Part shown: positions 1 through 64,000 of the stretch, piece after piece
How the letters are laid out: the number at the start of each line of letters is the position of its first letter
How positions within the stretch are numbered: position 1 is the stretch's first letter
Source: Candidatus Nanoarchaeia archaeon
GTDB lineage: Archaea > Nanobdellota > Nanobdellia > SCGC-AAA011-G17 > JACPNG01
Reading direction: 5' to 3'
DNA length: 64,000 bases
Assembly: GCA_028714095.1 (NCBI GenBank)
Contig: JAQTMY010000001.1
Location: 185,787 to 249,786 of the forward strand
Translations under genes and position numbers: made by a program
The notes under the pieces: model-generated
Databases searched by the model: none
What the model was told of the DNA's origin: nothing
Seen by the model: the letters and a program-made list of their open reading frames with translations, nothing else

Positions 1-839
1 CAAATTCAATGTATGGATATGAAGGTTTCTTTGGTGCAAGGTGGTACTGCAAGGAAGCAGCGTCGTCAATTACTGCATTTGCAAGAGAACATATCCTTAA
101 GGTTGTAAAAGAAGCAGAAGAAAATGGATTTAAGGTTCTATATGGGGATACAGATTCAATCTTCTTATTATTAGGAAAGAAAAAAATATCAGAAGCAGAA
201 GAATTAATAGAAAAAATAAACAAAAAACTTCCAAAACTGATGGAACTTGATCTTGAAGGGGTTTCTAAACGTGGAATTTTTGTTTCTAAAAAAACCGAAG
301 AAACAGGAGCAAAGAAAAAGTATGCATTGATTGATGAAAAAGGGAACATTTCTGTTAAGGGTTTTGAAACAGTAAGACGTGATTGGAGTTATTTAGCAAA
401 AGAAACCCAGAGAAAAATATTGGAGATAATCTTGAAAGATGGTTCTTCAGAAAAAGCAGTCAAATATGTCCAGGATATAATTGAAAAAATAAGGAAAAAA
501 CAAATACCAAACGAAAAGATGGTCATAAGAACTTCATTAAAGAAACCGATTGAATCCTATAAGAATCTTGAAGCCCATGTTGTTGTGGCAAAACATATGC
601 AAAAGATGGGGATTCCAGTCTCAGTCGGAACAACAATAAGATTCATTGTCGCAGAAGGTTTAGGTTTAATGTCAAACAGGTCAAAAATACCAGAGGAAGT
701 TGAGGAAGGCAGTTATGATTCTGAATATTATATTAATAATCAGATAGTTCCTGCTGTGGAAATGATTTTCGAAGCACTTAAAAAAGACAAAAATATTCTA
801 ATTAAACAAAAATCGCAGAAAACACTTGGAGAGTTTTAG
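1..839 (+). CDS. polB: Family B DNA polymerase, C-terminal portion. The CDS is 5'-truncated by the window edge.
   Basis: YGDTDS catalytic motif (KVLYGDTDSIF) and a downstream thumb-like region. The ORF is open to the window start. Confidence 0.8.
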   Translation, partial: NSMYGYEGFFGARWYCKEAASSITAFAREHILKVVKEAEENGFKVLYGDTDSIFLLLGKKKISEAEELIEKINKKLPKLMELDLEGVSKRGIFVSKKTEETGAKKKYALIDEKGNISVKGFETVRRDWSYLAKETQRKILEIILKDGSSEKAVKYVQDIIEKIRKKQIPNEKMVIRTSLKKPIESYKNLEAHVVVAKHMQKMGIPVSVGTTIRFIVAEGLGLMSNRSKIPEEVEEGSYDSEYYINNQIVPAVEMIFEALKKDKNILIKQKSQKTLGEF

Positions 840-1718
840 ATGGAAACAGAAAAATTAGTTCGGGCAGGGAAAATCGCAGATGAATGTCTAAAGTTAGGAA
901 GAAGAGAGATAAGAATAGGCAATAAAGCATTGGATGTCTTAAGAAAGATAGAATCTTTAGTGGAAAAAAACAATGCAAAACTTGCTTTTCCAACAAATAT
1001 TTCAATTAATGAAGTAGCAGCTCACGAAGCTCTTAGTTTTGAGGATAATTTGATATTTAAGAAAAATGACCTGGTTAAATTAGATCTAGGAGTCCATATC
1101 GACGGAAACATTGTTGACTGTGCAATTACAATAGACTTGGGAAATAATAATGATTTAGTTCTTGCTTCAAAACAAGCATTGAAAGAGGCATTAAAACTGG
1201 CAGTTCCGGGAACAGAACTAAGGGAAATAGGTAAAAAAATAAATGAAGTAATTGAAGGTTATAATCTAAAACCAGTAAGAAATCTTTATGGCCATAGCAT
1301 TGAAAAATACAATATCCATGGTGGCTTAAAAGTTCCTAATTACGACAATGGAGATAAAACTAAATTAGAAAAAGGTCAGCTAATAGCAATAGAACCTTTT
1401 GCAACAGATGGCTTTGGTCTCATAGAGGAAGGAAAACCTTCAGATGTCTATACTCTAAAAAAACTAAAACCTCTCAGAAATTCAAAAGCCAAGGAAATTT
1501 TAGAATTTATTAAGGAAGAATATAAAACCTTGCCGTTTGCAAAGCGCTGGATTCTTGAAAGATTTCCAAATTCAAATACTTATTTTAATATATTGGTCAA
1601 GGAAGAAATCCTTGCAAATTACGGAAATTTAATTGAAAAGCAGAAAGGTTTAGTTTCTCAACATGAAACAACGATTTTAGTTGGAGAAAGAATTCTTGTT
1701 AATGAAAGTTTGAAATAA
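840..1718 (+). CDS. map: Methionine aminopeptidase, type 2 (archaeal MetAP)
   Basis: AFPTNISINEVAAH and DLGVHIDG metal-ligand regions typical of MetAP2. The start abuts the polB stop (839/840). Confidence 0.8.
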   Translation: METEKLVRAGKIADECLKLGRREIRIGNKALDVLRKIESLVEKNNAKLAFPTNISINEVAAHEALSFEDNLIFKKNDLVKLDLGVHIDGNIVDCAITIDLGNNNDLVLASKQALKEALKLAVPGTELREIGKKINEVIEGYNLKPVRNLYGHSIEKYNIHGGLKVPNYDNGDKTKLEKGQLIAIEPFATDGFGLIEEGKPSDVYTLKKLKPLRNSKAKEILEFIKEEYKTLPFAKRWILERFPNSNTYFNILVKEEILANYGNLIEKQKGLVSQHETTILVGERILVNESLK

Positions 1719-4013
1719 TCAACCCATATAATTTGGTTTCTCATTCAGTGCGGCCTTGGCATTTCTCAAATAATCCTGCTCAATGCTTTCATATCTCTCA
1801 ATTGTCTCTTTAGTCAAAGAACCAGTTATCTTTTTCATAGCCTTGTCAAAATGTTTCTTCTTGATTTCTTTTACATTAATGTCCTCTCTTAGAGCAAGCA
1901 TTGCAGCCTCACGACAAACAGCCTCGATATCAGCTCCGGTATACCCTTCAGTTTCTTCAGCCAGTTTTTTAACATTAACATCTTTCCCAAGAGGCATCTT
2001 CTTGGTATGAACATTGAATATTTTTTCTCTACCTTCAATTTCAGGAGGCTTGACAAATACAATCCTGTCAAATCTTCCAGGTCTAAGTAAAGCAGGATCA
2101 ATAATATCGGGTCTGTTAGTTGCAGCTATAACAACAATATCAGTTAATTCTTCTAAACCATCCATCTCAGCTAAAATAGTATTTACAACAGTTTCCATAA
2201 CCCTTGATCCAGAATTATCAAGCCCTCTTCTTGGTGCTAAAGCATCAATCTCATCAAAGAATATTATTGTAGGAGCAGCCTGTCTTGCTTTTTCAAATAC
2301 CTTCCTAACCCCCTTTTCAGATTCACCGACGAATTTATTTAACAACGAAGGACCTTTAACCAAAATAAAATTGGCCTCAGATTCATTTGCTACAGCTTTA
2401 GCTAATAATGTTTTTCCAGTTCCAGGAGGACCATACATCAAAACTCCCTTAGGAGGTCTTACTCCAAGTCTATTAAATGCATCAGGATGTTTCAATGGCC
2501 ATTCAATGCTTTCTCTTAACTCCTGTTTTACATCCTCTAATCCACCAATCTCTTCATACCTAACATCAGGAGTTTCAATAAATACCTCTCTTAATCCAGA
2601 AGGTCTTACAGTTTTCATTGCCTCTCTGAAATCATCTGCATTGACAACAAGTTTTTTTAATATATCATCTGGAATCTCTTCCTGTTTTCCATTCTTTCCT
2701 CTTAAGCTTAAATCAGGTAAGATTCTTCTTAGAACATTCATTGCAGCTTCCTTGCTTAAGGCATTCAAATCTGCACCAACAAAACCATGAGTTACCTCAG
2801 CAATCCTGTTGATGTCAACATCTTTTGCCAAAGGCATATTTCTTGTATGTATCTTTAATACCTGTTCTCTCCCTTTCCGGTCAGGAACTCCGATAATTAA
2901 TTCTCTGTCAAATCTTCCAGGTCTTCTTAATGCAGGATCTATTGCATTTGGTCTATTAGTTGCACCAATAACAATTACCTTTCCTCTTCCTTTCAGTCCA
3001 TCCATCATAGCCAATAATTGTGAAACAACTCTTCTTTCAACTTCGCCATGAACTTCCTCTCTTTGTGGTGCGATTGCATCAATCTCATCAATGAAAATAA
3101 TAGATGGGGCTTTAGCTTCAGCTTCCTCAAATATTTCCCTTACTTTTTTCTCAGATTCTCCATAGAATTTATTCATAATTTCAGGTCCATTCAATAACAT
3201 AAAGTTAGCCTCAGATTCATTTGCTACAGCCTTAGCCAATAAAGTTTTTCCAGTTCCAGGAGGACCATGTAATAAAACTCCCCTTGGGGGGTCTATTCCT
3301 AATCTTGAAAATAACTCTGGATGTTTTATTGGAATTTCTACCATTTCTCTTATTTTTCTTATCTCTTCTTCCAAACCCCCAATATCCTCATAGGTTACTT
3401 CAGGAATTTTTTCTTCAGTTATCTCCATAGCTTTAGAACTTAGATTAACACTGGTATTTTCAGTTACAATTATAGCTCCTTTTGGATTAGTGTTGGCAAC
3501 CACAAATCTTAAATCTGCTAAATTAAAATTCAAACCAAAACCTTTCTCAAAAAAGTCCTCAAAAATATCTTCAAACTGGCTTCCTGTAAAAGTTCTTTGT
3601 CTTCTTTTTGCTCCGCCTAAAACAACTAAATCTCCTTTAATCAAAGCTCTTCCTAATAATCCTCTCTTGAAGATTAATGGATCTCCCTGAACAGAAACAT
3701 TTTTTTGAGCAGGAGCAATGGTAACTTCCTTAGCTTCTTTAACGTTAGCTTTTCTTACCTTGACAACCTCACCAATGCCTGTCTTGGCATTTTTCCTCAT
3801 AATTCCATCCATCCTTATTACAGCCAAGCCAACATCAGTAGGATAAGCTCGGTCTACAATCCCAACAGTTAATTTTTGTCCTTCTATCTCTATGATATCC
3901 CCAACTCTGACTCCTAAATCCCTCATAGTCTCAGAATCAATCCTTACAATGCCTTTATAGGCCTCTTCCTGCAGAGCTTCCATAACTTTTAGTTTAACTT
4001 CCTGAATCGCCAT
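1719..4013 (-). CDS. cdc48: CDC48/VCP-like AAA+ ATPase (two AAA domains plus CDC48 N-domain)
   Basis: Two GPPGTGKTLLAKAVANE Walker A blocks, SRH regions, and an N-terminal double-psi barrel-like segment. Confidence 0.9.
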   Translation of the reverse strand: MAIQEVKLKVMEALQEEAYKGIVRIDSETMRDLGVRVGDIIEIEGQKLTVGIVDRAYPTDVGLAVIRMDGIMRKNAKTGIGEVVKVRKANVKEAKEVTIAPAQKNVSVQGDPLIFKRGLLGRALIKGDLVVLGGAKRRQRTFTGSQFEDIFEDFFEKGFGLNFNLADLRFVVANTNPKGAIIVTENTSVNLSSKAMEITEEKIPEVTYEDIGGLEEEIRKIREMVEIPIKHPELFSRLGIDPPRGVLLHGPPGTGKTLLAKAVANESEANFMLLNGPEIMNKFYGESEKKVREIFEEAEAKAPSIIFIDEIDAIAPQREEVHGEVERRVVSQLLAMMDGLKGRGKVIVIGATNRPNAIDPALRRPGRFDRELIIGVPDRKGREQVLKIHTRNMPLAKDVDINRIAEVTHGFVGADLNALSKEAAMNVLRRILPDLSLRGKNGKQEEIPDDILKKLVVNADDFREAMKTVRPSGLREVFIETPDVRYEEIGGLEDVKQELRESIEWPLKHPDAFNRLGVRPPKGVLMYGPPGTGKTLLAKAVANESEANFILVKGPSLLNKFVGESEKGVRKVFEKARQAAPTIIFFDEIDALAPRRGLDNSGSRVMETVVNTILAEMDGLEELTDIVVIAATNRPDIIDPALLRPGRFDRIVFVKPPEIEGREKIFNVHTKKMPLGKDVNVKKLAEETEGYTGADIEAVCREAAMLALREDINVKEIKKKHFDKAMKKITGSLTKETIERYESIEQDYLRNAKAALNEKPNYMG

Positions 4014-4075
4014 TTTTTACCATAAATTATAATAAGACCTTTACTTTAACAATTAATAAATTTTGTGGTAAAAAA

Positions 4076-4690
4076 ATGATAGAAAATGATATAGATATAC
4101 TAAAAAAACTGGTAAAAGAAGACAAAGGATTAACTTGCATATTTGGCGAGTCTGCAACAGGAAAATCCACTTTTTGCTTGATGTCTTCAATAAAAGAAGC
4201 AAGGAAAAATAACAAGGTTGTTTTTCTTGATACAGAAGGCTCTTTCTCAGTTGAAAGGATAAAACAAATGAATGGAAAGGATTGTTTGGATAATATTTTA
4301 TTAATGAACATAAAAAACTTTAGAGAACAACAAGACCAAATTAAAAACTTAAGTTTATTGTCTTCAAAAGTTTCATTGATAGTTATTGATACTCTAACCC
4401 ATCACTACAGAAATCTAATAAGAAAAAAACCAGAATTGGCCAGAGTAATGTTATTATCTCAGTTAAGAATGCTTAAAAAAATTTCAGAAAAGATTCCTGT
4501 TTTGATTACATCTCAGGTTTATCAGGACATAAATAATAATGTTCAAAAACCGGTTGGGGGGGGTCTTTTAATTAAAGAAGTTGATAATCTAATTAAATTA
4601 GTCAAGGAACCTAGAAAAGCTCTATTGTTAAAACCAGAACGTAATCATATTTATTTTAGAATTGAGAACGAAGGTATTTTTGAAAACTAG
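4076..4690 (+). CDS. RecA-superfamily ATPase, RadB/KaiC-like
   Basis: Walker A GESATGKST, followed by a hydrophobic beta strand and a D (LIVIDTL). Size is about 200 aa, as for RadB. Confidence 0.5.
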   Translation: MIENDIDILKKLVKEDKGLTCIFGESATGKSTFCLMSSIKEARKNNKVVFLDTEGSFSVERIKQMNGKDCLDNILLMNIKNFREQQDQIKNLSLLSSKVSLIVIDTLTHHYRNLIRKKPELARVMLLSQLRMLKKISEKIPVLITSQVYQDINNNVQKPVGGGLLIKEVDNLIKLVKEPRKALLLKPERNHIYFRIENEGIFEN

Positions 4691-5436
4691 ACTTCTACCT
4701 TAGAAAATAAATAAGTTCCAATTAAAGTAATAATCCCGGTTATAATTATAAGAATCAAGAAATCATTAAAAATACCTAAATGGAATGTTCCGATCAATGC
4801 TCCTCTGATACCATCAACTCCATAAGACAAAGGATTTAGTTTAGTAACAAAAGCCAATGCCCCAGGCAGACTATCTATTGGAAAAAGTGCTCCAGACAAG
4901 AAAAATAATGGCATAATAATAAAGTTCATAATCAACTGGAATCCCTGCATGTCTTCCAGTTTAGATGCAATTGCAGTTCCTAATGCAGTAAATAATATCG
5001 CAGTTATAAACATAAAGATGAATGATACAAACATCAAAGGAATATTAGATATTCTAAATCCTATGAATAATGAAATAATAAGAACTAAAAATCCTTGTAT
5101 CATCGCAACAGTTGCACCTCCAAGTGTTCTTCCAAGCATTATCTTATATCTTGAAACCGGAGCAACCAAGGTTTCTTTCAAAAAACCAAACTGCCTATCC
5201 CATATAACTTCTATTCCATTGAACATTGCAGTAAATAAGATACTCATTGCAATAATCCCAGGAGCTAAGAACTCAATATAATTCCCTCCTCCTGCTTTCT
5301 CAAAAATCGGACCAAATCCAAACCCTAAAGCAACCAAAAATAAAAGTGGCTGAGCCAAAGAGCCTATAACTCTTGCTTTTGATCTCCAGTATCTCTTGAT
5401 CTGTCTTAACCACATTATGTAAACAGGACTATTCAT
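4687..5436 (-). CDS. ABC-2 type transporter permease
   Basis: Six predicted TM segments; it overlaps the upstream ABC ATPase gene by 4 bp. Confidence 0.65.
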   Translation of the reverse strand: MNSPVYIMWLRQIKRYWRSKARVIGSLAQPLLFLVALGFGFGPIFEKAGGGNYIEFLAPGIIAMSILFTAMFNGIEVIWDRQFGFLKETLVAPVSRYKIMLGRTLGGATVAMIQGFLVLIISLFIGFRISNIPLMFVSFIFMFITAILFTALGTAIASKLEDMQGFQLIMNFIIMPLFFLSGALFPIDSLPGALAFVTKLNPLSYGVDGIRGALIGTFHLGIFNDFLILIIITGIITLIGTYLFSKVEV

Positions 5437-6287
5437 CTTCTCCCTCCATGGAACATTTTTCTTCTTAATCTTAAATGATCTTTGGCAGAAGCTGTTTCTT
5501 CCCTTATTGTTTTTCCAGTTAGTTTAAGAAAAGCTTCTTCAAGAGAACTAGAACTTGTATTTTTCTTTATTTCTGCTGGAGTCCCAATAGTAATTAATTT
5601 TCCATGGTCGATGATTGCAACCCTATTAGCTATCTTTTCAGCCTCTTCCATGTAATGGGTTGTAAGAAATACAGTCATTCTTTCTTTTTTATTCATCTCT
5701 CCAATGTATTTCCACAAGAAACTTCTCGTTTGAGGATCTAATCCAATTGAAGGTTCATCTAAAAATAAAATTTTAGGATGATGTATCAATCCTCTTGCAA
5801 TCTCTAATCTTCTTTTCATCCCTCCAGAAAAGGTTTTAACAAGATCATTTTTCCTGTCCTCAAGTTCAACAAGTTTCAATAATTCTTTTATCCTTTCCTC
5901 TCTTGTTTTTTTATCTACCTTATAAAAAACAGCATGAAACTCCATATTTTCATAAGCGGTAAGTTCATCATCTAAACTTGGATCCTGAAAAACAATTCCA
6001 AATGATTTTCTAACCTCATCTGTATCCTTGACAGGAGAATATCCATTTATATCTAAAGTTCCTGATGTAGGATGCAACAATGTTGTAAGCATTTTTATTG
6101 TTGTAGTTTTCCCAGCACCGTTCGGCCCTAAAAATGCAAAAACCTCTCCCTCTTCTACACTAAAAGAAATATTATCTACAGCTGTAAAGTCTCCAAACTT
6201 CTTGACAAGATCTTTGACAGTGATTATGTTTTTATCATTAACCATGCAAAAACAAACAAAAAAACAGTATATAAACCTTTTCTTCAA
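5433..6287 (-). CDS. ABC transporter ATP-binding protein
   Basis: Walker A GPNGAGKTT, ABC signature LSGGMKRR, Walker B ILFLDEPS. Confidence 0.85.
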   Translation of the reverse strand: MKKRFIYCFFVCFCMVNDKNIITVKDLVKKFGDFTAVDNISFSVEEGEVFAFLGPNGAGKTTTIKMLTTLLHPTSGTLDINGYSPVKDTDEVRKSFGIVFQDPSLDDELTAYENMEFHAVFYKVDKKTREERIKELLKLVELEDRKNDLVKTFSGGMKRRLEIARGLIHHPKILFLDEPSIGLDPQTRSFLWKYIGEMNKKERMTVFLTTHYMEEAEKIANRVAIIDHGKLITIGTPAEIKKNTSSSSLEEAFLKLTGKTIREETASAKDHLRLRRKMFHGGRR

Positions 6288-8344
6288 ATCTCATAACTAT
6301 TCCCAGTAACTTTATCTTCATCTTTTTTAGGGCATTTCTGATTAATACAAAATTCCCATGGCCTTTTACCTTTCCTGATTAGTTTAACAACCGGAAACCT
6401 ACAACTCTCGCAGATTTTACCAGCAGGTTTAACTAAACAATATTTAGGCAAAGAAAAAGTATTTGTACACTTAGGATAATTACTACAAGCGATAAAGTAA
6501 CTTTTGTTTTTCTTTGAATACATAATTCTTAGATCCCCATTACATAAATTACACTTGCCGATTATAGAACTTTCATCTCTAGTTTCAATATGAGCCTCGC
6601 TTAATTCTTTTCCAATTTCTTTTTCTTTTTTCTTAAAATCCTCTAGTATCTCAGTTAAAACTCTTTTAGCCTCGTTAAATACACTTTTAACATCTTTCTT
6701 GTTTTCCCTTATCTCTTCCATCTCTTCCTCAAAGTGTCTTGTTAATTTCTCATCAAGAATCGATGGAGCATATTTTTCCAAAGCATCAACAACCCTTAAA
6801 CCTAAAGTAGTTACCATTATTGACTTTTCTTTTAAATATCCTCGTTCATAGAGGTTATCAACGATTCCAGCTCTTGTTGATTTAGTTCCCAAACCTTTCT
6901 TCTCAAGTTCTTTGATTATGGAAGCAGGGGTATATCTTTTAGGAGGCTGTGTTTCTTTGCTTAAAATTTCAAATTTCTTAACATCAATTAAATCATTTTT
7001 CTTAAAGTGAGGTAGTTCAACATCTTTCAATAAAATATATCTTCCATAAATTTCATGCCATCCTTTCTCAATAGTTCTTGTTCCGCTTGTAATAAATATT
7101 TCATTATCAACATCAATTTTTAATGTAACAGTCTCTCTGATTGCTTTTTCTCCAAAACTAGATAATGTTCTCTTGACAATCAAATCATAAATCTTGAATG
7201 ACCTTTCTTTCAGATTACCTGGAATTTCTCCAGTAGGATAAATTGCCGGATGAGCCGGGTCTATTTTACTTCCATTATTTGGAAATAATTTGCTTTTCTT
7301 TAATAACTCCTCGCATATTTTGGAATATTCTTTTTGTTTTCCAAGTAATTGGATTATTTTCTTATATCCAATTGAAGGAGGCAACTGATTGCTTGAAGTT
7401 CTTGGATAAGAAATATATGAATTAGTGTAAAGTTCCTGTGCAATATCCAATGTTTCTTTAGGGCTTATCCTGAAAACTCTGTAAGCCTCCATCTGCAAAG
7501 AAGTCAAATCAAATGGATTTGGAGGCAGCTGGTCAAATTGTTTTGTTTCAATATCTTTTATCTTTCCGTTTTTTCCCTTAACTTTTTCATATATTTTCTT
7601 AGCTTCACTTTCATTCCAGAACTTATCTTTCTCATGTATTGCTTCTAATTCTTTAGCTTTTAACCATAATTCCCAGTAAGGAACAGGCTTGAATTTTATA
7701 ATTTCTCTTTCTCTCTCAGCTAAAATCTTTAAAGCAGGCCCCTGAACCCTGCCAGAACTTAAAATCTTGAACATTCCAGAACTTGCCCTTATCGAACTTG
7801 TTAATGCTCTCGATAGATTCATTCCGTAAATCCAGTCCAGCATATGCCTTGCTTCACCAGCATGAGCCTGGCCCCAGGACAAGGTTTTCATCCTGTGTTC
7901 ATAGCTGTCAATTAATTCATCTTTTGTTAATGTGCTGAACTTCATTCTTTCAGCGTCTTTTTTATTGGCAATAAATCTAGTAATATTAAGTCCGATAACC
8001 TCCCCTTCAACATCAAAATCTGTAGCAATTATTAATTCATCTGCTTCCTTGCATAATCTCTTAAGAACATCAGCATAAACTTTAGTAAAATTTGTTTTCT
8101 TGTTTTCAAAACTTGGCTTCCAGGTAATGTCAAAAACAGGGTATTTATACAGATTTTTCTTTTCTTCACCCACAATAAATAAATGACCTACTGCAGCCCC
8201 AATTAAAATTTTATTTTTATCCCTAATTATTTCGTAATAGGAAACCTTACCAACCTTGTTTGTTTTTACCTTTCCTTCTGCTAAAGCAGTAGCTATCTTT
8301 AATGAAGCGCTTGGCTTTTCAGCAATAATTACCTGCGTAGTCAT
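6284..8344 (-). CDS. topA: Type IA DNA topoisomerase (Topo I/III) with C-terminal zinc ribbons
   Basis: Toprim start (IIAEKPSA...), an active-site region with SYPRTSS-like tyrosine context (YISYPRTSS), and a C-terminal Cys4 ribbon cluster. Confidence 0.85.
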   Translation of the reverse strand: MTTQVIIAEKPSASLKIATALAEGKVKTNKVGKVSYYEIIRDKNKILIGAAVGHLFIVGEEKKNLYKYPVFDITWKPSFENKKTNFTKVYADVLKRLCKEADELIIATDFDVEGEVIGLNITRFIANKKDAERMKFSTLTKDELIDSYEHRMKTLSWGQAHAGEARHMLDWIYGMNLSRALTSSIRASSGMFKILSSGRVQGPALKILAEREREIIKFKPVPYWELWLKAKELEAIHEKDKFWNESEAKKIYEKVKGKNGKIKDIETKQFDQLPPNPFDLTSLQMEAYRVFRISPKETLDIAQELYTNSYISYPRTSSNQLPPSIGYKKIIQLLGKQKEYSKICEELLKKSKLFPNNGSKIDPAHPAIYPTGEIPGNLKERSFKIYDLIVKRTLSSFGEKAIRETVTLKIDVDNEIFITSGTRTIEKGWHEIYGRYILLKDVELPHFKKNDLIDVKKFEILSKETQPPKRYTPASIIKELEKKGLGTKSTRAGIVDNLYERGYLKEKSIMVTTLGLRVVDALEKYAPSILDEKLTRHFEEEMEEIRENKKDVKSVFNEAKRVLTEILEDFKKKEKEIGKELSEAHIETRDESSIIGKCNLCNGDLRIMYSKKNKSYFIACSNYPKCTNTFSLPKYCLVKPAGKICESCRFPVVKLIRKGKRPWEFCINQKCPKKDEDKVTGNSYEI

Positions 8345-8402
8345 AGAATTAAACTATACTAAAATCTTTTAAACCTTGTGTTTTAAAAAAGAAAAGAAAA
8401 AA

Positions 8403-9014
8403 TTAGGGTTTTAAACAAACCCCATCCTTACATCCATTTGGACATATGATTTCTACAGAAGCAATTTTTCCAGCATTGCAATAATACTCTATAAGCAGGT
8501 CTTTGTATTTATTATCTTTGTAAATTCCACCCAAGGTTTGAGCGCATGTATCGGTTCTCTGATAATTTCCGTAAGTGTCATATCCCTTAATCTCTCCTCT
8601 AAGATAATAATTTTTTCCGCCGTCATTGTCGCTACAGGATTCACCTTCTCTGAATAATACTGAAATCTGAGCTGATTTTTGATCTTCTTTATTGCTATAA
8701 ACAGCAAGTCTGTTATATATTTCCACTTCGTTTACAGTTCTTATTTTTCTAGAAGGGATCATATCTCCAATACCATCAACGTCTACAGTAATAACTTTGC
8801 TCCTTCCAACATCTTCCAGAGTAATTGTCCTGCCGCCAACCACAACGCTTTCTCCTACTTTCAATTCATAGGTTCCCTGTAGGAATTTCGTTGCTTCTCC
8901 AGACAAATCACTTACTTCTGTGTTTGTATTAATTCCAAAGATTATCATTGATACAATTGCAACTACTGCTACAACAAATACAACCCAGAAGTTAGCATCA
9001 ATCTCTTTTTCCAT
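8403..9014 (-). CDS. Signal-anchored small Cys-rich protein, paralog 1 of 3. The start is probably the ATG at 9014, preceded by a GAGGTGG RBS.
   Basis: N-terminal TM (FWVVFVVAVVAIV). C-terminal motif is Y-x-C...C-P-N-G-C-x-D-G-x-C; this family motif is shared with 9105..9491 and 9568..9984. Confidence 0.5.
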   Translation of the reverse strand: MEKEIDANFWVVFVVAVVAIVSMIIFGINTNTEVSDLSGEATKFLQGTYELKVGESVVVGGRTITLEDVGRSKVITVDVDGIGDMIPSRKIRTVNEVEIYNRLAVYSNKEDQKSAQISVLFREGESCSDNDGGKNYYLRGEIKGYDTYGNYQRTDTCAQTLGGIYKDNKYKDLLIEYYCNAGKIASVEIICPNGCKDGVCLKP

Positions 9015-9104
9015 CAATCTCCACCTCTTTTTAGTAAAAATAATTAAAAAGAATAAAAGACTCAAACTATTTAAATCTTTACAATAAATTAAAAAATAAA
9101 AAAA

Positions 9105-9491
9105 TCAAACTCTGATGTTTTCTCTTATGCAGGCTCCATTTTCACATCCATTTGGACATACATAAGATTCTACTTTCAAATAACCATCGTTGTCGCACCA
9201 GTATTCATAAACTAGGTTATCTACTGTAAATTGATCTCCCTCAAAATATCCGGGGTCAGCCATATCTTTCAAACAAGTATCTTGTATATCAGAATATTTT
9301 CCACCGCTCCACTGTCCAGCAGTCCTGCCTGCTTCAAAAAAGTCTTCTCCGCCGTCAGTTTCTATACAGACCTCTTTTGTAGCCAATCCTGAAACTTTTT
9401 CCGAGGCTGAATTTACAATAGAGAATGCAGCCATAGCAACTATTGCAACAACAGCTACTATAGAAACAACCCAAAAATTACTTTTTTCCAT
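9105..9491 (-). CDS. Signal-anchored small Cys-rich protein, paralog 2 of 3
   Basis: MEKSNFWVV... TM anchor; DGGEDF...YWCDNDGY...CPNGCENGAC. An AGAGGTG RBS lies 6 nt upstream. Confidence 0.55.
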   Translation of the reverse strand: MEKSNFWVVSIVAVVAIVAMAAFSIVNSASEKVSGLATKEVCIETDGGEDFFEAGRTAGQWSGGKYSDIQDTCLKDMADPGYFEGDQFTVDNLVYEYWCDNDGYLKVESYVCPNGCENGACIRENIRV

Positions 9492-9567
9492 TCAAACACC
9501 TCTTTGTTAATATAAATTAAAAAATAAAGAAATATTTAAAGGTTTTTAAAAAATAAAAAAGAAATTA

Positions 9568-9984
9568 TTAAAACCAATTTCCTGTTCTAGTCAGCTTTGT
9601 CAAACGACAGGCCCCATTACTGCATCCTTTTGAACAGCTCCTTGTGGTTTCTTTTACAGTAAAGCCACTTCCGCAAGAATATTCTAGCAAACGGCTGGAA
9701 GTATTGTAAAGTGAAGGCCATTTATCAGAGTAACATATATCCTCGTAGGTTACTGTTCCATTAATGTAAAACTGGGTCACAATCCCTTTAATCTCATAAT
9801 TTCTTCCCCCATCGCTATCTTTGCATGAAAGAAGATTTGGATCAGAACTAATATCCTTAGAGACTTCGCCTATGATATTCTCACCATTATTCTCATTCAC
9901 GCTGAAGAAAATAGTCATCCCTGCTATGGCTACAACAGCAAAAATTGAAACAAATAGGAGATCTTTACTAATTTTTTCCATCAT
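9568..9984 (-). CDS. Signal-anchored small Cys-rich protein, paralog 3 of 3
   Basis: TM anchor; CKDSDGGRNY...YSCGSG...CSKGCSNGAC. An AGAGGTG RBS lies upstream. Confidence 0.55.
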   Translation of the reverse strand: MMEKISKDLLFVSIFAVVAIAGMTIFFSVNENNGENIIGEVSKDISSDPNLLSCKDSDGGRNYEIKGIVTQFYINGTVTYEDICYSDKWPSLYNTSSRLLEYSCGSGFTVKETTRSCSKGCSNGACRLTKLTRTGNWF

Positions 9985-10036
9985 ATCACCTCTCTGTTAA
10001 TACAAATAGAAAACATAAGGAAATATAAAAACCTTG

Positions 10037-10639
10037 CTAAATATCTAAAATCTTCCCTACTCTCCCAACATTAATAACTTTAGTATCTCCAATTTTTTCT
10101 TCAAGTCCTTCTGCTTCATGAACATGACTGCATAACAAAATGTTTGGTTTGAATTTTTTGATAGCTTTTGTTACAGCCTCACTTCCAAAAACAAAATCAG
10201 AAAGTTTTTCCATCTTGCTTCCTTTTGGATGAGTATGTGTTACCATTATCTTGGTCTTGACATCTTTAAGATGATCAAATCCCTGTTTTAATAATTTAAA
10301 GGTTTCATCATTGCTTATTTGATGGACTCCAATATTAGTTGCACTTGCCCCAAAAAAACCAACATCCTTATACTTTACACTGTATCCATGCAAATTCTTT
10401 ACCCCATACAATTCAGCCATAAAATCTGCAGTAGCAACACTTTCATGATTCCCAGGAATTAGAATAATTCTTTGTTTTCTTTTGACAAAAGGCCCTAAAA
10501 TTCCCTCTGTAGATAACTCTGCCTGTGTCAAATCTCCGCATAAAACAACTAATTCAACTTTTTCTTTCTCAGCCATCTTAGCTAATTTCTCAGCCAGTTT
10601 GGAATCTCCATGAATATCCCCCGCAGCAAGTATTTTCAT
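10037..10639 (-). CDS. Calcineurin-like metallophosphoesterase
   Basis: GDIHGD, GDL, GNHE and HTHP motifs. Confidence 0.75.
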   Translation of the reverse strand: MKILAAGDIHGDSKLAEKLAKMAEKEKVELVVLCGDLTQAELSTEGILGPFVKRKQRIILIPGNHESVATADFMAELYGVKNLHGYSVKYKDVGFFGASATNIGVHQISNDETFKLLKQGFDHLKDVKTKIMVTHTHPKGSKMEKLSDFVFGSEAVTKAIKKFKPNILLCSHVHEAEGLEEKIGDTKVINVGRVGKILDI

Positions 10640-10691
10640 GCAAATAAGAAGTGTAACAAACCTTTTAAAGATTTTGTACCTAGATTAGAAG

Positions 10692-11513
10692 ATGCAAAAA
10701 ATAATAAAGCTCGCAAAAGAACTTGGTTTTTGTTCTGGGGTAAGAAGAGCGATAGACATAGTTGAAAAACAAAACAAGAAGTTAAATGTTTTAGGTGATC
10801 TAGTCCATAATAAAATAGTTATTGAAAATCTGAAAAAAAAAGAGATTAGTTTTATCAGTTCAATTGAAGAAGCAAACTCCAATGTAATAGTAATAACCGC
10901 TCACGGTCTTGCTGAATCAGTAAAAAAAGAAATAAAAAATAAAGGTTATGAGATTATAGATACAACCTGCCCCTTTGTTGAAAAAATACACAAACAGACA
11001 AAAGAAAAAGAAAAAAATGGTTATTTTATAGTTTTGATAGGCGAAAAGAATCATATTGAAGTTAAAGGCGTTGTTAAGGACTTAAAGAATAAAATTGTGA
11101 TTGATGATGAATCAGAGATTAAGAATATCCCAGATAAAAAAACCGCTGTATTTTGCCAGACAACCCAGGATACTGAAAAAGCAGAATTTCTTTTGAAAAG
11201 AATAAAAGAAAAAATAAAGAATGTTGAGTTTTATGATACAATCTGCAAGGCAACAAGAGACAGGCAGGAATCAGCAAAACAGCTTGCAAAGGAAGTTGAC
11301 CTAATGATAGTCATTGGGGGAAAAAACAGCAATAATACTCTAAAATTAAAAGACGTTTGTTCAAGTATTATTGAAACAAAACACATAGAATCCATAGGAG
11401 AAATAGACAAATCCTGGTTTGACAATAAAAAAACGATTGGGGTAACAGCAGGAGCATCAACTCCCCCCTATCTAATCGATGAAATAGTAACCAAAATAAA
11501 AAGTTTAAAATGA
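10692..11513 (+). CDS. ispH: 4-hydroxy-3-methylbut-2-enyl diphosphate reductase (IspH/LytB)
   Basis: GFCSGVRRAI, AHG, TCPFV-K-H, QTT, ICKAT-DRQ, VIGGKNSNN and GVTAGASTP blocks all align with LytB. Confidence 0.85.
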   Translation: MQKIIKLAKELGFCSGVRRAIDIVEKQNKKLNVLGDLVHNKIVIENLKKKEISFISSIEEANSNVIVITAHGLAESVKKEIKNKGYEIIDTTCPFVEKIHKQTKEKEKNGYFIVLIGEKNHIEVKGVVKDLKNKIVIDDESEIKNIPDKKTAVFCQTTQDTEKAEFLLKRIKEKIKNVEFYDTICKATRDRQESAKQLAKEVDLMIVIGGKNSNNTLKLKDVCSSIIETKHIESIGEIDKSWFDNKKTIGVTAGASTPPYLIDEIVTKIKSLK

Positions 11514-12526
11514 AAGATATAGAAATTTATAAAGAAAAAGTAAACAAAGAATTAATTTCTTTTCTTAATAAAAAACTCGAGGAAAATAAAAAGATTCATC
11601 CTTCAGTAAAGGAAATAATAGAAAACATTACAGAATACACTATGAGAAAAGGCAAAAGGATAAGGCCTTTGACAGCAATTTTTGCCTATAAATGTTTCAA
11701 GGATGATGATAAAATAATACTTCCTTCACTCTCCTTGGAATTAATCCAGTCCTATTTGTTGATTCATGATGATATTATGGATAAATCAGATTTGAGAAGG
11801 GGCCTGCCAACAATCCATAAGATATATGAAAAAAAAGACAAAAGTCTTGGAAACCCTGCAGCAATACTTGCAGGAGATATTTGTTCAAGTTATATTTATT
11901 ATCCAGTTCTAAATTCAGGATTCAATCCAGAAGAAAAAATTAAGGCAATAAATTATATTTCCTGGATACTTGAAAGAGAATGTCTTGGCCAAAGCCTAGA
12001 CGTTATTCCTAACTTTAAGGAATTAAAGGAAAGAGATATCTGGAATATTTATGAATTAAAAACAGCAACGTACACGATGCAGGGGCCTATCTACTTAGGG
12101 GCAGTATTGGCAAATGCTCCTGAAGAAAAGATAAAAAAACTGCAGGCCTATGCTTATAATATCGGAGTTGCCTTCCAGTTGCAGGATGATATCAACGGAA
12201 TTTTTAATGATGTTAAAGAAACAGGTAAAACTAATTCAGATGCAAAAGAAGGTAAAAAAACTTTGTTAATTATAAAGACTCTTGAACTCTGCAATAAAAA
12301 AGAAAAAGAGTTTATACTTGAAAAATGGGGAACAGAAAATATCTCTCAGAAAGAATTAGAAAAAATAAAGGAAATAATAAAAAGTTCAGGCGCTTTATCA
12401 TATTGCAATGAAAAAGTAATTAGTTTAATAGAAAAAGGAAAATCCTCAATAAAAAACCTAGAGTTAAGACAGGAAGGTAAAACCTTTTTATTAGAACTGG
12501 CAGATTATATCAAGAACCTGTATTAA
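11510..12526 (+). CDS. Short-chain trans-polyprenyl diphosphate synthase (GGPP synthase-like)
   Basis: First Asp-rich motif LLIHDDIMDKSDLRRG; second motif FQLQDDINGIF (atypical DDxxG). There is a 4-bp ATGA overlap with the ispH stop. Confidence 0.8.
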   Translation: MKDIEIYKEKVNKELISFLNKKLEENKKIHPSVKEIIENITEYTMRKGKRIRPLTAIFAYKCFKDDDKIILPSLSLELIQSYLLIHDDIMDKSDLRRGLPTIHKIYEKKDKSLGNPAAILAGDICSSYIYYPVLNSGFNPEEKIKAINYISWILERECLGQSLDVIPNFKELKERDIWNIYELKTATYTMQGPIYLGAVLANAPEEKIKKLQAYAYNIGVAFQLQDDINGIFNDVKETGKTNSDAKEGKKTLLIIKTLELCNKKEKEFILEKWGTENISQKELEKIKEIIKSSGALSYCNEKVISLIEKGKSSIKNLELRQEGKTFLLELADYIKNLY

Positions 12527-13239
12527 TTTTTGCCAAATCTTCTATCTCTTTTGCAGTAATCCTCAATCGCTTTAACTAAATCCTCTTTTTCAAACTCAGG
12601 CCATAATTTATCTGTAAAGTAAAATTCTGCATAGCTTCCCTGCCATAACAAGAATCCAGATATTCTTTTCTCTCCAGAGGTTCTTATTACCAAATCAGGA
12701 TCTGAATTAAGATAAAGATTTTCTCCGAATAACTTTTCGTTTATCTCCTCTAATTTTAACTTTCCATTTTTAACCTGTTCAGCAATCCTTTTAGTAGCAT
12801 CAACAATCTCGGCTCTCCCACCATAAGCCATTGCAAAGTTTACAAAATATTTATCATTATTCTTTGTCAGTTCCATCAATTTTTTCATTTTAGTATAAAC
12901 TTCTTTTGGGAACATCTCAATCCTTCCAATAAACCTGATCCTTATCTTATTTTTATTTAATTCATCAATTCTTTCTAGTACATTATCAAAAGATTCACTA
13001 AAAATCCTCATAAGCATATCAAATTCCTCTTTTGGCCTTCCAAAATTCTCAATAGAGAATGCATAAAGAGTTAGTTCTTTAATTCCAAGCTCAGAAGCCC
13101 AATTCAAAAGTTTCTCGATTTTCTCAGCCCCATACTCATGTCCTTTCCATGGTTTAAGCATTAATTTCTTTGCAAACCTTCTATTTCCATCTAAAATAAT
13201 GCCAACATGCTTAGGAACATTATTTAAACTTGGATTCAT
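12523..13239 (-). CDS. uppS: Undecaprenyl/di-trans,poly-cis-prenyl diphosphate synthase (cis-IPTase)
   Basis: HVGIILDGNRRFAKK N-terminal motif and a cis-prenyltransferase fold-length protein. Confidence 0.85.
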   Translation of the reverse strand: MNPSLNNVPKHVGIILDGNRRFAKKLMLKPWKGHEYGAEKIEKLLNWASELGIKELTLYAFSIENFGRPKEEFDMLMRIFSESFDNVLERIDELNKNKIRIRFIGRIEMFPKEVYTKMKKLMELTKNNDKYFVNFAMAYGGRAEIVDATKRIAEQVKNGKLKLEEINEKLFGENLYLNSDPDLVIRTSGEKRISGFLLWQGSYAEFYFTDKLWPEFEKEDLVKAIEDYCKRDRRFGKN

Positions 13240-13440
13240 AACAAATACAACAGAATTAACCTTTTAAAAATATTTCGCATAATAACCATAGTTTTCACTC
13301 AACATTAAAATAAAAAAACCATCAAAAACTTTATATATAAGCCCTAGAGTTATGATATTTAGTTTCAAACATAATGTTTAAAAATTAAAAGAGAAGAAGA
13401 CGATAAATATTAGCATAAGAGAGGATGATAGGGGGAAATA

Positions 13441-13713
13441 ATGGCAAGAAAAAAAGATATTTTTGAAGTATTCTTCAGAAAAAAACCAGCTATGATTCTC
13501 GTAGCACTAATGAAAAGCACTAAAAATAGGTATGGAAGTGTTCTAGCCAAAGAAGTAGACTGTACTTATTCTCATGCTGTTAAAATCTTACAGGAGATGC
13601 AGAAGGCAAATCTTGTCAATTTTGAAAAGAAAGGCCGTATAAAGGTTATTAATCTAACTGAAAACGGTACTAAAGTAGCCGAACATATTGAAAAGATAAG
13701 AGGATTCCTATAA
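13441..13713 (+). CDS. Small winged-helix DNA-binding protein (putative transcriptional regulator)
   Basis: 90 aa with an HTH-like core (YSHAVKILQEMQKANLV) followed by a beta-hairpin wing. Confidence 0.4.
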   Translation: MARKKDIFEVFFRKKPAMILVALMKSTKNRYGSVLAKEVDCTYSHAVKILQEMQKANLVNFEKKGRIKVINLTENGTKVAEHIEKIRGFL

Positions 13714-13772
13714 ACTCCTCTTTCCCTCTTTCTTTTTTTCGGGTTTAATTACCCAACATTTATAAAATCCTC

Positions 13773-14075
13773 ATGGTTATTCTATGTATGGCATTCAGCA
13801 AATCATTTCCAAGAACAGGGGAAAAGTATCCAGTTTGGGAAGAAGTAGAACTTACAAAAGAAGAAGAAAAACAACAGGAAGAGCTGGCAAGGAAAGAAAA
13901 CATAAAGATCCTTAAGCAATGCCTAGATGATGCAAAGCAAATCATCCAGGAAAATAATCTTAAAGCCTATCAAAGTGACATAGTAAAATTGGCAATTTCT
14001 CTTTTCGAGAAACAGGCCTCTCACCAGATTTATTGGAAGGAAAACAAAGCAAAAGATAAGTTCAATCATAAATAA
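13773..14075 (+). CDS. Hypothetical protein (Lys/Glu-rich)
   Basis: ORF only; no recognisable motif. Confidence 0.3.
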   Translation: MVILCMAFSKSFPRTGEKYPVWEEVELTKEEEKQQEELARKENIKILKQCLDDAKQIIQENNLKAYQSDIVKLAISLFEKQASHQIYWKENKAKDKFNHK

Positions 14076-14107
14076 ACTTATAAATTAATTAATTATATTT
14101 TTTCCCT

Positions 14108-14497
14108 ATGAATAAACTAAACATAGCTCTGAAAGAGGTTGAAATAATTAACGTAGATAAAATAAGCAAGGCTATGACTCTTTCTATAAGATATAAAGTT
14201 GAAAACAGAGAAAAGTTAATTAATCATAACACAAAACTAAAAGATGCAGAATTAATGTCTGAAGAAATATTCAAAAGAATAAGAGAAACAGAAGATAGAA
14301 ATTCTATTGATCTTAGTGATGATATCCTGTCTAATATAACTTTAATTTCTTTCGACAATCAGGAAGACGTTGAAGCAAAGTTAATTGGATTTCTCTCAAG
14401 GTTCAAAGAGCAGTTAAAAAACTTTGAAAAGACAAAAACAGCAACAAATTATCTTGATAAGTATCATAGTCTGAAGAATCAAAAAGTTAATTTCTAA
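14108..14497 (+). CDS. Hypothetical protein
   Basis: ORF only; there is a 2-bp gap to the downstream NTPase gene. Confidence 0.35.
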   Translation: MNKLNIALKEVEIINVDKISKAMTLSIRYKVENREKLINHNTKLKDAELMSEEIFKRIRETEDRNSIDLSDDILSNITLISFDNQEDVEAKLIGFLSRFKEQLKNFEKTKTATNYLDKYHSLKNQKVNF

Positions 14498-14498
14498 G

Positions 14499-15032
14499 AT
14501 GAAAATTAATGTCGGATCAAAAAACGAAGTAAAAATTCTTGCAGTTAAAGAAAGTATTAGCAATTACAAAATTTTTTCAAATGTCCAGATAGAAGGGATT
14601 AACGCTAATTCTGAAATTTCAGCTCAACCAGTCTCTATGGAAGAAACAATCAAAGGCGCAATGAACAGAGCAAAAAATTCCTTCAAAGATTGCGATTACA
14701 GTTTTGGTATTGAAGATGGATTAATAGAAGTCCCAAATACCAAAAGTAATTATATGAATATCTGTGTCTGCGCAATTTATGATGGTCAAAACTATCATCT
14801 AGGGCTTGGTTCTGCATTTGAGCATCCAAAAAAAGTTACCAACCTAGTTCTTCAAGACAATATTGAAATTACTGAGGCATTTTTAAGAACCGGTCTAATA
14901 GATAACCCAAAGATAGGTTCAGAAGAAGGAACAATTGGATTTTTAACAAAAGGGAGACTCCCCAGAAAAGAATACACAAAACAAGCAATCCAAATGGCAC
15001 TAATCCATATAGAAAACCCCAATCTTTTCTGA
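14499..15032 (+). CDS. Non-canonical purine NTP phosphatase (YjjX/DUF84, ITP/XTPase)
   Basis: ISAQPVSMEETIKGAMNRA (the SxQP...ET..GA.NRA core) and the C-terminal GAIGF/LTKG-like block match the YjjX family. Confidence 0.65.
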   Translation: MKINVGSKNEVKILAVKESISNYKIFSNVQIEGINANSEISAQPVSMEETIKGAMNRAKNSFKDCDYSFGIEDGLIEVPNTKSNYMNICVCAIYDGQNYHLGLGSAFEHPKKVTNLVLQDNIEITEAFLRTGLIDNPKIGSEEGTIGFLTKGRLPRKEYTKQAIQMALIHIENPNLF

Positions 15033-15076
15033 AATAAAAAGTAAAGTATATAAATGATTAAAGTTTAAATGACTCT

Positions 15077-15793
15077 ATGAAAGTTTCTTTAACAGACCAT
15101 CCAAAAAATCCAATCATAATAGAAGGATTTCCTGGCTTCGGCCTTGTAAGCACAATTGCAACAGAATTTCTGGTAAAACATCTTAGCGCAAAACCAATAG
15201 GAAAGATGTGGTCAGAAGACATGTTGCCAATCGCAGCAATCCACGAATCAAAGGTGATGGAGCCAATCGGAATTTTCTATGATAAAAAAAGCAATATTAT
15301 TCTAATTCATGCACTAAGTAATATTAAAAACAAAGAATGGGATGTTGCAGAAGCAATCAAAGAACTTGCAAAAGTCCTTGAAGCAAAGGAAATTATTTCC
15401 TTGGAAGGAATTGGAGCAACAAATCCAAATCTTACAACTTATTTCTATAGCAGCAACAAACAAAGAAAAGACAAGTTTGAATCCATTGGATTAAAACCAT
15501 TGAATGAAGGAATAGTAATGGGCGTAACCGGAGCTCTATTATTAAAAGAAAAAGAATTAACTTCAATATTTGTGGAATCACAAATCGGTTTAGCTGACTC
15601 AAAAGGTGCAGCAAAGATTATAGAGGTTCTTGACAAATATTTAGGATTGAAAGTTGACTACAAACCTTTGTTAAAAGCTGCAGAGGAATTCGAAGCAAAA
15701 TTGAAAACAATGATAACAAAGAACAAGGAGCTTGAGCAGATAGGGAAAGAAGCTCAGGAATCCAAGGATTTAGATATGGATTATGTTGGTTAG
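15077..15793 (+). CDS. PAC2-family proteasome assembly chaperone-like protein
   Basis: N-terminal IIEGFPGFGLVSTIA motif characteristic of the PAC2/PbaB family. Confidence 0.6.
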   Translation: MKVSLTDHPKNPIIIEGFPGFGLVSTIATEFLVKHLSAKPIGKMWSEDMLPIAAIHESKVMEPIGIFYDKKSNIILIHALSNIKNKEWDVAEAIKELAKVLEAKEIISLEGIGATNPNLTTYFYSSNKQRKDKFESIGLKPLNEGIVMGVTGALLLKEKELTSIFVESQIGLADSKGAAKIIEVLDKYLGLKVDYKPLLKAAEEFEAKLKTMITKNKELEQIGKEAQESKDLDMDYVG

Positions 15794-15795
15794 TT

Positions 15796-18009
15796 TTATC
15801 CTGCAACAATATTAATTCCTCCAGCCAGTATTGTAAAGACAATTATCCCAACTAATGAGATTATAACATAAAGTCCAACACCTATCAGCATATTTCTGCT
15901 CATGCTGTGTTGTTCACTTAACTTGTCAACCCCTTTCTCGATAGAATTGCTTAATATTGTTAAAACATAAACCATCTCAACAACAAATAATCCAACAACA
16001 AGCTGGAAATAGAAACTTGGAATAACGTTTGTTATGTTAAGTATGTCTGCCATCCCAGCTAACCCGCTAACTTCCTGATCAGCAACTTGGGTTCCAGCAG
16101 CCAAAGTCCCGCTTAGTTTATTTATTATTGTTGTAACCATTGTTGCAACCCCAACCACAATTCCTGCAATAACTGGAGTTAAAAAAGTAATTTGGCTTTT
16201 CATGCTTGATATAATATCAGACAATAAATCTTTTAGTCTGTTATTTACTTTTTCAATTCTGTCAACGTATTGGCTTATGCTTATTAAACTCTTGGCAACA
16301 ATTTTTGGACCTTTTCTTGCTCCTTCAATTAAGACCATCATGCTGCTTTGAATCAATCCAGAAGGATATCTTAACATAGCGCCATATTGTTTATGGAAAA
16401 TTGCATCTTTGATTCCCATTCCAAGTTTTCTTATGTTTAGTGCAACTAATTTGAAAAAATCTCCGGTCCTTGTTCCAGCAAGATTATTTGCAACTTTTTC
16501 AAAAGCTAACTCTGCTGGCAATCCATCCTCGATTGAATTTCCAAGCTGGAATAAACTCCCTGAAAATTCCTGTTCAAGAGTCTCAGTCTCTTTTTTTATT
16601 TTCATTAATTTCTTTGTTATTGTCTTGTAATAGAACCATAGCCCGATTGCAATTCCTAGGGGAATTAGCAAACTTAACAACAAAGCAACTAAACCATAAG
16701 GCCCTTTGCATGTTGTGGCTGAACCATAGGTACTGCATTTATAATCTAAAATTCCAACAACAAATGCACCCTTGCCTATCACTTTGCTATCCAAATCTGG
16801 ACTTGTGTAATGCAATATTATTGGCAAAAACCCAATCAAAACAAAAATCCCGATTATAAAAAACGTGATTGTTTTAGGATCAACATAAATCGGTTTATCT
16901 ACACTCCCAAGATTTAATTTCTGATAAATTCTAAGATTTGGATTCTGTTTTAAAATATCTGTATTTGTTTGTCCTGTCGGTCTTCTAGACATTAGATTAA
17001 TTCCTACAAAGAATACGATAACAGGCAGTAAAATATTATAAAATATCATTAGGTGATACCATTTCAATGCTCCCTGCAAGAATGCAGCAACTAAAGGTAA
17101 TACAACTAAACCCAGTATTGGAAGAATAATCCCCAGCATGTGCAGCATTGTAATTGGAGATTTAAGGTTCTGGGCAAAGCTCAGCATCCTGTTATAGCTT
17201 CCCTCAAGTATAACTTCCAGGGATTTGTCCAGTAACTCAAGTCTTCTCTCCTCGCTGGATTCATATAAACTTGATTCAATTAAATGAAAGCTCTGGACAA
17301 ATTCAAGATTATGTTCTTTCCAGCTTTCAAGATAAGAATCCAGACTTTCCTTAATGTTAGAATAATTCCCGGATTCAACGTCCCAGAATATTTTTCTTAA
17401 GTCAAGAGATAAAGGATATCCTACATGCTGTCCTGCAAACTTGATTGCATGTTCTAGATTAGAAGTATGTCTCATATACATAACAACATACAAAATACAT
17501 AAAACCATTTGATTGCCTGCTTCAATTCTCCATTTATTGGCTAAATAATGGGGAAAACCTGCAGCAGGTTTAATTAAAAAAGCTCCAATAATCATCAAAA
17601 CAAACGGGAAAAAAATTTTTAGTTTTGCAGTGTCTGCTCCGCCAGAAACTATTATATCAAAAATAAATGGAAATATTGCAATAACTAAAGCAAGAAATAT
17701 TATAAATAATCCTGCAAAAACCCCAAAACTATATGCCTCAGACGGAGTTATTGTTAAATGTGCAGCATTGATGCTCTCCTGTAATTTTTTTCTTTCCTCT
17801 TCTTTTGGATCTACTTTTATTATTCTTCCAATTTTTTTGCAGGTCTTTTCATAAAATGTTTCAGTTTTTCCTAAGGTTTCTTCCTTAAATATTTCATATT
17901 CTTTTGAAAAAGCCTGGTTATCAGGAAGATCATTTAATTCAAACTCTATGCTCCCCTTCAATCTCTTGTCATATTTCTCTAAAATTTCCTTAATCTTATC
18001 CTGATCCAT
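15796..18009 (-). CDS. Type IV pilus/archaellum-type membrane platform protein (TadC/FlaJ-like, T2SS-F domains). The start is probably the ATG at 18009, giving a TAATG overlap with the ATPase stop; the ORF track extends to 18057.
   Basis: Polytopic membrane protein about 740 aa long; its position is immediately downstream of, and overlapping, the VirB11/FlaI-type ATPase. Confidence 0.65.
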   Translation of the reverse strand: MDQDKIKEILEKYDKRLKGSIEFELNDLPDNQAFSKEYEIFKEETLGKTETFYEKTCKKIGRIIKVDPKEEERKKLQESINAAHLTITPSEAYSFGVFAGLFIIFLALVIAIFPFIFDIIVSGGADTAKLKIFFPFVLMIIGAFLIKPAAGFPHYLANKWRIEAGNQMVLCILYVVMYMRHTSNLEHAIKFAGQHVGYPLSLDLRKIFWDVESGNYSNIKESLDSYLESWKEHNLEFVQSFHLIESSLYESSEERRLELLDKSLEVILEGSYNRMLSFAQNLKSPITMLHMLGIILPILGLVVLPLVAAFLQGALKWYHLMIFYNILLPVIVFFVGINLMSRRPTGQTNTDILKQNPNLRIYQKLNLGSVDKPIYVDPKTITFFIIGIFVLIGFLPIILHYTSPDLDSKVIGKGAFVVGILDYKCSTYGSATTCKGPYGLVALLLSLLIPLGIAIGLWFYYKTITKKLMKIKKETETLEQEFSGSLFQLGNSIEDGLPAELAFEKVANNLAGTRTGDFFKLVALNIRKLGMGIKDAIFHKQYGAMLRYPSGLIQSSMMVLIEGARKGPKIVAKSLISISQYVDRIEKVNNRLKDLLSDIISSMKSQITFLTPVIAGIVVGVATMVTTIINKLSGTLAAGTQVADQEVSGLAGMADILNITNVIPSFYFQLVVGLFVVEMVYVLTILSNSIEKGVDKLSEQHSMSRNMLIGVGLYVIISLVGIIVFTILAGGINIVAG

Positions 18010-20294
18010 TATAATTCTTTCCTCTCTTTGACCTTTCTCTTCAGCCATTCTTCCCATTCAAAGAATATTCTTCTGCTGTCTAATTTTCCCGCCTCATCCA
18101 ATACCTTGTCCGAAATTCTGTGGAACATATCATTTGAATTTATTGTAAATTTAGCCTCAAGTAAATCATGATCCTTTGTTTCTTTTGCATACCTGACTAA
18201 TGTTTCCTTCATTTTCGCTCTTAACAATATATTATCCCATACCAAATCCCAGTTACCAACCCACTCTCTTACGTTTCCTGCTATACCTTTAATAATTTCA
18301 GAATCTCCGTTTAATAAATCAGCAGTAGGTTCTAAACTATCTGTACCTGGATTATATTTCATTAATTCAACAAAACCTTTTTCAGTGATTGGATCTCTTT
18401 CCCAGTGTTTCCTGACCTCTGTGATGCTTATCACCCTTCTCCATTTATGCAATCCATCAGGACTCTTGACAGGATTTGAAATAATAATGATGTCAGTAGC
18501 CTTGAAACTTGTAGCAGGAACTTTTAAGTCATTTACAACTCTGTCAAATACACCATAAGCACTGTCTCCATGTATTGTTCCGGCGACAACATTTGCCAAA
18601 GCACCAATTCTCATGGCCTCATACAATGCAAAAGCCTCGCTTGATCTTATTTCTCCAACTATTAAACTGGAGTCTCCCATTCTTAGCGTAGTCCTTATTC
18701 CTTCATCAGCAGCTATTTCAGATCCGCCTTTAGTCAAGGCACTTCTTACTTTCATTGGCTGTATGTTATATCCTAATTTTCTTAATGATTCGGTTGGTAA
18801 TTCTAAAGTATCCTCAACAGTAATAATCCTGTATTTTCTCATAACCTCGACAAGAGCAGACCCAAGCAAGGAAGTCTTACCCGAACTTCTTGTTCCTGCA
18901 AATAATAATGTTCTCGCTCCATCAATAAGGAAAGAGATTAATCCTGCTGCCAGGGGGTTTAACATTCTGTTTTCAATAAATAAAGCCAAGGTCCATGGTT
19001 TATCTCTGTGTCTTCTGAAGGCATAAGCTAATCCAAACGGATTTAATGGTTTTTGCACAATTGCTACTCTTGATCTTGAATCCGGGAGTATTAATTCTGT
19101 ATCCAAAATAGGATTTGCCTCGTCCAATGGCCTGCCGCTTAAGATTCTGAACTTGGATGCCCAGCCCTCAGCATCCTCCCGGCTTGGAATAATATTTGTA
19201 ACGCATTCATCAAAATCCTGATGCACTAAAAATACAGGATTTTCCCCAATCGGGCTGTTTATTGTAACATCCTGCACTTTCTCGTCGCTGAGCAAGATTT
19301 CTATTAGGCCAAATCCAACTGTATATCTTACTAAAATATTTGCCAAATCAATTAATTCATTATAACTTACCTCAATTCCTTTTGTTTGGGATAACTCCTG
19401 TAATAAATCCCTTCCAATATTAAAAAAAGTGATTCTCATTTTTTCAGGATCTAAGAATTCTTCTTCCCTTGGTTTGTGTTCAGCCAAGACCATCCTCGCT
19501 AGATCAAGTAGTTCATACTTATCTTCTGTTAATTTAAATTCAGGAGGGGTTAAATGATACAAATATTTAATGTCTTTTTCAATTCTATAGATATTAACTT
19601 CTGCGCCATTGACTGTATAAACATCAAGCTGTTCAGAATCCAGAGGAATCCTTGCCATTAACTGGGTAAAAATAAAATCAGGGGATATTGCAGGTCTGAA
19701 GATTAGGGAATATAACATCCTATCCCCGATATGATACCCAGCCAAATTATTTTTAACAAGGTTAATCAACTTTGTATTTTCTATCATGTTTTTCATTTCT
19801 TCTAATAATTCAATAAATTTTTTCTGGCCCTCAATTGCATTAAGAGGAATCCTGCTTGTTCTTACATTTTCCTCCCTTATTGCCCTGATTAATTCAACAT
19901 AAGCTCCAATAGGATCGCTCTTGATAAGATTAAGAATAATATATTGTACTCTTTGTCTCCATCCCTCAATAAAGGGATTTACTCCCGGATAAACTAAAAC
20001 ATTAGTCAAACTAATTATATTTTTCTGCCTGACCCATCTCTTGTATAAATTAGAGATTTCTATCAACATTTGTGTTTGATCAAAATCATAACTATAGATT
20101 CTCCTTTGAACAAAAATAATCCTTGAAACATTGGGAACTTCCACCAAAAAGTCAATCGTTCTTGACATAGTCAGGGCATTACCCTCGATAGAAGGGGAAA
20201 ATGCCCAGTTCTCAGCGTTTACTCTAAGCGCTTGCTCCTGGCCTTCTTTTACAACTTCATAGCCTCTTTCTTTGGCAGAAACCATAATCACCAC
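18009..20294 (-). CDS. Type II/IV secretion-family ATPase (FlaI/TadA/VirB11-like), with long N- and C-terminal extensions
   Basis: Walker A AGTRSSGKTSLL; TVEDTLEL (the Asp box region); and a His-box region (GTIHGDSA). Confidence 0.8.
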   Translation of the reverse strand: MVIMVSAKERGYEVVKEGQEQALRVNAENWAFSPSIEGNALTMSRTIDFLVEVPNVSRIIFVQRRIYSYDFDQTQMLIEISNLYKRWVRQKNIISLTNVLVYPGVNPFIEGWRQRVQYIILNLIKSDPIGAYVELIRAIREENVRTSRIPLNAIEGQKKFIELLEEMKNMIENTKLINLVKNNLAGYHIGDRMLYSLIFRPAISPDFIFTQLMARIPLDSEQLDVYTVNGAEVNIYRIEKDIKYLYHLTPPEFKLTEDKYELLDLARMVLAEHKPREEEFLDPEKMRITFFNIGRDLLQELSQTKGIEVSYNELIDLANILVRYTVGFGLIEILLSDEKVQDVTINSPIGENPVFLVHQDFDECVTNIIPSREDAEGWASKFRILSGRPLDEANPILDTELILPDSRSRVAIVQKPLNPFGLAYAFRRHRDKPWTLALFIENRMLNPLAAGLISFLIDGARTLLFAGTRSSGKTSLLGSALVEVMRKYRIITVEDTLELPTESLRKLGYNIQPMKVRSALTKGGSEIAADEGIRTTLRMGDSSLIVGEIRSSEAFALYEAMRIGALANVVAGTIHGDSAYGVFDRVVNDLKVPATSFKATDIIIISNPVKSPDGLHKWRRVISITEVRKHWERDPITEKGFVELMKYNPGTDSLEPTADLLNGDSEIIKGIAGNVREWVGNWDLVWDNILLRAKMKETLVRYAKETKDHDLLEAKFTINSNDMFHRISDKVLDEAGKLDSRRIFFEWEEWLKRKVKERKEL

Positions 20295-20372
20295 TTTTTA
20301 AGGTTAACATAACATTTAATAAACTTTTAAAAATAAGTAATGTATACTTACATTAAATAGTTTTCGATTAAG

Positions 20373-20771
20373 ATGAGTGGATTAGAAGTTACACAACAAC
20401 AAGATATCTCTTATACACTTAGTGATCTGACTGCCAGGATAAGAATCCTAGAATCAAAATACAATACCTATGGGGAAAGGATGCTCCTCATGAATCAGAA
20501 TATGATCACAGAATATCAAAAATTATCAAAAGAAATAAAGAATATGAATGAAGAAATAATAGATTTAAAAAGAAATCTGCAGGAATTAAAGGAAACAACA
20601 GAAAAAATCATAAGAGAAATGAATATTTTCGCAAAAAAAGACTCAGTAAAGGTTTTAGAAAAGTATATTAACCTTTGGAACCCTATGAAGTTTATAACTG
20701 AAGAGGATGTAAGAAAAATACTAAGAGGTGAACTAAAATTAATAACGAGCCCCCATTCGAACGAGCTCTAG
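20373..20771 (+). CDS. Hypothetical coiled-coil protein
   Basis: Heptad-rich sequence; divergent from the pilus ATPase operon. Confidence 0.35.
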   Translation: MSGLEVTQQQDISYTLSDLTARIRILESKYNTYGERMLLMNQNMITEYQKLSKEIKNMNEEIIDLKRNLQELKETTEKIIREMNIFAKKDSVKVLEKYINLWNPMKFITEEDVRKILRGELKLITSPHSNEL

Positions 20772-20836
20772 AATTAAAAAAACAGGGATTAGATGAAGAT
20801 TTAATTAGAAAAACATTAGCAGAAGAGGGCTTTCCC

Positions 20837-21454
20837 ATGTCTCAGATTGGTGAAGCAATAAACCAAATGGATATTAAAATAGGGGTTGAAGACCAGAAGT
20901 ATCCTTCAAAAGAAGAGAAGAAAAGTCCACTACAAAAGTTAGGAATATTCAAAATGCAAAAATCAAATACAAATCCGGGAATGCAATCCTCGATGATCGA
21001 TGAAGATGTTCCAGTACCAACGCCTGAAGCTTCATCTCAGCAGGATATGCAGCAATTTCAGACACAACCATCAGCACAAGATTTTAATTACTCAATACCT
21101 CAGCAACCATCCCCGGTAATAGATACCTCGAATGAAGAATTAATTGAATCCTTGATAGAGGAAAAGTGGCAGCAGGTTATTCAAAGTGTAGGTGATATGG
21201 ATGTATGGAAGGCGAGAGTAAAAGACGATCTTCTTTCAGTAAAACAGGAAATTCTGAGGATAAGCAGCAGAGTAGATAATTTACAGGCAGCAGTCCTTTC
21301 AAAAGTAAATGAATATTCTTCAAATTTGTCTGAAGTAGGAACCGAAATAAAAGCATTGGAAAAGGTCATGGAAAAAATCATAGAACCATTGACAACGAAC
21401 ATCAAGGAATTAAATAGGATAACAGAAGATCTTAAAAAAGGTTATCACAAATAA
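20837..21454 (+). CDS. Hypothetical protein, Q/P-rich N-terminal half and coiled-coil C-terminal half
   Basis: ORF only. Confidence 0.35.
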   Translation: MSQIGEAINQMDIKIGVEDQKYPSKEEKKSPLQKLGIFKMQKSNTNPGMQSSMIDEDVPVPTPEASSQQDMQQFQTQPSAQDFNYSIPQQPSPVIDTSNEELIESLIEEKWQQVIQSVGDMDVWKARVKDDLLSVKQEILRISSRVDNLQAAVLSKVNEYSSNLSEVGTEIKALEKVMEKIIEPLTTNIKELNRITEDLKKGYHK

Positions 21455-21455
21455 A

Positions 21456-21980
21456 CTATTTTCCGCCGCTTATCAATCTTATTGCCTGTGCAGCTACAAC
21501 TAAGATAAATAGTGCCCCAAGTAGTTTAGGGCTGAATAATATTTGCCCAATGCTCTTTGTTACATCCTCCCCCCCTTGCTCCTGGGTTAAGCCCTGAACA
21601 TCACTCCCAAAGGTCTTAGTCGCAGCATATCCAAAGATTCCTACAATAACAATGATTACAATTAACCATATCATCCAGGACTGTTGAAATACTCCAGAGA
21701 TTGCCTCTCCACCTACCCCAACAAACATGAATATAACAAGTATAAGTGATATAACCACAATCAAGATAACATACCATGGAGCAGCAATGCTAATTAAATC
21801 ACTAACTCCAGGCATTACGATGAATAAGAATGCAACAACAAAGGCAGCAGCCAGATTTAAGAAAGCATTACCAAAAAAGTTTGTTTTATATGCAATTGCA
21901 TAAAGCAATATAAATACAAATAAGAAAGTAAACAAAGGTTTCAGGAATGAAAAAAATGAAAAGTCAAGTAAAGATGCCAT
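21456..21980 (-). CDS. Four-TM membrane protein, tandem paralog 3 of 3
   Basis: Shares LPFLL..F...AVL.K...G and LPW/APW blocks with the two upstream paralogs. Confidence 0.5.
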   Translation of the reverse strand: MASLLDFSFFSFLKPLFTFLFVFILLYAIAYKTNFFGNAFLNLAAAFVVAFLFIVMPGVSDLISIAAPWYVILIVVISLILVIFMFVGVGGEAISGVFQQSWMIWLIVIIVIVGIFGYAATKTFGSDVQGLTQEQGGEDVTKSIGQILFSPKLLGALFILVVAAQAIRLISGGK

Positions 21981-22537
21981 TAGTCCTTCCTCTCAGTATG
22001 TTTTGCAATTCCTTCTAAGGCTTTTTTGGCCCAGTTTCCTTCGTCCTCACCACCACTCTTTGGTTCTCTTACAACTATGTAGATAACTATAACAAATACA
22101 GCTACAAATAATATGGTTGATTTTGTTTGTGGATCAATATTGCTCAACCAGCTTGGACCATTGACAAATAATTTATCAGCAGTCAATGCCCAAATTACAA
22201 ATACTAACGAAACAATTGTAGCTAGTCCAAGCATCCACCCCTTCCATTGGGAACCTCCCCCAAATAATCCAATTAGAAGAAGGAACATTAATATAACAAC
22301 CAAGAACATTGAGATGTTCGGCAAAAATCTGTTAACAAGTTCGACAAGATACTGGTTTCTTACAAATAACAAAGCAATTACAAATGAAACAACAACATTA
22401 ATCCCTCTTACGTTTTTTTCTTCCTTGCCGAATAACTTGATTTTTTGCAGAACTGCAAAGGTTAAAGTAAATACTAATAAGAAAGGCAATAAAACATTAT
22501 ATACCCCTATATTCTCCCAAGTGGTTAACCATTTCAC
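21980..22537 (-). CDS. Four-TM membrane protein, tandem paralog 2 of 3
   Basis: VLLPFLLVFTLTFAVLQKIKLFGK plus a conserved hydrophobic core; it abuts the paralog 3 start. Confidence 0.5.
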   Translation of the reverse strand: MKWLTTWENIGVYNVLLPFLLVFTLTFAVLQKIKLFGKEEKNVRGINVVVSFVIALLFVRNQYLVELVNRFLPNISMFLVVILMFLLLIGLFGGGSQWKGWMLGLATIVSLVFVIWALTADKLFVNGPSWLSNIDPQTKSTILFVAVFVIVIYIVVREPKSGGEDEGNWAKKALEGIAKHTERKD

Positions 22538-22564
22538 AAAATTAAGACTCTCTGCCAGACCCCA

Positions 22565-23104
22565 TCACCCCTCTTTTTTTTCCTTTTTACCTCCAGTAAC
22601 TACCAGTAAAATTGTTCCAACAATGATTAATACTAAAACAATCCCCATTATAAGTGTATCGGCCCACTTATACATAATAAATCCTACAAGGGGGGTTAGC
22701 CATCCAAATCCGTGAAGGAATATTGCAATGATTGCAATGAATGCAATAACCATTAAAAAAGTTCTCCATCCCTTGTGTTCATCAAACTTGAATTCTGTAT
22801 CACCAAAGGCAGTTCCAGCCAATAGCATGAACATTAAGATAGCCAATAATACTAAAACAACCCAAGGCAATGAGATCTTGAACGCATCAGTGATTTGTTT
22901 TGTAGCTACAACAAACAAGGCAACAACAAAGGCCAACATAGCATTAACATTTGTTTTTGGCTTTTCGTCTTTGGTTTTTCCAAGTATCTTTGTTTTCTCC
23001 AAAACAGCATAAACAATTACAAAAGTAAGTAAGAATGGCAGTACTACATCAAAAAAGCCTAAGTCTTCTAGAAAGTATATCGACTTGGCTAACGGAGATA
23101 CCAT
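22565..23104 (-). CDS. Four-TM membrane protein, tandem paralog 1 of 3
   Basis: VVLPFLLTFVIVYAVLEKTKILGK plus ISLPWVVLVLL. Confidence 0.5.
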   Translation of the reverse strand: MVSPLAKSIYFLEDLGFFDVVLPFLLTFVIVYAVLEKTKILGKTKDEKPKTNVNAMLAFVVALFVVATKQITDAFKISLPWVVLVLLAILMFMLLAGTAFGDTEFKFDEHKGWRTFLMVIAFIAIIAIFLHGFGWLTPLVGFIMYKWADTLIMGIVLVLIIVGTILLVVTGGKKEKKEG

Positions 23105-23139
23105 AAAGAATAAAAAAATAAACTAGTATAAAAAGGTTA

Positions 23140-23430
23140 TTATTCCTCTATTATGTTCTCTCCTTTTTCTTCATAAGATGGAATAGCAGCTTTAGAAATT
23201 ATCATAACATCGCCAACTGCCTTAACAAGTTGATGTGGGACTATTACTCCTTTGGCTCCTCCCAATACTTTTGTCAAGAAGGAATTTTTAGTTGCCTTAA
23301 CTCTCCACCCAAAGATTTTAGTCATTGTAAGAATTGCTTCCTCAACATCACCAAAATATTCACCTGTATCAGTATAAACAGGCATATTATACAATTCATT
23401 AATCTGCCTAAGCTTTAACATCAGGGTCAA
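23140..23430 (-). CDS. PRC-barrel domain protein
   Basis: About 95 aa with a PRC-barrel-like G..V.D......G motif pattern. Confidence 0.45.
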   Translation of the reverse strand: MTLMLKLRQINELYNMPVYTDTGEYFGDVEEAILTMTKIFGWRVKATKNSFLTKVLGGAKGVIVPHQLVKAVGDVMIISKAAIPSYEEKGENIIEE

Positions 23431-23486
23431 CCTCCTTTTATTTTCTTGGAAAACCTTTTTAAGTATTTAAAGATTTCTGTACTAAG

Positions 23487-24149
23487 ATGAAGATATATAA
23501 GAATTTAATAATCATAGGGACATCTCATATATCAAGAGAGTCAATCAACGAGGTAGAATCCACAATAAAAGCTGAATTTCCAGACCTAATTTGCCTGGAA
23601 CTGGACTCACAAAGACTTCCTGTTTTAACCTCAAACCAAAAAAGAAAGATAAAATTTTCTGATATATTTAAGATTGGAGTGAAGGGGTTGTTGTTTAATC
23701 TGATTGGGGCATATGCAGAAAAGAAATTGGGGGAAATTGTGAATGTAAAGCCTGGCTCTGAAATGAAAAAGGCCTATCAGCTAGCTAGAAAATTTAAGAT
23801 TAGGATAGCTCTGATTGATCAGCCAATTCAGATTACATTAAAAAGACTTTCAAAATCAATCACATTCAAAGAAAAAATGACTTTTGTAAAAGAAATAATC
23901 AAATCTATTTTCAAAAAACCAACCCTTAAGTTTGATTTAAATAAAGTTCCTGATGAAAAAATAATTGAAGAGTTATTGAAGGAGACCCAGAAAAATTATC
24001 CTTCTGTTTACAGAGTTTTAATAACAGAGAGAAATAATTACATGGCAAAAAATTTATATAAACTAATGCAACACCATAATAAGATAGTTGCAATTGTTGG
24101 AGCAGGTCACGAGAAAGAAATCATAGACATAATAAAAAAATGGAAATAA
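23487..24149 (+). CDS. TraB/PrgY-family protein, N-terminal domain
   Basis: IIIGTSHISRES motif (GTxHxS) and an acidic ELD motif typical of the TraB family. Confidence 0.6.
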   Translation: MKIYKNLIIIGTSHISRESINEVESTIKAEFPDLICLELDSQRLPVLTSNQKRKIKFSDIFKIGVKGLLFNLIGAYAEKKLGEIVNVKPGSEMKKAYQLARKFKIRIALIDQPIQITLKRLSKSITFKEKMTFVKEIIKSIFKKPTLKFDLNKVPDEKIIEELLKETQKNYPSVYRVLITERNNYMAKNLYKLMQHHNKIVAIVGAGHEKEIIDIIKKWK

Positions 24150-24874
24150 CAAAAAAAGAGGTAAAAGCAATTTTAATTGCATCATTCTTAATTGCACTTG
24201 TGTTCGGTTTTAATGATGGATCTGATTTATTTGAAATCCAGCACTGGATTCTTAATTTCTTGTTTATCTTTCTTGGAGCAGTATTAAGCACATTCATTTA
24301 TACGTTTGTAATCAAATTGGGGGCAATACATTACGGAGGAAAAGCAACCTACAGGATGTGGACAATAAAGCAGATATTCATAAGGCAGCAGATGAGGTTT
24401 GAACCTCCTATTCCTATCGGAGCAATAATAGGATTTTTATTTACATTGTTTTCAAACGGTAAATTATTTTTATTGGCAATCCACTCGCCAGAGGTAGTTT
24501 CTGACAAGGTTGCAAGAACAGGAAGATTATTCAAAAATATTTATGAAACCGAAATTGCAAAGGTGCATGCGCTAGGTCCATTAACATTATTAGCCCTTGG
24601 TTTATTGCTTAATGTAATCAATCCAGTATTATTTGACAGGTTGATAACAATGAACTATTTGCTTGCAATTTATCATCTAATCCCATTTTCAGATTTAAAC
24701 GGAACCCATTTGTTCATGGGTGCAAGATTATTGTATGTCTTTATAGTAATATTGGTTATTGGTTGTGTTATTCTTGCTCAGTTCCTTTCACCAATACAGT
24801 CCGTTATAGTTGCTTTGGTAATTGCCTTAATCCTGGGTGGCTGGTTGTTATTTGCAGCACTTGGAAGAAAATAA
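24140..24874 (+). CDS. Polytopic membrane protein, probably the C-terminal membrane half of the TraB-family gene (frame-shifted relative to 23487..24149)
   Basis: Archaeal TraB homologs carry a C-terminal TM domain. The junction falls on an A7 run at 24134..24140. Confidence 0.45.
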   Translation: MEITKKEVKAILIASFLIALVFGFNDGSDLFEIQHWILNFLFIFLGAVLSTFIYTFVIKLGAIHYGGKATYRMWTIKQIFIRQQMRFEPPIPIGAIIGFLFTLFSNGKLFLLAIHSPEVVSDKVARTGRLFKNIYETEIAKVHALGPLTLLALGLLLNVINPVLFDRLITMNYLLAIYHLIPFSDLNGTHLFMGARLLYVFIVILVIGCVILAQFLSPIQSVIVALVIALILGGWLLFAALGRK

Positions 24875-24876
24875 AC

Positions 24877-25146
24877 TCAGGAAAATATGGAAATAACTCC
24901 TTTGATGATTAGCCATGCAAAAGCTAAATAAGATATCCATCCAAATATTCCAAAAATAGCAAATATAACCACTATTCCTACTAATCCATCTACTGTGCTC
25001 CCAAAGTCAGGGAAAAACATAAATGCCTTGAATATTAAATAAATGGCTGCAGCCCAGGCCATTCTGGCTGGGATAGAATCAGTTTTAATTAAAAGTAGCA
25101 ATACGGCCGAAAGTATGTCAAATGCTCCAAATAGTTTAACTAGCAT
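24877..25146 (-). CDS. Small membrane protein
   Basis: Three predicted TM helices; ORF only. Confidence 0.3.
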   Translation of the reverse strand: MLVKLFGAFDILSAVLLLLIKTDSIPARMAWAAAIYLIFKAFMFFPDFGSTVDGLVGIVVIFAIFGIFGWISYLAFAWLIIKGVISIFS

Positions 25147-25179
25147 GAATTTTACCCCATAAAAATATATATAAAGCTT

Positions 25180-27174
25180 TTGAATAACATTTTAACTATG
25201 TATGCAGTTTCTAATTTCCAGCCAAGGGACTATCAATTAAATATTTTAGAAACCTGTAAGATAAACAATACCCTAGTAATACTACCAACAGGACTAGGAA
25301 AAACAAAAATAGCAATAATGCTTGCTGTAAACCGCCTTAATCTTATTAATAATTCTAAGATATTAATACTAACACCCACAAAACCTTTAGCAGAGCAGAT
25401 AGGACTTGAAATTAAAAATTCTAGCAATATAAAAAACATTGAGGTTCTTACAGGATTAATTCCTCCTGAACAAAGAAAAGAGTTATGGAAAAAATCCATT
25501 GTTATAGTCTCAACTCCGCAAGGACTTACAAATGACTTGATGAATGAAAAGATTTCCTTGGAAGATATCTCTCTTCTTGTTATTGATGAGGCTCACCGTT
25601 CTATTGGAGATTATGATTATGTCTGGATTGCTTCCCAATATAATAAAAAAGCAAAGATGCCAAGAATATTAGCTTTAACTGCATCTCCAGGCTCAGACAA
25701 TAAAAAAATAAAAGAGATTTGTAATAATTTGTTTATAGATTCAATTGAAATAAGGCATAGGGAAGATGAAGATGTAAAAAAATATGTTCAAGATATGAAT
25801 ATTTTATGGTTAAACGTTGATCTTCCGGAAGAATTCAAAAAAGTAAAAGATTACCTAGATCTATGTTATAAATCAATAATCCTAAAATTAAAAAACCTAG
25901 GTTTAATTGGTCCAAACCAGGAATACATTTCAAAAACTCAAACACTTGACATCCAAAGAAGAATCCAGGGCAAGTTATCCCAAGGAGAAAAAGACATAAG
26001 GCTCTGGCAGGGAATTTCCCTTGCAGCCCAGTTAATGAAAGTTCAGCATGCTCAGGAATTACTTGGAACACAAAATCTAAGATCACTTCATAACTATCTA
26101 AATGAAATTATTTCAAAATCATCAAAAGTAAAGGCAAACAAGAATCTCGCTAAAGATGTTAATTTTAAGTCTGCTTTGATTCAGACTAATTCGCTTATTG
26201 AAAATGAGTTTGAACATCCAAAAATAAAAAAGATAAAAGAGCTTGTTTTGGAGCAGTTAAACGAAAATAAAAACTCCAAGATCTTAATATTTAATCATTA
26301 CAGGGAATCAGCTTCATTACTTGAGAAAGAATTGAATAAGATTAAGGATGTTAATGCAAAGTTATTTGTTGGGCAGACAAAAAAATCAGGAACAGGATTA
26401 TCCCAAAAAGAACAGATGGAAATTATAGGAAAATTTTCTCATCTTGATTACAATGTCTTGATCTCAACTTCGATAGGCGAAGAGGGATTGGATATCCCTC
26501 AAGTGGATTTGGTAATCTTTTATGAACCTGTCCCTTCTGCAATTCGTTCTATCCAGAGGAGAGGTAGAACTGCAAGATTAAAAGAAGGCAAAGTCTTGAT
26601 TTTAATAACAAAAGGAACAAGCGACGAAGCCTATCATTGGTCTTCTTTTAACAAGGAAAAGAAAATGTACAAGACCCTAAAGGACTTAAAAGATAAAATA
26701 AAATTAAAATCACAGTTGCCATTGACAAGTTTCCAGAAAAAGGAATTTGTTATAGTTGCAGATCATAGGGAAAAAAATTCTCCTGTATTAAAAAACTTAA
26801 TAGAGGAAAATGCAGAGATAGAATTAAAACAGCTTGAGGTTGCAGATTATATTTTGTCAAACAAGATAGGTATAGAGAGAAAAACAGTAAAGGATTTTGT
26901 TGATTCTATTGTAGACCAGAGACTGATGAAGCAGATGGTTTCATTAAAAGACAAGTTTGAAAAACCTCTCTTGATAATAGAAGGGACAGAAAACATCTAC
27001 GAAGTCAGAAATGTTCATAAGAATGCAATCCAGGGCGCATTATCTTCTATTGCTCTTGATTTTAACATTCCAATCCTTTATACAAAAGATTCAAAGGAGA
27101 CTGCTTCTTTGATAAAAAACATGGCTTTAAGAGAAAATAAAAAAGAAACAGAGTTGCAGAAAAAATTAAAGTAA
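25180..27174 (+). CDS. hef: Hef-like helicase-nuclease (SF2 DEAH helicase fused to an ERCC4/XPF nuclease domain)
   Basis: Walker A PTGLGKT; DEAH box LVIDEAHRS; motif VI QRRGRTAR. The C-terminal ERCC4 region is VIVADHRE...ADYIL...GIERK. Confidence 0.8.
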   Translation: MNNILTMYAVSNFQPRDYQLNILETCKINNTLVILPTGLGKTKIAIMLAVNRLNLINNSKILILTPTKPLAEQIGLEIKNSSNIKNIEVLTGLIPPEQRKELWKKSIVIVSTPQGLTNDLMNEKISLEDISLLVIDEAHRSIGDYDYVWIASQYNKKAKMPRILALTASPGSDNKKIKEICNNLFIDSIEIRHREDEDVKKYVQDMNILWLNVDLPEEFKKVKDYLDLCYKSIILKLKNLGLIGPNQEYISKTQTLDIQRRIQGKLSQGEKDIRLWQGISLAAQLMKVQHAQELLGTQNLRSLHNYLNEIISKSSKVKANKNLAKDVNFKSALIQTNSLIENEFEHPKIKKIKELVLEQLNENKNSKILIFNHYRESASLLEKELNKIKDVNAKLFVGQTKKSGTGLSQKEQMEIIGKFSHLDYNVLISTSIGEEGLDIPQVDLVIFYEPVPSAIRSIQRRGRTARLKEGKVLILITKGTSDEAYHWSSFNKEKKMYKTLKDLKDKIKLKSQLPLTSFQKKEFVIVADHREKNSPVLKNLIEENAEIELKQLEVADYILSNKIGIERKTVKDFVDSIVDQRLMKQMVSLKDKFEKPLLIIEGTENIYEVRNVHKNAIQGALSSIALDFNIPILYTKDSKETASLIKNMALRENKKETELQKKLK

Positions 27175-27699
27175 ATATCTCTCAATAATTCTATACTTTG
27201 GCCCGTCCTTAGTCAAAGTACTTGAAAATAAAATAAACTCCTCAACAATAAACTCTCCCTTAATCTTAACATTCATTTTTTCAAAGAATTTTGTTTTATC
27301 ATTGACTTCATTGATTCTTCCAATAGTAACATGAGCCTTAAACTTTTGATCCTTATCCATACTATAATTTAATAATTCCCCATCAACCTTGCCCTGTAGA
27401 TCTAATATTTCCTTCTCAGGCTCTAACCCAATCCAAACAACTCTCGGTTTATGTTTGTCAGGAAAAAAACCAATCTCAGTAGCAGAAATCTTAAATGGTT
27501 TATGCTTAATATTTTTTAAAATCTCCTTGACTTCTTCAACTTTTTTCTCAGATAATTCTCCTAAAAATGCGAGTGTTAAATGAAGATTCTTTTTGGAAAC
27601 CCATCTCACCTTTGCTTCCTTAGAATTGATAGTTCTTTGTAAATCATAAACCTGTTGTTTAATTTCTTCAGGAACCTCTACAGCAACAAAAACTCTCAT
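27166..27699 (-). CDS. thpR: RNA 2',3'-cyclic phosphodiesterase (ThpR/LigT, 2H family)
   Basis: Two H-x-T-x motifs: HLTLAFLG and HVTIGR. Confidence 0.75.
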   Translation of the reverse strand: MRVFVAVEVPEEIKQQVYDLQRTINSKEAKVRWVSKKNLHLTLAFLGELSEKKVEEVKEILKNIKHKPFKISATEIGFFPDKHKPRVVWIGLEPEKEILDLQGKVDGELLNYSMDKDQKFKAHVTIGRINEVNDKTKFFEKMNVKIKGEFIVEEFILFSSTLTKDGPKYRIIERYLL

Positions 27700-27715
27700 A
27701 TAAAAAGAAACTATT

Positions 27716-28450
27716 TTAACCTTTTAAACTTAACTCATCCACAATCTTTTTGGCAATTTTGACAGTCATTCCATTAACATCTTTGTCAGGATTTACTTCA
27801 ACAAGGTCAATCATCTTTAGGTTATTTAGTAATTTTAATCTCCTTAAGAAATAAAATAATTCTTTAGAGCTAAGACCTCCTGGTTCTAAATATCCAGTTC
27901 CTGGAGCAAAAGCAGGATCCAAAACATCAATATCAATACTTAAGTATAAAGCATCAAACTTCATACAGTTCTCCATAACAACATCGCATATCTCCTCAAT
28001 ATTATTAAATAATTTCTTGTCATCAAAATAAATTATCTTTTCCTGCTGCAAAAATTGTTTCTCTTTAATATCCATAGTTCTAATTCCAACCAAAATAACA
28101 TTCTCTTTTTTAATAATTCCATCTCTGATTAAAACTTTGACAAAATCTTCATGGCTAGGAGGTCTAAAATCATTCTCGCAGTCAGGATGAGCATCAAAAA
28201 TAACCAGACCGGGGTTTTTGTATTTTTTAGATAGTTTCCTGAAACAGGAAAAAGTTATTGAATGGTCCCCCCCCACAATAAAACCCTCGTCAACAGAATT
28301 AAAAATATTTTCATTGGTTTCTTCAATGTTATTGGGATTAATCTTGATATTAACAGATTCTTTTCCCTCTAGTATTAAATCTGGAGCTTTCTCACACCCA
28401 TTATTCTTCCGTAAACTTCCCTGACTAGATTTAATTTTATAAAATTTCAT
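27716..28450 (-). CDS. speB: Ureohydrolase, agmatinase/arginase family
   Basis: GGDHSIT, DAHPD and SIDIDVLDP metal-binding motifs. Confidence 0.75.
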   Translation of the reverse strand: MKFYKIKSSQGSLRKNNGCEKAPDLILEGKESVNIKINPNNIEETNENIFNSVDEGFIVGGDHSITFSCFRKLSKKYKNPGLVIFDAHPDCENDFRPPSHEDFVKVLIRDGIIKKENVILVGIRTMDIKEKQFLQQEKIIYFDDKKLFNNIEEICDVVMENCMKFDALYLSIDIDVLDPAFAPGTGYLEPGGLSSKELFYFLRRLKLLNNLKMIDLVEVNPDKDVNGMTVKIAKKIVDELSLKG

Positions 28451-29583
28451 TATCCAAACATATTGACTTCGTTTTCTTCAACACTTTTTATCTTGTCAAT
28501 AGCAAGAAGAAAATCACTCTGGTTTACTTTATTTCTCTTGTCTCTTATAGCAAAATATCCTGCTTCAGTGCAGATTGCATATATCTCTGCTCCGCTTAAT
28601 CCTTCTGTTTTCTCAGCAAGCAAATCAAAATCAATTTTATTTTTATTCATTTCTTTAGTATGTACCCTAAATATTTCTTTACGTTCGTCTAATAAAGGCA
28701 AACCAACTTCAATCAATCTGTCAAATCTTCCAGGCCTTAAAACAGCCTCGTCTAAGATATCGACTCTGTTTGTAGCTCCAACAATTTTTACATTCTCTAA
28801 ATCTTTAAACCCATCAATCTCAGCGAGTAATTGCATAAAAGTCCTTTGGACTTCTCTCTCCCCGGAAGTTCCAATATCAATTCTTTGTGAAGCAATAGCA
28901 TCAAGTTCATCAATAAAGATAATTGAAGGGGATTTTTCTCTTGCTAGCTGGAATATTTCCTTGACTAGTCTTGCTCCATCCCCAATAAATTTCTGGTTTA
29001 GTTCAGAAGCAATAACCTCTATGAAAGTAGCATTTGTTGAAGCAGCAACAGCTTTAGCCAATAAAGTTTTTCCAGTTCCAGAAGGTCCAAACAGTAAAAT
29101 TCCTTTGGGAGGTTTAATTCCAATCTCTTTAAACAACTCAGGCTGTTTTAAAGGTAACTCTAATACCTCATGTATCTCCTTTGTTTGCTCCTTTAATCCA
29201 CCGATGTCTTCCCACGAAACCTTTGGTTTTTCAACAATAACAAAATCCTCAACGCTGAAAGTTTTGTCTTTCTCATTTAGTTTATCTATGACAGTAAAAC
29301 TCCTTTGCTCAACAATAACACTGTCTCCAGGTTTCAGGTCTTTTTTAAGATGTCCTGCAACCTCTACCAAGAAATAATTTCCATTAGGCAGCCTTATCAT
29401 CGCCTTTTCGTCAACCATCTTTTTTATATCGCATACAACTAAAGGTCTTTTCTTGAACTTATTGATTTCCTCCCTAAGGTATGTAACAGTAGCTCTCAAA
29501 ACCCTGTTCTCACTGTTTAGATCTATACTTTCTGCAAAATTTAAAGTTCCAAGTCTGTCCTCTTCCTTTGGGCTAGATTTCAT
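28450..29583 (-). CDS. pan: Proteasome-activating nucleotidase (PAN)
   Basis: N-terminal coiled coil, OB region, a single AAA module (GPSGTGKTLLAKAVA), and a C-terminal hydrophobic-Tyr-X-like tail. Confidence 0.85.
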   Translation of the reverse strand: MKSSPKEEDRLGTLNFAESIDLNSENRVLRATVTYLREEINKFKKRPLVVCDIKKMVDEKAMIRLPNGNYFLVEVAGHLKKDLKPGDSVIVEQRSFTVIDKLNEKDKTFSVEDFVIVEKPKVSWEDIGGLKEQTKEIHEVLELPLKQPELFKEIGIKPPKGILLFGPSGTGKTLLAKAVAASTNATFIEVIASELNQKFIGDGARLVKEIFQLAREKSPSIIFIDELDAIASQRIDIGTSGEREVQRTFMQLLAEIDGFKDLENVKIVGATNRVDILDEAVLRPGRFDRLIEVGLPLLDERKEIFRVHTKEMNKNKIDFDLLAEKTEGLSGAEIYAICTEAGYFAIRDKRNKVNQSDFLLAIDKIKSVEENEVNMFG

Positions 29584-29585
29584 AG

Positions 29586-30599
29586 CTAATAAGCTGCTTT
29601 TATCAACTTTAAAAGTTTTTCCCTCTCCCTTTTCATTGGCTTTAGTAATAAATTTATCTCTCTTGCAACAGAATTCTTCAAATCTAAAGGATGTAACTTC
29701 TTTTCTTTAAAGTCTTTTTCAATGCCTTTGTAATCTTCATACTCCAAATTGCCTCCATATTTTGCAGGCCTTTCAACAATAAACTTCTCATTTTTATCTT
29801 CTTTTATAACCATAACAACATTTTTCAAAAAAGCCAATAACCCATTATCAATTTCGCCTGAAACACATTCAGCTTCCTTAATCTTGTTAATTACCTCCTC
29901 CTCTGTATCCACTAAATCTATTTTGGATTTAACATCAGAGGAACTCATTTTCTTTCCAATCAATCCAGGAATTAATGGAGTCATTACCTCTATTCTGGGT
30001 TTATATCCTATTTTTGGGTGATTTTCTCTTGCAAACATGAATATCTTTCTTTGATCAACCCCCCCATACTGGACATCAACTTTAAGATATTCTTCATCAA
30101 GCATCTGCATTATTGGGTAGATTAATCCTGATAATTTTGGATTATCTCCAAACTTAACTACTTCAGAAGCAGCCCTCTTGCAGTCATTTATTGAAGCAAA
30201 AGTTGAAACTCTTAAAACATCAAACATATATTCTTTCTTAAGTTGGTAGTCAGAGCCCTTCACAATCTCAAAGTTCTTGATATTAACATTAATTGCTTCA
30301 AACATTAAAGGGATTAATTTTGAATAATAATCATATCTCTTTTCTAAAACCTCCCATGGGCAGTTATCCATTGCTCCATGCAGATCTGCCAGTAATAACT
30401 TTACCTTAAATCCTGCCTTTAGAAAATCTGCAAGTTTTAAAACCCATACAAAATAACCTACATGCGGTCTTCCTGTTATAGAAACTCCAAGATAAACAAC
30501 AGGATTTTTCTTTTTCTTCAATAACTCTTTTAGTTCCTGCTCTGTTACAATCTCTTCAGTGTTTCTTTTTATTAATTCAAGCTTTTTATCAGTATCCAT
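29586..30599 (-). CDS. tyrS: Tyrosyl-tRNA synthetase (archaeal type)
   Basis: HIGH-type motif ITGRPHVGY and KMSSS (KMSKS) motif. Confidence 0.85.
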   Translation of the reverse strand: MDTDKKLELIKRNTEEIVTEQELKELLKKKKNPVVYLGVSITGRPHVGYFVWVLKLADFLKAGFKVKLLLADLHGAMDNCPWEVLEKRYDYYSKLIPLMFEAINVNIKNFEIVKGSDYQLKKEYMFDVLRVSTFASINDCKRAASEVVKFGDNPKLSGLIYPIMQMLDEEYLKVDVQYGGVDQRKIFMFARENHPKIGYKPRIEVMTPLIPGLIGKKMSSSDVKSKIDLVDTEEEVINKIKEAECVSGEIDNGLLAFLKNVVMVIKEDKNEKFIVERPAKYGGNLEYEDYKGIEKDFKEKKLHPLDLKNSVAREINLLLKPMKREREKLLKLIKAAY

Positions 30600-30695
30600 G
30601 TCAATAAAGCAAACAAAGAATAATATAAAGATATCGGAAAAGATTAATATTATTTAAAAAGAAAGTTATAAAAACTGTTAAGATATTAATCGAGT

Positions 30696-31658
30696 ATGGA
30701 TCTCTTTTACCCATTAAAATTGTTTGCTGATTGGTTAACATATTCCTTATTTAATCTTTCAAAAGAAAATATAGTTGGAAGTTCTCTAAATTTCTTCATT
30801 TATGATGTTATTAAGATTTTTATTCTTCTCTGTATAATCATATTCTTCTTTGCGTTTATCAGAACCTATCTGCACCCAGAAAAAATCAAGAAGATACTTT
30901 CAGGGAAATTCAAGATAACAGGAAATTTTATTGCTTCATTTATTGGGATATTTACTCCATTCTGTTCTTGTTCCGCAGTTCCGTTGTTTATTGGTTTTGT
31001 AGAATCAGGAGTTCCTTTGGGGGTTACCTTTTCTTATTTAATTGCTGCTCCAATGATTAATGAAGTTGCAGCAGTCTTGTTGTTGGGTTTATTTGGTTGG
31101 AAAATTGCCTTGCTTTATGTTGCTTCAGGATTTATTATTGCAGTAGTTGCAGGTTTTATTTTAGGAAAATTAAAAATAAATCATCTTGTTGAAAATTATG
31201 TCTGGAACCTAAAAAACAAACAAGTTAAAGTTAAGAATATGATCTTCAAGGAAAGGATTAATAAATCCTATGCTGAAACATCTTCATTGGTAAAAAAAGT
31301 ATTTCCCTATATTTTAATCGGAGTTGGAATTGGTTCCTTAATCCATGGCTACGCCCCAGAAAATCTTTTAACAACAATCGCATCTAAACGTAATTTGTTT
31401 GCTGTTCCAATCGCAGTTTTAATTGGAATTCCTCTTTATTCTAATGCAGCAGGAATAATCCCTATAGTAAGTTCATTAATAGAGAAAGGCCTTCCCTTAG
31501 GAACCTCTTTGGCATTTATGATGGCGGTAACCGCCTTGTCAATCCCAGAAGCAATTATCTTAAGAAAAGTTTTAAAACCAAAACTCTTGGCAGTTTATTT
31601 TGCAATAGTTACTCTAGGAATTATCTTTACAGGTTATTTATTTAATCTGATTTTATAA
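30696..31658 (+). CDS. Predicted permease (COG0701/DUF318 family)
   Basis: FTPFCSCSAVPLF motif and a two-fold repeated polytopic architecture. Confidence 0.65.
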   Translation: MDLFYPLKLFADWLTYSLFNLSKENIVGSSLNFFIYDVIKIFILLCIIIFFFAFIRTYLHPEKIKKILSGKFKITGNFIASFIGIFTPFCSCSAVPLFIGFVESGVPLGVTFSYLIAAPMINEVAAVLLLGLFGWKIALLYVASGFIIAVVAGFILGKLKINHLVENYVWNLKNKQVKVKNMIFKERINKSYAETSSLVKKVFPYILIGVGIGSLIHGYAPENLLTTIASKRNLFAVPIAVLIGIPLYSNAAGIIPIVSSLIEKGLPLGTSLAFMMAVTALSIPEAIILRKVLKPKLLAVYFAIVTLGIIFTGYLFNLIL

Positions 31659-31721
31659 TATCCAAAACTTTTCCGAAAAATCCCAAATAATCTTTTTTAA
31701 AAAAATATATCTTAAAAGGTT

Positions 31722-32066
31722 ATGCAACAATCCACTTTGTTAAAAATCTCAATCCTATGTTCAGTTATAGGTTTGTTTATTTTAGTTATAGTTTCAGAAA
31801 ATCTTTCACTAAATAATTCAAATATTTCTTTGATAAATTCTTCCCAGCTAGAACAAAAAGTAAAAATAAAAGGGGTAATAAAACAAGCAACAAATAAAGA
31901 TACAGTTTCATTCCTGACAGTAGAAGACCTAACAGGGAATATTTCTGTAGTAGCTTTTCAGCCTAGTTATAAATTCCAAAAACAGGATATAGTTGAAGTA
32001 GAAGGGATTGTTTCAGATAACTATAATCAAATCCAGATTAACGCATTAAGCATAAAAAAATTCTAA
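31722..32066 (+). CDS. Signal-anchored OB-fold domain protein
   Basis: N-terminal TM followed by an OB-fold-like beta-rich domain (VKIKGVI...VSFLTVEDLTGNISVVAF...VEVEGIV). Confidence 0.4.
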   Translation: MQQSTLLKISILCSVIGLFILVIVSENLSLNNSNISLINSSQLEQKVKIKGVIKQATNKDTVSFLTVEDLTGNISVVAFQPSYKFQKQDIVEVEGIVSDNYNQIQINALSIKKF

Positions 32067-33328
32067 GTTCCTTCTTTCCAGCTGTTTAAGTATTTTATTT
32101 GTTCTTCTGTTAATTCATCAATAACAATATTCATAGCTTCTAATTGCAACTCAGCAATCTTGTTGTCTAATTCTTCAGGCAAGTAAATTACTTTCTTGTC
32201 TAATCTATGTTTAACTAAATATTCACAAGCAAGAGCCTGCCCACAGAAACTGGTTGACATAACCTCGCTAGGATGACCTTCAGCAGCAGCCAGGTTAACT
32301 AATCTTCCTTCTGCGCATAAATAAATTCTTTTTCCATTAACAATATATTCTTCTAAGAAAGGCCTTACCTCTCTTCTATGACTAGCAATTTTTCTCAAGC
32401 CTTTTACATCAACCTCAACATCAAAGTGGCCGCTGTTGGCAACAATTGCCCCATCTTTCATGTGTTCAAAGTGCCTTACAGTTATAACATTAAGATCTCC
32501 TGTTAAAGTACAAAAAATATCTCCAATCTTGCATGCCTCTTCCATTTTCATGACTCTAAACCCATCATAAGCAGCTTGTAATGCACAAAAAGAATCAACC
32601 TCAGTAACAATTACATTTCCACCAAGTCCTTTGCTTCTTAGTGCAAATCCTTTTCCGCAATCACCATAACCAGCAACAACGATGGTTTTTCCAGCAAACA
32701 AAATGTTTGTTGCTCTTATAAAACCATCAACAGTACTCTGTCCAGTTCCATAATAATTATCTAATAAATGCTTAGTCTTATTATCATTGACAGCAATAAC
32801 CGGATATTTTAAGATTCCTTCTTTCTCCATTGCCTTTAATCTTAAGATTCCTGTAGTTGTTTCTTCACAACCTCCAGTAATTGTATGAATTAGTTCAGGA
32901 TATTTAGTATGTATTTCTGTGACTAAATCACATCCGTCATCAATTGTAATAGTTGGTTTAAAATTAATAACATAACCTAAATATCTGTAATAATCTTCGT
33001 TAGTTTCTCCCTTATATGCCCAGACTCTAACATCTTCAGAAGCTAAAGCAGCAGCAACATCATCCTGTGTAGATAAAGGATTACATCCTGTAATTGCAAC
33101 TTCAGCTCCTCCCTTGATTAAAGTTCTAACTAAAACAGCAGTTTCTTTAGTAACATGTAAGGCCATCCCAATTCTTTGTCCTCTTAATGGCTTTTCTCTT
33201 TCAAATCTCTCTTTTATTTTCAACAAAGCCCCCATATTGGATTCAGCAAACTCAATCTTTTTTCTTCCCTGTTCAGCCAAGCTTATGTCTTTAACTTCAT
33301 AATGTTCTTTTTTGTCCATATAGATCAC
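32063..33328 (-). CDS. ahcY: Adenosylhomocysteinase
   Basis: AITGCNPLSTQDDVAAAL and the NAD-binding GYGDCGKG block. Confidence 0.9.
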   Translation of the reverse strand: MIYMDKKEHYEVKDISLAEQGRKKIEFAESNMGALLKIKERFEREKPLRGQRIGMALHVTKETAVLVRTLIKGGAEVAITGCNPLSTQDDVAAALASEDVRVWAYKGETNEDYYRYLGYVINFKPTITIDDGCDLVTEIHTKYPELIHTITGGCEETTTGILRLKAMEKEGILKYPVIAVNDNKTKHLLDNYYGTGQSTVDGFIRATNILFAGKTIVVAGYGDCGKGFALRSKGLGGNVIVTEVDSFCALQAAYDGFRVMKMEEACKIGDIFCTLTGDLNVITVRHFEHMKDGAIVANSGHFDVEVDVKGLRKIASHRREVRPFLEEYIVNGKRIYLCAEGRLVNLAAAEGHPSEVMSTSFCGQALACEYLVKHRLDKKVIYLPEELDNKIAELQLEAMNIVIDELTEEQIKYLNSWKEGT

Positions 33329-33350
33329 CTAAACCTAAACAAAAAACCGT

Positions 33351-34340
33351 TTAAATGTTTTTCGTAAATAAAATTCTATTAATTTCCTCTTTCTCGATTT
33401 TATCCAATCTTGCCCCGATTCTTTCAACAACCTTGGCAGCAAAATAATTCCCTAATCTGCCACATGTCTCCATCTCATAATTTTTACTTAATCCATACAA
33501 GAATCCAGCAGCATACATATCTCCAGCTCCAGCACTATCAATTAGTTTTACTTTGTATCCAGGAACCCTAATTATTTTGTTTTTGTTTTTGATCAAGCAA
33601 CCTTCTTTCCCGATTTTTACAACCGCAATATTACATAGTTTCCCTAAAAAATCCAAGGCCTCTTCTCTCTCCTTTCCAGTAAGAGCTTTAGCTTCATCCT
33701 CGTTTGCAAAAACAACATCAACATAATTCTTAAGAACATTTATCATTAATTCCTTGTTTCTTGAGATTACCCCCGCATCAGAAACATCTAATGAAACCAA
33801 AACATTATTTTTCTTTGCAAAATCCATTGCATGGATGATTGCCTCCCTGAATTCCTTATGTTCTAATTGATAACCTTCTACATGTAATATCTTAGATTCT
33901 TTAATTTCATTCAGGATTAAATCTTCTTTTTTGAATTTGATTCCTGCTCCAAGATAAACAGCAAAGCTTCTTTCCTTGTCTGGAGTGCTAAAAAGAATAA
34001 CATTTCCCGTTATATCCCCCTTACATCTAATCAAATTATTTTTTACATTAACACCAATTTCTTTTTCAAAATAATCTCCTAATTTATCATCTCCAATCTT
34101 GCCGGTTAAAGCAGCTTTTCCGCCCAATAAAGAAAATCCATAAATCGTATTTGCGCAACTCCCCCCTGCCTTCATCAGGATTTTACTTTCTTTTAATTCT
34201 CCATAAATCTTCTCAAATTCTTGTTTAGTCATTTGTTTGAAAATTCCTTTAGAAATATTAAACCTTAACAGATCTTCATCCTTAGTTTTAACTTGAAAGT
34301 CTATCAAAGCAGTTCCAATCCCATAAACATCATATTTCAT
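33351..34340 (-). CDS. PfkB-family carbohydrate/nucleoside kinase (likely adenosine kinase, given the ahcY neighbour)
   Basis: DSAGAGDMYAAGFLYG anion-hole motif and an N-terminal GG dipeptide region. Confidence 0.75.
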   Translation of the reverse strand: MKYDVYGIGTALIDFQVKTKDEDLLRFNISKGIFKQMTKQEFEKIYGELKESKILMKAGGSCANTIYGFSLLGGKAALTGKIGDDKLGDYFEKEIGVNVKNNLIRCKGDITGNVILFSTPDKERSFAVYLGAGIKFKKEDLILNEIKESKILHVEGYQLEHKEFREAIIHAMDFAKKNNVLVSLDVSDAGVISRNKELMINVLKNYVDVVFANEDEAKALTGKEREEALDFLGKLCNIAVVKIGKEGCLIKNKNKIIRVPGYKVKLIDSAGAGDMYAAGFLYGLSKNYEMETCGRLGNYFAAKVVERIGARLDKIEKEEINRILFTKNI

Positions 34341-34520
34341 GCCAATCCCTCAAATAAAGAATAATATAAATATATCGGAAAGCTTTTTAAAGTTAATATA
34401 ACTCAAAAAGATTGTAAATTTAACCATAGGCTTTTTTCTAGCCAAGATTCAAAAAAGAGGCAATAGTTGCTTCTATGAATTCTAATTGGATTTGGTTGGA
34501 GAAGCCGGAAAAGGAGAAAA

Positions 34521-35066
34521 ATGGATAAAATAAGAGAAGAAACAAAAGAATTTGAAACAACCCAGCTTATCCAAACGTTCGTCAAAAAATCAGTCTCTCT
34601 CGAAACCATGCTTAAAGCTCTATTTTGGAACATCAAACGTGAAAGCCTAATCCAATCACTTATGGATTTCCTATCATTCTTTCTCACCAACAATAACCTT
34701 GATTTACCTCCCAAAGAGGTCAGTCCTTCATGGAAAACTTGGAAAGAAAGGTTGGAAAAAACAAAAATCAAAAAAGCAGATGAAGCTATGATCTTCATTT
34801 ACTTTGGTGAAGTTGCAGGGCAACTACTCATATGCCATAAGAATAAAAAGCAAAAAAACGGACAACCTCGGGGGTGCGAACTTTTAGGATTTGATAATAT
34901 CTTAGGAATTGAGAATATAAGCCTCTTCCTTAATGATGACGTCCTCCAATGGACCTCTTCTTTAATCCCCCTCAAGGATTTTATGGACACCGCAATACCG
35001 GTCTATAAAAAATACAAGGAAGAATGGAAACGGAAGACGGAAGAAGATTCAGTATCAAAAAATTAA
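34521..35066 (+). CDS. Hypothetical protein
   Basis: ORF only, followed by an AGGCCC/GGGCCT hairpin plus T-run. Confidence 0.3.
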   Translation: MDKIREETKEFETTQLIQTFVKKSVSLETMLKALFWNIKRESLIQSLMDFLSFFLTNNNLDLPPKEVSPSWKTWKERLEKTKIKKADEAMIFIYFGEVAGQLLICHKNKKQKNGQPRGCELLGFDNILGIENISLFLNDDVLQWTSSLIPLKDFMDTAIPVYKKYKEEWKRKTEEDSVSKN

Positions 35067-35199
35067 ACTTCCATCCTAAGGCCCTTCCCCTCAAAAGGTT
35101 GGGCCTAAATTTTTACGCTCTAAGTATTTACATATATAATAAAAATCCTCCGGAAAAATTCTAAAATCAGATATAAACCTCTTAAAAAATTAAAATAAC

Positions 35200-36390
35200 A
35201 TGTTAGTGGAAATCCTAATCGCAATTCTTATAGGAATAGTCTGCGGAATAATCTCAGGCATAACTCCAGGAATTCATATTAATCTAATTTCAGTTTTAAT
35301 CTTAACTTTTTCTCCATTCCTATTGATTTATTTTTCTCCATTGGCTTTAGCTTCATTGATAATTGCAATGGGCATTATCCATACATTCCTTGACGCAATT
35401 CCATCTATTTTTCTCGGAGCACCAACAGAGGAAACAGCCATCTCAATTCTTCCAGGCCATAGAATGTTATTGGAAGGAAAAGGTTATGAAGCAGTAATGT
35501 TAACAATATTCGGAACAGTAACTGCATTAATAATTTCTTTTTTGTTTATTCCATTGGCTTTAGTCTTATTCCCCTTAGTCTATGAAAAAATAAAAATTTA
35601 CATAGGAATTATCCTTTTGTTTATAATTGGCTTTTTGTTGTTAAAGGAAAAATCAAAACTATTTTCATTGATGATTTTTCTCATGGCCGGAGTTTTAGGA
35701 ATAGCAACATTAAACATGGGGATTAAAAATGTCTTATTCCCTTTGCTTTCAGGACTATTCGGAATCTCAACTTTAATCATAAGTTTAAAAGACAAGCCAG
35801 TAATACCAAAACAAAAGATAACATTTCCAAAATTAGACAAGTCAAGTTACAAGGTTTCATTTATTTCGTTCATTACAGGGGCAATGTGTTCTTTTATGCC
35901 AGGTCTTGGTCCAGCCCAGGGAGCTGTATTAGGCTCCCAATTTATAAAAAAAATCCAGCAAAAAGATTTTTTGATTTTGGTTGGGGGGCTAAGCGCAGTT
36001 AATTTTTTCCTAAGCCTAATCTCCTTATACAAATTGGAAAAAGCAAGAAATGGGGCAGTAGCAATAGTCCTTAAGTTGGTAAATACAATAAATCTTAAAC
36101 AGTTTCTTATCCTTGTCTCAGTAACATTAATTGTTTTGCCAATAGCCGTTCTTCTCTCAGTCAAACTTTCAAAAGCTTTTTCTTTTTTAATAACAAAAGT
36201 AAACTATCAAAAATTATGTCTCTCAATAATATTATTTATCTTAATCTTAACAATCTTTTTATGTGGGATTCCTGGTTTTCTCATTCTTTTATTGTCAACT
36301 TTGATAGGAGTAATCCCCCAGTTAGCAAATACCCCAAAAAATCATTTGATGGGTTGCCTTATTTTGCCTGTTTTGTTTTATTTCCTTTGA
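35200..36390 (+). CDS. TctA-like/DUF112 membrane protein
   Basis: Two repeats carrying the G-x-x-PG-(I/L)-G motif (GITPGIHIN and MPGLGPAQGA) in a polytopic protein. Confidence 0.5.
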   Translation: MLVEILIAILIGIVCGIISGITPGIHINLISVLILTFSPFLLIYFSPLALASLIIAMGIIHTFLDAIPSIFLGAPTEETAISILPGHRMLLEGKGYEAVMLTIFGTVTALIISFLFIPLALVLFPLVYEKIKIYIGIILLFIIGFLLLKEKSKLFSLMIFLMAGVLGIATLNMGIKNVLFPLLSGLFGISTLIISLKDKPVIPKQKITFPKLDKSSYKVSFISFITGAMCSFMPGLGPAQGAVLGSQFIKKIQQKDFLILVGGLSAVNFFLSLISLYKLEKARNGAVAIVLKLVNTINLKQFLILVSVTLIVLPIAVLLSVKLSKAFSFLITKVNYQKLCLSIILFILILTIFLCGIPGFLILLLSTLIGVIPQLANTPKNHLMGCLILPVLFYFL

Positions 36391-39300
36391 TTATTTTAAA
36401 AATCCCAAGAAATTTCTTGCCATCCAAAGAATTAAATGAATCTTTAATGTCTTCTTTTTTCCATCTAGCCTTCAAAAGATTTGCCTCAATGACATTATCC
36501 TTAATCCCTTTTGATCTTGCATTTTTGATATAATTGATTACCTTGCTTAAATCTTTTTTAGGTTTCTCCTTAACAATCTTTTTCCCTTTCTTTAATTTAA
36601 AATAATAAAATCCTGCAACAGCAAAGATTATTAAGAAAATTATTATAAATACAAGCCAAGGGAACCCAGAACTTTCTTCTTCAGTATAATTGACTGTAGG
36701 TTCATAAATATTTTCCTCTTCTTCTGTGTTTTCATCTCCATAAAATTCACTTCTGCTGAGGTCTGTCCCGCACGTATTATCTTCCTTGCATATTTTACCT
36801 GAGGGGCATCCGCAGTCTTTGCAATTGAAAGCTAATATTCCTTTCTCACATTTCATGGGTTTTGATGAAGAACATATCCCGTTCTTTGTTCCATCTCTGC
36901 ATGTACTGCTACTTGAAGAACTTAATGTAGTATCACAATCATCGTCATCTTCATCAGTATCTCCATCACAGTCATTGTCTAAGTCATCACTGCATGAACT
37001 CTCTTCATCCTCCTCATAATCATCTCCGTAATCACACTCATCCCATTCTAAATCCTCATTGCATTCTTGTGTTGAATCCTCACAGACTCCTTCCTGTAAA
37101 CTACAATCCTGTTCATCCCCTTCTTCATCACATTCACATCCTTCATCAATGCTCCCATCGCAGTCATTGTCCAGGTCATCACATAAAGTTTCACTTGATT
37201 CATAATTTATAGAACTATTATAAACACAAGTACTCCAGGAATTACTTACACAAGTTGAATTTATTTTAGCGCAAACTCCAGATCCACAAACTTTAGTATC
37301 TCCATTAGAACAAATAGTTGTTGTTGAAGTAGTATCCATCTCATAGCAAGGACTGTCGCTAAAAGTATTAAACATACTACAGGCCTTATATAATTTGGTT
37401 GAGTCTTCTGCTTTGGATTCAGGATCAAATACCAATAAAGTAGATTTGCCGTCATTGGATTCTGTACTAATCCCGCTGCCAACAGTACTTAAATAATATA
37501 ATTTTCCTTCATATTGAACACTTGCCCCATTTCCAATCGGGAATTCTGGCTGATTAATTGTCTTAACATCAATCCATTTCTTTTGATCAAAATCATAATA
37601 TTCAACATTAGTAGTTCCTTTTTTATTGTTTAGAGTAGCTCCTCCGATAACATAAACTTTATTCCCCTTAACAACTATCCCAGGATCCAAACCATGCTCA
37701 TAAATACTATCCTGCAATTGGGTCCACGAATTTGTTATAGGATCATACATATGGAATAATTTTTGGTTTGAAGCATAATTTCTCCCATTAATATTAAATA
37801 TCCTCCCTCCAACAACATAAACTTTATCATTATAGCTAAACATACCAGGACTTTTTCTTGGGTTAGGAGCAGATTGTAATTTAGCTCTTCCTCCATTTGA
37901 AGCAAGAGTTTGAAATTTTGGGGTATATGGTTTTTCAGTATAGTATGTTATCTTTGAAGTATCAATAACAAATAAATCAGAAAGCCAATTTACTTTTAAT
38001 CCAAGTTCATCATAATTTTTAAAATCAAGTTCATCGTTCCCATACATTGCATTTGCAATCCCCCCAAAAACATAAATTTTATTTCCAATAACTGTACTTC
38101 CGTGGTACATGGTATTTTGTTGACCATAATTTACCCCTCTTCCGCAGTTTTCAGTTCTGCAATCAACTCCAATCGATGCAACTCTCCCCCACCAGTCTAT
38201 TTCAGGATTAAATGAATAAATTACAAATAAAGTATGGGCATTTACAGCAGGCAATCCAAACCCTGCAATAAGATATAGCCAATCCCCAACATTTTCAAGA
38301 CTATTCCCAACAAGGGGTTTATTACCTTCTTCATTTGCTCCCCCTCCTGTTTGAGAAGGGTCATACTTAACAACTAACCAATTTGTATAATCTGGATCTG
38401 GGGCCACCCATTTCTTTTCAGGTTCGTTATGTGTTTCCCATAATCCTGTAGTAAAATTATATTTCTCCATCTGCCCCACAATTGTAAAAGTAGATTTAGG
38501 TTTGGGAGTTGTACCCCATGCAACAAGCCAGCAGTATTTATCTATCCCCCACCATTTCTCTCCTAAATTAGTTCTTCCCGCAATCGCATATAATCCTCCC
38601 TCGTTAATTGCAGAACCTCCTTCTATATGTGGGAACATTGAATCAGGTAATCTTGTCCAGACCCCTTGACAATTTGTACATGTGGTACTGCACTTTTGAT
38701 ACTCATTCCATATACATTCTGCAGTGCAATCACTTCCAGAACAATCTTGGTCAATACCATCCCCGCAAATATCCTTAGATCCTTTTTTCACTAATGGATT
38801 TTTATCATCACAATCCTCACTTGAACAAATCCCATCACCGTCTTCATCAGAACCCTTTCCTGCCATTGTACATCTTCCGGGGATAAGAACCCAGGAAGGA
38901 TAACTTTCCTCACTTTCCTTACAAGGTTCATAATTATTAGGATCATAAACATTATCTACCGAGATAGGAAATTGTGTAACAATATTCTTTCCAGCACATC
39001 CATAACTCTCTCCTTCCTTAATCCCCCAGCAACCATTATCATCATTGTCGATCATCCCATCACCGTCATTGTCAATACCATCAGAACAAGCAGGTTTCTT
39101 TAGCTCACTAATTTCCTTCTCATCAAACCATTCTTCCCATGGTTGGGTAGATTTAGATTGTTTCCATTTAGCATAAGCACATTTGCAGGCCACATCTTCT
39201 TTACCTGGTTGTAAATCTATCTTTCCATCATTATCATTGTCGATGCCATCATAACAACTTCCAGTACCAATATTCTCAGAATTAAAATAAGTATAACACG

Positions 39301-40399
39301 AGCAGTCAGACGCTTTAGTTATTGTTTTTTCAGTTGCTCCGTCAAAGCATAAGGATTTGCTGTTTCCATCCTTGTCATATTGATTTACATAAAGGCATTT
39401 ATCATAAACAACTCCTTCAAGTATCAATAAATTATAAAGACTGTATTTGAAATTCAATGGTTTTGTATTACAACTTAAATCATTAAATCCTCGGATAAAA
39501 TTGGAGGATATTTTATTGTCAGTTTCAATCTTGGAAAATAATTTTAAATCAATACAACCATACCTGAGTTTTGCATTATCCCCCAATTCATTGCCGTTGT
39601 GAGCAACAACATTAAATAAATAACCTCCCCCTAAATCTCCAAAACTAAATTGCCCGTTAAAATCTGCTCCAGTCTCTAATTTTAATCTAGAACTTAAAAC
39701 ATCTCCATAGAAATATTCAAACTCGTTTACTCCAGAAGTTTTAAGATTAACTGAAGCATCTGTGATATCAAGCCTTTTGGCATTTTCATTTATAAAATTA
39801 TAAAATCCTTCCAGAACACCAATACCATAATTATAATCATCCTCACATTTTTTCTTTGCGGTTTCATCAGCTGCTTTTGTCAAACAATCTTTCTTTGTTT
39901 TTTCTAAGTTTGTTCTTCCTTCTGAAAAATGATTTAAGTTAGAGCTTTCAAAAGAAATTTTTCCTTCATATTTATTGCACACTAATAAAACTTCATTATA
40001 ACTCTGATAAACACTATCTCCTATCTTAACAGGTTCAAATAAAGTATTGTCTCCTTTGTAGACAAAAGCACAATCTCCTTCTTTAACCGCTTGGGAATAT
40101 GTTATTTTTGTAGCAATTTCATTCTCCCAAACATTTCCGGTTCCAGGAGTCTTGCTTACACATTTATTACTACTACAAGTTTGCAAGGCCCCACAGCAAA
40201 TATCATTGCAACAAGTTCCTGTACAGCAATCAACAGAACTGCAGCTTTGCCCGACATGAGCACAACTTCCTGGAGTGGAAGGATTATCTGGATCATTATA
40301 GCTTGGATCTTTGCTTATTGCAATTACAAAAACTGAAAGTAATATTGTTAATAACATAACCAGAATAATTTTATTTTTAGATTGCATAATTAAACTCAT
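36359..40399 (-). CDS. Giant (1346 aa) Cys-rich surface protein: signal peptide, Kelch-type beta-propeller repeats, acidic Cys-Asp repeats (C-x-D-x-D-N-D-C-D-G), a C-terminal TM anchor and a Lys-rich tail
   Basis: Propeller repeats: VYVVGGR...YDPITNSW and VYVIGGAT...YDFDQKKW. Acidic repeats: DDLDNDCDGSIDEGC and SDDLDNDCDGDTDEDDDDC. C-terminal TM FPWLVFIIIFLIIFAVAGFYYF, followed by KLKKGKK. Confidence 0.7.
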   Translation of the reverse strand: MSLIMQSKNKIILVMLLTILLSVFVIAISKDPSYNDPDNPSTPGSCAHVGQSCSSVDCCTGTCCNDICCGALQTCSSNKCVSKTPGTGNVWENEIATKITYSQAVKEGDCAFVYKGDNTLFEPVKIGDSVYQSYNEVLLVCNKYEGKISFESSNLNHFSEGRTNLEKTKKDCLTKAADETAKKKCEDDYNYGIGVLEGFYNFINENAKRLDITDASVNLKTSGVNEFEYFYGDVLSSRLKLETGADFNGQFSFGDLGGGYLFNVVAHNGNELGDNAKLRYGCIDLKLFSKIETDNKISSNFIRGFNDLSCNTKPLNFKYSLYNLLILEGVVYDKCLYVNQYDKDGNSKSLCFDGATEKTITKASDCSCYTYFNSENIGTGSCYDGIDNDNDGKIDLQPGKEDVACKCAYAKWKQSKSTQPWEEWFDEKEISELKKPACSDGIDNDGDGMIDNDDNGCWGIKEGESYGCAGKNIVTQFPISVDNVYDPNNYEPCKESEESYPSWVLIPGRCTMAGKGSDEDGDGICSSEDCDDKNPLVKKGSKDICGDGIDQDCSGSDCTAECIWNEYQKCSTTCTNCQGVWTRLPDSMFPHIEGGSAINEGGLYAIAGRTNLGEKWWGIDKYCWLVAWGTTPKPKSTFTIVGQMEKYNFTTGLWETHNEPEKKWVAPDPDYTNWLVVKYDPSQTGGGANEEGNKPLVGNSLENVGDWLYLIAGFGLPAVNAHTLFVIYSFNPEIDWWGRVASIGVDCRTENCGRGVNYGQQNTMYHGSTVIGNKIYVFGGIANAMYGNDELDFKNYDELGLKVNWLSDLFVIDTSKITYYTEKPYTPKFQTLASNGGRAKLQSAPNPRKSPGMFSYNDKVYVVGGRIFNINGRNYASNQKLFHMYDPITNSWTQLQDSIYEHGLDPGIVVKGNKVYVIGGATLNNKKGTTNVEYYDFDQKKWIDVKTINQPEFPIGNGASVQYEGKLYYLSTVGSGISTESNDGKSTLLVFDPESKAEDSTKLYKACSMFNTFSDSPCYEMDTTSTTTICSNGDTKVCGSGVCAKINSTCVSNSWSTCVYNSSINYESSETLCDDLDNDCDGSIDEGCECDEEGDEQDCSLQEGVCEDSTQECNEDLEWDECDYGDDYEEDEESSCSDDLDNDCDGDTDEDDDDCDTTLSSSSSSTCRDGTKNGICSSSKPMKCEKGILAFNCKDCGCPSGKICKEDNTCGTDLSRSEFYGDENTEEEENIYEPTVNYTEEESSGFPWLVFIIIFLIIFAVAGFYYFKLKKGKKIVKEKPKKDLSKVINYIKNARSKGIKDNVIEANLLKARWKKEDIKDSFNSLDGKKFLGIFKIIKGNKTKQAK

Positions 40400-41087
40400 A
40401 ACCTCCTGCAGTCACCTTGCACATTCTGTCTCTATCAACTAACATACATCTGTCAGGTCCATTTTCTATTCCAGTATCTAACCCCCATTCAACTCCAGAA
40501 TCCAAAAGAGCCCTGACCTGCCCAACCGCTTTGTTGTATAAATTTAAAAATGGTATGTCTGATTTATACTCAAATTGATTATAATTAACCTCTTCATTTC
40601 CTTTTTTGATTTTTAATGGAAAGTCTACCTTCAATAAAGTGCTATCCTCATAATAATTAACGTTAACAAAAATATCTCCGTAGTTTATAGTATACCCTTC
40701 AGTTTTAAATTCCTGAAAATAATTTACACAATTCAGAAAATTATCCCTAAAATAAAGATTAATTTCATCAATGATTTTTCCATCAGAAGGAGGTCCTCCA
40801 CCATAAGAACTATAAAACTTGGCAATGTTCAAAGAACCAACTTTAACAACATCCTGATGTTCCTTGTAGTTCCCTCCTTGTTTTGCAATTAATACCAATG
40901 AATCTTCTCCAACCTGTTCAACACAATCCTGCGTAAAATCATAGATTGCCTCTGTATCGCTTGAAATCTTTTCTCCCAATGTAGTTTCATTTCCAGAACT
41001 TCTTCCAACAATCAGGAATAAGGCAATGACAACAACTATAACAATCCCAATAATAATAAATAAAGTAACCTGCCCCCTTTTCCCCAT
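40377..41087 (-). CDS. Type IV pilin-like protein (class III signal peptide), co-transcribed with the giant surface protein
   Basis: N-terminus MGKRGQVTLFIIIGIVIVVVIALFLIV matches the archaeal prepilin (K/R)G-Q-hydrophobic pattern. It overlaps the start of the giant gene. Confidence 0.5.
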   Translation of the reverse strand: MGKRGQVTLFIIIGIVIVVVIALFLIVGRSSGNETTLGEKISSDTEAIYDFTQDCVEQVGEDSLVLIAKQGGNYKEHQDVVKVGSLNIAKFYSSYGGGPPSDGKIIDEINLYFRDNFLNCVNYFQEFKTEGYTINYGDIFVNVNYYEDSTLLKVDFPLKIKKGNEEVNYNQFEYKSDIPFLNLYNKAVGQVRALLDSGVEWGLDTGIENGPDRCMLVDRDRMCKVTAGGYEFNYAI

Positions 41088-41118
41088 AATATTTAAAACC
41101 TATTTATCCTATATAAAA

Positions 41119-44100
41119 TTAACTAAACCACCTGTTTAATCCTTCTTGCTTTTCAGACTCTTTTCCAAAAACACTTTCTATTCTTTTCTGTAATAATTCT
41201 AAAGTTTGTTGTAAATAAGGAGGCAAATCATATTTCTTGGCTAAATCCAGACTTGGTTCAAGATATTTAATAATAGAACCTTCAGCAATTGTAAATATAA
41301 TTCTTCCCCCACAGCTTAAACACTTCCCCATCAATGGAGGTCTTCTGTATTTTTCATTGCAGTCAACGCATCTGAATTGCTGCATTGAAAATTTTCTTAG
41401 GTTACCTTTAATATCTCTTAGAAAATGCCTTTCAATTATTAATCTTGCAACATCCCCCTCATCCACAGCTCTTATTTTTTCAGCCAAATCCATTTGTCCC
41501 TTTACCTTATCTTGCATGGAAGGAATTGTTTTGTATGCACTGCATAAAGTCCCTTGGTTTATGTCAAAAGGATCATGGGTAAATCCCATCCCCTCATACT
41601 GTTTCTCAGTTCCTAATCTTCCTCTATAAGTCTCAATCATTATCTCCCATGGGAACTTAAACTGCTCTGCAGATTCATAAAATTCTAAAGGATATTTCCA
41701 TGCAGTATCCATGTTGAATACCATATCATCAACTTCTGCAGGGATTAATTTAAAGTTTAAAACTAAAGGAGCATCCTGCCTTGCCCCTCTATGCCCGGGT
41801 AAATATAATTTTGAAAAATTAAGCAGAGCATCAAGGAGTAATACAACACAGGCTTCATCTCCATCCGCATCCCTCCTCATCATACAATGCAATAATGGAT
41901 GTGCATAAAATCCCTGGGTTTTTGAAAAGCCTATTACTCTGCATAAGTTTCCTGCAGAGGTGTGTGGACTTAAAGCAACCAACAAACTTCCTGTAACATC
42001 TTCTTCGCTTTTAAAATTATAATACCTTGATAATCCATATAAATTTTCTAATAGATCATCAACAAATCTTCCAACCCTGAATAAGATTTTATCAGCCCCT
42101 TCTTCTAAAGATCCCTCGCATGAAGGCAGGATAATATCTTGACACTTTAGTTCTATAACCTGATTTTCATCTACAATATCCCTTCCATAAATATCTTTAT
42201 CATACCCCAACTGTTTTATTTTTTTAATATTAGTTCCTATCTCCTTAAGCTTAAAATGAGTTAAAGCAGTCTCAGTCATATCATATCTTACAGTTCCATC
42301 CTTATTTACATGAATATTATATATGCTTCTCAGAATCCCCTTAACTAAATTCTCAGGGATTTTATCCTCACTCCAGACCCCCTTAACCCCTTTGATTAAA
42401 TCCTTATATTCTGTAATGTTCAGCTTTGCTAAGGCATTCCTGAAATAATGATTAACATCAACTCCGCGGCTTGTATAAGTTCTGCTTAGATGAGTCACTT
42501 CTTGTTCCTTCCCCTCCTTATCCTTTACCTTCTTGGTTTTTTCACATTTGGTTTCAAGAATTTTATCATCATCATAACAATAATATCTCTTTTGTGTTCT
42601 TATCCCACAAACTTCGCAGGTAGGATAAATTGTTTCCTTGTTGCATTTTATACAGTAAAAGTAAGGCCATTCAGCATTAACCTTTCCTTTTTCTAATGCA
42701 CTTTGCAGATTTCTCATTTTTCCGCCTTCCTCTCCTACTGGAAATAAGACATGGGGGTTTCCTGTTAATTTCCTTATCTTTGCTTTTTCAGGTCTTCCCA
42801 TCCTTGCACCGATGAAATGACCGTTCTTATCCTTAATATCAAAATTAAACATATTAAGAATCTTCAAACAATCTTCTTTGTTAAAATCCAGTTTTGAAAG
42901 GTCTTTAAAAATATAATTTAATACAAAACAATCCCCTCCGGAAATATAAACTTGATTCTCTATTACCCTATGCGGTACCCCTAATAATTCTAATGTCCTT
43001 TTAGGATCTTCTCCCTCAATAACTTCTTTGATGTCATATTCTAAAGGGAGAATAATCTCATTCTCTGTCTTAGTTGCATGCTTAATCCATTCAACAAAAT
43101 TTTCCAGTTGTTTTTTGGAAATATTTTTCCAATGGTATGTATATCTTGGATGCAGTGGAATTTTATATAAGGTGCTCATTTTTATTGCATCTTCTCCAGA
43201 AATTTGTTTGTACGGATTTTTTATTAGTTCATTAACAGCTTCATTTTTATTTTCTAATTTTTCAAGAATTGCCCTGTGCCATTCCTCATTATACCCGCAT
43301 GGAATTAATCTGTGCCCCCTGTCAAGAAAGTCTCCATAATTAATTAAAATATCTCCTAAAAATAAAATTTCTTCTATCTTATTTTTAAATAATAATGCTT
43401 TTTCCTCTGTGTCAACTAAAACAACATCCCCATTCTTTAATTTTACAATTGGCCCTTCAAGAGTATCACATACAGCCAAGACTGTAGACTTCCCAGGTCT
43501 CTCCGTTCTTAGCTGTGTTCCAACAGCTAAATAGTCATTTAATATTCTCATAGTTGCAGGATGTACCGCATCAGAACTGAATCCTGAATTTCTCGCTCTT
43601 CCATATCTTAATCTGAATCCTCCATTCCTTAATGGATAAGTTAGTATTGGCCTACCAGCAACTAAATCTTTTATAAAAGTATAATCTGGTTTAACTAACT
43701 GGTCAGAAGCAGTTTTTCCTTTTGATTTTGCTTTTATTTTTTTCTGTAATTCAACAAACTCCTCAAGGAAATCCATGCTGGTTATTCCAAAATCCTGTTT
43801 CCATTTTGAAAATTTGGAAAAGAACTTGGCAGCTTTTTGTGTTAAGCCCTCACCTATAACTAAAGCTATCCCATTCCTTAATCTGTTTGTTTCAATTCTT
43901 TCAAGGTTTTTATAATTGGAAACCTCAATTTTTTCAGAGGGTTCTCCATCAATCTGCACAGGTAAATGTTTTATCATAAACTCTATTTCAGGTTCTGAGG
44001 GAAAATACTGTAGATTAGTTATTCTCTCATGGAAATCTATCACTTCTGTAATCATTCTCTTGACTTCTTCTTCAGTGGGATCATAAACCTCATAACCCAT

Positions 44101-44628
44101 CTTTTGTCTTACATAATCTGCCAAAGCAACAAAAACACATGTAGCAGTTGTTCCAGCACTTCTTATTGGTCCTGAAAAAAATAGGGAAAAATAAGGCTTG
44201 CCATCTTTTCTTTTTTTCAAGGCTAGTTTAGTAAATCCCTCTAAGGGACTAGCTACAACCCCATTAGTAATATAAGCCAATCCAACTCTTAACCCTACTT
44301 CCATGGCCAACCTCTCGTCGCTAAACTTACAGAATTTTTGTTGTGCAACTTCCAATGCGACGGTAAATGCAATTCTCCAGTCCTGGCTTCCATATTGTTT
44401 TTCTAATTCCTCTATTCTTTGCAGAATTCCTGAACCTTTAACCTGGGGGGCAACAGTTCCAATTAACCCTTCTACCCTTGCAGCCATGTTTTTAGCTAGG
44501 TTTATTTCAACTTCATCAGCAGGATCATATCCTTTTTTTCTTGCCTTAGTTGCTAAATCATATAATATATCTAATTCATTCTTTAATTTATCAAAATACA
44601 TTTCCATATTTTCACTTGCCTGATTCAT
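41119..44628 (-). CDS. polD2: DNA polymerase II (PolD) large subunit DP2
   Basis: Length about 1170 aa with conserved DP2 blocks and C-terminal Cys clusters (CVDCNEKY...CLSCGG). It is immediately downstream of DP1 and cdc6. Confidence 0.9.
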   Translation of the reverse strand: MNQASENMEMYFDKLKNELDILYDLATKARKKGYDPADEVEINLAKNMAARVEGLIGTVAPQVKGSGILQRIEELEKQYGSQDWRIAFTVALEVAQQKFCKFSDERLAMEVGLRVGLAYITNGVVASPLEGFTKLALKKRKDGKPYFSLFFSGPIRSAGTTATCVFVALADYVRQKMGYEVYDPTEEEVKRMITEVIDFHERITNLQYFPSEPEIEFMIKHLPVQIDGEPSEKIEVSNYKNLERIETNRLRNGIALVIGEGLTQKAAKFFSKFSKWKQDFGITSMDFLEEFVELQKKIKAKSKGKTASDQLVKPDYTFIKDLVAGRPILTYPLRNGGFRLRYGRARNSGFSSDAVHPATMRILNDYLAVGTQLRTERPGKSTVLAVCDTLEGPIVKLKNGDVVLVDTEEKALLFKNKIEEILFLGDILINYGDFLDRGHRLIPCGYNEEWHRAILEKLENKNEAVNELIKNPYKQISGEDAIKMSTLYKIPLHPRYTYHWKNISKKQLENFVEWIKHATKTENEIILPLEYDIKEVIEGEDPKRTLELLGVPHRVIENQVYISGGDCFVLNYIFKDLSKLDFNKEDCLKILNMFNFDIKDKNGHFIGARMGRPEKAKIRKLTGNPHVLFPVGEEGGKMRNLQSALEKGKVNAEWPYFYCIKCNKETIYPTCEVCGIRTQKRYYCYDDDKILETKCEKTKKVKDKEGKEQEVTHLSRTYTSRGVDVNHYFRNALAKLNITEYKDLIKGVKGVWSEDKIPENLVKGILRSIYNIHVNKDGTVRYDMTETALTHFKLKEIGTNIKKIKQLGYDKDIYGRDIVDENQVIELKCQDIILPSCEGSLEEGADKILFRVGRFVDDLLENLYGLSRYYNFKSEEDVTGSLLVALSPHTSAGNLCRVIGFSKTQGFYAHPLLHCMMRRDADGDEACVVLLLDALLNFSKLYLPGHRGARQDAPLVLNFKLIPAEVDDMVFNMDTAWKYPLEFYESAEQFKFPWEIMIETYRGRLGTEKQYEGMGFTHDPFDINQGTLCSAYKTIPSMQDKVKGQMDLAEKIRAVDEGDVARLIIERHFLRDIKGNLRKFSMQQFRCVDCNEKYRRPPLMGKCLSCGGRIIFTIAEGSIIKYLEPSLDLAKKYDLPPYLQQTLELLQKRIESVFGKESEKQEGLNRWFS

Positions 44629-46255
44629 CTTCCCAAAAATTAATTATGCTTACCTCCCTTGTTTTAAGATTAATAACAGGAACTCTTCCAGGTTCTGCAA
44701 TATGTCCTACCTTGTCCTGGAAGGGGGTCTGTTTCTGCCATGCAGATGAAGCAATCATCGTGACATTATTATAATTTAAAACCGCCGCCCTATGGATATG
44801 CCCCGAAATAAAAAAATCAGGAACCTTCTCAATGACTAATGGATCTAAATCTTTGTATGGAACATACAATGTAGAGGTATGGCTTGGAGCCAAATGTCTT
44901 TTTTGGAGTAATAATTTCATAACTAAGTCTGTTCTTTCAGATATATTTGGTTTCATCAACCTTATTCTCTCAACCTTGTCAGCATAATAATCATAACTAT
45001 ATCCATGATATAATAAAAAATCAAATCCCATGAAGTGTTCAGAAGAATGTATATTAACAACAGAAGGGTTGCTTACAATAAAAACATTTTCCATGTTGTA
45101 GAGATCTTCAGCATAATGTCTTGGTTGTGGAGGTTGTGGCTCCCCAATCCTTAAAGCATCGTGATTCCCAGAAGTAATTATTATCTTGATATCCTTCCTT
45201 ATCTTGTTTAATAATTCCGCAACCCTTTTGTACTGTTCCCTTATATCCCTTAACGTTAATTCCTCTTCCTGGCCTGGATAAATTCCAAGTCCGTCAACAA
45301 TATCCCCCATAACAAAAAGATATTTTATCTTGCTTGCAATCCTCTTTTGTTTTATATTTCCATACTCCCCATTGAGCCATGAAACAAAATTAAGAAATTC
45401 TTTTTCCATAAATAAATTGCTTCCCACATGCATATCTCCAGTTATAACTGCATAAACCTCATCTTCAGATTTCTTAAATTCCATTGTGTGAGGCACATCA
45501 GGAAAAAATATATCAGAAACAAAAACAACCTTATCCCCCATTGTTCCATTAATTCCAATGACCTCATCCAGGACAATATCCTGTGCTTTGATGAAGGATT
45601 CGTTTGTTTTTGTGATAAGTATATTTATATTACCTGTATTGTCCTCCATTGCAATCTTAAGATGCCCCGCCTTGGTTGTTTGTATATCATTGACTAATCC
45701 AATTAAAGCAACAGGTTCTCTTAATGATTTATTCAAGGTCCTGTTAATTGAGATAACATTCTGTAGTTCATTTCTTGACTGCAACATCTCTTTTATTTTA
45801 TTATACCTTGCTCTAAAATACAAAACAAAATCCTGAACCTCTCTTTTACTTGCTTCTTCCATATAGGATTTCAGGACAACAACACTGCTCCCAATTTTTT
45901 CTTTCTCAATCTCATCCTTTTCAGGTTCCTTGATTTCTTCTAGAACCTTATCCATTACCTTCTTGGTTTTTTCAGATAGATTATAATTAAAAATATCCAT
46001 AAATAATTTGTAATCTTCTTCACTCCTTCCTTTTTCATGCATTGTTTTTGCTCTTTCAAACTCCTTCCAGCTCACATCCATTAAAACCCCTTTTTGGATT
46101 AGAGGTAGAATCTCCTTATTCAGAACCAGAACTCCCTTATCAGAATAAATATTGATTATCTCAGTTAAATTTTCATTTAATCCCTCAAGGACATCTTTGA
46201 GTTCTGGGCTGACTAATATTCCTTTTTCTAAAAAATAATTAATTGTATTTTTCAT
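44612..46255 (-). CDS. polD1: DNA polymerase II (PolD) small subunit DP1 (calcineurin-like phosphoesterase)
   Basis: GDMHVGS and GNHD phosphoesterase motifs; an OB-domain region lies upstream. Confidence 0.85.
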   Translation of the reverse strand: MKNTINYFLEKGILVSPELKDVLEGLNENLTEIINIYSDKGVLVLNKEILPLIQKGVLMDVSWKEFERAKTMHEKGRSEEDYKLFMDIFNYNLSEKTKKVMDKVLEEIKEPEKDEIEKEKIGSSVVVLKSYMEEASKREVQDFVLYFRARYNKIKEMLQSRNELQNVISINRTLNKSLREPVALIGLVNDIQTTKAGHLKIAMEDNTGNINILITKTNESFIKAQDIVLDEVIGINGTMGDKVVFVSDIFFPDVPHTMEFKKSEDEVYAVITGDMHVGSNLFMEKEFLNFVSWLNGEYGNIKQKRIASKIKYLFVMGDIVDGLGIYPGQEEELTLRDIREQYKRVAELLNKIRKDIKIIITSGNHDALRIGEPQPPQPRHYAEDLYNMENVFIVSNPSVVNIHSSEHFMGFDFLLYHGYSYDYYADKVERIRLMKPNISERTDLVMKLLLQKRHLAPSHTSTLYVPYKDLDPLVIEKVPDFFISGHIHRAAVLNYNNVTMIASSAWQKQTPFQDKVGHIAEPGRVPVINLKTREVSIINFWEDESGK

Positions 46256-47460
46256 AAACCCAATCCGGTTTTCAATAAATCCTTTACCTTAGGTACTGTT
46301 GAACTGGGAATTGCTAACCTTATTTCCCTTGTACGTCCATACCTCCCCTTGCTAATTACTTTAGCATTAATAATACCTAACATATCCAATTCCGCAATAA
46401 TGTCGGATACTCTTCTTTGTGTTAATGGTTTAAGCCCAACCTTGATGCATGCATCCTTGTAGAGTTCATAGATATCCCCTGTGAAGATTGGTTTGTCATC
46501 GCTGAAAGTCATACTAAAAATTGAATATAATGCCAATTTGAATTGTTTTGGTTGTGTACTTATTGTATCTAATACTCTATCCCTCTCTATTTTTTCCTGG
46601 GCATCATCAATGTGCTTCATTAAAATATGAATCTCATTACCTCTCTCTGCAATTTCTCCCGCAACTCTCAATAACTCTAATGCCCTTCTTGCATCTCCGT
46701 GTTCTCTTGCAGCATAAGCCGCACATTTTTCTATTACCCCTTCTTCCATTGCTTTCGGCCTAAACGCAATATTTACCCTTTCCCTCAAGATGCTTTGTAG
46801 CTGAACAGCATTATATGGAGGAAATACTAATTCTTCCTCCCCCAAACTGCTTTTTACTCTTGGATCCAATTCAGACGTAAAAGTTAAATCATTGGAAATC
46901 CCTATCAGAGAGATTTCTGTATTTTTTAATTCATGATTTAATCTTGTTAAATTGTACAAGATTCCATCATCAATCTTTTTTACTAGCTGATCAATTTCAT
47001 CTAAGATTAAGATAAGTAATATTTTTTCTTTGTCAATCTCTTTGATAAAAATTTTATAAACCTCATCTGTTGGCAATCCCGTTGCCGGAACTTCTACTCC
47101 TAACTCCCTTGTGATCTGGGCAATTAATCTATATTCTGTATCAGCAACTCTTTTTAATTTACAGTTAAGGTAAACAATTTTAAGGGGTAAATTATTTTTC
47201 TTGGCAATTTTAATTAGATCATCGCTAACTTTAGTAATAGAAACCGTTTTCCCTGTTCCGGTTTTTCCATAAATAAAAAGATTGCTTGGTTTTTCCATCC
47301 TTAAGGAAGGAGCCAATATTCCCGCAATATTTTTGATTTGATCATCCCTATGCGGAATGTTTTCCGGGGTGTAATTCATCTGCATTGCTTTCTTGTTAAT
47401 AAACAAGGGTTCTTTTTTTAAGAAATTCTCAAAGTAATTTATCAACTCTTTTTCAGCCAT
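46252..47460 (-). CDS. cdc6: Orc1/Cdc6 replication initiator
   Basis: AAA+ Walker A IYGKTGTGKTVS; Walker B ILILDEID; C-terminal winged helix. Confidence 0.9.
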   Translation of the reverse strand: MAEKELINYFENFLKKEPLFINKKAMQMNYTPENIPHRDDQIKNIAGILAPSLRMEKPSNLFIYGKTGTGKTVSITKVSDDLIKIAKKNNLPLKIVYLNCKLKRVADTEYRLIAQITRELGVEVPATGLPTDEVYKIFIKEIDKEKILLILILDEIDQLVKKIDDGILYNLTRLNHELKNTEISLIGISNDLTFTSELDPRVKSSLGEEELVFPPYNAVQLQSILRERVNIAFRPKAMEEGVIEKCAAYAAREHGDARRALELLRVAGEIAERGNEIHILMKHIDDAQEKIERDRVLDTISTQPKQFKLALYSIFSMTFSDDKPIFTGDIYELYKDACIKVGLKPLTQRRVSDIIAELDMLGIINAKVISKGRYGRTREIRLAIPSSTVPKVKDLLKTGLGL

Positions 47461-47958
47461 TTTAATTCTTCCCTCTTAGTTTTTATTTAAAGATTGTTGG
47501 TCTATAAAATTAATAGTTAAAATATAAACACCAACACCCCTATTTCATATAGAACAAATACATGAAAGATTTAATATAAAAAACTTCATTACCACTCTAA
47601 CTAAACACCAACCCTTCTTATGGAAAAATATTCAAACAAATAAATAATAAAATATATATGATAGAATATAGAAAATCTTTTAAATTAAATATATAAATTA
47701 TAAATCTAAATTCTTTAATATTTTAATACTACAACCCCTAGGAGTCTATTTTAGCCAATTAAAGTTCCATACCCCCACTTTATTAAAAAAGCTAAATCCA
47801 GGTTTCCATAGGTAATAGAGGTTACATTTGCTTCCAAATGAAAAAAAACCCAAAAACAAAATATTTAGAGGTTCCATATGAATTCAAGGTGTGAGGGTCC
47901 CAAAAATAATCCCCCTCCCTCCAAAAACCTTTAAATATTAAAAAACCTAACCAATAAC
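47461..47958. promoter_or_regulatory. Putative replication origin (oriC): an AT-rich unwinding element flanked by repeated TTCCA-N-A-TG (mini-ORB-like) motifs and C/G strings. The cdc6 promoter lies in this region as well.
   Basis: Mini-ORB-like repeats at about 47764, 47803, 47832 and 47871 (gttccatac, gtttccatagg, cttccaaatg, ggttccatatg). Paired acaccaacaccc / acaccaaccc elements at about 47528 and 47605. A nearly pure A/T stretch at about 47640..47720. The region is directly upstream of cdc6-polD. Confidence 0.5.
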
Positions 47959-48249
47959 ATGAATTGGTGGATGATTTTAATAGGTATCCTTGTTCTTTGG
48001 TTATTAATAGAGTTATTAAAACATCTTTTCTTGAGAAAGACTGCAAAAGTATTTATAACTTTGTTGATAATTCTGCTTTTATTTTTAGGAACAAGCAAGT
48101 TGATGATTGATAGTGATATAATTAAGAAAGATGATAGTGAAGTTATTACTACAGGAGCAGCAATAACAGACAAAATCCTCAATACTTTCGGAGAATCTAA
48201 GAAAATAAATATTAATGATCAGAATCTGACAAAATCATTCAAAGATTAA
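47959..48249 (+). CDS. Small membrane protein (hypothetical)
   Basis: Two TM helices; ORF only. Confidence 0.3.
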   Translation: MNWWMILIGILVLWLLIELLKHLFLRKTAKVFITLLIILLLFLGTSKLMIDSDIIKKDDSEVITTGAAITDKILNTFGESKKININDQNLTKSFKD

Positions 48250-48315
48250 AATATAACGTTAATAAACTAGAAAACTTTATAAAGAACTAAACCAAAAATA
48301 TTCGAAGGTGAGCAT

Positions 48316-48579
48316 ATGGCAGAAGAAGATAAAAGATATTCTAAACAACTTTTAGGCAAAACCATAGTTACAAAATCAGGAAAAAGATTTGGAGAAGTTG
48401 GTGCAATAACTTTTGAGACAAGAACCGGAGAGTTAATGCAGATAGTTATTAGAAATCCAACAAGTTTTGCTGACAGTCTTGAATTGGAAGAAGATGAAAA
48501 AGGTAATTTGTTGATACCTTACTCGGCTGTAATTGCCATCGGAGATTTTATAGTAGTTTCTGAAGAAGATATTATTTAA
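48316..48579 (+). CDS. PRC-barrel domain protein
   Basis: 87 aa; LLGKTIVTKSGKRFGEVGAITFE...IPYSAV is a PRC-barrel-like pattern. This is the second PRC-barrel gene in the window. Confidence 0.5.
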   Translation: MAEEDKRYSKQLLGKTIVTKSGKRFGEVGAITFETRTGELMQIVIRNPTSFADSLELEEDEKGNLLIPYSAVIAIGDFIVVSEEDII

Positions 48580-49066
48580 TTTTATTAAAATAATTTTTAA
48601 TTTTTTCATAACTAGATATAACTTTTTCAAGATTACCTTTAGTTTTTAATTTAGTTTGGGCATAAATCATGCTGGGGATTATACAATCAATACTCTCTCC
48701 GAATTTTTTAGTCCATGGATATCTTGGGAACATCCATATGTGAAAATGAGTCCATCTCTCTATCCCAATTTCTTCCTGAATAAGATCTATGTATTTTATT
48801 CCCAAGACTTTGTTTAATGCAACTCTTGTTTTGTATATTACCTCAATCAATTCCTCTCTTTCTTTTTTTGAAAAGTTCTCTATCCCTTTAATATGTTTTT
48901 TAGAACCAACAATCATAAACCCAGGAATCGGAGTTTGAAAATCCTGGCTTACTATAAAATTTTTTGTTTCATAAACCTTTAAAGTTTTAATTTTACATTT
49001 CTGGATATCACACCCAATACATTTTACTTTGCTTTTTATTCCCTCAAAAGATTCAAGTTTTGGCAC
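48572..49066 (-). CDS. HIT-family hydrolase
   Basis: Histidine triad HFHIWMFP and an N-terminal CxxC pair. Confidence 0.6.
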
Positions 49067-49117
49067 ATAAATCTTAAAACAAATAGCTTTTTAAATTTTT
49101 TCCATATACTAAAGGAC

Positions 49118-50974
49118 ATGGATTATAAAACAACTAAAGATATTAAGGTACCTGAAAGATTAGTAGACCAGATAATCGGCCAGGATCATGCTGTAGAGAT
49201 AATCAAGAAAGCAGCAATACAAAGAAGGAATGTTATGCTGATAGGTGATCCTGGTACAGGTAAATCCATGTTGGGTCAGGCAATAGCAGAAATTTCCCAA
49301 AAAGAAAAGTTAGTTGATCTCTTGGCTTTGCCAAATCCTTCAGATGAAAATCTGCCTTTAATAAGAACTGTCCCAAAAGGACAGGGTAAATTATTAATTA
49401 CAAAAGCAAAGCTGCAAGCAACGTCTTCTTTTAAGAATCAAAGTATTATTATGTTTATTTTTATAATTGTAATATCCTTAATGCCTTACTATTTCTGGAA
49501 AACCGGAAAAATCTCAGATGTAATATATGCTGCATCAATGCTCTCAAGCATGGTTCTTATCATAGGTTTAGTCTTATTCCTTAATGTAGGAAAGAGGATG
49601 GCCCTTGGAAAGCAAGGAGGAGAAATACCTAAACTATTAGTTGATAACTCAAACCAGAAAAAAGCGCCTTTTATAGATGCAACCGGAGCTCAGGCCGGAG
49701 CATTGTTAGGAGATGTTCTCCACGATCCTTTGCAGTCAGGAGGATTAGGAACTCCTAGTTATCAAAGATTATTATCTGGAATGATCCATAGGGCAAATGG
49801 AGGGGTATTATTCATAGATGAAATATCAACTTTATCTCCAAGGTCCCAGCAGGAATTACTTACAGCCTTACAGGAGAAAAAATATCCAATTACAGGCCAG
49901 TCAGAAAGATCTTCAGGAGCTCAGACAAGATCAGAGCCAGTTCCATGTGATTTTATTTTGGTTGCTGCAGGCAATGTAGAAACAATACAGCATATGCATC
50001 CTGCTCTAAGATCAAGAATAAGAGGTTATGGTTATGAAGTTTATATGAATACAACTATACCAGATACAAAGGAAAATAGGGATAAGATTGCTTTTTTTGT
50101 TGCTCAGGAAGTTGAGAAAGATAAAAAGATTCCTCACTTTGACAAGGAAGCTGTAGAAGAAATTGTGCAGGAAGCAAAAAAGAAAGCGGGTATGGCAGAT
50201 AAATTAACTTTAAGGTTAAGAGAACTTGGAGGTTTAGTAAGAGCAGCAGGAGATTTAGCCTTAGAAAAAAAATCAAAGGTTGTAACAAAACAGCATGTAA
50301 CAGAAGCGAAAAAACTGGCAAGAACACTAGAGCAGCAGATGGCGGATAAGTATATTGAGAACAAGAAAAAATATGAAGTTATAATTACAACTGGAAAACA
50401 GGTTGGAAGAGTTAATGGTTTAGCAGTTATCGGAAGTCAGGAAGCATCTTCAGGAATTGTATTACCAATAGAATCAGAAGTTACCCTTGGGGGAAAAAGA
50501 TCTGAGTTTATTGCAACAGGAAAATTAGGGCAGATAGCAAAAGAAGCAGTAAAAAATGTTTCAGCAATTATTCTAAAATACTTTGGTGAGGACATCAAAG
50601 AAAAATATGATATATATATTCAGTTCCTGCAAACCTATGAAGGGGTTGAGGGAGATTCAGCATCAATTGCAGTAGCAACAGCAATAATATCCGCATTAAA
50701 AGATGTTCCAGTACGTCAGGATACAGCAATGACCGGCTCTTTGTCTGTTAGGGGAAAAGTTCTTGCTATTGGGGGGGTTACCTCAAAGATAGAAGCAGCA
50801 ATAGAAGCAGGGATTAGGAGAGTTATAATTCCCAAATCAAATGAAGGGGATGTAATCTTATCAAAGGAAAAACTAAAAGAAATAGAAATAATTCCCGTAG
50901 AGACAATCTATGAAGTTTTGGAACATGCAATTGACTGGAAAGGAAAAGAATCAATTCTTAAGAAGATTAAATAA
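49118..50974 (+). CDS. lon: Archaeal membrane-bound Lon protease (LonB)
   Basis: AAA Walker A GDPGTGKS with a membrane insertion between the Walker motifs; protease Ser in [12 protein letters not shown] and a downstream Lys. Confidence 0.9.
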
Positions 50975-51667
50975 TTATTTCAAATACATCTCATTTATTT
51001 TATAATCTAAAAATTTAAGCTCATCATTATTGGTAATTATAAACTCAAAATAGCCTTTCATCAGGTGAGGATTAAAGATATCTTTTGCCAGGTCTATATA
51101 ATCTATTATGAACCTTACAAATTTCATATTTAGATTATTTTTTCCTATGAACCACTCCATTTTGTTTTCAATATGTCCTACTTTCCCCAAGTCTATCTTG
51201 CAGCTCAGGAATAATGGAATATCTCCATGAGACATTTTTTCAAGAGTACCTTCAGCAGCTTCAATTAATACCTCACTATTTTTTGAGATTATTACCCCTC
51301 CAATTTTATCTCCCACTCCATAATCTTCTAAGATAATTGTATATTTTTTACAATCTCTTGGATTAATGGTTTCTCTTAAGAAATTATTACATTCTTCAAA
51401 AGACTTAAGGTTCAGTTTATACCTCCTGGGCATTTCTTTAGTGTTTGGGATAGCATAAACAACAAATCTTGGATATTTATTTAAAAAATTTGAGACTAAG
51501 GGATCACCCGCCTTAATATCCTCAACATGGACTATAATAAAATCATAGATAGGAAGTCCTGAGCCTTTAAGTCTCCTCCAGTCTTCTAACTTATCTGAGT
51601 GAAATCTTCCTAAATCTATTCTTTCTTTTTCTGCAGCAATTACCCAATCAGAAATATTTTTATCCAT
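50975..51667 (-). CDS. Hypothetical protein (230 aa, unrecognised fold)
   Basis: ORF only; it starts 1 bp after the upstream wHTH gene. Confidence 0.4.
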   Translation of the reverse strand: MDKNISDWVIAAEKERIDLGRFHSDKLEDWRRLKGSGLPIYDFIIVHVEDIKAGDPLVSNFLNKYPRFVVYAIPNTKEMPRRYKLNLKSFEECNNFLRETINPRDCKKYTIILEDYGVGDKIGGVIISKNSEVLIEAAEGTLEKMSHGDIPLFLSCKIDLGKVGHIENKMEWFIGKNNLNMKFVRFIIDYIDLAKDIFNPHLMKGYFEFIITNNDELKFLDYKINEMYLK

Positions 51668-51922
51668 TTAGATCATCTTCCTGAATTGATCATAAGCTTC
51701 ATTAGTCATAATCCATTGTTTTCTTCTTATATGATTTTTATTAACCTGCCTGACTAATCCTCTCTTCTCCATGTCTAAAAGTAATCTTAATACAAACTCA
51801 TCATCCCTTATGATCTCATTGGCAAGGTCTTTGGTATACATTGGCTTTAAGTTTAAATCATACAATAAATACAGAATGTCCTGTTTAATCCTTTCAATCT
51901 TTTCCTTAGAAATCTGAGACAT
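51668..51922 (-). CDS. Small winged-helix DNA-binding protein
   Basis: 84 aa with an HTH core YTKDLANEI...LLLDMEKRGLV. Confidence 0.45.
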   Translation of the reverse strand: MSQISKEKIERIKQDILYLLYDLNLKPMYTKDLANEIIRDDEFVLRLLLDMEKRGLVRQVNKNHIRRKQWIMTNEAYDQFRKMI

Positions 51923-52015
51923 AACTTTCCTTAATTTCTTTAAATATTTAAGTTTTACGCGTTATTCGGTTAGAAGGCTAATCAAAATTAAAATAAAAAA
52001 CTACTTAAATAATGC

Positions 52016-53710
52016 TTGTTTTTCAAAACAAAAATGTTTGAACAAGAAATAAAGAAACTTCTTAATCCTCATATAAAACAGATCCAGATAGTATTAGAAA
52101 TACCCAAAAACCCGGAGTTTGGAGATTATTCTTTTCCCTGTTTTAGTTTGTCTAAACTAATGAAAAAGTCTCCGGTAGACCTAGCAAACGAGATTTCTTC
52201 AAAACTAAAGAGAACAGATTTAATAGACAAAATCGAGGCTGTTGGCCCATATATTAATTTTTTCATAAACAAGGAAAAACTGAATCAGTTTACATTAGAA
52301 AAAGTTCTAAAGGAAAAAGAAAACTATGGAAATTTAAAACAAAACCAATTAATCCTTATAGAGTCTCCAGGTCCAAATACAAACAAACCCCTGCATCTTG
52401 GCCATTTAAGAAACATGGCCTTGGGGATCTCCTTGTCTAATATCCTTAAGAAAGTCGGTTATAAGGTTGTTAATATTGATATCATTAATGACCGAGGCAT
52501 CCACATATGCCAGTCAATGATAGCATATAAAAAATATGGGAAAAATAAAGTTCCCGATGTAAAATCAGATTTGTTTGTTGGTAACTTTTATGTTCTTTAC
52601 AATCAGAAGCTGAAAGAAAATCCAGAGTTAGATAATGAATCCAAGTCCCTGTTGATTAAATGGGAGCAAAAAGACCCAGAAACCCTTAAATTATGGAATT
52701 TAATGACCAACTGGGCCTTAAAAGGCATGCAGCAAACATATAAAAGATTTGGCCTGGAAATTGACAAAGCCTATAGAGAATCAGAGCATTATGAAAAAGG
52801 AAAGAACCTTGTTTTAGATGCTCTTAAGAAAGGGATAGCAAAGAAAGACAAAGAAGGTTCAGTTATTGTGGATTTATCAAAGCAGGGATTAGGGGAAAAG
52901 ATATTGCTAAGACCCGATGGTACTTCCTTATATATAACCCAGGATGTTTATCTCGCCAAGAAAAGATATGATGAATTTAAGTATGATAAATTGATTTATA
53001 TTGTAGCTTCAGAGCAGATACATCATTTTAAGGTTTTGTTTGAACTTCTTAAGCAGCTTAAGTTTGAGTTTGCAGATAATTTATATCATCTTCCTTATGG
53101 GATGGTTTATCTTCCAGAAGGCAAGATGAAATCGAGGGAAGGGAATATAGTTGATGCAGACAACCTTATTGATGAAGCCGTTAATCTTGCCAAAAATGAA
53201 CTGAGAAAGAGAGATCCAAAAATCTCTAAGAAGGAGCTAGATGAAAGGGCAGAGAAAATAGGTATTGGTTCAATTAAGTTCTTTATTCTTAAGTATGACC
53301 CCTTGAAGGATTTTACTTATGACCCTAAAAAATCAATATCTTTCGACGGAGAAACAGGCCCCTATATCCAATATACTTATGCAAGATTAAAGAGCATATT
53401 GAGGAAAGAGCAGCCTAAAGACAAGATTAATTTTATGTTATTACAGAGTGATTTTGACAAACAAATCATTAGACAGATTTCAAACTATCCGGAAATAATC
53501 AGGAAGGCTGCAGAGGAATATAAACCCTCTTTAATAGCTACCTACCTGTTCGAATTATGCCAGAAACTAAATACTTATTATGTAAAATATCCTATACTTA
53601 AAACAGATAAAGATGTTAAAAATGCCAGGTTAAACCTTATCCTTGCCAGCTCATATTTAATCAAGAATGGCCTTAATCTATTGGGAATTGAGGCTCTAGA
53701 AATAATGTAA
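52016..53710 (+). CDS. argS: Arginyl-tRNA synthetase
   Basis: HIGH region PNTNKPLHLGHLRN and a C-terminal DALR anticodon-binding-like domain. Confidence 0.9.
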   Translation: MFFKTKMFEQEIKKLLNPHIKQIQIVLEIPKNPEFGDYSFPCFSLSKLMKKSPVDLANEISSKLKRTDLIDKIEAVGPYINFFINKEKLNQFTLEKVLKEKENYGNLKQNQLILIESPGPNTNKPLHLGHLRNMALGISLSNILKKVGYKVVNIDIINDRGIHICQSMIAYKKYGKNKVPDVKSDLFVGNFYVLYNQKLKENPELDNESKSLLIKWEQKDPETLKLWNLMTNWALKGMQQTYKRFGLEIDKAYRESEHYEKGKNLVLDALKKGIAKKDKEGSVIVDLSKQGLGEKILLRPDGTSLYITQDVYLAKKRYDEFKYDKLIYIVASEQIHHFKVLFELLKQLKFEFADNLYHLPYGMVYLPEGKMKSREGNIVDADNLIDEAVNLAKNELRKRDPKISKKELDERAEKIGIGSIKFFILKYDPLKDFTYDPKKSISFDGETGPYIQYTYARLKSILRKEQPKDKINFMLLQSDFDKQIIRQISNYPEIIRKAAEEYKPSLIATYLFELCQKLNTYYVKYPILKTDKDVKNARLNLILASSYLIKNGLNLLGIEALEIM

Positions 53711-53756
53711 ATATCACCAAAATCTTTAAATAAAGTCTTTCTTTTTAAACCTTAAA

Positions 53757-54185
53757 ATGGCTATAGTTGGTTTTAATTTTGATAAGATCCTTGTAGAGAG
53801 GAAAAAACCTCTGAAAGGAGAACTTAAGGTTAAGAATAACCTGGACATAAAATCCATAAAAGAAGAAGAAATGGATTTAGGGCTTAAACAAAAAATAATT
53901 AGATTTGAATTTGAATTTAATTCTAAATACGAACCCGGCATAGCCGACATTGAAATTCTAGGACATATCCTTTATGCAGATTCAGAGGATAAAGTAAAGA
54001 AAATCCTCGACGATTGGAAGAAGAAAAAAGATATTGAGATACAGCTTAAGACAAGGCTCATAAATATTGCTTTAGCTAAAAGTAATATTAAAGCTTTAAC
54101 ACTTACTCAGGATGTAAACCTCCCCCCCCACATTAAATTGCCCGTAGTTGCACCAAAGATGGATAAATCCAACTACATAGGCTGA
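53757..54185 (+). CDS. Hypothetical protein
   Basis: ORF only. Confidence 0.35.
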   Translation: MAIVGFNFDKILVERKKPLKGELKVKNNLDIKSIKEEEMDLGLKQKIIRFEFEFNSKYEPGIADIEILGHILYADSEDKVKKILDDWKKKKDIEIQLKTRLINIALAKSNIKALTLTQDVNLPPHIKLPVVAPKMDKSNYIG

Positions 54186-54186
54186 A

Positions 54187-54230
54187 ACACGCACGCACTC
54201 ACATAAGAATCACATTTGAAGCACATAAAA
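54187..54230. repeat. GC-rich CA/CG simple-sequence tract (acacgcacgcactcaca...), copy 1, intergenic
   Basis: Seen directly. A second, longer copy lies at 54506..54546. Confidence 0.7.
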
Positions 54231-54271
54231 TTATTTAAATTTCTAAAACATCCCTATCTATAGAGGGGAAA

Positions 54272-54892
54272 ATGGCTGAAAATGGGCTTAATTTTATAGA
54301 AAACGTTAAATTATCCTTTAGTAAGGCTAAAGATGATATAACTTCCTTAGAATTAGAAATAAATAAATTAAAACAAATAATTTCTGAACAAAATAAGAAA
54401 ATAACCAAATTAATTGAAAAAATTGATATTTTAACCATTAAAGAGAAACTTGAGGTTTTTCCAGGGTCTTCCGAAAATAGTTCCATAGGAACTCAAGGGG
54501 TAGAAGCACGCACGCACGCACGCACTCACATCACACTCACACCCCCTAAAAACACCTTTTCAGCCTTTAATATTGAAATAGACCAGCTTTTCGCCAAATT
54601 TACACAAAAGGATTTTCAGGTCTTTCTTACCATATATCAGCTTGAAGAAGAGAAAGGAAAGGTCACCTATACCGACGTGGCCACTCATCTTAATATGTCT
54701 GAATCCGGCATCAGATCATATATCTCCAGATTGATTGCTAAAAATGCTCCCCTCTCAAAAGAGAAAATCAATAACAAACTCTCACTTTTGCATATTTTGC
54801 CAGATTTTAGGAGCCTAAACCTCAAAAGCAAACTTTTGGATATGTACTATCACCAGGACTCACTCCAGAAAAAGCTTTCAGATCAGTTCTGA
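54272..54892 (+). CDS. Coiled-coil plus C-terminal winged-helix protein, carrying an internal simple-sequence repeat in the linker
   Basis: N-terminal heptads. The linker ARTHARTHITLT is encoded by (GCAC/GCACG)n. The C-terminal HTH is KVTYTDVATHLNMSESGIRSYISRL. Confidence 0.45.
   Translation: MAENGLNFIENVKLSFSKAKDDITSLELEINKLKQIISEQNKKITKLIEKIDILTIKEKLEVFPGSSENSSIGTQGVEARTHARTHITLTPPKNTFSAFNIEIDQLFAKFTQKDFQVFLTIYQLEEEKGKVTYTDVATHLNMSESGIRSYISRLIAKNAPLSKEKINNKLSLLHILPDFRSLNLKSKLLDMYYHQDSLQKKLSDQF
54506..54546. repeat. GC-rich (CACG)n/(CA)n simple-sequence tract inside the CDS 54272..54892, copy 2
   Basis: The tract is gcacgcacgcacgcacgcactcacatcacactcacaccccc. Confidence 0.75.
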
Positions 54893-55515
54893 ACTCTCAC
54901 TTTTTGTTTTTTAGCCTGTTTTTTCTGTATATTTAGACCCTTTAATACCTCATTCTTGTATTTTTCGTTGATATAAAACCTCTTTGTACCGTCTGATTCA
55001 GCCCTCTCCTCTATTAAACCCTCACTTTTATGCTTTATATTGTTAATCTGGCCTCTTATGGTAGATTTATCCTTGCCTAGTAAGGACTCCAAGTCTTCAT
55101 AGCTAAGTTTTATCTCAGTATTTAGTAAGGTCCATACCACTAGTCTCTCCATCATAGTCAAATTTTTCAGTTGGATGGCTGTTTGGACAGCTGTTTGGAC
55201 ACCCTCAAACGCCTGTTTGGACACATGTTTGTTTGTGCCTGTTTGTTTTTGGGGGGTTGTTTGGACAGCTGTTTGTTTTTCAAACAGGGAGGCAAGCTTC
55301 TTTTCAATCTCGTCCAATCTTGCATGGATATTTAAGAACTCTTTTTCATGTTTATGATTCTTCTCTTTGAAATGATTTATCCAATCAGAAATCTTACTCA
55401 TATCCTCCCTTACTTTTGCAAAGGATTGTTTGCTATTAGAATGAACATTATCAATTCTTTTGTGAATGTGTTCCTCTTTTTTTCTGGTAAAAAAACCAAA
55501 CAGCATAATAATCAA
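54883..55515 (-). CDS. Coiled-coil plus C-terminal winged-helix protein (paralogous architecture to 54272..54892), carrying an internal tandem repeat
   Basis: HTH core KLSYEDLESLLGKDKSTIRGQINNI. The linker GVQTAVQTA is encoded by tandem CTGTTTGGACA units. Confidence 0.45.
   Translation of the reverse strand: MIIMLFGFFTRKKEEHIHKRIDNVHSNSKQSFAKVREDMSKISDWINHFKEKNHKHEKEFLNIHARLDEIEKKLASLFEKQTAVQTTPQKQTGTNKHVSKQAFEGVQTAVQTAIQLKNLTMMERLVVWTLLNTEIKLSYEDLESLLGKDKSTIRGQINNIKHKSEGLIEERAESDGTKRFYINEKYKNEVLKGLNIQKKQAKKQKVRVQN
55173..55282. repeat. Imperfect tandem repeats of about 11 bp (CTGTTTGGACA / TGTTTGTTT) inside the CDS 54883..55515
   Basis: The sequence is ggctgtttggacagctgtttggacaccctcaaacgcctgtttggacacatgtttgtttgtgcctgtttgtttttggggggttgtttggacagctgtttgttttt. 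Confidence 0.7.
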
Positions 55516-55547
55516 ATATCCTCCTTATTTAATAACTTTTCTCTCTT

Positions 55548-56357
55548 CTAATCAAGAGGACTCTTGATTTTTTTGATTTGTTCCTGTGAAACATGTGTAT
55601 AAATCTGCGTTGTACTGAGTTGTGAATGCCCAAGTAACTCCTGTATCAGCCTTATGTCCGTCCCATTCTCGAGCAAATGAGTGGCAAAACTATGCCTTAG
55701 GGTATGTGGTGTAACCCTCTTCTTAATCCCTGCCTTAAATGCGACATTCTGTATGATTTTCTGTATATTTCTCGTCGTCAAACCCCTCTTTTCTTTTCCA
55801 GGGAATAGGTAAGGAGAGGCTTCAGGAAGTGTTTGAATATACTTTTCAAGGTCCTTTAATATCTTTCCAGCAACAATAGTTATTCTGTCTTTGTTCCCTT
55901 TTCCAGACTTAACCCTTATTGTTTTTTCCTTGAAATCAATTTGTTCTGTCTTTAGGTTTACAAGTTCAGAAACCCGGAGTCCAGTACTATATAACAATTC
56001 AATTATTAGCCTAGTTTTATTGTTCTTGGCATTTTTTATAAGCAAAAAAATTTCATCTCTGCTTAAAACTTCCGGGTTTGACTTGGGAATCTTGGGAGTT
56101 TTTAAATTAACTATATTTTTTCCCAAAATTTCATCATAAAAAAACTTCAATGCGCTCTTCTTCAAGGAAACACTTCTTGGCTTCAAGCTTAAATCAGAGA
56201 CTAAATAACTCATATACTTCTTGATATCCTCTTCTTCTACCTCTTTTGGTTCTTTTTTGATATAATCAAGAAATAATTTGTTATGCCTTATGTAAGAGCT
56301 GAGAGTTTCCTTGGAAAAACCCCTCAATTTTAATTCCATCTCAAGTTTATCTAACAA
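55548..56357 (-). CDS. Tyrosine recombinase, XerC/XerD (archaeal XerA)-like. The ORF as listed starts at a TTG codon.
   Basis: C-terminal catalytic region HTLRHSFATHLLENGTDIRLIQELLGHSQLSTTQIYTHV (R...HxxR...Y). Confidence 0.85.
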   Translation of the reverse strand: MLDKLEMELKLRGFSKETLSSYIRHNKLFLDYIKKEPKEVEEEDIKKYMSYLVSDLSLKPRSVSLKKSALKFFYDEILGKNIVNLKTPKIPKSNPEVLSRDEIFLLIKNAKNNKTRLIIELLYSTGLRVSELVNLKTEQIDFKEKTIRVKSGKGNKDRITIVAGKILKDLEKYIQTLPEASPYLFPGKEKRGLTTRNIQKIIQNVAFKAGIKKRVTPHTLRHSFATHLLENGTDIRLIQELLGHSQLSTTQIYTHVSQEQIKKIKSPLD

Positions 56358-56432
56358 TATATCACCCTTTTAGAAACTAAAATAACAAATTAGCCTTAAT
56401 AAGCATTTCGCTTAAAATTAGTCTTATCCGAA

Positions 56433-56687
56433 CTACTTGTAATCACTTTCCTTCGATCCAAGGATATTATCAAGCAAATAGGCCTTGATACTCTCAGGAT
56501 CCTTTATTGTTGGAGTTCCGACATTAAGCCCCAGAGGATAAAATTCAGCCTGGGTAGAATCAAAAGAATCGACAATCTCACATCTAAATCCTTGTTCAAT
56601 AGCTTTTCTGACCATATCTTCTATTCTACTATCAATACTAGACCTTTTTTCTGGCAAGAAGAGGTGGGGCAGATCCTCATTTTGCAT
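56433..56687 (-). CDS. Hypothetical protein
   Basis: ORF only. Confidence 0.3.
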   Translation of the reverse strand: MQNEDLPHLFLPEKRSSIDSRIEDMVRKAIEQGFRCEIVDSFDSTQAEFYPLGLNVGTPTIKDPESIKAYLLDNILGSKESDYK

Positions 56688-56826
56688 GATCCTTCTAAGT
56701 AACCCGAACTTAAATACATTTATGTTTATTATTATCTTAAAAATTTTAGTTTTCTCTAAAATATTATAATCCCTCGGAGAAGGCCGTAATATTTCCAGTA
56801 TTATTCTCTAAATCTTATTTAATCTT

Positions 56827-57753
56827 TTGTCTTATTGTATAGAAATGGGTTTAGAAGATACTTGGGATTTGATTGGAACGTTTGAACAACATTCAAGAAA
56901 CGCAAAAGGAGAGATACGAGTCTATCGTAGATCTAATGAAAGTACTTATTCTAATTGGAGAAACCCAAATCCTCCAGACCTTGAAGAAGTTTATGAGATA
57001 ACTGAAAACACCCCTAGATGTTTTGGGCATCCAATCCATCTTGATTACTTCGGTGTTTTGGTTAATTGTATTTCTCCGACAGGAAAAATTGATAAAGGAG
57101 CGAGGATTATTTTTAATATTCATTCTCAGGACGCAGAAATATCAAAGACCTATCCTAATTTATTTGTGAAAGGAGATAAAGTCTACCTAAAAGGTATTTT
57201 TTCAGAAGGACTCTTGTTTAATGTCTCAGATACAGTTGTTCAGGCTCAGTCTAAATCTCACACTCAGTTTCTAGATAAAGAGGAGTGGATTCACGGAGTA
57301 ATCTCTCAGGGGTGTTATGTAAAAAGTAATATCTACAGATTAAAAGGAATTTTTGATAGGCATTATGAATATAAAAGGACCAAACATGTTTACAGAGGAG
57401 TCTTAGTAGATGTTTTTAATCCAGCTCATCCAGATATTACCAATCAAAAATTAATATTTGATTATGAAATAAAAGAAAAATATGTAGGTCAATTATATGA
57501 ACCTTTATTCAAATCAGGTTTAGAGCTAAAGATTAAAGGACCAATAGACAAAGCCCTATGTGATATCTCCCAGATATGGATTGGCAAGGAGTATCCTATG
57601 GAACCTCCAAAAGTATTAGAATCTGCTCCTCAAGCACATCAATTATACAACCTCCCTCCTTTATCAGGTACAACTCCTTTGCCAAGGCCTCAAAAGGAGG
57701 AAGAGGATGAATATTCCTCATTTATTGATATCCTTAATGATAGGCCTTCCTAG
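56827..57753 (+). CDS. Hypothetical protein (308 aa)
   Basis: ORF only; locally higher GC than the rest of the window. Confidence 0.4.
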   Translation: MSYCIEMGLEDTWDLIGTFEQHSRNAKGEIRVYRRSNESTYSNWRNPNPPDLEEVYEITENTPRCFGHPIHLDYFGVLVNCISPTGKIDKGARIIFNIHSQDAEISKTYPNLFVKGDKVYLKGIFSEGLLFNVSDTVVQAQSKSHTQFLDKEEWIHGVISQGCYVKSNIYRLKGIFDRHYEYKRTKHVYRGVLVDVFNPAHPDITNQKLIFDYEIKEKYVGQLYEPLFKSGLELKIKGPIDKALCDISQIWIGKEYPMEPPKVLESAPQAHQLYNLPPLSGTTPLPRPQKEEEDEYSSFIDILNDRPS

Positions 57754-58105
57754 AAAGCTTTTTATATTTTCTCTATATTTAAATAACTTCATGAAAAGGT
57801 CATTTATCAAAGCACCATTATTTGTAATATTGACTTTAATGTTAATCCTCTTAGTTTTAAATCTAAAGCAGAAGGCAAGCAATGGTAGCTTTGGTTCAGA
57901 CTGGATAACCATAAAGATCCTTATAGGCCTTGTTTTAGCCTGGATATTCTGGTTAAGGTCTTACTTTAAGGAGAAGGAATTTATGAGAAAGGCAACCCTT
58001 AGTGGAAGCCCAGAGCTCACAGATGCAATTAACAAGTTTAAAGCCTTTGAGTTCAAGCTAACCCTCATCTTAATCTTCTGGATATTGGTTATTTTAGTAA
58101 TATGA
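57707..58105 (+). CDS. Membrane protein (hypothetical)
   Basis: Predicted TM helices; ORF only. Confidence 0.3.
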   Translation: MNIPHLLISLMIGLPRKLFIFSLYLNNFMKRSFIKAPLFVILTLMLILLVLNLKQKASNGSFGSDWITIKILIGLVLAWIFWLRSYFKEKEFMRKATLSGSPELTDAINKFKAFEFKLTLILIFWILVILVI

Positions 58106-58204
58106 TAATTTTATAAAGAAGTTCATTACTCTAATTAGCAATGAACCCTAGGCTATTCCAGCCAAATCTTAAATAAAAATATATAGTTAGTTCTATATTC
58201 CTGA

Positions 58205-58552
58205 ATGGATTTAGGGTGGAATAAGTCAACAAATCCAATTTACTTAAGGAGAACTTACATGAAAACTAAACTTTTAATCCTTGTTTTGATCCTTCTCGCA
58301 GGTATAATGGCCTATGTGGGGATAGAAGGACTCAAGAAGGATATCACCAGCGCCGAAGGACTTGCCGGAACAGCGCTTGCTCTAGCTCTTATTGTTATAA
58401 TCTATTTTGTTGGCAGGAATGCCAATAAAAAGGAAGAAAAAGAAGCAAGGCTAAAAGCTCTAACTGAAAAAATTGCTTCCGAACCAAGTCTGAACCCTCA
58501 GACTCTTGATGAAGAAATCATCAAGTCAGAAGGCGGACCCCCAGAAGGATAA
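58205..58552 (+). CDS. Small membrane protein with K/E-rich tail
   Basis: Two TM helices; ORF only. Confidence 0.35.
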   Translation: MDLGWNKSTNPIYLRRTYMKTKLLILVLILLAGIMAYVGIEGLKKDITSAEGLAGTALALALIVIIYFVGRNANKKEEKEARLKALTEKIASEPSLNPQTLDEEIIKSEGGPPEG

Positions 58553-58576
58553 ATAAGATTCTCTATCCTTATTGGA

Positions 58577-58606
58577 TTGAACCTCCTCTAACAGGAGGTT
58601 CCTTTT
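58577..58606 (+). terminator. Stem-loop (gaacctcct / aggaggttc) followed by a T-run
   Basis: A perfect 9-bp inverted repeat with a 5-nt loop, then cttttt, immediately 3' of the 58205..58552 CDS. Confidence 0.4.
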
Positions 58607-58777
58607 TATTTCTTATGTATAGATATGTATCCAGATTCCATAAACACTAACTTTTTTGTCTAATTTCCCCTACTTTTTTATTAAAAATAAGCAATTTTAT
58701 ACAATACATTCGCTTAATGGTGCTTATGCGAAATGATTAGAAATCTTTATTAATTTTCTCTTTTATTATAATTCCTT

Positions 58778-59506
58778 ATGGAATTAGAGGAAATTAGAAA
58801 GGATTTAGAAGAATCAAAAAAATTAACTAAGAACGGAATAAGATGGACCATCCTCCTAGGTCTTGTAGGGGTTTTGGTTTCTTTACTTTTGGGATATCTG
58901 GCAGGATATTTTCCAGTTAAACAGGAATTAGAAGAATTAAACCAAGATTATTTAGATTTACAAAAAGAAATGGAAATTTTGGATAAGGCAAATCTCCTAA
59001 GGGAAGGAGGGGATTATCAAGGGGCACTCGAACTAGCAGATCAAGTCCTAGACAAAGATCCCAGAAACAATATAGCGTGGAATGCTCGAGGGAATGCCCT
59101 TTTTTTGATGAAAGACTATGAAAAAGCTCTTTTAAGTTATGAGAAAGCAATCGAATTTAGTGAGGGGTGGAATAAAGGGGTAGCTTGGCACCACAAGGGT
59201 CTTTGTTTATTTTATTTGGGGGAATATAATCTTTCTGTAACGGCCTATGATGAATCTTTAAAAATAAATCCTTCTTTTGAAAATTCTTGGTTAAACAAAG
59301 GGGGAGCCCTTAAAAGACTTGAACTTTATGAAGAGGCCTTGGAAGCTTATGATAGAGTCCTTCAATTAAATCCCAACTATGCTATGGCTTGGTACCATCG
59401 AGGGATAACACTAACTAACTTAGGAGATTCGGCCAAGGCAAAAGACTCACTTTGTCAGGCTTGTAGGTTAGATTCTAATTATTGTGGAACCACATTCTGC
59501 AATTAA
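58778..59506 (+). CDS. TPR-repeat protein with N-terminal TM anchor
   Basis: Repeated W-x2-G-x2-(L/Y)-x8-A-x3-(Y/F)-x2-(A/S)-(L/I) TPR signatures (for example AWNARGNALF and AWYHRGITL). Confidence 0.6.
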   Translation: MELEEIRKDLEESKKLTKNGIRWTILLGLVGVLVSLLLGYLAGYFPVKQELEELNQDYLDLQKEMEILDKANLLREGGDYQGALELADQVLDKDPRNNIAWNARGNALFLMKDYEKALLSYEKAIEFSEGWNKGVAWHHKGLCLFYLGEYNLSVTAYDESLKINPSFENSWLNKGGALKRLELYEEALEAYDRVLQLNPNYAMAWYHRGITLTNLGDSAKAKDSLCQACRLDSNYCGTTFCN

Positions 59507-59547
59507 AAATAAATCTAGTTTCGCATAATCCCTCTTATCCGAACCTT

Positions 59548-60570
59548 TTAGAGAAATTCACTAACCGATTCGTTATAATGGACTGCTTCTATAGCCTTGT
59601 AGAATAGAGAAGCTACAGAAATCTCATGTAATTTGCCAGTAAAGTAAGATTTGGGTCTAAGGATAGTATCTGTTGTTACAAACTCATCAATTGAAGGATC
59701 CTTCTCGATTATTTCCTTTACCCCTTTCTCAAGTTTGTTGTGAGTCACAAAGGCTATAACATATCCTGCTCCGTCCTCTCTGACTTTATGGGCTGTATTA
59801 AGGATTGTTCTTGTACTTCCTGCCTCGTCATCAGGAATTAATACTAATTTTTTGTCTAAAGATTCATTACAATTAAGAGCCTGACTCTTAATTCCAACAT
59901 CTCTTATTCTTTCTTTATCTACATACCCTTTAATTACTTTTAATCCAGGATATTTTATCTCAAGTTTTTTCTTTATCGGATTTACTCTCGTGCTTAATGC
60001 TCCAGTATCTGGGGCAATTATGGCAATTTCATTATATTCCTTGATTTTAGGGATTAGATAATCCACTAAACAATCAGTAGCATTTAAAACTTCAGAAGAA
60101 ACGGTGTGGTATGCATTTAAAATAGCTTCATTATGCAATTCCATAAAAATAAGATGATTTAGTCCAGAAGCTTGGATCATCTTTGCTACCCATCTTGAGG
60201 TCCAAGGATCTCTTGGCTCTGTTTTTCTGTCCTGTCTAGATCCCATAAGATAAGGGATAACTGCCACTCTATACGCAGCTTTATCCATGCTCTCTGCCAA
60301 TATAAGTAATTCATTAAATCTTTTATGGAGATTCTCCCTTCCAGTTATCTGATGGATAGATTGTATGAGGAATACCTTTCTCCCTCTTATATTTTCTTCT
60401 GATTTAATAAGGGGTTCTCCGTCGTTGAAAGGTTTATCTTTGATTGAAGCCAGTTCAACCCCATCAGAGTTAACCACCCTCTCACCAAACTTCCTAGTAG
60501 CAGTTAAAGCAAAGATCATAGGGGGGCCATATTGATCATAAATAATTTTTCTTTTTTCAGGATCAATCAT
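59548..60570 (-). CDS. prs: Ribose-phosphate pyrophosphokinase (PRPP synthetase)-family protein, divergent
   Basis: Blocks FNDGEPLIKSEENIRGRKVFLIQS, VIPYLMGSRQDRK and IIAPDTGA are conserved. The PRTase loop is altered (LIPDDEAGSTRT). Confidence 0.55.
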   Translation of the reverse strand: MIDPEKRKIIYDQYGPPMIFALTATRKFGERVVNSDGVELASIKDKPFNDGEPLIKSEENIRGRKVFLIQSIHQITGRENLHKRFNELLILAESMDKAAYRVAVIPYLMGSRQDRKTEPRDPWTSRWVAKMIQASGLNHLIFMELHNEAILNAYHTVSSEVLNATDCLVDYLIPKIKEYNEIAIIAPDTGALSTRVNPIKKKLEIKYPGLKVIKGYVDKERIRDVGIKSQALNCNESLDKKLVLIPDDEAGSTRTILNTAHKVREDGAGYVIAFVTHNKLEKGVKEIIEKDPSIDEFVTTDTILRPKSYFTGKLHEISVASLFYKAIEAVHYNESVSEFL

Positions 60571-60638
60571 ATATCTAATTTTTTTTATCTCTTAAAAAGC
60601 ATTTTCTGTTTTGAAAATATAATATAAAGAATATAATC

Positions 60639-61379
60639 TTAGTTAACAAATCTTCCGATCATTATACAATTTCCATAAGGATAAGGCTTTCCAAACCTTG
60701 TTTTTAGTGCCTCACCCTTATCCACCTCTCCCCAGCTGTATTTCTTGATTCTTTTCAAGAATCTCATCTCAATTCCTAATTTATTTTCATTGATTAATCT
60801 GTCAAGATACCTATTATAACCAACAGGAACGGTAATAATTAATTCTCCTTTCTTGTTTAACAAACTCTTAAGTTTGGCAAATGTATCAATTATGTAAGAA
60901 TCTATTCCATTAAACTTGTCAGGAAATATGTCCCCTTCTATTCCTAAATGCTCCAAAGTTGAAATGGAAACTATTAAGTCATATTTTTTTCCAGGTTCAT
61001 AGTCAAATATCCCTTTGTTTATTACATTCTTTCCTTTCTCATATTTATCGACGATGTCCCAGTCAGAATTGAAATAATGGGATAACACATTTCCAAACTC
61101 CAATATGCTTTTTCCTTCATGTTTTTTTACATAATCCATCACTAAGGGAATTTCTACAGCCCTTTCATTTATCCAGGTTTCATTATATTTTCTGTGAAAA
61201 AAATTATAGGTTTTATTGTCAAAATTAAATATCCTATTAGGAACAAAAGGCAAAATAATTGGGGCAAAAGTCCTCCTAAACAGTTTCATGAATGAACAAA
61301 ATAATCCATATTTTTTTACAAACCAGCTTATCTTGGTGAAGAAGGGGCTTCCATCAGCCTCTACATAATTTTTACCCAT
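60639..61379 (-). CDS. Class I SAM-dependent methyltransferase-like protein
   Basis: ILEFGNVLSHY (motif I-like) and DLIVSISTLEHL (motif II-like). Confidence 0.45.
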   Translation of the reverse strand: MGKNYVEADGSPFFTKISWFVKKYGLFCSFMKLFRRTFAPIILPFVPNRIFNFDNKTYNFFHRKYNETWINERAVEIPLVMDYVKKHEGKSILEFGNVLSHYFNSDWDIVDKYEKGKNVINKGIFDYEPGKKYDLIVSISTLEHLGIEGDIFPDKFNGIDSYIIDTFAKLKSLLNKKGELIITVPVGYNRYLDRLINENKLGIEMRFLKRIKKYSWGEVDKGEALKTRFGKPYPYGNCIMIGRFVN

Positions 61380-61455
61380 TTTAATCCGTAAATTTTTTTC
61401 AAATAAAAACTTATGTATTCTAGAATGAAGCTATTAAAAAATTTAAAGAAGAGTA

Positions 61456-61758
61456 TTAAACTCTTCCTGCTTTTTTGATTGCTCCGCCGATGATGACTAA
61501 AGCTATTAGAATTATTATTCCTGCCCACCAGGGCCATAGAATATTGAACAAACCAAACAATAAAGCAAATACCCCTAACAACTGTAAAACCTTCCCAATT
61601 GTTACTAAAACAAGGTTTTCTGGTGGTTTTATAGGAGTATACTCCTTGAATATTTTTGTTTCTTTTGCTTTTGTTTCAATCTTTTTTGCAGGTTTTATAA
61701 CTTTTTTTGTAGTCTTTCTTTTTACGGTTTTTCTAGCAGCTTTCTTCTTTGTGGCCAT
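61456..61758 (-). CDS. Small Lys-rich protein with C-terminal TM helices
   Basis: ORF only. Confidence 0.3.
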   Translation of the reverse strand: MATKKKAARKTVKRKTTKKVIKPAKKIETKAKETKIFKEYTPIKPPENLVLVTIGKVLQLLGVFALLFGLFNILWPWWAGIIILIALVIIGGAIKKAGRV

Positions 61759-61863
61759 GTTTACCCCCGAATATGATTCAGATTATAGGGTATTACCTAT
61801 TTATTTATTTTTCCTATCAGAATTTTTCCGGTTTAGAGATTAAAAGTTCTAAGCAAAGCCTAA

Positions 61864-62169
61864 TTATTTTATCTTTGTTTTTAGGTCTTTAAAGATTTTA
61901 CTGAAGAGTTTATAGCTTAAATCAAGCTCTTTTTGACCTTTTTTTGTTAAGGAATATATTTTTTTCCTTCCTTTTTGTTTTAATTTTATTAAATTATTTT
62001 CTCTTAAAGATTTAAGCGCCGGATAGATAGTACCCGGCGTTAATTTATCACCCCTCTTGGTTCCGATTATTTCGGCCAAATCGTCCCCGCAGAGCTTATT
62101 CTTATTGATTTCGTGGAGTATCCTAAAACTAAGTAGCCCACTCATATCAATAAATTTTGGTTCTTTCAT
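61864..62169 (-). CDS. PadR-family transcriptional regulator
   Basis: GTIYPALKSLRENNLI recognition-helix/wing signature. Confidence 0.7.
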   Translation of the reverse strand: MKEPKFIDMSGLLSFRILHEINKNKLCGDDLAEIIGTKRGDKLTPGTIYPALKSLRENNLIKLKQKGRKKIYSLTKKGQKELDLSYKLFSKIFKDLKTKIK

Positions 62170-62380
62170 AATAATTCAAAATTAGTTTTAGTATATAAAC
62201 TTATCGGTTACACAATATATTGGATAAACAATTATAGGTTATCAAATAGATAGGTTAACCTATATATAGGACAAACAATATATAAAAATTTAATAATAAA
62301 AATTTCAATCAAAGCTTAAAACTTTTAGGCGTAAAAATTAGCCCAAAAACTACTTAAATGACTAAAAATTAATCTAAAAA

Positions 62381-62707
62381 ATGCAAATTAAAAATAAGAG
62401 AATAGATGCAAACGGAATAAAGTTCTTTATAGAAAAAGATGGAAGAGAAATAGCTAGGGCTTATTTATATTTGATGTATAATGATATGCATGAAAAACCC
62501 TTTGGTTTGTTAGAAGATGTTTTTGTTGAAGAATCTTTAAGAGGCCAAGGCATAGGAACTAAACTAACTCAGGAAATAATAAAAGAAGCAGGTAAAGTAT
62601 GTTATAAATTAATCTGCACAAGCAGATACTCCAGAGAAAAAGTTCATTCTTTGTATCAAAAACTTGGGTTTAAGGATCACGGAAAGGAATTTAGGATTGA
62701 TTTTTAA
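62381..62707 (+). CDS. GNAT-family N-acetyltransferase
   Basis: Motif A region VFVEESLRGQGIGTKL. Confidence 0.7.
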   Translation: MQIKNKRIDANGIKFFIEKDGREIARAYLYLMYNDMHEKPFGLLEDVFVEESLRGQGIGTKLTQEIIKEAGKVCYKLICTSRYSREKVHSLYQKLGFKDHGKEFRIDF

Positions 62708-63222
62708 TCTAAAAACAGTTTTTTATAATTAAATTTTTCAAGTTCTTTCTCTATCTCTTCAAAACTTTTCCCACAAAGCATCCCGCCAGCCAAAAATTCT
62801 TCATGAGTAACATCTGCTAAGCAAAAATCCGGCATATCAAAAAAGTCTTTTTCATCTATATCTTCAAACTCAAAATCAACAATAATAAGCCCACTTAAAG
62901 CTCCCTGGAAAACATCAATCTCAGCAATCCTGTTCCCATATTTGTAATAATATCTTATCTTGTGGGTTTTTTTACCATCTATTTTACTCAGATCCTTAAA
63001 CTCTCCCTCTGTTAAAATTATGGTTTGCTCTTTCTGTTCTGAAGCATCGTCCTCAATAGGCTCTTTCTTAGTCATTTCATATTTATCTCCATTTTTTCTT
63101 ATTCTTAATGTTGGATGCCTTCTGGATTTAGGTACGTAAACATCAATAATTTCCTTAAAATTACAATTTTTTAATCCTTCAGGAATCTTCTTAGCTAAAT
63201 AAGTTCTTTCCAATTCAATCAT
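62704..63222 (-). CDS. CYTH-domain (triphosphate tunnel metalloenzyme) protein
   Basis: N-terminal IELERTYL (the ExExK motif) and alternating acidic/basic beta strands. Confidence 0.5.
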   Translation of the reverse strand: MIELERTYLAKKIPEGLKNCNFKEIIDVYVPKSRRHPTLRIRKNGDKYEMTKKEPIEDDASEQKEQTIILTEGEFKDLSKIDGKKTHKIRYYYKYGNRIAEIDVFQGALSGLIIVDFEFEDIDEKDFFDMPDFCLADVTHEEFLAGGMLCGKSFEEIEKELEKFNYKKLFLD

Positions 63223-64000
63223 TTTATCCTCCTTGATGCATCTAAAAGATCTTCCACAATCTCATCTGCTTTAATATCAAACTTCTTATCGGTTCCGGCT
63301 TTGCCTGTTTTAACCAATATTGTTTTTAATCCAAAATCTTTCCCGCATTTAATATCACTTGTCTGGTCACCGATAAAGTAGGAATTTTTAATGTCAATCC
63401 TTCCGTTATAATCATTAACCGCTTTCTCGATCAAGCCCGTTTTTGGTTTCTTACAATTACATTCTTCTGTAATAGAATGAGGGCAGTAATAAATCTTGTC
63501 TATCTTGATTCCATATGGCCCTAATAGTTTAAACATATATCCATTTAATTTAAAAAAATCTTCTTTTGAAAAATAACCTAATCCAATCCCTGCCTGATCT
63601 GTAGCTATGATTATTTTGTATCCTTTATCCTGAATATCTTTTAGTCCTTCCAACGCATTCTTTGTAAACGTAAATTTTTCTGGTTCATAAAGATAAGAAA
63701 TACCTTCATTAATAACCCCATCCCGATCTAGAAATACAGCTTTAATCATTTCTTTGTCTTTATTTTCTATTGAAACATAATCTTCCTCAGAAGGCAGGTT
63801 TTTTATTTTTTCAAAAATGGCTGTAGTTGATGTTTCTTCTTTGATGGGAATTAGAATAACGCTTCCGCCATATTTTTCAACCAGAGGTTTTGAAGTTAAT
63901 TTATCCAGACTATAGTCTCCTGCTTTGATGTAAAAATCTGGTTTTATAAGTTCAATGTTAAGATTGTTATTAATCTCATTAAATAAAAAAACATAATCAA
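63219..64000 (-). CDS. HAD-IIIA phosphatase (GmhB-like), apparently fused to an upstream cytidylyltransferase-like domain (HldE domain II-like). The CDS is 5'-truncated by the window end.
   Basis: FLDRDGVIN (HAD motif I), CxH...CxC zinc ligands and GDQTSD (motif III). The reading frame stays open upstream of the annotated ATG (63749) to the window edge, encoding ...KAGDYSLDKL...EKYGGSVILIPIKEETSTTAI. Confidence 0.55.
   Translation of the reverse strand, partial: DYVFLFNEINNNLNIELIKPDFYIKAGDYSLDKLTSKPLVEKYGGSVILIPIKEETSTTAIFEKIKNLPSEEDYVSIENKDKEMIKAVFLDRDGVINEGISYLYEPEKFTFTKNALEGLKDIQDKGYKIIIATDQAGIGLGYFSKEDFFKLNGYMFKLLGPYGIKIDKIYYCPHSITEECNCKKPKTGLIEKAVNDYNGRIDIKNSYFIGDQTSDIKCGKDFGLKTILVKTGKAGTDKKFDIKADEIVEDLLDASRRIK

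Follow-up and report, generated by a model that had tools for sequence, protein, structure and literature searches.

A complete MEP pathway of bacterial derivation has been on record for Woesearchaeota and Nanoarchaeota since 2018 (PMC8204110, Castelle et al. 2021; PMC8421398, Huang et al. 2021; PMC10936187), and the passages of all three papers that concern the archaeal pathway cite Castelle and Banfield 2018. In the published clusters, the genes of the whole pathway lie together at one place, and ispDF is often fused. In related archaeal loci, the full order of the supercluster formed with the prenyl synthase genes is dxs-ispG-dxr-ispDF-ispE-ispH-GGPPS, with UppS converging on its end. Locus L065 carries the operon dxs-ispG-dxr-ispDF-ispE-ispH, and in L002 and L052 (Woesearchaeota YT1_182) the MEP operon runs on into GGPPS, in L002 also into UppS.

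How does the present locus compare? It lies in a 64-kb stretch of DNA, the whole of which was analysed and is called the window here. Like the Woesearchaeota and Nanoarchaeota clusters, it combines a DPANN host with a bacterial-type IspH and has no mevalonate genes nearby; as in L002 and L052, ispH is followed by a gene for a GGPPS-like synthase, and as in L002 a UppS gene is convergent. Judged by gene order, the module in the window is the 3' end of the DPANN MEP-prenyl synthase supercluster. In contrast to the published clusters, neither the locus nor the rest of the 64 kb contains dxs, ispG, dxr, ispDF, or ispE. The window IspH also stands apart from the operon-type IspHs, to which it is 42-51% identical, and falls in a separate small clade (99% bootstrap). 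The original prediction treated an MEP enzyme in an archaeon as unexpected; this premise does not hold, since the complete pathway is published and relatives of the window IspH lie in full MEP operons. An MEP enzyme in a DPANN archaeon is already known, and the erosion of the cluster is the less ordinary part.

A second archaeal MEP architecture is found in L111 (GCA_054474095.1), where ispH points away from the run dxr-ispD-ispF-ispE-ispG-dxs. L111 resembles the window in its archaeal context (Orc1/Cdc6), and its IspG is the closest relative with a named context (70%) of the IspG that adjoins window-clade IspH. Unlike the window, L111 has a complete cluster with ispD and ispF unfused and no adjacent prenyl synthase, and the IspHs of L111 and the window share only 37% identity.

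Partial MEP pathways have been described in bacteria. Mycoplasmoides gallisepticum and Mycoplasma tullyi have all MEP enzymes but the final ones, and Listeria has a partial pathway ending at MEcPP (PMC13001223, a review; PMC10663253, a survey); among 4,400 species, none was found that circumvents IspG or IspH (PMC10663253). The window archaeon appears to share with such reduced or host-associated bacteria an incomplete route after genome reduction, which implies partner dependence or a non-canonical role. The direction of loss is the reverse: the bacteria keep the early steps and shed the terminal Fe-S enzymes, IspG and IspH, first, whereas in the window the terminal enzyme survives, and in its nearest relatives the terminal two (IspG and IspH).

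The window and its archaeal host

The host is a DPANN (Nanoarchaeia) archaeon, of the very small, symbiotic type, and the surrounding 64 kb are unmistakably archaeal. Pfam scans of approximately 60 window ORFs identified PolB, Cdc48, a RadA-like protein, PolD DP1 and DP2, Orc1/Cdc6, LonB, PAN, Hef, and PAC2. The NCBI record of the IspH (MDD5253681.1, on a 509,171-bp contig) bears the label "[Candidatus Nanoarchaeia archaeon]", and the scans and the label together confirm the archaeal gene context that had been proposed. GC content is uniform across the window (0.31-0.36). Scans for tRNAs and Rfam families found none in the window and were of no use for taxonomy. An exact match to the window protein is present on a 4.1-kb Logan contig, and the source sample corresponds to run SRR22315509.

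Table 1. Features of the ispH locus, in window coordinates
Feature	Position	Strand	Basis
calcineurin-like metallophosphoesterase, divergent from ispH; 5' cluster boundary	10037..10639	-	Pfam Metallophos, 63.8 bits
A/T-rich promoter-like element CTTTTAAAGATTTT, archaeal TATA-type	10662..10675	+	conserved spacer block
ispH (IspH/LytB), 273 aa	10692..11513	+	ORF list; Pfam LYTB, TIGR00216
ATGA overlap, ispH stop TGA / synthase start ATG	11510..11513	+	read from sequence
short-chain trans-isoprenyl diphosphate synthase (GGPPS/FPPS-like), 338 aa	11510..12526	+	Pfam polyprenyl_synt
uppS-type cis-prenyltransferase, 238 aa	12523..13239	-	TIGR00055, Pfam Prenyltransf

The coordinates, strands, and sizes of IspH, the synthase, and UppS agree with the original prediction (Table 1). 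The overlap of the ispH stop codon with the start of the GGPPS-like gene is real and can be read directly in the DNA. The convergence of uppS on the pair was likewise found as described, the stop codons of the synthase and of UppS overlapping in TTAA at 12523-12526. On the 5' side of ispH, the window contains the Metallophos gene, three small Cys-rich ORFs, and TopoIA.

IspH and the adjoining prenyl synthases

By its sequence and its predicted structure, the window gene is a complete, structurally orthodox IspH. The protein matches Pfam LYTB (PF02401) with 293.6 bits (cut-off 24.5) over profile positions 1-267 of 267, and TIGR00216 with 256.2 bits (cut-off 187.85); among PDB sequences, it matches 3dnf (E=1.5e-52) and also E. 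coli IspH. The ligands of the [4Fe-4S] cluster are C14, C93, and C185 (E. coli C12, C96, and C197), at positions that are invariant in 135-136 of 136 homologs. The catalytic glutamate is present as E123 (E. coli E126), and the claim of a genuine IspH with three cluster cysteines and this glutamate is thus borne out. Also kept are H39, H71, and H121 (E. coli H41, H74, and H124), as well as T157/T158, S213, N215, and S256 (E. coli counterparts Thr167, Ser225, Asn227, and Ser269). The window IspH retains 43 of 43 family-conserved alignment columns, and 18 active-site positions are all kept in every IspH from an ispG-less locus, with no clade-specific substitution. The motif blocks listed in the original prediction are all present, except that the block given as GxxNSSN is actually GGKNSNN (N212-S213-N214-N215). 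Position 214, which is S226 in E. coli, is an Asn, and the family varies there between A, S, G, and N.

The AF2 model of the protein (pLDDT 95.2, pTM 0.86) has the three-domain trefoil alpha/beta fold. It matches 3dnf in Foldseek (E=7e-27) and can be aligned with the E. coli IspH:HMBPP complex at a TM of 0.93-0.94 and an rmsd of 1.7-1.8 A. The window IspH has in common with the canonical IspH/LytB enzymes (Aquifex aeolicus 3DNF; E. coli 3KE8/3F7T) the fold, the three Cys ligands, and the His/Glu/Thr/Ser/Asn set of the active site; with Aquifex IspH it also shares the short form of ~280 aa. It differs from canonical bacterial IspH in its host, which is an archaeon, and in its genomic partner, which is a prenyl synthase. 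Within 10 kb of ispH, most of the bacterial loci examined have neither MEP nor prenyl-synthase genes. The window gene has a bacterial ancestry, as had been suggested. An isomerase-like role in IPP/DMAPP metabolism is not favoured; the chemistry of IspH is reductive dehydroxylation, and the active site matches that of the canonical enzymes. IspH activity on HMBPP draws on reduced ferredoxin or flavodoxin as donor; a ferredoxin-motif search of the window found no ferredoxin or flavodoxin partner for IspH.

The trans-prenyl synthase matches Pfam polyprenyl_synt (PF00348) with 188.3 bits. Together with the ATGA overlap, this supports the earlier view that a GGPPS-like gene is coupled to ispH, and the overlap suggests that the two genes are translationally coupled and co-transcribed. 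Which product does the synthase make? Its best NCBIfam matches, GGPP_syn with 172.7 bits (NF041003, cut-off 500 bits) and IdsA with 159.8 bits, are both far under the equivalog cut-offs, so the protein falls short of an equivalog-level match to GGPP synthase. The FARM reads LLIHDDIMD, with a first DDxxD motif and a bulky residue, Tyr, at position -5, and the second Asp motif is DDING, not the canonical DDxxD. The family is certain from these sequence features, and the product may be C15, C20, or of another chain length. The convergent protein matches TIGR00055 with 275.4 bits (cut-off 109.55) and Pfam Prenyltransf (PF01255) with 270.4 bits, and is 58-64% identical to the UppS in the same position of L068, L062, and L063.

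Absence of ispG and erosion of the cluster

The succession of ispH, a GGPPS-like synthase, and a convergent UppS is found in the window and in L068, L062, L063, and L112. The nearest relatives of the window IspH are 58-59% identical to it (59% for L068). The backbone of L068 consists of Cdc48-RadA-TopoI-Metallophos followed by ispG-ispH-synthase, with UppS-wHTH on the converging side, and is the same as that of the window save for ispG. In L068, a 1,050-bp ispG is located between Metallophos and ispH. The ispG-ispH pair is likewise present in L112 and on the P0004 contig, and in these three closest ispG-bearing relatives ispG overlaps ispH. Metallophos holds the same position in the window, L062, and L068, and no functional tie to IspH is claimed for it. 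The spacer between Metallophos and ispH measures 52 bp in the window and 54 bp in L062, with the ispG ORF cleanly absent.

A three-way alignment of the spacers between Metallophos and the first gene contains an invariant element, CTTTTAAA(G/T)ATTTT. The same promoter-like element is found 5' of ispH in the window and in L062 and 5' of ispG in L068, and the distance from the CTTTTAAAGATTTT element to the ispH start codon downstream of it is ~20-30 nt. Its position and conservation suggest that it functions as a promoter. Read from these alignments, the MEP cluster is eroded in the window lineage: the ispG ORF is gone, and the promoter-like element now abuts ispH.

Has ispG been lost once or repeatedly? 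The ispG-less loci of the window and L062 are not sisters, because NJ bootstraps give 94% for {P0002-5} and 6% for {P0001+P0003}, and two non-sister loci without the gene point to repeated loss. In L067, an 81-aa ispG relic (IspG residues 23-104) lies next to an intact IspH; the relic (~80 aa) is equally similar to many IspGs, and the trace of its origin is uninformative. The window-clade IspG resembles bacterial/CPR IspG (~70%) more than it does the operon-type IspG of DPANN archaea (57-59%). NJ trees with bootstraps do not tell a single transfer from several as the origin of the window and operon clades.

Gene order differs in other members of the group. In L069, an IspE-like kinase is encoded upstream of IspH, and ispG is convergent downstream; both L069 and L063 have the order IspE-like-GGPPS-IspH, with ispG convergent or locally absent. 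The synthase and IspH genes of L069 flank a 254-aa ORF; considered as a possible IspG remnant, this ORF showed no similarity to IspG.

Where might the rest of the pathway be? In the 64-kb window, tblastn with DPANN MEP proteins found no MEP remnant (all E>0.6), and no other MEP or mevalonate Pfam/NCBIfam family occurs among the ~60 ORFs scanned; the 64 kb, with no dxs, dxr, ispD, ispE, ispF, or ispG, are part of a genome of at least 509 kb. When the IspGs of L065 and L068 were used as queries, neither an IspG from the 509,171-bp contig of the window nor an IspG named Nanoarchaeia was among the top 120 matches of either. For the L068 query, with a detection power of ~65%, this negative is moderate evidence; the operon-type L065 query is blind for the window clade, because the L068 IspG itself is missing from its matches listed. 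The source data of Fig. 3a of Huang et al. 2021 (PMC8421398) include 49 MAGs from the Woesearchaeota subgroups B, C, E, and I; 5 of these have ispH, and not one of the 49 has any of the other six MEP genes. The MAGs are incomplete genomes, and their tie to the window lineage is uncertain.

Possible source of HMBPP and alternative explanations

As for the supply of lipids and glycan carriers in DPANN archaea, the usual assumption is that most of these organisms simply steal finished lipids. An intact IspH with a GGPPS-like synthase and UppS but without ispG suggests a dependency on the import of a late C5 precursor, where the cell itself would carry out the last reduction and all of the chain building. 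We hold with middling confidence that the locus represents a retained last MEP step plus chain elongation, probably acting on HMBPP scavenged from an MEP-using partner. The route would lead from HMBPP to IPP and DMAPP, on to C15/C20 prenyl-PP, and finally to long polyprenyl-PP, with IspH as the last step and the adjacent trans synthase and UppS as elongation. Most likely, the organism has given up its own synthesis of HMBPP and would obtain the compound from an MEP-using (bacterial) partner. IspH, presumably kept under selection, would turn HMBPP into both C5 units in one step, and therefore no IPP isomerase would be needed; its products would supply the two adjacent prenyl synthases. To our knowledge, HMBPP and MEcPP exist solely in MEP-using organisms; therefore, the partners would be bacterial.

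A non-canonical use of IspH, including salvage of HMBPP, had been among the original proposals. It gains support from the missing ispG at the syntenic site, from the 64 kb without a further MEP or mevalonate gene, and from the published ispH-only MAGs, and it is on these grounds that we infer salvage. Several observations weigh against it. The genes dxs, dxr, and ispD/E/F, or a relocated or divergent ispG, could sit elsewhere in a genome of at least 509 kb, and MEP genes are dispersed in the window clade, for example the IspE-like kinase and convergent ispG of L069. The IspG database test has limited power, and the support from the MAG table has the limits given above. We know of no HMBPP transporter, and the surroundings of the window cluster show no sign of one; nor did the window yield a ferredoxin or flavodoxin partner. 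A cell that imports HMBPP could perhaps take up IPP and DMAPP directly.

More tentatively, it is possible that a group of DPANN archaea has pared back the MEP pathway it acquired, beginning with the first steps, to ispG and ispH or to ispH alone, using the MEcPP or HMBPP of a bacterial partner. Such top-down reduction would have left certain lineages with ispG+ispH and others, that of the window among them, with just ispH, always tied to prenyl-chain synthases. If this is true, HMBPP would be a cross-fed metabolite, and the ispH-only genotype would mark association with a bacterial, not an archaeal, host. Salvage of HMBPP would be a concrete, testable nutrient link.

Could IspH instead carry out just the usual last step of an MEP pathway that is complete but scattered, with ispG and the five other genes elsewhere on the 509-kb contig or on other contigs, so that only the operon has come apart? 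Gene order in the clade is fluid, as L069 and L063 show, but the clean deletion of ispG in two non-sister lineages and the relic in L067 look like loss, not relocation. Sister lineages have complete MEP operons and the literature counts Woesearchaeota and Nanoarchaeota as MEP users, yet published MAG sets include genomes with ispH only, and no upstream MEP gene was found in the 64 kb. The lack of an IspG of the window genome, an annotated MAG, among the top 120 matches of both queries also speaks against dispersal, although for the window lineage these searches had ~65% power or were blind. Endogenous HMBPP would be the simplest source of substrate for a fully conserved IspH. Overall, we regard a dispersed pathway as rather unlikely; if the remaining genes are elsewhere in the genome, the locus would be one more archaeal MEP case of the published type, with a rearranged operon.

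It is improbable that IspH has been kept for another reaction, either on a different allylic or acetylenic diphosphate or in redox or regulatory moonlighting. IspH enzymes are promiscuous in vitro, where they catalyse acetylene hydration and isoprene formation, and the retention of IspH where ispG has been lost would fit such a role. However, none of the residues that bind HMBPP or the diphosphate has been lost, the 18 active-site positions are free of clade-specific change, and the model superposes closely on substrate-bound E. coli IspH. In one lineage after another, ispH still overlaps or adjoins a gene for a prenyl diphosphate synthase, which argues that its products are C5 diphosphates.

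A functionless relic, that is, the last undecayed gene of a dying pathway, is a very improbable explanation and already disfavoured. The cluster is visibly eroding, as seen from the L067 relic and the ispG deletions, but the conserved columns and catalytic residues of IspH are all intact despite the 58-59% identity to its nearest relatives; therefore, the protein would have diverged for long under constraint. In addition, retention of IspH recurs in several independent lineages, and the start/stop overlap with the synthase has been maintained. An assembly or binning artefact joining a bacterial fragment to archaeal DNA, in favour of which there is the bacterial ancestry of ispH and nothing more, is effectively refuted by the uniform GC, by archaeal genes on either side on one contig, by an identical stretch in a separate assembly of a sequencing run (L001), and by the same synteny in L062, L068, and L112, three further assemblies made independently.

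A metagenome scan with lysine-rich peptide patterns of IspH returned mostly bacteria and added two moderately close loci.

IspH and its archaeal setting

The window protein is a member of the IspH family in every defining feature that could be tested. It covers the entire Pfam LYTB profile (293.6 bits) and scores 256.2 against TIGR00216, above the curated threshold of 187.85. Alignment to the Aquifex and E. coli enzymes of known structure reveals all functional residues: the 4Fe-4S cluster cysteines (C14, C93, C185), the catalytic glutamate (E123), three conserved histidines (H39, H71, H121) and the rest of the substrate-binding set (T157/T158, S213, N215, S256). The motif blocks named in the original prediction are present, except that its 'NSSN' reads NSNN, at a family-variable position (136 homologs); its positions for the three genes listed first in the table agree exactly with the ORF calls.

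The genomic context is archaeal, as had been claimed, and of DPANN type. Pfam families among the roughly 60 window ORFs scanned include PolB, Cdc48, a RadA-like ATPase, topoisomerase IA, both PolD subunits, Orc1/Cdc6, LonB, PAN, a Hef-type helicase-nuclease and PAC2, and GC is even (0.31-0.36). The IspH is identical to NCBI MDD5253681.1 ('Candidatus Nanoarchaeia archaeon'), encoded on one 509,171-bp contig. The same stretch was independently assembled from run SRR22315509, which, together with the archaeal context and even GC, rules out an assembly artefact as the source of ispH.

Is an MEP enzyme unexpected in an archaeon? The original prediction held so, but for this group the claim fails. 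Castelle et al. 2021 (PMC8204110) described 52 Woesearchaeota genomes, forming a monophyletic clade, that have the MEP pathway with its genes co-located; according to Huang et al. 2021 (PMC8421398), subgroup J carries dxs, dxr, fused ispDF, ispE, ispG and ispH, and Woesearchaeota lack a mevalonate pathway; and a survey of oxygen-deficient zones (PMC10936187) restated the MEP finding for Woesearchaeota and Nanoarchaeota. The IspH gene and its horizontal origin are already known and annotated.

Among relatives of the window IspH, locus L065 has the order dxs-ispG-dxr-ispDF-ispE-ispH. In L002 and L052 (Woesearchaeota YT1_182) the MEP operon extends into a GGPPS-like gene, followed in L002 by a convergent UppS. 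The window trio therefore corresponds to the 3' end of a supercluster type already known. It belongs to this DPANN family of MEP-prenyl synthase clusters at that end only: the co-located upstream genes were tested for and are absent.

A second archaeal MEP architecture occurs at L111:5833-12886 (GCA_054474095.1), where ispH diverges from dxr-ispD-ispF-ispE-ispG-dxs, ispD and ispF are unfused, and the cluster adjoins Orc1/Cdc6 and SecDF. Its IspH and that of the window share only 37% identity, and its IspG is about 70% identical to that of L068, the locus closest to the window. IspG proteins of the window IspH clade are about 70% identical to bacterial or CPR sequences versus 57-59% to those of complete DPANN clusters such as L065; more than one transfer may therefore have taken place.

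Features of the window, with strand and product length
Feature	Position	Strand	Length
IspH	10692-11513	+	273 aa
Polyprenyl synthase	11510-12526	+	338 aa
UppS-type cis-prenyltransferase	12523-13239	-	238 aa
ABC-2 permease and ABC ATPase	4687-6287	-	
Three tandem six-cysteine paralogs	8403-9984	-	220, 128 and 138 aa
Kelch/MopE-motif protein	36359-40399	-	1,346 aa
Tyrosine recombinase	55548-56357	-	
GmhB-like phosphatase	63219-63749	-	

The IspH stop and synthase start share ATGA, and the convergent stops of synthase and UppS share TTAA. UppS scores 275.4 against TIGR00055 (cut-off 109.55). The family assignment of the synthase is certain and its product length a prediction: the first motif, LLIHDDIMD, has Tyr at -5 like short-chain enzymes, the second, DDING, is atypical, and the protein scores well under every equivalog cut-off.

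The window synthase is 29-34% identical to its counterparts at L068:7457-8470 and L062:10830-11849 (a further clade member), which have Trp at -5 and share 79% identity with one another; identity in the flanking IspH and UppS is 58-62%. It is nearer (40-42%) to synthases of L063 and L069, two other archaeal loci, and of L047 (Patescibacteria). The enzymes in the slot after IspH are not orthologous within this tight IspH clade, a pattern that suggests replacement of the synthase in place. At L047:8949-10843 (a CPR MAG) a GGPPS-like gene lies directly upstream of IspH, with no further MEP gene within 10 kb of it, and IspH likewise lacks MEP neighbours at several Moranbacteria loci.

Loss of ispG at the locus

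The window IspH (P0001) falls in a clade of five proteins, P0001-P0005, with 99% NJ bootstrap. The IspH of L068, the closest member, is 59% identical to it, and the two loci share a backbone: one flank carries Cdc48, RadA-like, TopoIA and Metallophos genes, the other the synthase, a convergent UppS and a small wHTH gene. What L068 has in addition is a full-length ispG with its stop codon overlapping the start of ispH, and the ispG-ispH pair recurs in two further clade members (the P0004 contig and L112). The element CTTTTAAA(G/T)ATTTT is invariant across the spacers of window, L062 and L068; it precedes ispG in L068 and immediately precedes ispH in the other two, where the Metallophos-ispH spacers are 52 bp (window) and 54 bp (L062). 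The ispG ORF has thus gone cleanly, with the putative promoter region retained. Window and L062 (P0003) are not sisters, as {P0002-P0005} receives 94% NJ bootstrap versus 6% for {P0001+P0003}; two independent losses would thus be the simplest history.

In L067, a more distant relative (GCA_964445995.1), only IspG residues 23-104 remain directly upstream of an intact IspH. This 81-aa ORF (L067:9724-9969), 63% identical to L068 IspG, is a pseudogene relic of ispG. No ispG was found within 10 kb in L063 (IspE-like-synthase-IspH, facing UppS) or upstream of IspH in L113; in L069 (IspE-like-synthase-ORF-IspH) it lies convergent downstream.

The IspE-like GHMP kinase of L063:8069-8980 and L069:2014-2925, encoded immediately before synthase-IspH in archaeal surroundings of ribosomal and RNAP genes, is diverged. 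Its best matches are all IspE, its TIGR00154 score is 128.6 bits (cut-off 138.7), and it is 28% identical to a DPANN IspE from a complete cluster; its substrate may have changed.

Where could HMBPP come from?

IspH reduces HMBPP to IPP and DMAPP in a single step, so no isomerase is required to begin chain elongation. Here the gene of an orthodox IspH runs in the same direction as that of a short-chain trans-prenyl synthase and overlaps it at the stop/start junction, with a cis-prenyltransferase gene facing the pair; upstream MEP genes are locally absent and ispG is specifically deleted. The conserved A/T-rich element would drive transcription of ispH and the synthase gene as one unit, with translational coupling between the two, and the C5 products would pass to a C15/C20 and then a long polyprenyl diphosphate. 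HMBPP would be taken from outside, presumably from an MEP-using partner; since no bypass of IspG is known (PMC10663253), a genome without ispG must acquire it externally. We consider such a truncated pathway with HMBPP salvage about evenly balanced between right and wrong. Its weak points are that there is no transporter candidate, that no electron donor was found in the 64-kb window, and that this window is the only part of a genome of at least 509 kb on which the reading is based. The polarity reverses that of reduced bacteria, whose partial MEP pathways keep early steps and lose terminal enzymes (PMC13001223, PMC10663253).

A complete but dispersed endogenous MEP pathway is a possible, if rather unlikely, alternative. 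In the window, tblastn found no MEP gene remnants (all matches E>0.6), and no mevalonate-pathway families occur among some 60 ORFs. An IspG query from complete DPANN clusters listed no match from the window's contig; that search is blind for this clade, because L068 IspG is also missing from its listed matches. With L068 IspG as query, one close relative (88%, P0004 contig) was listed. Every other listed match was at most 71% identical, those named being bacterial or CPR, with none from the window's contig and none named Nanoarchaeia. Calibration on 105 locus pairs (IspG identity = 0.65 x IspH identity + 28.7, SD 3.6) predicts about 67% for an IspG of this genome, and the listed matches reach down to about 65-66%, so detection power is roughly 65%: moderate evidence of absence, not proof. 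The Fig. 3a data of Huang et al. (PMC8421398), on which the authors make no remark in this respect, lend independent support: subgroups B, C, E and I have ispH in 5/49 MAGs and the other six MEP genes in 0/49, a single ispE and a single ispH occur in subgroup G, and subgroup H has ispH in 6/20 versus ispG in only 2/20.

Superposition of the AlphaFold model (pLDDT 95.2) on HMBPP complexes of E. coli IspH gives TM 0.93-0.94 and rmsd 1.7-1.8 A, and a different substrate or role for IspH appears improbable. That it is a functionless relic is very unlikely, since each IspH without an adjacent ispG keeps all 18 active-site and cluster positions, and the window protein keeps 43/43 columns with 93% or higher conservation among 136 homologs at only 58-59% identity to its nearest relatives.

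Among the papers that could be searched, none was found to discuss a stand-alone archaeal IspH. As far as could be found, recurrent loss of ispG from loci that keep an intact IspH coupled to a synthase is previously undescribed.

Other genes of the window

Relative to L062 and L068, the ABC-2 permease and ABC ATPase form an insertion that separates the RadA-like gene from TopoIA. The three paralogs between TopoIA and Metallophos, each of which has a hydrophobic helix at the N-terminus and, at the C-terminus, a six-cysteine module that ends ...C(P/S)xGCxxGxC, are missing from that site in the same two loci and present in L001, the independent assembly of the window stretch. Across positions 1-64000 no tRNA gene was found, and no Rfam family reached its gathering threshold. 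The GmhB-like D-glycero-D-manno-heptose-1,7-bisphosphate phosphatase (NF006506, 160.6 bits, slightly below the cut-off of 178) is a bacterial LPS-type sugar-nucleotide enzyme within an archaeal genome. The 1,346-aa product encoded beside the PolD large-subunit gene, which combines Kelch repeats with metal-binding motifs of the MopE type, is probably a large surface protein. The tyrosine recombinase (Phage_integrase and SAM-like N-terminal domains) is probably an archaeal Xer-type enzyme; L062 has a similar gene about 9 kb from IspH.

Follow-up and report, generated by a model that had tools for sequence, protein, structure and literature searches.

A two-gene cassette of DPANN archaea, apparently undescribed so far, pairs a conserved small protein with diverse large secreted proteins

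Related systems and the layout of the locus

In the Sulfolobales, the large exported protein SlaA is kept at the surface by a small membrane-anchored partner, SlaB, which is itself held by a C-terminal helix and encoded after SlaA, and the Sulfolobus bindosome shows, as a precedent, that surface proteins other than pilins can have class III signals. The gene pair described here, from a Ca. Nanoarchaeia (DPANN) genome, likewise encodes a large exported protein beside a small partner with a predicted membrane anchor, but here the anchor sits at the N-terminus and its gene comes first, genomes have many different cassettes, and there is neither sequence nor fold similarity to SlaA/SlaB or the bindosome. 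In modules of minor pilins and PilY1 and at archaeal TFF loci, a prepilin-type small protein also adjoins a large surface protein, the TFF loci encoding pilins together with large adhesins (PMC4858521; preprint 10.64898/2026.04.22.720090). EppA substrates of M. maripaludis start with a charged leader of 5–13 residues ending in Gly, followed by Gln at +1 and a hydrophobic stretch (PMC3875500). The Nanohaloarchaeota SPEARE proteins are, according to the excerpted description, 3–8 kaa in length and contain protease, toxin, and restriction-enzyme domains (PMC6642349).

A sequence-only reading of the window (the whole 64-kb stretch of DNA analyzed) had proposed that a 1346-aa ORF overlaps at its start with a 236-aa ORF, and both are confirmed on the minus strand:

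41110–41117, minus: TATA-box-like element TTTATATA, read from sequence, adjoining the stop codon of PolD DP2, 23–30 nt before the ATG of the small gene
40377–41087, minus: small gene, 236-aa product of the 'KRGQ' family (ORF and profile search)
40401–40406, minus: GGAGGT, Shine-Dalgarno-like, read from sequence, within the small gene's last codons and upstream of the giant's candidate ATGs at 40399 and 40387
36359–40399, minus: gene of the giant Cys-rich surface protein (ORF; 1346 aa with the first ATG as start, 1342 aa with 40387)

Small and giant gene share 23 nt when the giant is read from its first ATG; with its fifth codon (40387) as start, as annotated by NCBI, the overlap shrinks to 11 nt, the same as in the relative L001. 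The GGAGGT at the junction suggests a translational-coupling site. The pair is kept in related genomes, with the 236-aa ORF in frame (51–52% identity by alignment) and the order PolD-DP2, small gene, giant, TctA preserved. Significance had been attached to the location of the pair right behind the replication genes. This closeness appears incidental, since the TATA-like element that adjoins the end of the PolD gene suggests a promoter of the pair's own. L001 and L003 have the element at the corresponding position, TATA-like 8-mers peak with their starts at −31 to −29 (28 of 94 family genes), and such an 8-mer lies within −36 to −24 in 40% of family genes but in 22% of other genes (p = 1e-4, Fisher test). 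This suggests a putative promoter for a leaderless transcript of both genes.

The small protein

41073–41087, minus: putative class III signal peptide, residues 1–5 (MGKRG); FlaFind-type pattern, predicted A24 cleavage before Q6
41007–41072, minus: conserved hydrophobic helix, residues 6–27 (QVTLFIIIGIVIVVVIALFLIV), by hydropathy; membrane anchor or pilin-type alpha1-N
40380–40973, minus: predicted extracellular alpha/beta domain, residues 39–236, from the AlphaFold2 model; C55 and C120 family-invariant

The 236-aa protein matches no Pfam or NCBIfam model; in a profile search with it, 4,365 cluster representatives pass E ≤ 1e-3, 892 of them also E ≤ 1e-10, and nearly all top matches begin with K-[KR]-G-Q-[VI]-T-x-F-I-I-x-G. 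It is the sole family member within the 64-kb window and, in a pattern scan of the same stretch, the sole credible class III match. One other pattern match in the window falls on an internal start of a 61-aa ORF, with hydrophobicity barely over the cutoff. The class III signal assigned to the 236-aa ORF in the sequence-only reading is thus borne out by the FlaFind-type pattern ([KR][GA][..] plus a hydrophobic stretch) as well as by the family signature. In the family logo, K occupies −3 in 88%, R/K −2 in 90%, and G −1 in 82% of members, with Q at +1 in 100% because it served as the anchoring residue; the median leader of 5 residues and its composition agree with the M. maripaludis class 3 signal definition (PMC3875500). 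After the predicted cleavage site follow T/S at +3 (94%), F at +5 (93%), and G/A at +9 (94%). Near-invariance of K(−3), [KR](−2), G(−1), Q(+1), T(+3), F(+5), and G(+9) to this extent would not be expected for a plain membrane anchor. The family thus resembles substrates of archaeal A24 peptidases (PibD/FlaK/EppA) in its short charged leader, Gly at −1, Gln at +1, and a hydrophobic stretch directly after; unlike EppA substrates, it has Phe rather than Glu at +5, no PF04021/DUF361 match, much larger mature proteins (240–1200 aa), genes in a 1:1 relation with a large secreted protein, and an alpha/beta domain without significant match to solved structures, known pilins included. As to the processing enzyme that such a signal calls for, no A24 prepilin peptidase is encoded within the 64-kb window; the only one detected belongs to the closest relative's genome, where it lies beside a paralogous cassette.

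The hydrophobic stretch has a median length of 22 residues across the family and lies within a helix of residues 4–30 in the AlphaFold2 model of the 236-aa protein (pLDDT 89.6, pTM 0.78; 50-sequence alignment). Invariant columns of the family are Q6, C55, G72, and C120; C55 and C120 probably form a disulfide, and their invariance argues for an extracytoplasmic, oxidized domain. Most family matches cover only profile positions 1 to ~185, and the C-terminal beta-subdomain (~190–236) differs among cassettes. A fold search with the model gave no significant structural match, and only a weak likeness to pseudopilins. The pilin-like character of the small protein is confined to its N-terminal signal.

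The giant protein

40316–40399, minus: Sec-type signal peptide, residues 1–28 (end approximate), without class III motif (hydropathy and sequence)
40160–40267, minus: Cys cluster, residues 45–80, 10 Cys in 36 residues
39275–40147, minus: N-terminal region, residues 85–375 (~290 residues), family undetected, conserved only in two close relatives
38720–39274, minus: first acidic block, residues 376–560, with double-disulfide/PF11617-type motifs (C-x-D-G-I-D-N/Q-D at residues 382, 438, 545)
37400–38677, minus: Kelch beta-propeller, residues ~575–1000 (Pfam Kelch matches)
36770–37387, minus: second Cys-rich/acidic block, residues 1005–1210 (C-[DS]-D-L-D-N-D-C-D-G at residues 1073, 1136)
36599–36664, minus: predicted single C-terminal TM helix, residues ~1246–1267 (hydropathy)
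36362–36598, minus: predicted Lys-rich cytoplasmic tail, residues 1268–1346, 26 K/R in 79 residues

All six parts that had been listed for the giant (signal peptide, Cys cluster, Kelch propeller, acidic motifs, TM helix, and Lys-rich tail) are present, in a predicted type I topology and with 66 Cys in total (4.9%), but the acidic motifs flank the propeller on both sides (~376–560 and ~1005–1210) instead of only following it, and the N-terminal region 85–375 had been omitted. The latter has no Pfam or NCBIfam match and no distant BLAST matches. Kelch_1 (E = 3.3e-17), Kelch_6 (3e-15), Kelch_2 (1.1e-11), Kelch_4, and Kelch_3 all pass Pfam's cutoffs, the PDB matches are the KLHL22, KLHL2, and Keap1 propellers (E ~ 4e-12, residues 843–971), and the propeller probably has six blades as counted along the sequence. 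The five acidic motifs (C-x-D-[GD]-x-D-[NQ]-D at residues 382, 438, 545, 1073, and 1136) bring PF11617 to 37.9 bits against a cutoff of 27 over three stretches, the best at 529–556; NF033662 (acid_disulf_rpt) stays under its cutoff at residues 437–459. The tail is conserved in L001 and L010 (phmmer of the tail versus L001, E = 4.9e-16). A weak repeated match to it was also seen in a 240-aa protein of L012.

The giant shares the C-x-D-G-x-D-N-D-x-D-G motif, present five times, with PF11617/NF033662 proteins such as MopE, teneurin, and repeat-rich DPANN/CPR surface proteins, and these teneurin/MopE-type double-disulfide motifs probably bind Ca2+. Of the MopE-type metal binding in the sequence-only reading there remains only a short-motif match, to a model without specificity beyond the motif (PMC6189053), which is found in teneurins as well (PMC3278476). 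We regard it as very improbable that the giant is a metal-acquisition protein analogous to copper-binding MopE/CorA rather than an adhesin, with a small protein unrelated to adhesion: the model's name (Cu-binding_MopE) and NCBI's label 'MopE-related protein' would fit such a role, but similarity to MopE ends with the motif, the Cys-rich region of teneurin has the same one, and the distant homologues, all of which align to the first or second acidic block, are other repeat-rich surface proteins with PKD, TIG, or DUF11 domains. Acidic motifs, Kelch propeller, N-terminal Cys knot, and C-terminal anchor are combined in only three proteins, all from close relatives; the giant has just two relatives over its full length, P0005 and P0006. 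An adhesive role, suggested by domain analogy, would also recall the SPEARE proteins, which according to the excerpted account (PMC6642349) are mostly extracytoplasmic, with adhesion-type domains, a TM segment near the C-terminus, a cytoplasmic C-terminal region, and a proposed function in host interaction. Homology to them is absent, the cytoplasmic part of the giant is only its 79-residue tail, and, unlike for the giant, the excerpt notes no prepilin-like partner gene.

Pairing across DPANN archaea and the role of the small protein

The pairing had been thought unusual, whereas it proved very common in our survey of 80 DPANN loci with 96 family genes (gene calls by a simple longest-ORF method). 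The next same-strand gene encodes at least 500 aa for 71 of the 96 family genes (74%) compared with 72 of 963 controls (odds ratio 35, p = 1e-48), with a median downstream gene length of 827.5 versus 206 aa. The genes of a pair mostly overlap, and 73 of 84 same-strand pairs do so or are separated by at most 30 nt. The pair in the window is one instance of a two-gene cassette widespread in DPANN archaea, with several cassettes per genome; in line with the assumption of its novelty, Pfam, NCBIfam, and the searched literature yielded no account of such a pairing. Some cassettes also hold ~160-aa KKGQ proteins.

The large partners have Sec-type signal peptides and fall into ~35 mostly unrelated clusters; most are devoid of a strongly hydrophobic C-terminal segment, which implies a need for something that holds them at the cell. 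The length class of the small protein follows the partner cluster, and in 46 of 51 cases a small protein and its closest relative by core domain have partners of one cluster, where 2,000 shuffles gave 3.5 on average and at most 15, although such co-diversification can partly reflect vertical inheritance of linked genes instead of physical co-evolution. Natural fusions in two genomes (L028, 1219 aa; L069, 1098 aa) join a complete family domain colinearly with a cluster-0 partner that has no signal peptide of its own; as the two are only 27.6% identical, they are not assembly errors. That the two genes lie side by side only because the genome is gene-dense, without a functional link, is already strongly disfavored: DPANN genomes are compact, many unrelated genes overlap in them, and the upstream Cdc6, PolD DP1, and DP2 genes are equally tightly packed, but the enrichment across the 80 loci (p ~ 1e-48), the co-diversification, and the fusions all speak against it.

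Candidate secretion genes lie 16–20 kb off within the window:

15796–20294, minus: possible related machinery, a T2SSE-type ATPase overlapping a polytopic membrane protein
18009–20294, minus: T2SSE-type (FlaI/PilB-like) ATPase, PF00437 E = 2.4e-14
15796–18057, minus: 753-aa polytopic membrane protein, candidate FlaJ/TadC platform, overlapping the ATPase gene

They could be taken to mean that the small protein is a genuine type IV pilin, of the minor or tip kind, which after A24 cleavage enters a FlaI/FlaJ-type filament and bears the large protein at its tip; minor pilins with the beta-propeller adhesin PilY1 are the bacterial parallel, and PilY-like adhesins of TFF loci the archaeal one. The class III signature, with its G(−1) and Q(+1), a Q(+1)-to-first-Cys distance held at 42–56 residues, similar to pilin alpha1, the pilins and large adhesins of TFF loci, and the KKGQ proteins would agree with this reading, which we nevertheless consider unlikely. 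With PilY1-type modules the window's large protein shares a beta-propeller, probable Ca2+-binding motifs, and a proposed role in adhesion. The 753-aa protein has no Pfam match, a homologue of it adjoins a family gene at just one of the 80 loci (L046), and a secretion ATPase within ±10 kb of the cassette was found in 0 of 80. The partner proposed earlier is pilin-like in its signal, but genes for type IV filament machinery do not accompany its cassettes; the earlier interpretation of the pair is partly supported. Further, the cassette consists of one small and one large protein instead of 3–5 minor pilins, and a shared minor-pilin set would not be expected to show a 1:1 relation with ~35 partner clusters, largely unrelated to each other, or several cassettes per genome. 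The family members (240–1200 aa) are large for archaeal pilins, and the model predicts a low-confidence break (residues 31–38) between hydrophobic helix and domain. The window's giant is without a PilY1/DUF2341 domain and would be anchored in the cell's own membrane by its TM helix.

Somewhat less probable still, the small protein might be an uncleaved type II signal-anchor serving as a transient, dedicated chaperone or export/maturation factor, for instance in folding or disulfide formation, that is absent from the final surface structure. One N-terminal TM helix with an ectodomain, tight translational coupling, the extreme Cys content of many partners (20–74 Cys), and a window without peptidase fit this proposal. 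Many other partners have only 0–13 Cys, however, so a disulfide-specific role would not be general, and neither CxxC nor any other motif suggestive of catalysis appears among the domain's invariant columns; a mere anchor would hardly account for G(−1)/Q(+1)/F(+5) being nearly invariant, and stable natural fusions favor permanent over transient association.

We favor, with a probability of roughly 55%, an independently transcribed DPANN cassette whose small protein anchors or presents the partner exoprotein. Its first gene would encode a ~240-aa product with a class III signal (K-R-G|Q-V-T-L-F, the bar marking the predicted cleavage site), a hydrophobic helix of 22 residues, a short polar linker, and a disulfide-stabilized extracellular alpha/beta domain; the overlapping second gene, probably translationally coupled, would give rise to a large Sec-exported protein, here a type I protein with Cys knot, unknown domain, acidic motifs, and Kelch propeller. 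As dedicated cell-surface partner of the large protein, the small one would be kept in the membrane after A24-peptidase processing by its conserved N-terminus and core domain, and its variable C-terminal subdomain would bind the cognate exoprotein. With its own C-terminal TM anchor, the giant does not strictly need tethering in the window's pair, where the small protein may instead organize or orient it. The analysis establishes the anatomy of the locus, the protein family, the statistical pairing, co-diversification, fusions, and a predicted fold; cleavage of the signal, topology, binding between the two proteins, and adhesion are inferred from these. Across DPANN archaea, this apparently undescribed cassette would thus tether or present diverse large exoproteins at the cell surface for attachment to host cells or substrates.

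The gene pair and the giant protein

The sequence-only reading had singled out two ORFs, and both are present on the minus strand of the window, which comes from a 509-kb contig (GC ~33%) of a Candidatus Nanoarchaeia (DPANN) MAG:

40377..41087, minus strand: small gene, ORF of 236 aa
36359..40399, minus strand: giant gene, ORF of 1346 aa

NCBI places the start of the giant at the fifth codon, which gives a 1342-aa protein named 'MopE-related protein' and an overlap of 11 nt with the small gene, the same as in L001, a relative with identical gene order; GGAGGT lies just 5' of the giant start, inside the last codons of the small gene. Upstream of the pair and on the same strand are the genes for Cdc6/Orc1, PolD DP1 and PolD DP2, and downstream of the giant follows a convergent TctA-family transporter gene. 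The spacer of 31 nt between the DP2 stop and the ATG of the small gene holds the TATA-like element TTTATATA at -30 to -23, which is kept in L001 and in L003, a further locus with a family gene. Family-wide, TATA-like 8-mers peak at -31 to -29 (28/94 genes), and 40% of family genes have such an 8-mer at -36 to -24, as against 22% of the other genes (p = 1e-4). This arrangement argues for the pair forming its own leaderless transcript, separate from the replication genes, so that the replication-gene neighbourhood is probably incidental. On account of the conserved TATA-like element between DP2 and the small gene, we rejected a functional coupling to Cdc6/PolD; the pair of the window is thereby set apart from the adjoining replication operon.

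Some features of this neighbourhood are recorded for their own sake. The PolD genes (41119-46255, minus strand) are part of an overlapping gene string, Cdc6-DP1-DP2, and the window also encodes, alongside both PolD subunits, the C-terminal part of a family B DNA polymerase at its edge (9-839, plus strand). Replication genes precede cassettes (two-gene pairs of a small-family gene followed by the gene for a large secreted protein) in three contexts, namely L008 2776-5076 and L009 563-2887 (PCNA, primase) and window 41119-47460 (Cdc6/PolD), an arrangement that, in genomes as compact as these, may have come about by chance. At 34403-35066, flanked by the genes for the PfkB kinase and TctA, two putative coding ORFs of 131 aa (minus strand) and 181 aa (plus strand) overlap on opposite strands; neither has a Pfam match, and the syntenic region of L001 contains a NUDIX gene and a 238-aa gene in their place.

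Composition and hydropathy give the following layout of the giant:

Residues 1-28: Sec-type signal peptide
Residues 45-80: Cys cluster, 10 Cys
Residues 85-375: N-terminal region of ~290 residues without detectable family
Residues 376-560: first acidic block, C-x-D-G-x-D-N/Q-D motifs at 382, 438 and 545
Residues ~575-1000: Kelch propeller, about six blades, counted by eye from the sequence only
Residues 1005-1210: second Cys/acidic block, motifs at 1073 and 1136
Between this block and the TM helix: acidic linker
Residues ~1246-1267: TM helix
C-terminal tail: 79 residues, 26 Lys/Arg

All six parts of the type I surface protein proposed earlier are present, with the amendments that acidic motifs are found both before and after the propeller and that there is an extra unknown N-terminal domain. 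The Kelch assignment was borne out by several Pfam models above their cutoffs: Kelch_1 (E=3.3e-17, 62.1 bits, cutoff 20.1), Kelch_6 (56.0 bits, cutoff 25.3), Kelch_2 (44.5, cutoff 21.3) and Kelch_KLHDC2 (57.1, cutoff 50), with Kelch_4 and Kelch_3 likewise exceeding theirs. The giant thus carries multiple motifs above the gathering thresholds, as is expected of a Kelch-repeat beta-propeller, and a PDB sequence search with the propeller region gave KLHL22, KLHL2 and Keap1 at E~4e-12. The propeller is of the Kelch type, and neither of the domains of PilY1-type pilus adhesins, the C-terminal propeller domain of PilY1/PilC and DUF2341, is among the Pfam matches of the giant at E<=1.

The full architecture is common to only two other proteins (56–65% identity), and all more distant matches are confined to the two acidic-motif blocks; they are unrelated repeat proteins that have only the motif regions as common ground. 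The MopE-type motif postulated earlier was confirmed in three stretches (PF11617, 37.9 bits versus a cutoff of 27), but the giant shows no similarity to MopE/CorA outside this short motif in Pfam, NCBIfam and PDB sequence searches. True membership of MopE/CorA requires homology beyond the short motif (PMC6189053), and the acidic motif occurs also in the Cys-rich region of teneurins (PMC3278476). Since the similarity is limited to the motif, the giant should not, judged by its sequence, be filed as a MopE family member, nor 'MopE-related' be read as denoting a copper protein, and the annotation is corrected to motif only; that the giant serves copper acquisition is accordingly very unlikely. 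In its Lys-rich cytoplasmic tail (window 36362-36598, minus strand), a ~45-residue motif that includes NYIKNARSKGIKDNVIEANLLKARWKKEDIKDSF is kept in L001 and L010, and a 240-aa protein of L012 (177-899) shows up to three weak matches to it (whole-protein E=5e-4); the motif may act as a small module for interactions inside the cell.

A family of small proteins and their partners

The small protein has no match in Pfam or NCBIfam, and the notion that it is an orphan, based on a word-indexed search with only two relatives, was overturned by an exhaustive profile search of 1.84 billion cluster representatives, in which 4,365 proteins passed E<=1e-3 and 892 of these also E<=1e-10. The majority are 240–260 aa long and align from residue 1 to ~185; the named ones are all 'hypothetical protein' from Nanoarchaeia, Pacearchaeota or Nanoarchaeota. 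An alignment of 50 sequences (A2) contains invariant Q6, C55, G72 and C120 and defines what we term the 'KRGQ' family: an N-terminus of the form K-[KR]-G-Q-[VI]-T-x-F, invariant C55/C120, a QGG motif and a gene for a large Sec-exported protein directly downstream. The small protein of the window scores E=9.3e-70 against the A2 HMM, carries all invariant residues and shows the features of the family. Pfam-A and NCBIfam models gave nothing beyond single-member noise on the 50 A2 members, and Pfam nothing over curated cutoffs on nine extended family variants. A viral or mobile-element origin was rejected, as IMG/VR contigs yielded no relatives. Of the 80 family loci considered below, about 14 are titled 'Methanosarcinales archaeon' (L015, L020, L028, L031, L038, L039, L046, L050, L058, L061, L069, L074, L077 and L087), the remaining loci being DPANN; these titles probably stem from faulty naming in the submitters' pipeline, but if they are real, the family would reach beyond DPANN.

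The 80 loci, all DPANN, come from GTDB species genomes and were taken as the top tblastn matches from a scan based on a pattern; they form a non-random sample, in which ORFs were called uniformly by a simple longest-ORF method. Within this sample, the next gene is on the same strand and encodes at least 500 aa for 71 of 96 family genes (74%) versus 72 of 963 others (7.5%; odds ratio 35, Fisher p=1e-48), and a downstream neighbour of at least 1000 aa follows 37/96 versus 10/963. The median downstream length is 827.5 aa for family genes versus 206 aa for others, and 73 of 84 same-strand pairs overlap or are separated by no more than 30 nt. Mere chance adjacency of the small and giant genes is in our estimation extremely unlikely, and the pairing that had been called unusual is the rule in this family. 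Distant members conform as well, the family gene lying directly upstream of, and often overlapping, the gene for a large protein without Pfam match, with two cassettes in tandem at some loci.

Almost all partners have a Sec-type signal peptide at the N-terminus, and they mostly lack a strongly hydrophobic C-terminal segment. They fall into about 35 clusters, most of them without detectable similarity to one another, and their Cys content is either low (0–13) or very high (20–74). Pfam found nothing over curated cutoffs in nine cluster representatives, the only match being a sub-threshold Pur_ac_phosph_N in the L034 partner. The Kelch/MopE-motif giant of the window belongs to a small, lineage-specific cluster, and no homology to the giants of other cassettes was found; what defines the cassette is therefore its small protein and not its large one.

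Several observations speak for the two proteins functioning as a unit. The length class of the small protein follows the partner cluster, in that variants of 616–690 aa always occur with cluster 1 (1575–2307 aa) and those of 422–466 aa with cluster 2 (717–812 aa). When only the conserved first 200 residues were compared, the nearest relative of a small protein had a partner of the same cluster in 46 of 51 cases, versus a mean of 3.5 and a maximum of 15 in 2,000 label shuffles. As most family matches stop at ~185, the C-terminal subdomain is left as the variable part of the small protein and is plausibly partner-specific. In addition, there are two natural fusions:

L028 9992-13651: fusion protein of 1219 aa
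L069 9998-13294: fusion protein of 1098 aa

Both consist of a complete family domain (residues 1 to ~247, E 1e-48 to 1e-52) followed colinearly by most of a Cys-rich cluster-0 giant, whose own signal peptide is missing, leaving the class III-type N-terminus as the only export/anchoring signal. Being 27.6% identical to each other over ~1,000 residues, the fusions are, as judged from their sequences, old and not assembly errors. The small protein might also be conceived as a transient chaperone of its partner, an idea that we regard as improbable: stable fusions disfavour it, as does the fact that many partners are Cys-poor.

Some cassettes are more elaborate. Tandem arrays (small-giant-small-large) are found at L004 5139-15389, L008 5451-11247 and L009 3412-11946, each preceded by a tiny wHTH/RHH-like ORF (47–61 aa) that is possibly a dedicated regulator, and the two cassettes of L009 are separated by an inserted HepT/MNT toxin-antitoxin pair. 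A third component, ~160-aa proteins with KKGQ/KRGQ class III-type N-termini, directly follows Cys-rich cluster-0 giants in others; these proteins fall outside the small family and are more pilin-sized:

L018 5812-6291: ~160-aa KKGQ/KRGQ protein
L026 8627-9112: ~160-aa KKGQ/KRGQ protein
L064 15258-15755: ~160-aa KKGQ/KRGQ protein

N-terminal signal, fold and filament machinery

The small proteins have remarkably uniform N-termini. Across the family, a leader with a median of five residues precedes an invariant Gln at +1, with K at -3 (88%), R/K at -2 (90%), G at -1 (82%; A 8%, S 7%), T/S at +3 (94%), F at +5 (93%) and G/A at +9 (94%). In the window protein, MGKRG|QVTLF fits the FlaFind-type pattern (K/R at -2, G/A at -1, hydrophobic stretch directly after), and the hydrophobic helix beyond the predicted cleavage site spans residues 6-27 (family median 22, range 19–36). 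A pattern scan of the 64-kb window gave the small ORF as the only credible match, the second one, which starts inside a 61-aa ORF, only just exceeding the hydrophobicity cutoff. The class 3 signals of pilin-like proteins in M. maripaludis have leaders of 5–13 residues ending in Gly and a conserved +1 Gln (PMC3875500). The family shares this +1 Gln with EppA substrates but carries Phe (93%) in place of the +5 Glu seen in some lineages, a Glu that is absent from Sulfolobus and Haloferax pilins too (PMC3875500). The N-termini of the family thus fit the archaeal class 3 signal definition, with cleavage predicted between G5 and Q6, and the invariance of C55 and C120 suggests that the domain is oxidised and extracytoplasmic.

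An AlphaFold2 model built with the 50-sequence alignment (pLDDT 89.6, pTM 0.78) superseded one built with only three sequences (pLDDT 62.4). It comprises a helix (4-30), a low-confidence linker (31-38), a second helix (39-69) and a hairpin, followed by a helix (102-129) that packs against a sheet of four strands (133-176), a helix (180-197) and a small C-terminal sheet. Foldseek gave no match to this model at E<=0.001, and a PDB sequence-profile search with the small protein none either; the pilin resemblance of the modelled globular domain thus appears weak, and of the earlier designation 'pilin-like' only the part that concerns the N-terminus is justified. Bacterial pilins have an N-terminal helix that runs without a break into the domain and packs on its beta-sheet, archaeal ones an Ig-like beta-sandwich. 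An analysis of linker length did not discriminate between a pilin and a tethered ectodomain.

The search for a prepilin peptidase had a divided outcome. An A24 enzyme is absent from the window according to Pfam analysis of all ORFs of at least 150 aa, a GxGD scan and tblastn with the L024 enzyme, and one is present in the MAG with the closest relative of the pair (L024:8374-9222, minus strand; PF01478 E=9.6e-12, weak Arc_PepC). Its gene is convergent with the partner gene of a paralogous cassette, from which it is separated by 2 nt; none of the other 80 loci shows a peptidase gene in this position. The window itself encodes a candidate filament locus 16–20 kb from the pair:

15796..20294, minus strand: T2SSE (FlaI/PilB-type) ATPase gene overlapping the gene for a 753-aa polytopic membrane protein

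The ATPase has 761 aa with a long N-terminal extension, the membrane protein has no Pfam match, and together they probably form the core of a type IV filament system of FlaI/FlaJ kind. In L046, a family gene has beside it, in divergent orientation, the gene for a strong homologue of the 753-aa protein (E=1.6e-192). Near the ATPase locus, at 21456-23104 (minus strand), three tandem polytopic membrane proteins of ~175–185 aa with similar N-termini (…VLLPFLL.F…) are encoded, for which Pfam gave no match.

As the main alternative to the reading favoured below, the small protein could be a minor or tip pilin of a true pilus and the giant its tip adhesin, like PilY1 and the PilY-like adhesins of archaeal TFF loci (PMC4858521; preprint 10.64898/2026.04.22.720090). 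The signal evidence fits such a pilus equally well, but we deem it rather unlikely, given that small proteins and partners pair 1:1 across dozens of partner types, that the fold similarity is weak and that the giant of the window has a TM anchor of its own. Nor are cassettes co-located with machinery, a secretion ATPase being encoded within 10 kb of a cassette in 0/80 loci and a platform-like gene in 1/80, although this is not decisive, as stand-alone pilin genes are common in archaea (PMC4858521).

A proposed role in surface display in DPANN archaea

With a probability of roughly 0.55, we favour a model in which each large exoprotein has the small protein as its dedicated partner at the cell surface. 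The class III-type N-terminal helix would keep the small protein in the membrane, where it would bind, tether or present the cognate exoprotein; in the window, this exoprotein is a type I membrane protein that resembles an adhesin. Signal cleavage, topology, partner binding and adhesion are the inferred elements of this model.

More tentatively, and at clearly less than even odds, the cassettes may constitute an undescribed modular surface-display system of DPANN archaea (Woese-, Pace- and Nanoarchaeia). A prepilin-like adaptor family that comprises >4,000 sequence clusters and has no entry in Pfam or NCBIfam would be A24-processed, every paralogue anchoring or presenting its own cognate giant exoprotein. 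The several cassettes of each genome, whose partners fall into dozens of clusters that mostly lack annotation, would then make up the cell's interaction surface and help to set host or substrate specificity, the Kelch/Cys-rich pair of the window being one lineage-specific cassette. Class III signals, pilin-plus-adhesin loci and C-terminally anchored Cys-rich S-layer-like proteins in T4P loci are already established (PMC4858521), as are giant DPANN surface proteins such as SPEARE (PMC6642349). As to the earlier suggestion of an adhesion module not described before, its novelty is upheld in that no description of the family or of the stand-alone two-gene cassette was found in Pfam-A, NCBIfam or the open-access literature, adhesion itself being the putative part.

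The pair of the window is an ordinary member of the cassette class, and it is the class itself that is of interest. Host recognition and attachment by ultra-small DPANN archaea is a long-standing question, and their large secreted proteins are mostly unannotated 'dark matter'. The small family has a sharply conserved N-terminus, and about three in four of its genes directly precede one for a large exported protein; it is therefore usable as a marker by which the repertoire of surface proteins can be located in any DPANN genome, and it entails the predictions of G|Q cleavage, 1:1 partner complexes and partner-specific C-terminal subdomains. If the adaptor model is true, archaeal prepilin-type signals would display giant proteins, beyond filaments and the bindosome.

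What the first reader, a model, noticed from the sequence alone, without database searches (positions are those of the whole stretch)
47461..47958. Putative oriC next to the cdc6-polD1-polD2 operon
The roughly 500-bp intergenic region upstream of cdc6 contains an almost pure A/T block (about 47640..47720). On either side are repeated elements: four TTCCA-N-A-TG motifs and paired acaccaacaccc / acaccaaccc elements (listed under the 47461..47958 feature). These resemble mini-ORB half sites (TTCCAGTGG). C-rich strings (cccccac, ccccctccctcc) lie nearby. ORB / DUE / ORB next to cdc6 and polD is the classical architecture of archaeal origins, for example in Pyrococcus.
Basis: partly seen in the sequence, partly recalled or inferred. 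Interest (0 to 1): 0.55.

Follow-up and report, generated by a model that had tools for sequence, protein, structure and literature searches.

The report
Replication origin of a Woesearchaeal genome
The 498-bp gap upstream of the cdc6/orc1 gene has the sequence layout of a classical archaeal chromosome replication origin (initiator-binding boxes in opposite orientation around an easily melted A/T block), conserved across about 80 related uncultured DPANN archaea; this is expected rather than surprising, and origin activity itself was not tested.

Summary
Window 47461-47958 lies between orc1/cdc6 (46252-47460, minus strand, followed by PolD DP1 and DP2) and a divergent small membrane-protein gene.

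- **Initiator boxes (ORBs).** There are four full-length ORBs, two on each side and in inverted orientation. The family consensus is TTCC-ATA-GGAA-AT-nAA-GGTGTnGG.
- **Unwinding element.** The ORBs flank the least stable 100 bp of the whole 64-kb window (47628-47728, 92% A+T).
- **Statistics.** A matrix trained only on relatives puts 4 of its 5 best window hits inside these 498 bp, against 0.007 expected.
- **Conservation.** In 80 related Woesearchaeota/Nanoarchaeia loci the same layout recurs: 3.64 ORBs per kb upstream of cdc6 against 0.031 per kb elsewhere.
- **Initiator.** The protein is an Orc1-1 orthologue and keeps the DNA-contact residues.

- The "acaccaac" elements are the G-rich tails of two minus-strand ORBs whose dyads were missed.
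- One of the four TTCCA sites and both C-rich strings are not conserved.
- GC skew is inconclusive.

Extra findings:
- A single-copy, oriented, conserved motif sits inside the A/T block.
- An isolated ORB lies 7 kb away.
- Related assemblies often break at this origin.

Verdict: a new member of a known kind. No Orc1 binding or origin firing was tested.

The parts
46252..47460 (-). orc1/cdc6 initiator gene (402 aa), first gene of the orc1-DP1-DP2 cluster
   Evidence: Pfam Cdc6_C 1.9e-28, Cdc6_lid 5.3e-23, AAA_22. The best solved relatives are S. solfataricus Orc1-1 (2QBY_A, 2.7e-109) and A. pernix ORC1 (2V1U, 1.6e-98), against Orc1-3 at 1.7e-45. ISM G128-L129, HTH R349/R350 and wing R373 are conserved. 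It is the only Orc1-like ORF in the window.
41119..46255 (-). PolD small (44612-46255) and large (41119-44628) subunit genes, overlapping each other and orc1
   Evidence: Pfam DNA_pol_E_B and Metallophos; PolC_DP2_N, PolC_DP2_central and PolC_DP2_cat.
47484..47491 (-). TATA-like box (TTTAAATA) of the orc1 promoter, ending 23 nt upstream of the ATG
   Evidence: Read from the sequence. CTTTAAATAA is conserved in L001 and L002. Promoter function is inferred.
47527..47556 (-). ORB-P1 (promoter-proximal): TGTTCTATATGAAATAGGGGTGTTGGTGTT
   Evidence: PWM 21.5 bits. Conserved in L001 and L002. It corresponds to the site at about -80 found in nearly all related loci.
47598..47627 (-). ORB-P2 (adjacent to the DUE): TTTTCCATAAGAAGGGTTGGTGTTTAGTTA
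   Evidence: PWM 22.4 bits. Conserved in L001 and L002. It lies 71 nt from ORB-P1, which is the modal spacing in relatives (68-74 nt in 22 loci).
47628..47728 (.). DNA unwinding element (A/T block, 92% A+T)
   Evidence: Least stable 60-, 100- and 150-bp stretch of the 64-kb window (z = 4.2, 4.8, 3.9). In 62 relatives A+T peaks at 86-90% at -240 to -180, with T excess on the orc1-sense strand.
47651..47688 (-). Conserved single-copy motif inside the DUE: TTAATTTAAAAGATTTTCTATATTCTATCATATATATT (family consensus TTTaTAAATTTTTCTATnnTATATTATATAT)
   Evidence: A PWM trained on relatives scores 23.0 bits here against 11.7 for the next best hit in the window. It is present in 48 of 65 loci, 47 of 48 in orc1-sense orientation, with only 4 hits elsewhere in about 580 kb. 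Its function is unknown.
47710..47741 (-). Conserved box at the distal edge of the DUE (TAGGGGTTGTAGTATTAAAATATTAAAGAAT on the minus strand). It resembles the G-rich tail of ORB-P1 but has no dyad.
   Evidence: Conserved in L001 and L002. It is a 73% direct repeat of 47517-47542 (D1). A looser GGCTTGTAtTAT box is seen by eye in several relatives but was not quantified.
47802..47831 (+). ORB-D2 (inner distal ORB): GTTTCCATAGGTAATAGAGGTTACATTTGC
   Evidence: PWM 13.9 bits. The dyad and the AAGGT tail are conserved in L001 and L002 (L002 scores 17).
47830..47859 (+). Mini-ORB / dyad-only element (TTCCAAATGAA at 47832-47842) with a C-rich rather than G-rich 3' flank
   Evidence: PWM only 6.2 bits, but TTTC(A/G)TTTGGA(A/G) plus TTGGG is conserved in L001 and L002.
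47870..47899 (+). ORB-D1 (outer distal ORB): GGTTCCATATGAATTCAAGGTGTGAGGGTC
   Evidence: Best PWM hit of the whole window, 29.2 bits. Conserved in L001 and L002. It forms an inverted repeat with ORB-P1 (I2).
47930..47937 (+). TATA-like box (TTTAAATA) of the divergent small gene, 21 nt before its ATG
   Evidence: Read from the sequence. Promoter function is inferred.
47959..48249 (+). Divergent small membrane-protein gene (96 aa) that bounds the origin region
   Evidence: tblastn finds 67% and 59% identical homologues at the same position in L001 and L002. No Pfam hit.

Best explanation
This is most likely the chromosomal replication origin (oriC1 type) of a Woesearchaeal (DPANN, Nanoarchaeia/Nanobdellota) genome.

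**Shown here**
- Two ORBs lie on each side of a roughly 100-bp A/T-rich unwinding element.
- The two sides are in opposite orientation. In each ORB the TTCC-N3-GGAA dyad faces the A/T block and the GGTGT-type G-rich tail points away from it.
- The region sits immediately upstream of an Orc1-1-type initiator gene that retains the residues known to read ORB DNA.
- The whole arrangement is conserved across related species.

**Inferred from work on Sulfolobus, Aeropyrum and Pyrococcus**
- One Orc1 monomer binds each ORB with a fixed polarity, the winged helix on the dyad and the AAA+ ISM on the G-rich tail.
- ATP-bound Orc1 on the inverted inner ORBs recruits MCM hexamers onto the intervening A/T block.
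- The A/T block then melts, and two forks leave in opposite directions.
- ORB-P1, about 35 nt upstream of the orc1 TATA box, probably also lets Orc1 regulate its own operon.

**Unassigned**
- A conserved, single-copy, oriented motif inside the A/T block (TAAATTTTTCTAT followed by a TA run) is part of the conserved structure, but its role is not known.
For: **Gene context and initiator type.** Searches confirm the gene context and the Orc1-1 type of the initiator. The equivalents of the DNA-contact residues defined by mutagenesis in Sso Orc1-1 (G120/L121, R341, R365; PMC3089459) are present and invariant in 16 homologues.

**ORB consensus.** One hundred sites from 59 relatives give nTTTCCATAgGAAATnAAGGTGT. 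The unseeded columns carry G/G/T/G/T at 62-78% in a background of about 13% G.

**Agreement with published ORBs.** The geometry and core match the Pyrococcus 13-mer TTCCAGTGGAACT, with its 'perfectly conserved TTCC and GAA' (PMC1904270). They also match the Sso Orc1-1 mORB GATTTTCAGATGAAACG (PMC3089459). The dyad plus G-rich bipartite definition is the one used by Ori-Finder-Arch (10.64898/2026.08.15.744077).

**Non-circular test.** The matrix was trained without the window or its two close relatives. It places hits of 29.2, 22.4, 21.5 and 13.9 bits in the 498 bp; these are 4 of the top 5 hits in 128 kb scanned. The expected number of hits at or above 12 bits is 0.007, and none of 2000 simulations reached the observed count.

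**Conservation.**
- 200 ORB hits fall in the 800 bp upstream of cdc6, against 18 in the remaining roughly 580 kb (3.64 against 0.031 per kb).
- Orc1-sense sites sit at about -80 and -150.
- The A/T maximum sits at about -250.
- Antisense sites sit at -330 to -480.
- The P1-P2 spacing is quantised at 39-40 or 68-74 nt.

**Other support.**
- The DUE is the least stable stretch of the window.
- Phylogenetic footprints appear in the 3-way alignment.
- Genes diverge from the region: 103 kb point away and 22 kb point toward it on the upstream side of 53 loci.
- The model of inverted ORBs, a DUE and MCM recruitment is taken from PMC12141716, PMC3607249 and PMC4010727.
Against: - There is no experimental evidence of initiation or Orc1 binding.
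- GC skew does not give a clean inflection. The cumulative G-C curve flattens at about 48 kb but reaches its minimum at the window's end. To the right of the site, minus-strand genes still have the higher sense-strand GC3 skew (0.18 against 0.10), which is the opposite of the expectation.
- Pooled relatives likewise show no leading-strand G excess.
- Only 64 kb of a 509-kb contig could be examined, so other origins or other orc1 genes elsewhere in the genome cannot be excluded.
- Some archaea with a canonical oriC do not need it (Thermococcus kodakarensis, PMC5663688).
Confidence: 0.85

Rival explanations
1. The region is only a divergent promoter/operator region. The ORBs would be Orc1 autoregulatory operators for the orc1-polD operon, and replication would start elsewhere.
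For: ORB-P1 lies about 35 nt upstream of the orc1 TATA-like box, and TATA-like boxes for both flanking genes lie in the region. Skew gives no independent support for an origin.
Against: An operator role does not explain three features:
- the inverted distal ORBs 300-450 nt from the ATG;
- the conserved extreme A/T block between them;
- the conserved 71-nt ORB spacing.

In every experimentally mapped case this architecture next to orc1-1 is an origin (PMC4010727, PMC12141716). Autoregulation and origin function are also not mutually exclusive.
Confidence: 0.06
2. It is a structurally intact but dormant or dispensable origin. The genome would be replicated mainly from another origin or by recombination-dependent initiation.
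For: T. kodakarensis grows without Cdc6 and oriC (PMC5663688). Dormant origins are known in haloarchaea (cited in 10.64898/2026.08.15.744077). Only 64 of 509 kb were seen.
Against: ORB sequence, orientation and spacing, and the DUE motif, are under strong purifying conservation across species whose Orc1 proteins are only 64-86% identical. That argues for continued use. These genomes are small; published complete Nanobdellota genomes are 0.55-2.7 Mb (10.64898/2026.05.13.725050).
Confidence: 0.07
3. It is a chance pattern: an ordinary A/T-rich intergenic spacer with fortuitous short repeats.
For: The genome is 33% G+C, so A/T-rich spacers and short repeats are common. The generic dyad TTCC-N3-GGAA with one mismatch allowed is not enriched in the window as a whole (41 observed, 37 expected).
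Against: The simulations give P < 0.0005 for the ORB hits. The enrichment upstream of cdc6 in 80 loci is 117-fold. The elements are conserved in alignment.
Confidence: 0.01

Closest known systems
Sulfolobus/Saccharolobus oriC1 and Aeropyrum pernix Ori1 (Orc1-1-dependent ORB-DUE-ORB origins)
   Same: - The initiator is the closest solved relative (2QBY_A, 2V1U) and has conserved ISM, HTH and wing contact residues.
- The ORBs are bipartite and polar.
- Inverted ORBs flank an A/T-rich DUE next to the orc1-1 gene (PMC12141716).
   Different: - The ORB sequence is A/T-shifted (TTCCATAGGAAAT...GGTGT).
- Two ORBs lie on each side.
- The Sulfolobales ucm (TTATACAAAC) is absent from the DUE. A different conserved motif (TAAATTTTTCTAT) occupies it.
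- I could not check whether the dyad-toward-DUE polarity is the same as in Sulfolobus.
Pyrococcus/Thermococcales oriC (oriC-cdc6-dp1-dp2 locus)
   Same: - The gene order is the same: origin, then cdc6, then the PolD small and large subunits.
- The ORB core has invariant TTCC and GAA in the same TTCC-N3-GGAA register as the 13-mer TTCCAGTGGAACT (PMC1904270).
- Long ORBs form an inverted repeat, with additional mini-ORB-like dyads.
   Different: - There is no second ORB cluster inside dp1. In the window's dp1 the best hit is 6.0 bits, and there are no recurrent hits in the relatives.
- There are far fewer mini-ORBs.
- The region is much more A/T-rich.
Bulk computational oriC annotations of archaea (Ori-Finder 2 / Ori-Finder-Arch, DoriC)
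   Same: [quoted passage not shown] The preprint states that Nanobdellota assemblies were annotated (10.64898/2026.08.15.744077).
   Different: I found no published description of the Woesearchaeales ORB consensus, its fixed spacing or the DUE motif. No paper in the library contains both 'origin recognition box' and 'DPANN'. The complete-genome Nanobdellota preprint only rotates genomes to ORC1/Cdc6.

Membership tests
Archaeal Orc1/Cdc6-linked origin (oriC1 type, ORB-DUE-ORB) | Located in the intergenic region next to an Orc1-1-clade initiator gene | tested here: met
   Pfam Cdc6 domains. The best PDB relatives are Sso Orc1-1 (2.7e-109) and Ape ORC1 (1.6e-98), far ahead of Orc1-3 and Orc1-2 types.
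Archaeal Orc1/Cdc6-linked origin (oriC1 type, ORB-DUE-ORB) | Repeated ORBs made of a dyad (TTCC...GAA core) plus an asymmetric G-rich element | tested here: met
   Family consensus TTCC-ATA-GGAA-AT-nAA-GGTGT. Four window sites score 13.9-29.2 bits. Compared with the published TTCCAGTGGAACT (PMC1904270) and GATTTTCAGATGAAACG (PMC3089459).
Archaeal Orc1/Cdc6-linked origin (oriC1 type, ORB-DUE-ORB) | At least one pair of ORBs in inverted orientation flanking the unwinding element | tested here: met
   Minus-strand ORBs at 47527 and 47598, plus-strand ORBs at 47802 and 47870. The same pattern is seen in most loci with at least 600 bp of upstream sequence.
Archaeal Orc1/Cdc6-linked origin (oriC1 type, ORB-DUE-ORB) | A/T-rich DNA unwinding element between the ORBs | tested here: met
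   47628-47728 is the least stable 100 bp of 64 kb, z = 4.76. Relatives show 86-90% A+T at -240 to -180.
Archaeal Orc1/Cdc6-linked origin (oriC1 type, ORB-DUE-ORB) | Conservation of the elements in related genomes | tested here: met
   3-way alignment. In 80 loci, 3.64 ORBs per kb upstream against 0.031 per kb elsewhere.
Archaeal Orc1/Cdc6-linked origin (oriC1 type, ORB-DUE-ORB) | Nucleotide-skew / Z-curve extremum at the locus | tested here: inconclusive
   There is a slope break at about 48 kb but no V-shaped minimum, and it is confounded by gene orientation. GC3 skew shows no switch. Only 64 of 509 kb were available.
Archaeal Orc1/Cdc6-linked origin (oriC1 type, ORB-DUE-ORB) | Orc1 binding to the ORBs and replication initiation at the site (footprint, ChIP, 2D gels, marker frequency) | not testable with these tools
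   No experimental or read-depth data are accessible.
Thermococcales-type origin locus | Gene order oriC-cdc6-dp1-dp2 | tested here: met
Thermococcales-type origin locus | Second ORB / mini-ORB cluster inside the dp1 gene (PMC1904270) | tested here: not met
   The best PWM hit in the window's dp1 is 6.0 bits (45918-45947). There are no recurrent hits at or above 12 bits in the dp1 of the relatives.
Sulfolobales/Desulfurococcales ucm-UBP origin element | ucm sequence TTATACAAAC within the DUE | tested here: not met
   No match with up to one mismatch in 47461-47958. The presence of a UBP homologue was not tested.

The most novel reading that the evidence does not exclude
The conserved, single-copy, strictly oriented motif inside the unwinding element (TTTaTAAATTTTTCTAT followed by TATATTATATAT; window 47651-47688, minus strand) may be a lineage-specific origin element distinct from the ORBs.

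It could be:
- the binding site of an unknown origin-accessory protein, functionally analogous to the Sulfolobales ucm/UBP pair; or
- a dyad-only half-ORB (TTCTATA against TTCCATA) that loads a third Orc1 and makes origin melting asymmetric.

A third reading that is not excluded is a TATA-like promoter firing into the DUE toward orc1.
Probability: 0.3. Interest if true: 0.5.

Novelty: new member of a known kind. Interest (0 to 1): 0.3.

Why it matters
- **Explicit origin description for Woesearchaeales.** The report gives an ORB consensus, polarity, quantised spacing and DUE position for this group of uncultured DPANN archaea. In the literature I could search, their origins are only assumed from the position of orc1.
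- **Practical use.** The matrix could be used to rotate and validate complete genomes, to interpret read-depth (growth-rate) profiles in metagenomes, and to explain why MAG contigs so often end here.
- **Biochemical lead.** The DUE-internal motif is a concrete candidate for biochemical follow-up on whether lineages outside the Sulfolobales have origin-accessory factors. PMC12141716 raises this explicitly as an open question.
- **Overall.** The locus confirms textbook architecture rather than challenging it.

Tried and rejected
- **Rfam scan of the whole window.** No RNA family was found, so no known ncRNA explains the conservation.
- **GC skew.** I looked at raw profiles, gene-strand-corrected GC3 skew in the window and a pool of 53 related loci. 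No usable replication signal came out. The apparent inflection is a gene-orientation effect.
- **Second ORB cluster in dp1, as in Pyrococcus.** Absent.
- **Sulfolobus ucm in the DUE.** Absent.
- **Generic dyad search, TTCCNNNGGAA with one mismatch.** Not enriched across the window (41 against 37 expected). The short dyad alone is uninformative; the extended ORB is what discriminates.
- **Viral-contig relatives of the ORF carrying the isolated ORB.** None found. An exact-pattern search for that ORB variant in the 80 loci also found none.
- **ORB polarity compared with Sulfolobus.** The accessible papers did not state which end of the ORB faces the DUE, so I make no claim of identical polarity.
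- **Rest of the 509-kb contig.** It could not be fetched, so a full Z-curve was not possible.

Full report
**Organism and context**

The Orc1/Cdc6 protein encoded at 46252-47460 (minus strand) is identical to a protein from a 'Candidatus Nanoarchaeia archaeon' MAG on a 509-kb contig. Its nearest relatives (64-86% identity) all come from Woesearchaeota/Nanoarchaeota MAGs.

Pfam confirms Cdc6_C, Cdc6_lid and AAA domains. It also confirms PolD small (44612-46255) and PolD large (41119-44628) immediately downstream on the same strand, with overlapping stop and start codons.

On the other side of the 498-bp gap lies a divergent 96-aa membrane-protein gene (47959-48249). It is conserved at the same position in the two closest relatives. 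No other Orc1-like ORF exists in the window, and Rfam finds no RNA.

**The observation**

- The A/T block 47640-47720 is 92.6% A+T.
- By nearest-neighbour free energy, 47628-47728 is the least stable 100 bp of the entire 64 kb (z = 4.76). It is also the least stable at 60 and 150 bp.
- The short motifs exceed chance in simulations of the region's own dinucleotide composition:
  - TTCCANNNGAA: 3 observed, 0.014 expected.
  - ACACCAAC: 2 observed, 0.01 expected. These are the only two copies in the window.

**What the repeats are**

Read on the minus strand, the two 'acaccaac' strings are the 3' parts of two longer elements:

- TGTTCTATATGAAATAGGGGTGTTGGTGTT (47527-47556)
- TTTTCCATAAGAAGGGTTGGTGTTTAGTTA (47598-47627)

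These have the same form as the plus-strand elements to the right of the A/T block:

- GGTTCCATATGAATTCAAGGTGTGAGGGTC (47870-47899)
- GTTTCCATAGGTAATAGAGGTTACATTTGC (47802-47831)

So the region holds two full-length boxes on each side, inverted relative to each other. In each box the dyad end faces the A/T block and the G-rich end points away from it.

**Independent definition of the box**

I fetched 80 related loci and collected every TTCCANNNGAA in the 800 bp upstream of cdc6 in 59 of them. The window and its two close relatives were left out.

The flanks, which were not part of the seed, are strongly conserved. The consensus is nTTTCCATAgGAAATnAAGGTGTnGGnGT, with G/G/T/G/T at 62-78% in a background of about 13% G.

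A matrix built from these sites was used to scan both strands of the window. The best hits were:

| Score (bits) | Position | Strand |
|---|---|---|
| 29.2 | 47870 | + |
| 27.1 | 54479 | + |
| 22.4 | 47598 | - |
| 21.5 | 47527 | - |
| 13.9 | 47802 | + |

Everything else scores below 12 bits. Simulated intergenic regions give 0.007 hits at or above 12 bits, against 4 observed. Sixty simulated 64-kb sequences reach at most 24.6 bits.

**Conservation**

A three-way alignment with the closest relatives (Orc1 86% and 84% identical) shows clear footprints on several elements:

- both proximal boxes;
- the boxes at 47870 and 47802;
- a dyad-only element at 47832-47842;
- a stretch inside the A/T block;
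- a box at the distal edge of the A/T block (47710-47741);
- the TATA-like sequence before orc1.

It shows no conservation of the TTCCA at 47765, of 'cccccac' or of 'ccccctccctcc'.

Across all 80 loci, 200 matrix hits fall in the 800 bp upstream of cdc6 and 18 fall in the remaining roughly 580 kb. That is 3.64 against 0.031 per kb. Because the matrix was trained on these upstream regions, this ratio is partly circular. The window scan above is not.

The layout is stereotyped:

- orc1-sense boxes sit at about -80 and about -150 from the ATG;
- the A+T maximum (86-90%) sits at -240 to -180, with T excess on the orc1-sense strand;
- antisense boxes sit at -330 to -480.

The spacing of the two proximal boxes falls into two tight classes: 39-40 nt in six loci and 68-74 nt in 22 loci. 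The window has 71 nt.

**The initiator**

The best solved relatives are S. solfataricus Orc1-1 (2QBY_A, 2.7e-109) and A. pernix ORC1 (2V1U, 1.6e-98). Both were crystallised on ORB DNA. Orc1-3 (1.7e-45) and the Orc1-2 type (1W5S, 2.5e-19) are much weaker matches.

Mutagenesis of Sso Orc1-1 showed which residues matter for mORB recognition (PMC3089459): ISM G120/L121, HTH R341 and wing R365. I mapped these onto the PDB chain assuming an 11-residue numbering offset. On that mapping they align with G128-L129, R349/R350 and R373 of the window protein. These residues are invariant in 16 homologues.

Two published sites share the TTCC-N3-GGAA register found here:

- the Sso Orc1-1 mORB, GATTTTCAGATGAAACG (PMC3089459);
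- the Pyrococcus 13-mer TTCCAGTGGAACT, with 'perfectly conserved TTCC and GAA' (PMC1904270).

**Mechanism**

The steps below are inferred from established work, not shown here.

- In Sulfolobus oriC1 each ORB binds one Orc1-1 monomer with a defined polarity.
- ORB2 and ORB3 are inverted around an A/T-rich DUE, and both are required for origin firing.
- ATP-bound Orc1-1 recruits MCM to the intervening DNA (PMC12141716, PMC3607249).
- A dyad read by the winged helix plus a G-rich element read by the ISM is the accepted ORB definition (10.64898/2026.08.15.744077).

The window locus has every sequence feature that this model needs. ORB-P1 lies about 35 nt upstream of the orc1 TATA-like box (47484-47491), so autoregulation of the orc1-polD operon is also plausible.

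**Skew**

The raw cumulative G-C curve falls steeply up to about 48 kb and then flattens. Its minimum is at the end of the window, not at this locus. The steep part coincides with a run of minus-strand genes.

Third-codon-position skew behaves as follows:

- left of the site, leading-oriented genes have the higher skew (0.23 against 0.04);
- right of the site, the lagging-oriented genes have the higher skew (0.18 against 0.10).

A pool of 53 related loci shows no leading-strand G excess either. What is clear is that genes diverge from this region. On the upstream side of the relatives, 103 kb of coding sequence points away and 22 kb points toward it. I treat skew as inconclusive, not as refuting. 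Only 64 of 509 kb could be examined.

**A conserved motif inside the A/T block**

Anchoring on a short conserved string revealed the consensus TTTaTAAATTTTTCTATnnTATATTATATAT. A matrix trained on 28 relatives gave these results:

- It scores 23.0 bits at 47651-47688 (minus strand), against 11.7 for the next best hit in the window.
- It occurs in 48 of 65 loci at a median of -215.
- It is in orc1-sense orientation in 47 of 48 cases.
- It has only four hits elsewhere in about 580 kb.

It is therefore origin-specific and not a general promoter motif.

Three readings remain open:

- a half-ORB (TTCTATA against TTCCATA);
- a binding site for an unknown accessory factor, analogous in role but not in sequence to the Sulfolobales ucm, which is absent here;
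- a TATA-like promoter.

I could not discriminate between these.

**Comparison and novelty**

The locus is a member of the Orc1-1-linked ORB-DUE-ORB class. It shares the oriC-cdc6-dp1-dp2 gene order with Thermococcales but lacks their second ORB cluster inside dp1 (PMC1904270).

- Bulk annotation of Nanobdellota origins has been reported (10.64898/2026.08.15.744077).
- A recent preprint on complete Nanobdellota genomes simply rotates genomes to ORC1/Cdc6 and contains no mention of ORBs, oriC or GC skew.
- No paper in the library contains both 'origin recognition box' and 'DPANN'.

I rate this a new member of a known kind. The clade-specific consensus and the DUE motif are the only modestly new content.

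**Things noticed in passing**

- An isolated, very high-scoring ORB lies at 54479-54508. It is inside a putative winged-helix gene next to a tyrosine recombinase.
- Related contigs end at this origin far more often than expected: 19 of 80 end within 600 bp upstream of cdc6, against 3.2 expected. Thirteen of those end inside the A/T block, against 0.59 expected.

Noticed in passing
window 54479-54508 (+), inside ORF 54272-54892: An isolated full-length ORB, AGTTCCATAGGAACTCAAGGGGTAGAAGCA, scores 27.1 bits. That is the second-best hit in the window and higher than any hit in 60 random 64-kb sequences (maximum 24.6). It contains the only perfect TTCC-N3-GGAA dyad in the window. It lies inside a 206-aa ORF with weak winged-HTH hits, about 40 nt after an A/T-rich coding stretch. 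Next to it are a similar ORF (54883-55515, -) and a tyrosine recombinase gene (55548-56357, -). It could be an Orc1 regulatory site or part of an integrated element. No relatives were found in viral contigs.
   Followed up: partly
window 54188-54205 and 54509-54545: A (GCAC)n-like microsatellite, cacgcacgcacgcacgcactcacatcacactcac, follows the isolated ORB directly. A 17-nt copy (CACGCACGCACTCACAT) lies about 320 nt upstream, so the two copies bracket the 5' part of the ORF.
   Followed up: no
loci L003, L008, L013, L015, L027, L029, L034, L040, L042, L048, L050-L052, L059, L064, L067, L068, L075, L080 (5' ends): Nineteen of 80 related contigs end within 600 bp upstream of cdc6, against 3.2 expected if ends were placed at random. 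Thirteen of them end inside the A/T-rich unwinding element, against 0.59 expected, and several of these start in TA-repeat sequence. Short-read MAG assemblies of this clade therefore break systematically at the origin. The likely cause is low coverage or low complexity in DNA of roughly 90% A+T or more.
   Followed up: yes
window 47651-47688 (-); about -215 from the cdc6 ATG in 48 of 65 loci: A single-copy, strictly oriented conserved motif lies inside the unwinding element: TTTaTAAATTTTTCTATnnTATATTATATAT. It scores 23.0 bits in the window against 11.7 for the next best hit, with 4 hits elsewhere in about 580 kb of related loci. Its role is unknown.
   Followed up: partly
loci L019, L050, L053, L066, at +134 to +137 inside cdc6 (antisense): A recurrent ORB-like match (14-19 bits) appears on the antisense strand within the first 170 nt of the cdc6 coding region in four species. 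It is absent from the window. It may be a by-product of coding conservation or an internal Orc1 site.
   Followed up: no
locus L070 (-1183 and -1398) and L062 (-1498): In L070 the antisense ORBs lie about 1.2-1.4 kb upstream of cdc6 instead of 0.3-0.5 kb, and L062 has an extra ORB at -1498. This suggests insertions between part of the origin and cdc6.
   Followed up: no
locus L067, first 70 nt: The contig ends 395 bp upstream of cdc6 in a (TACT)n tandem repeat.
   Followed up: no
window 36359-40399 (-): A 1346-aa protein with Kelch repeats and MopE-like metal-binding motifs is encoded about 700 nt downstream of the polD genes on the same strand, after a 236-aa ORF (40377-41087).
   Followed up: no
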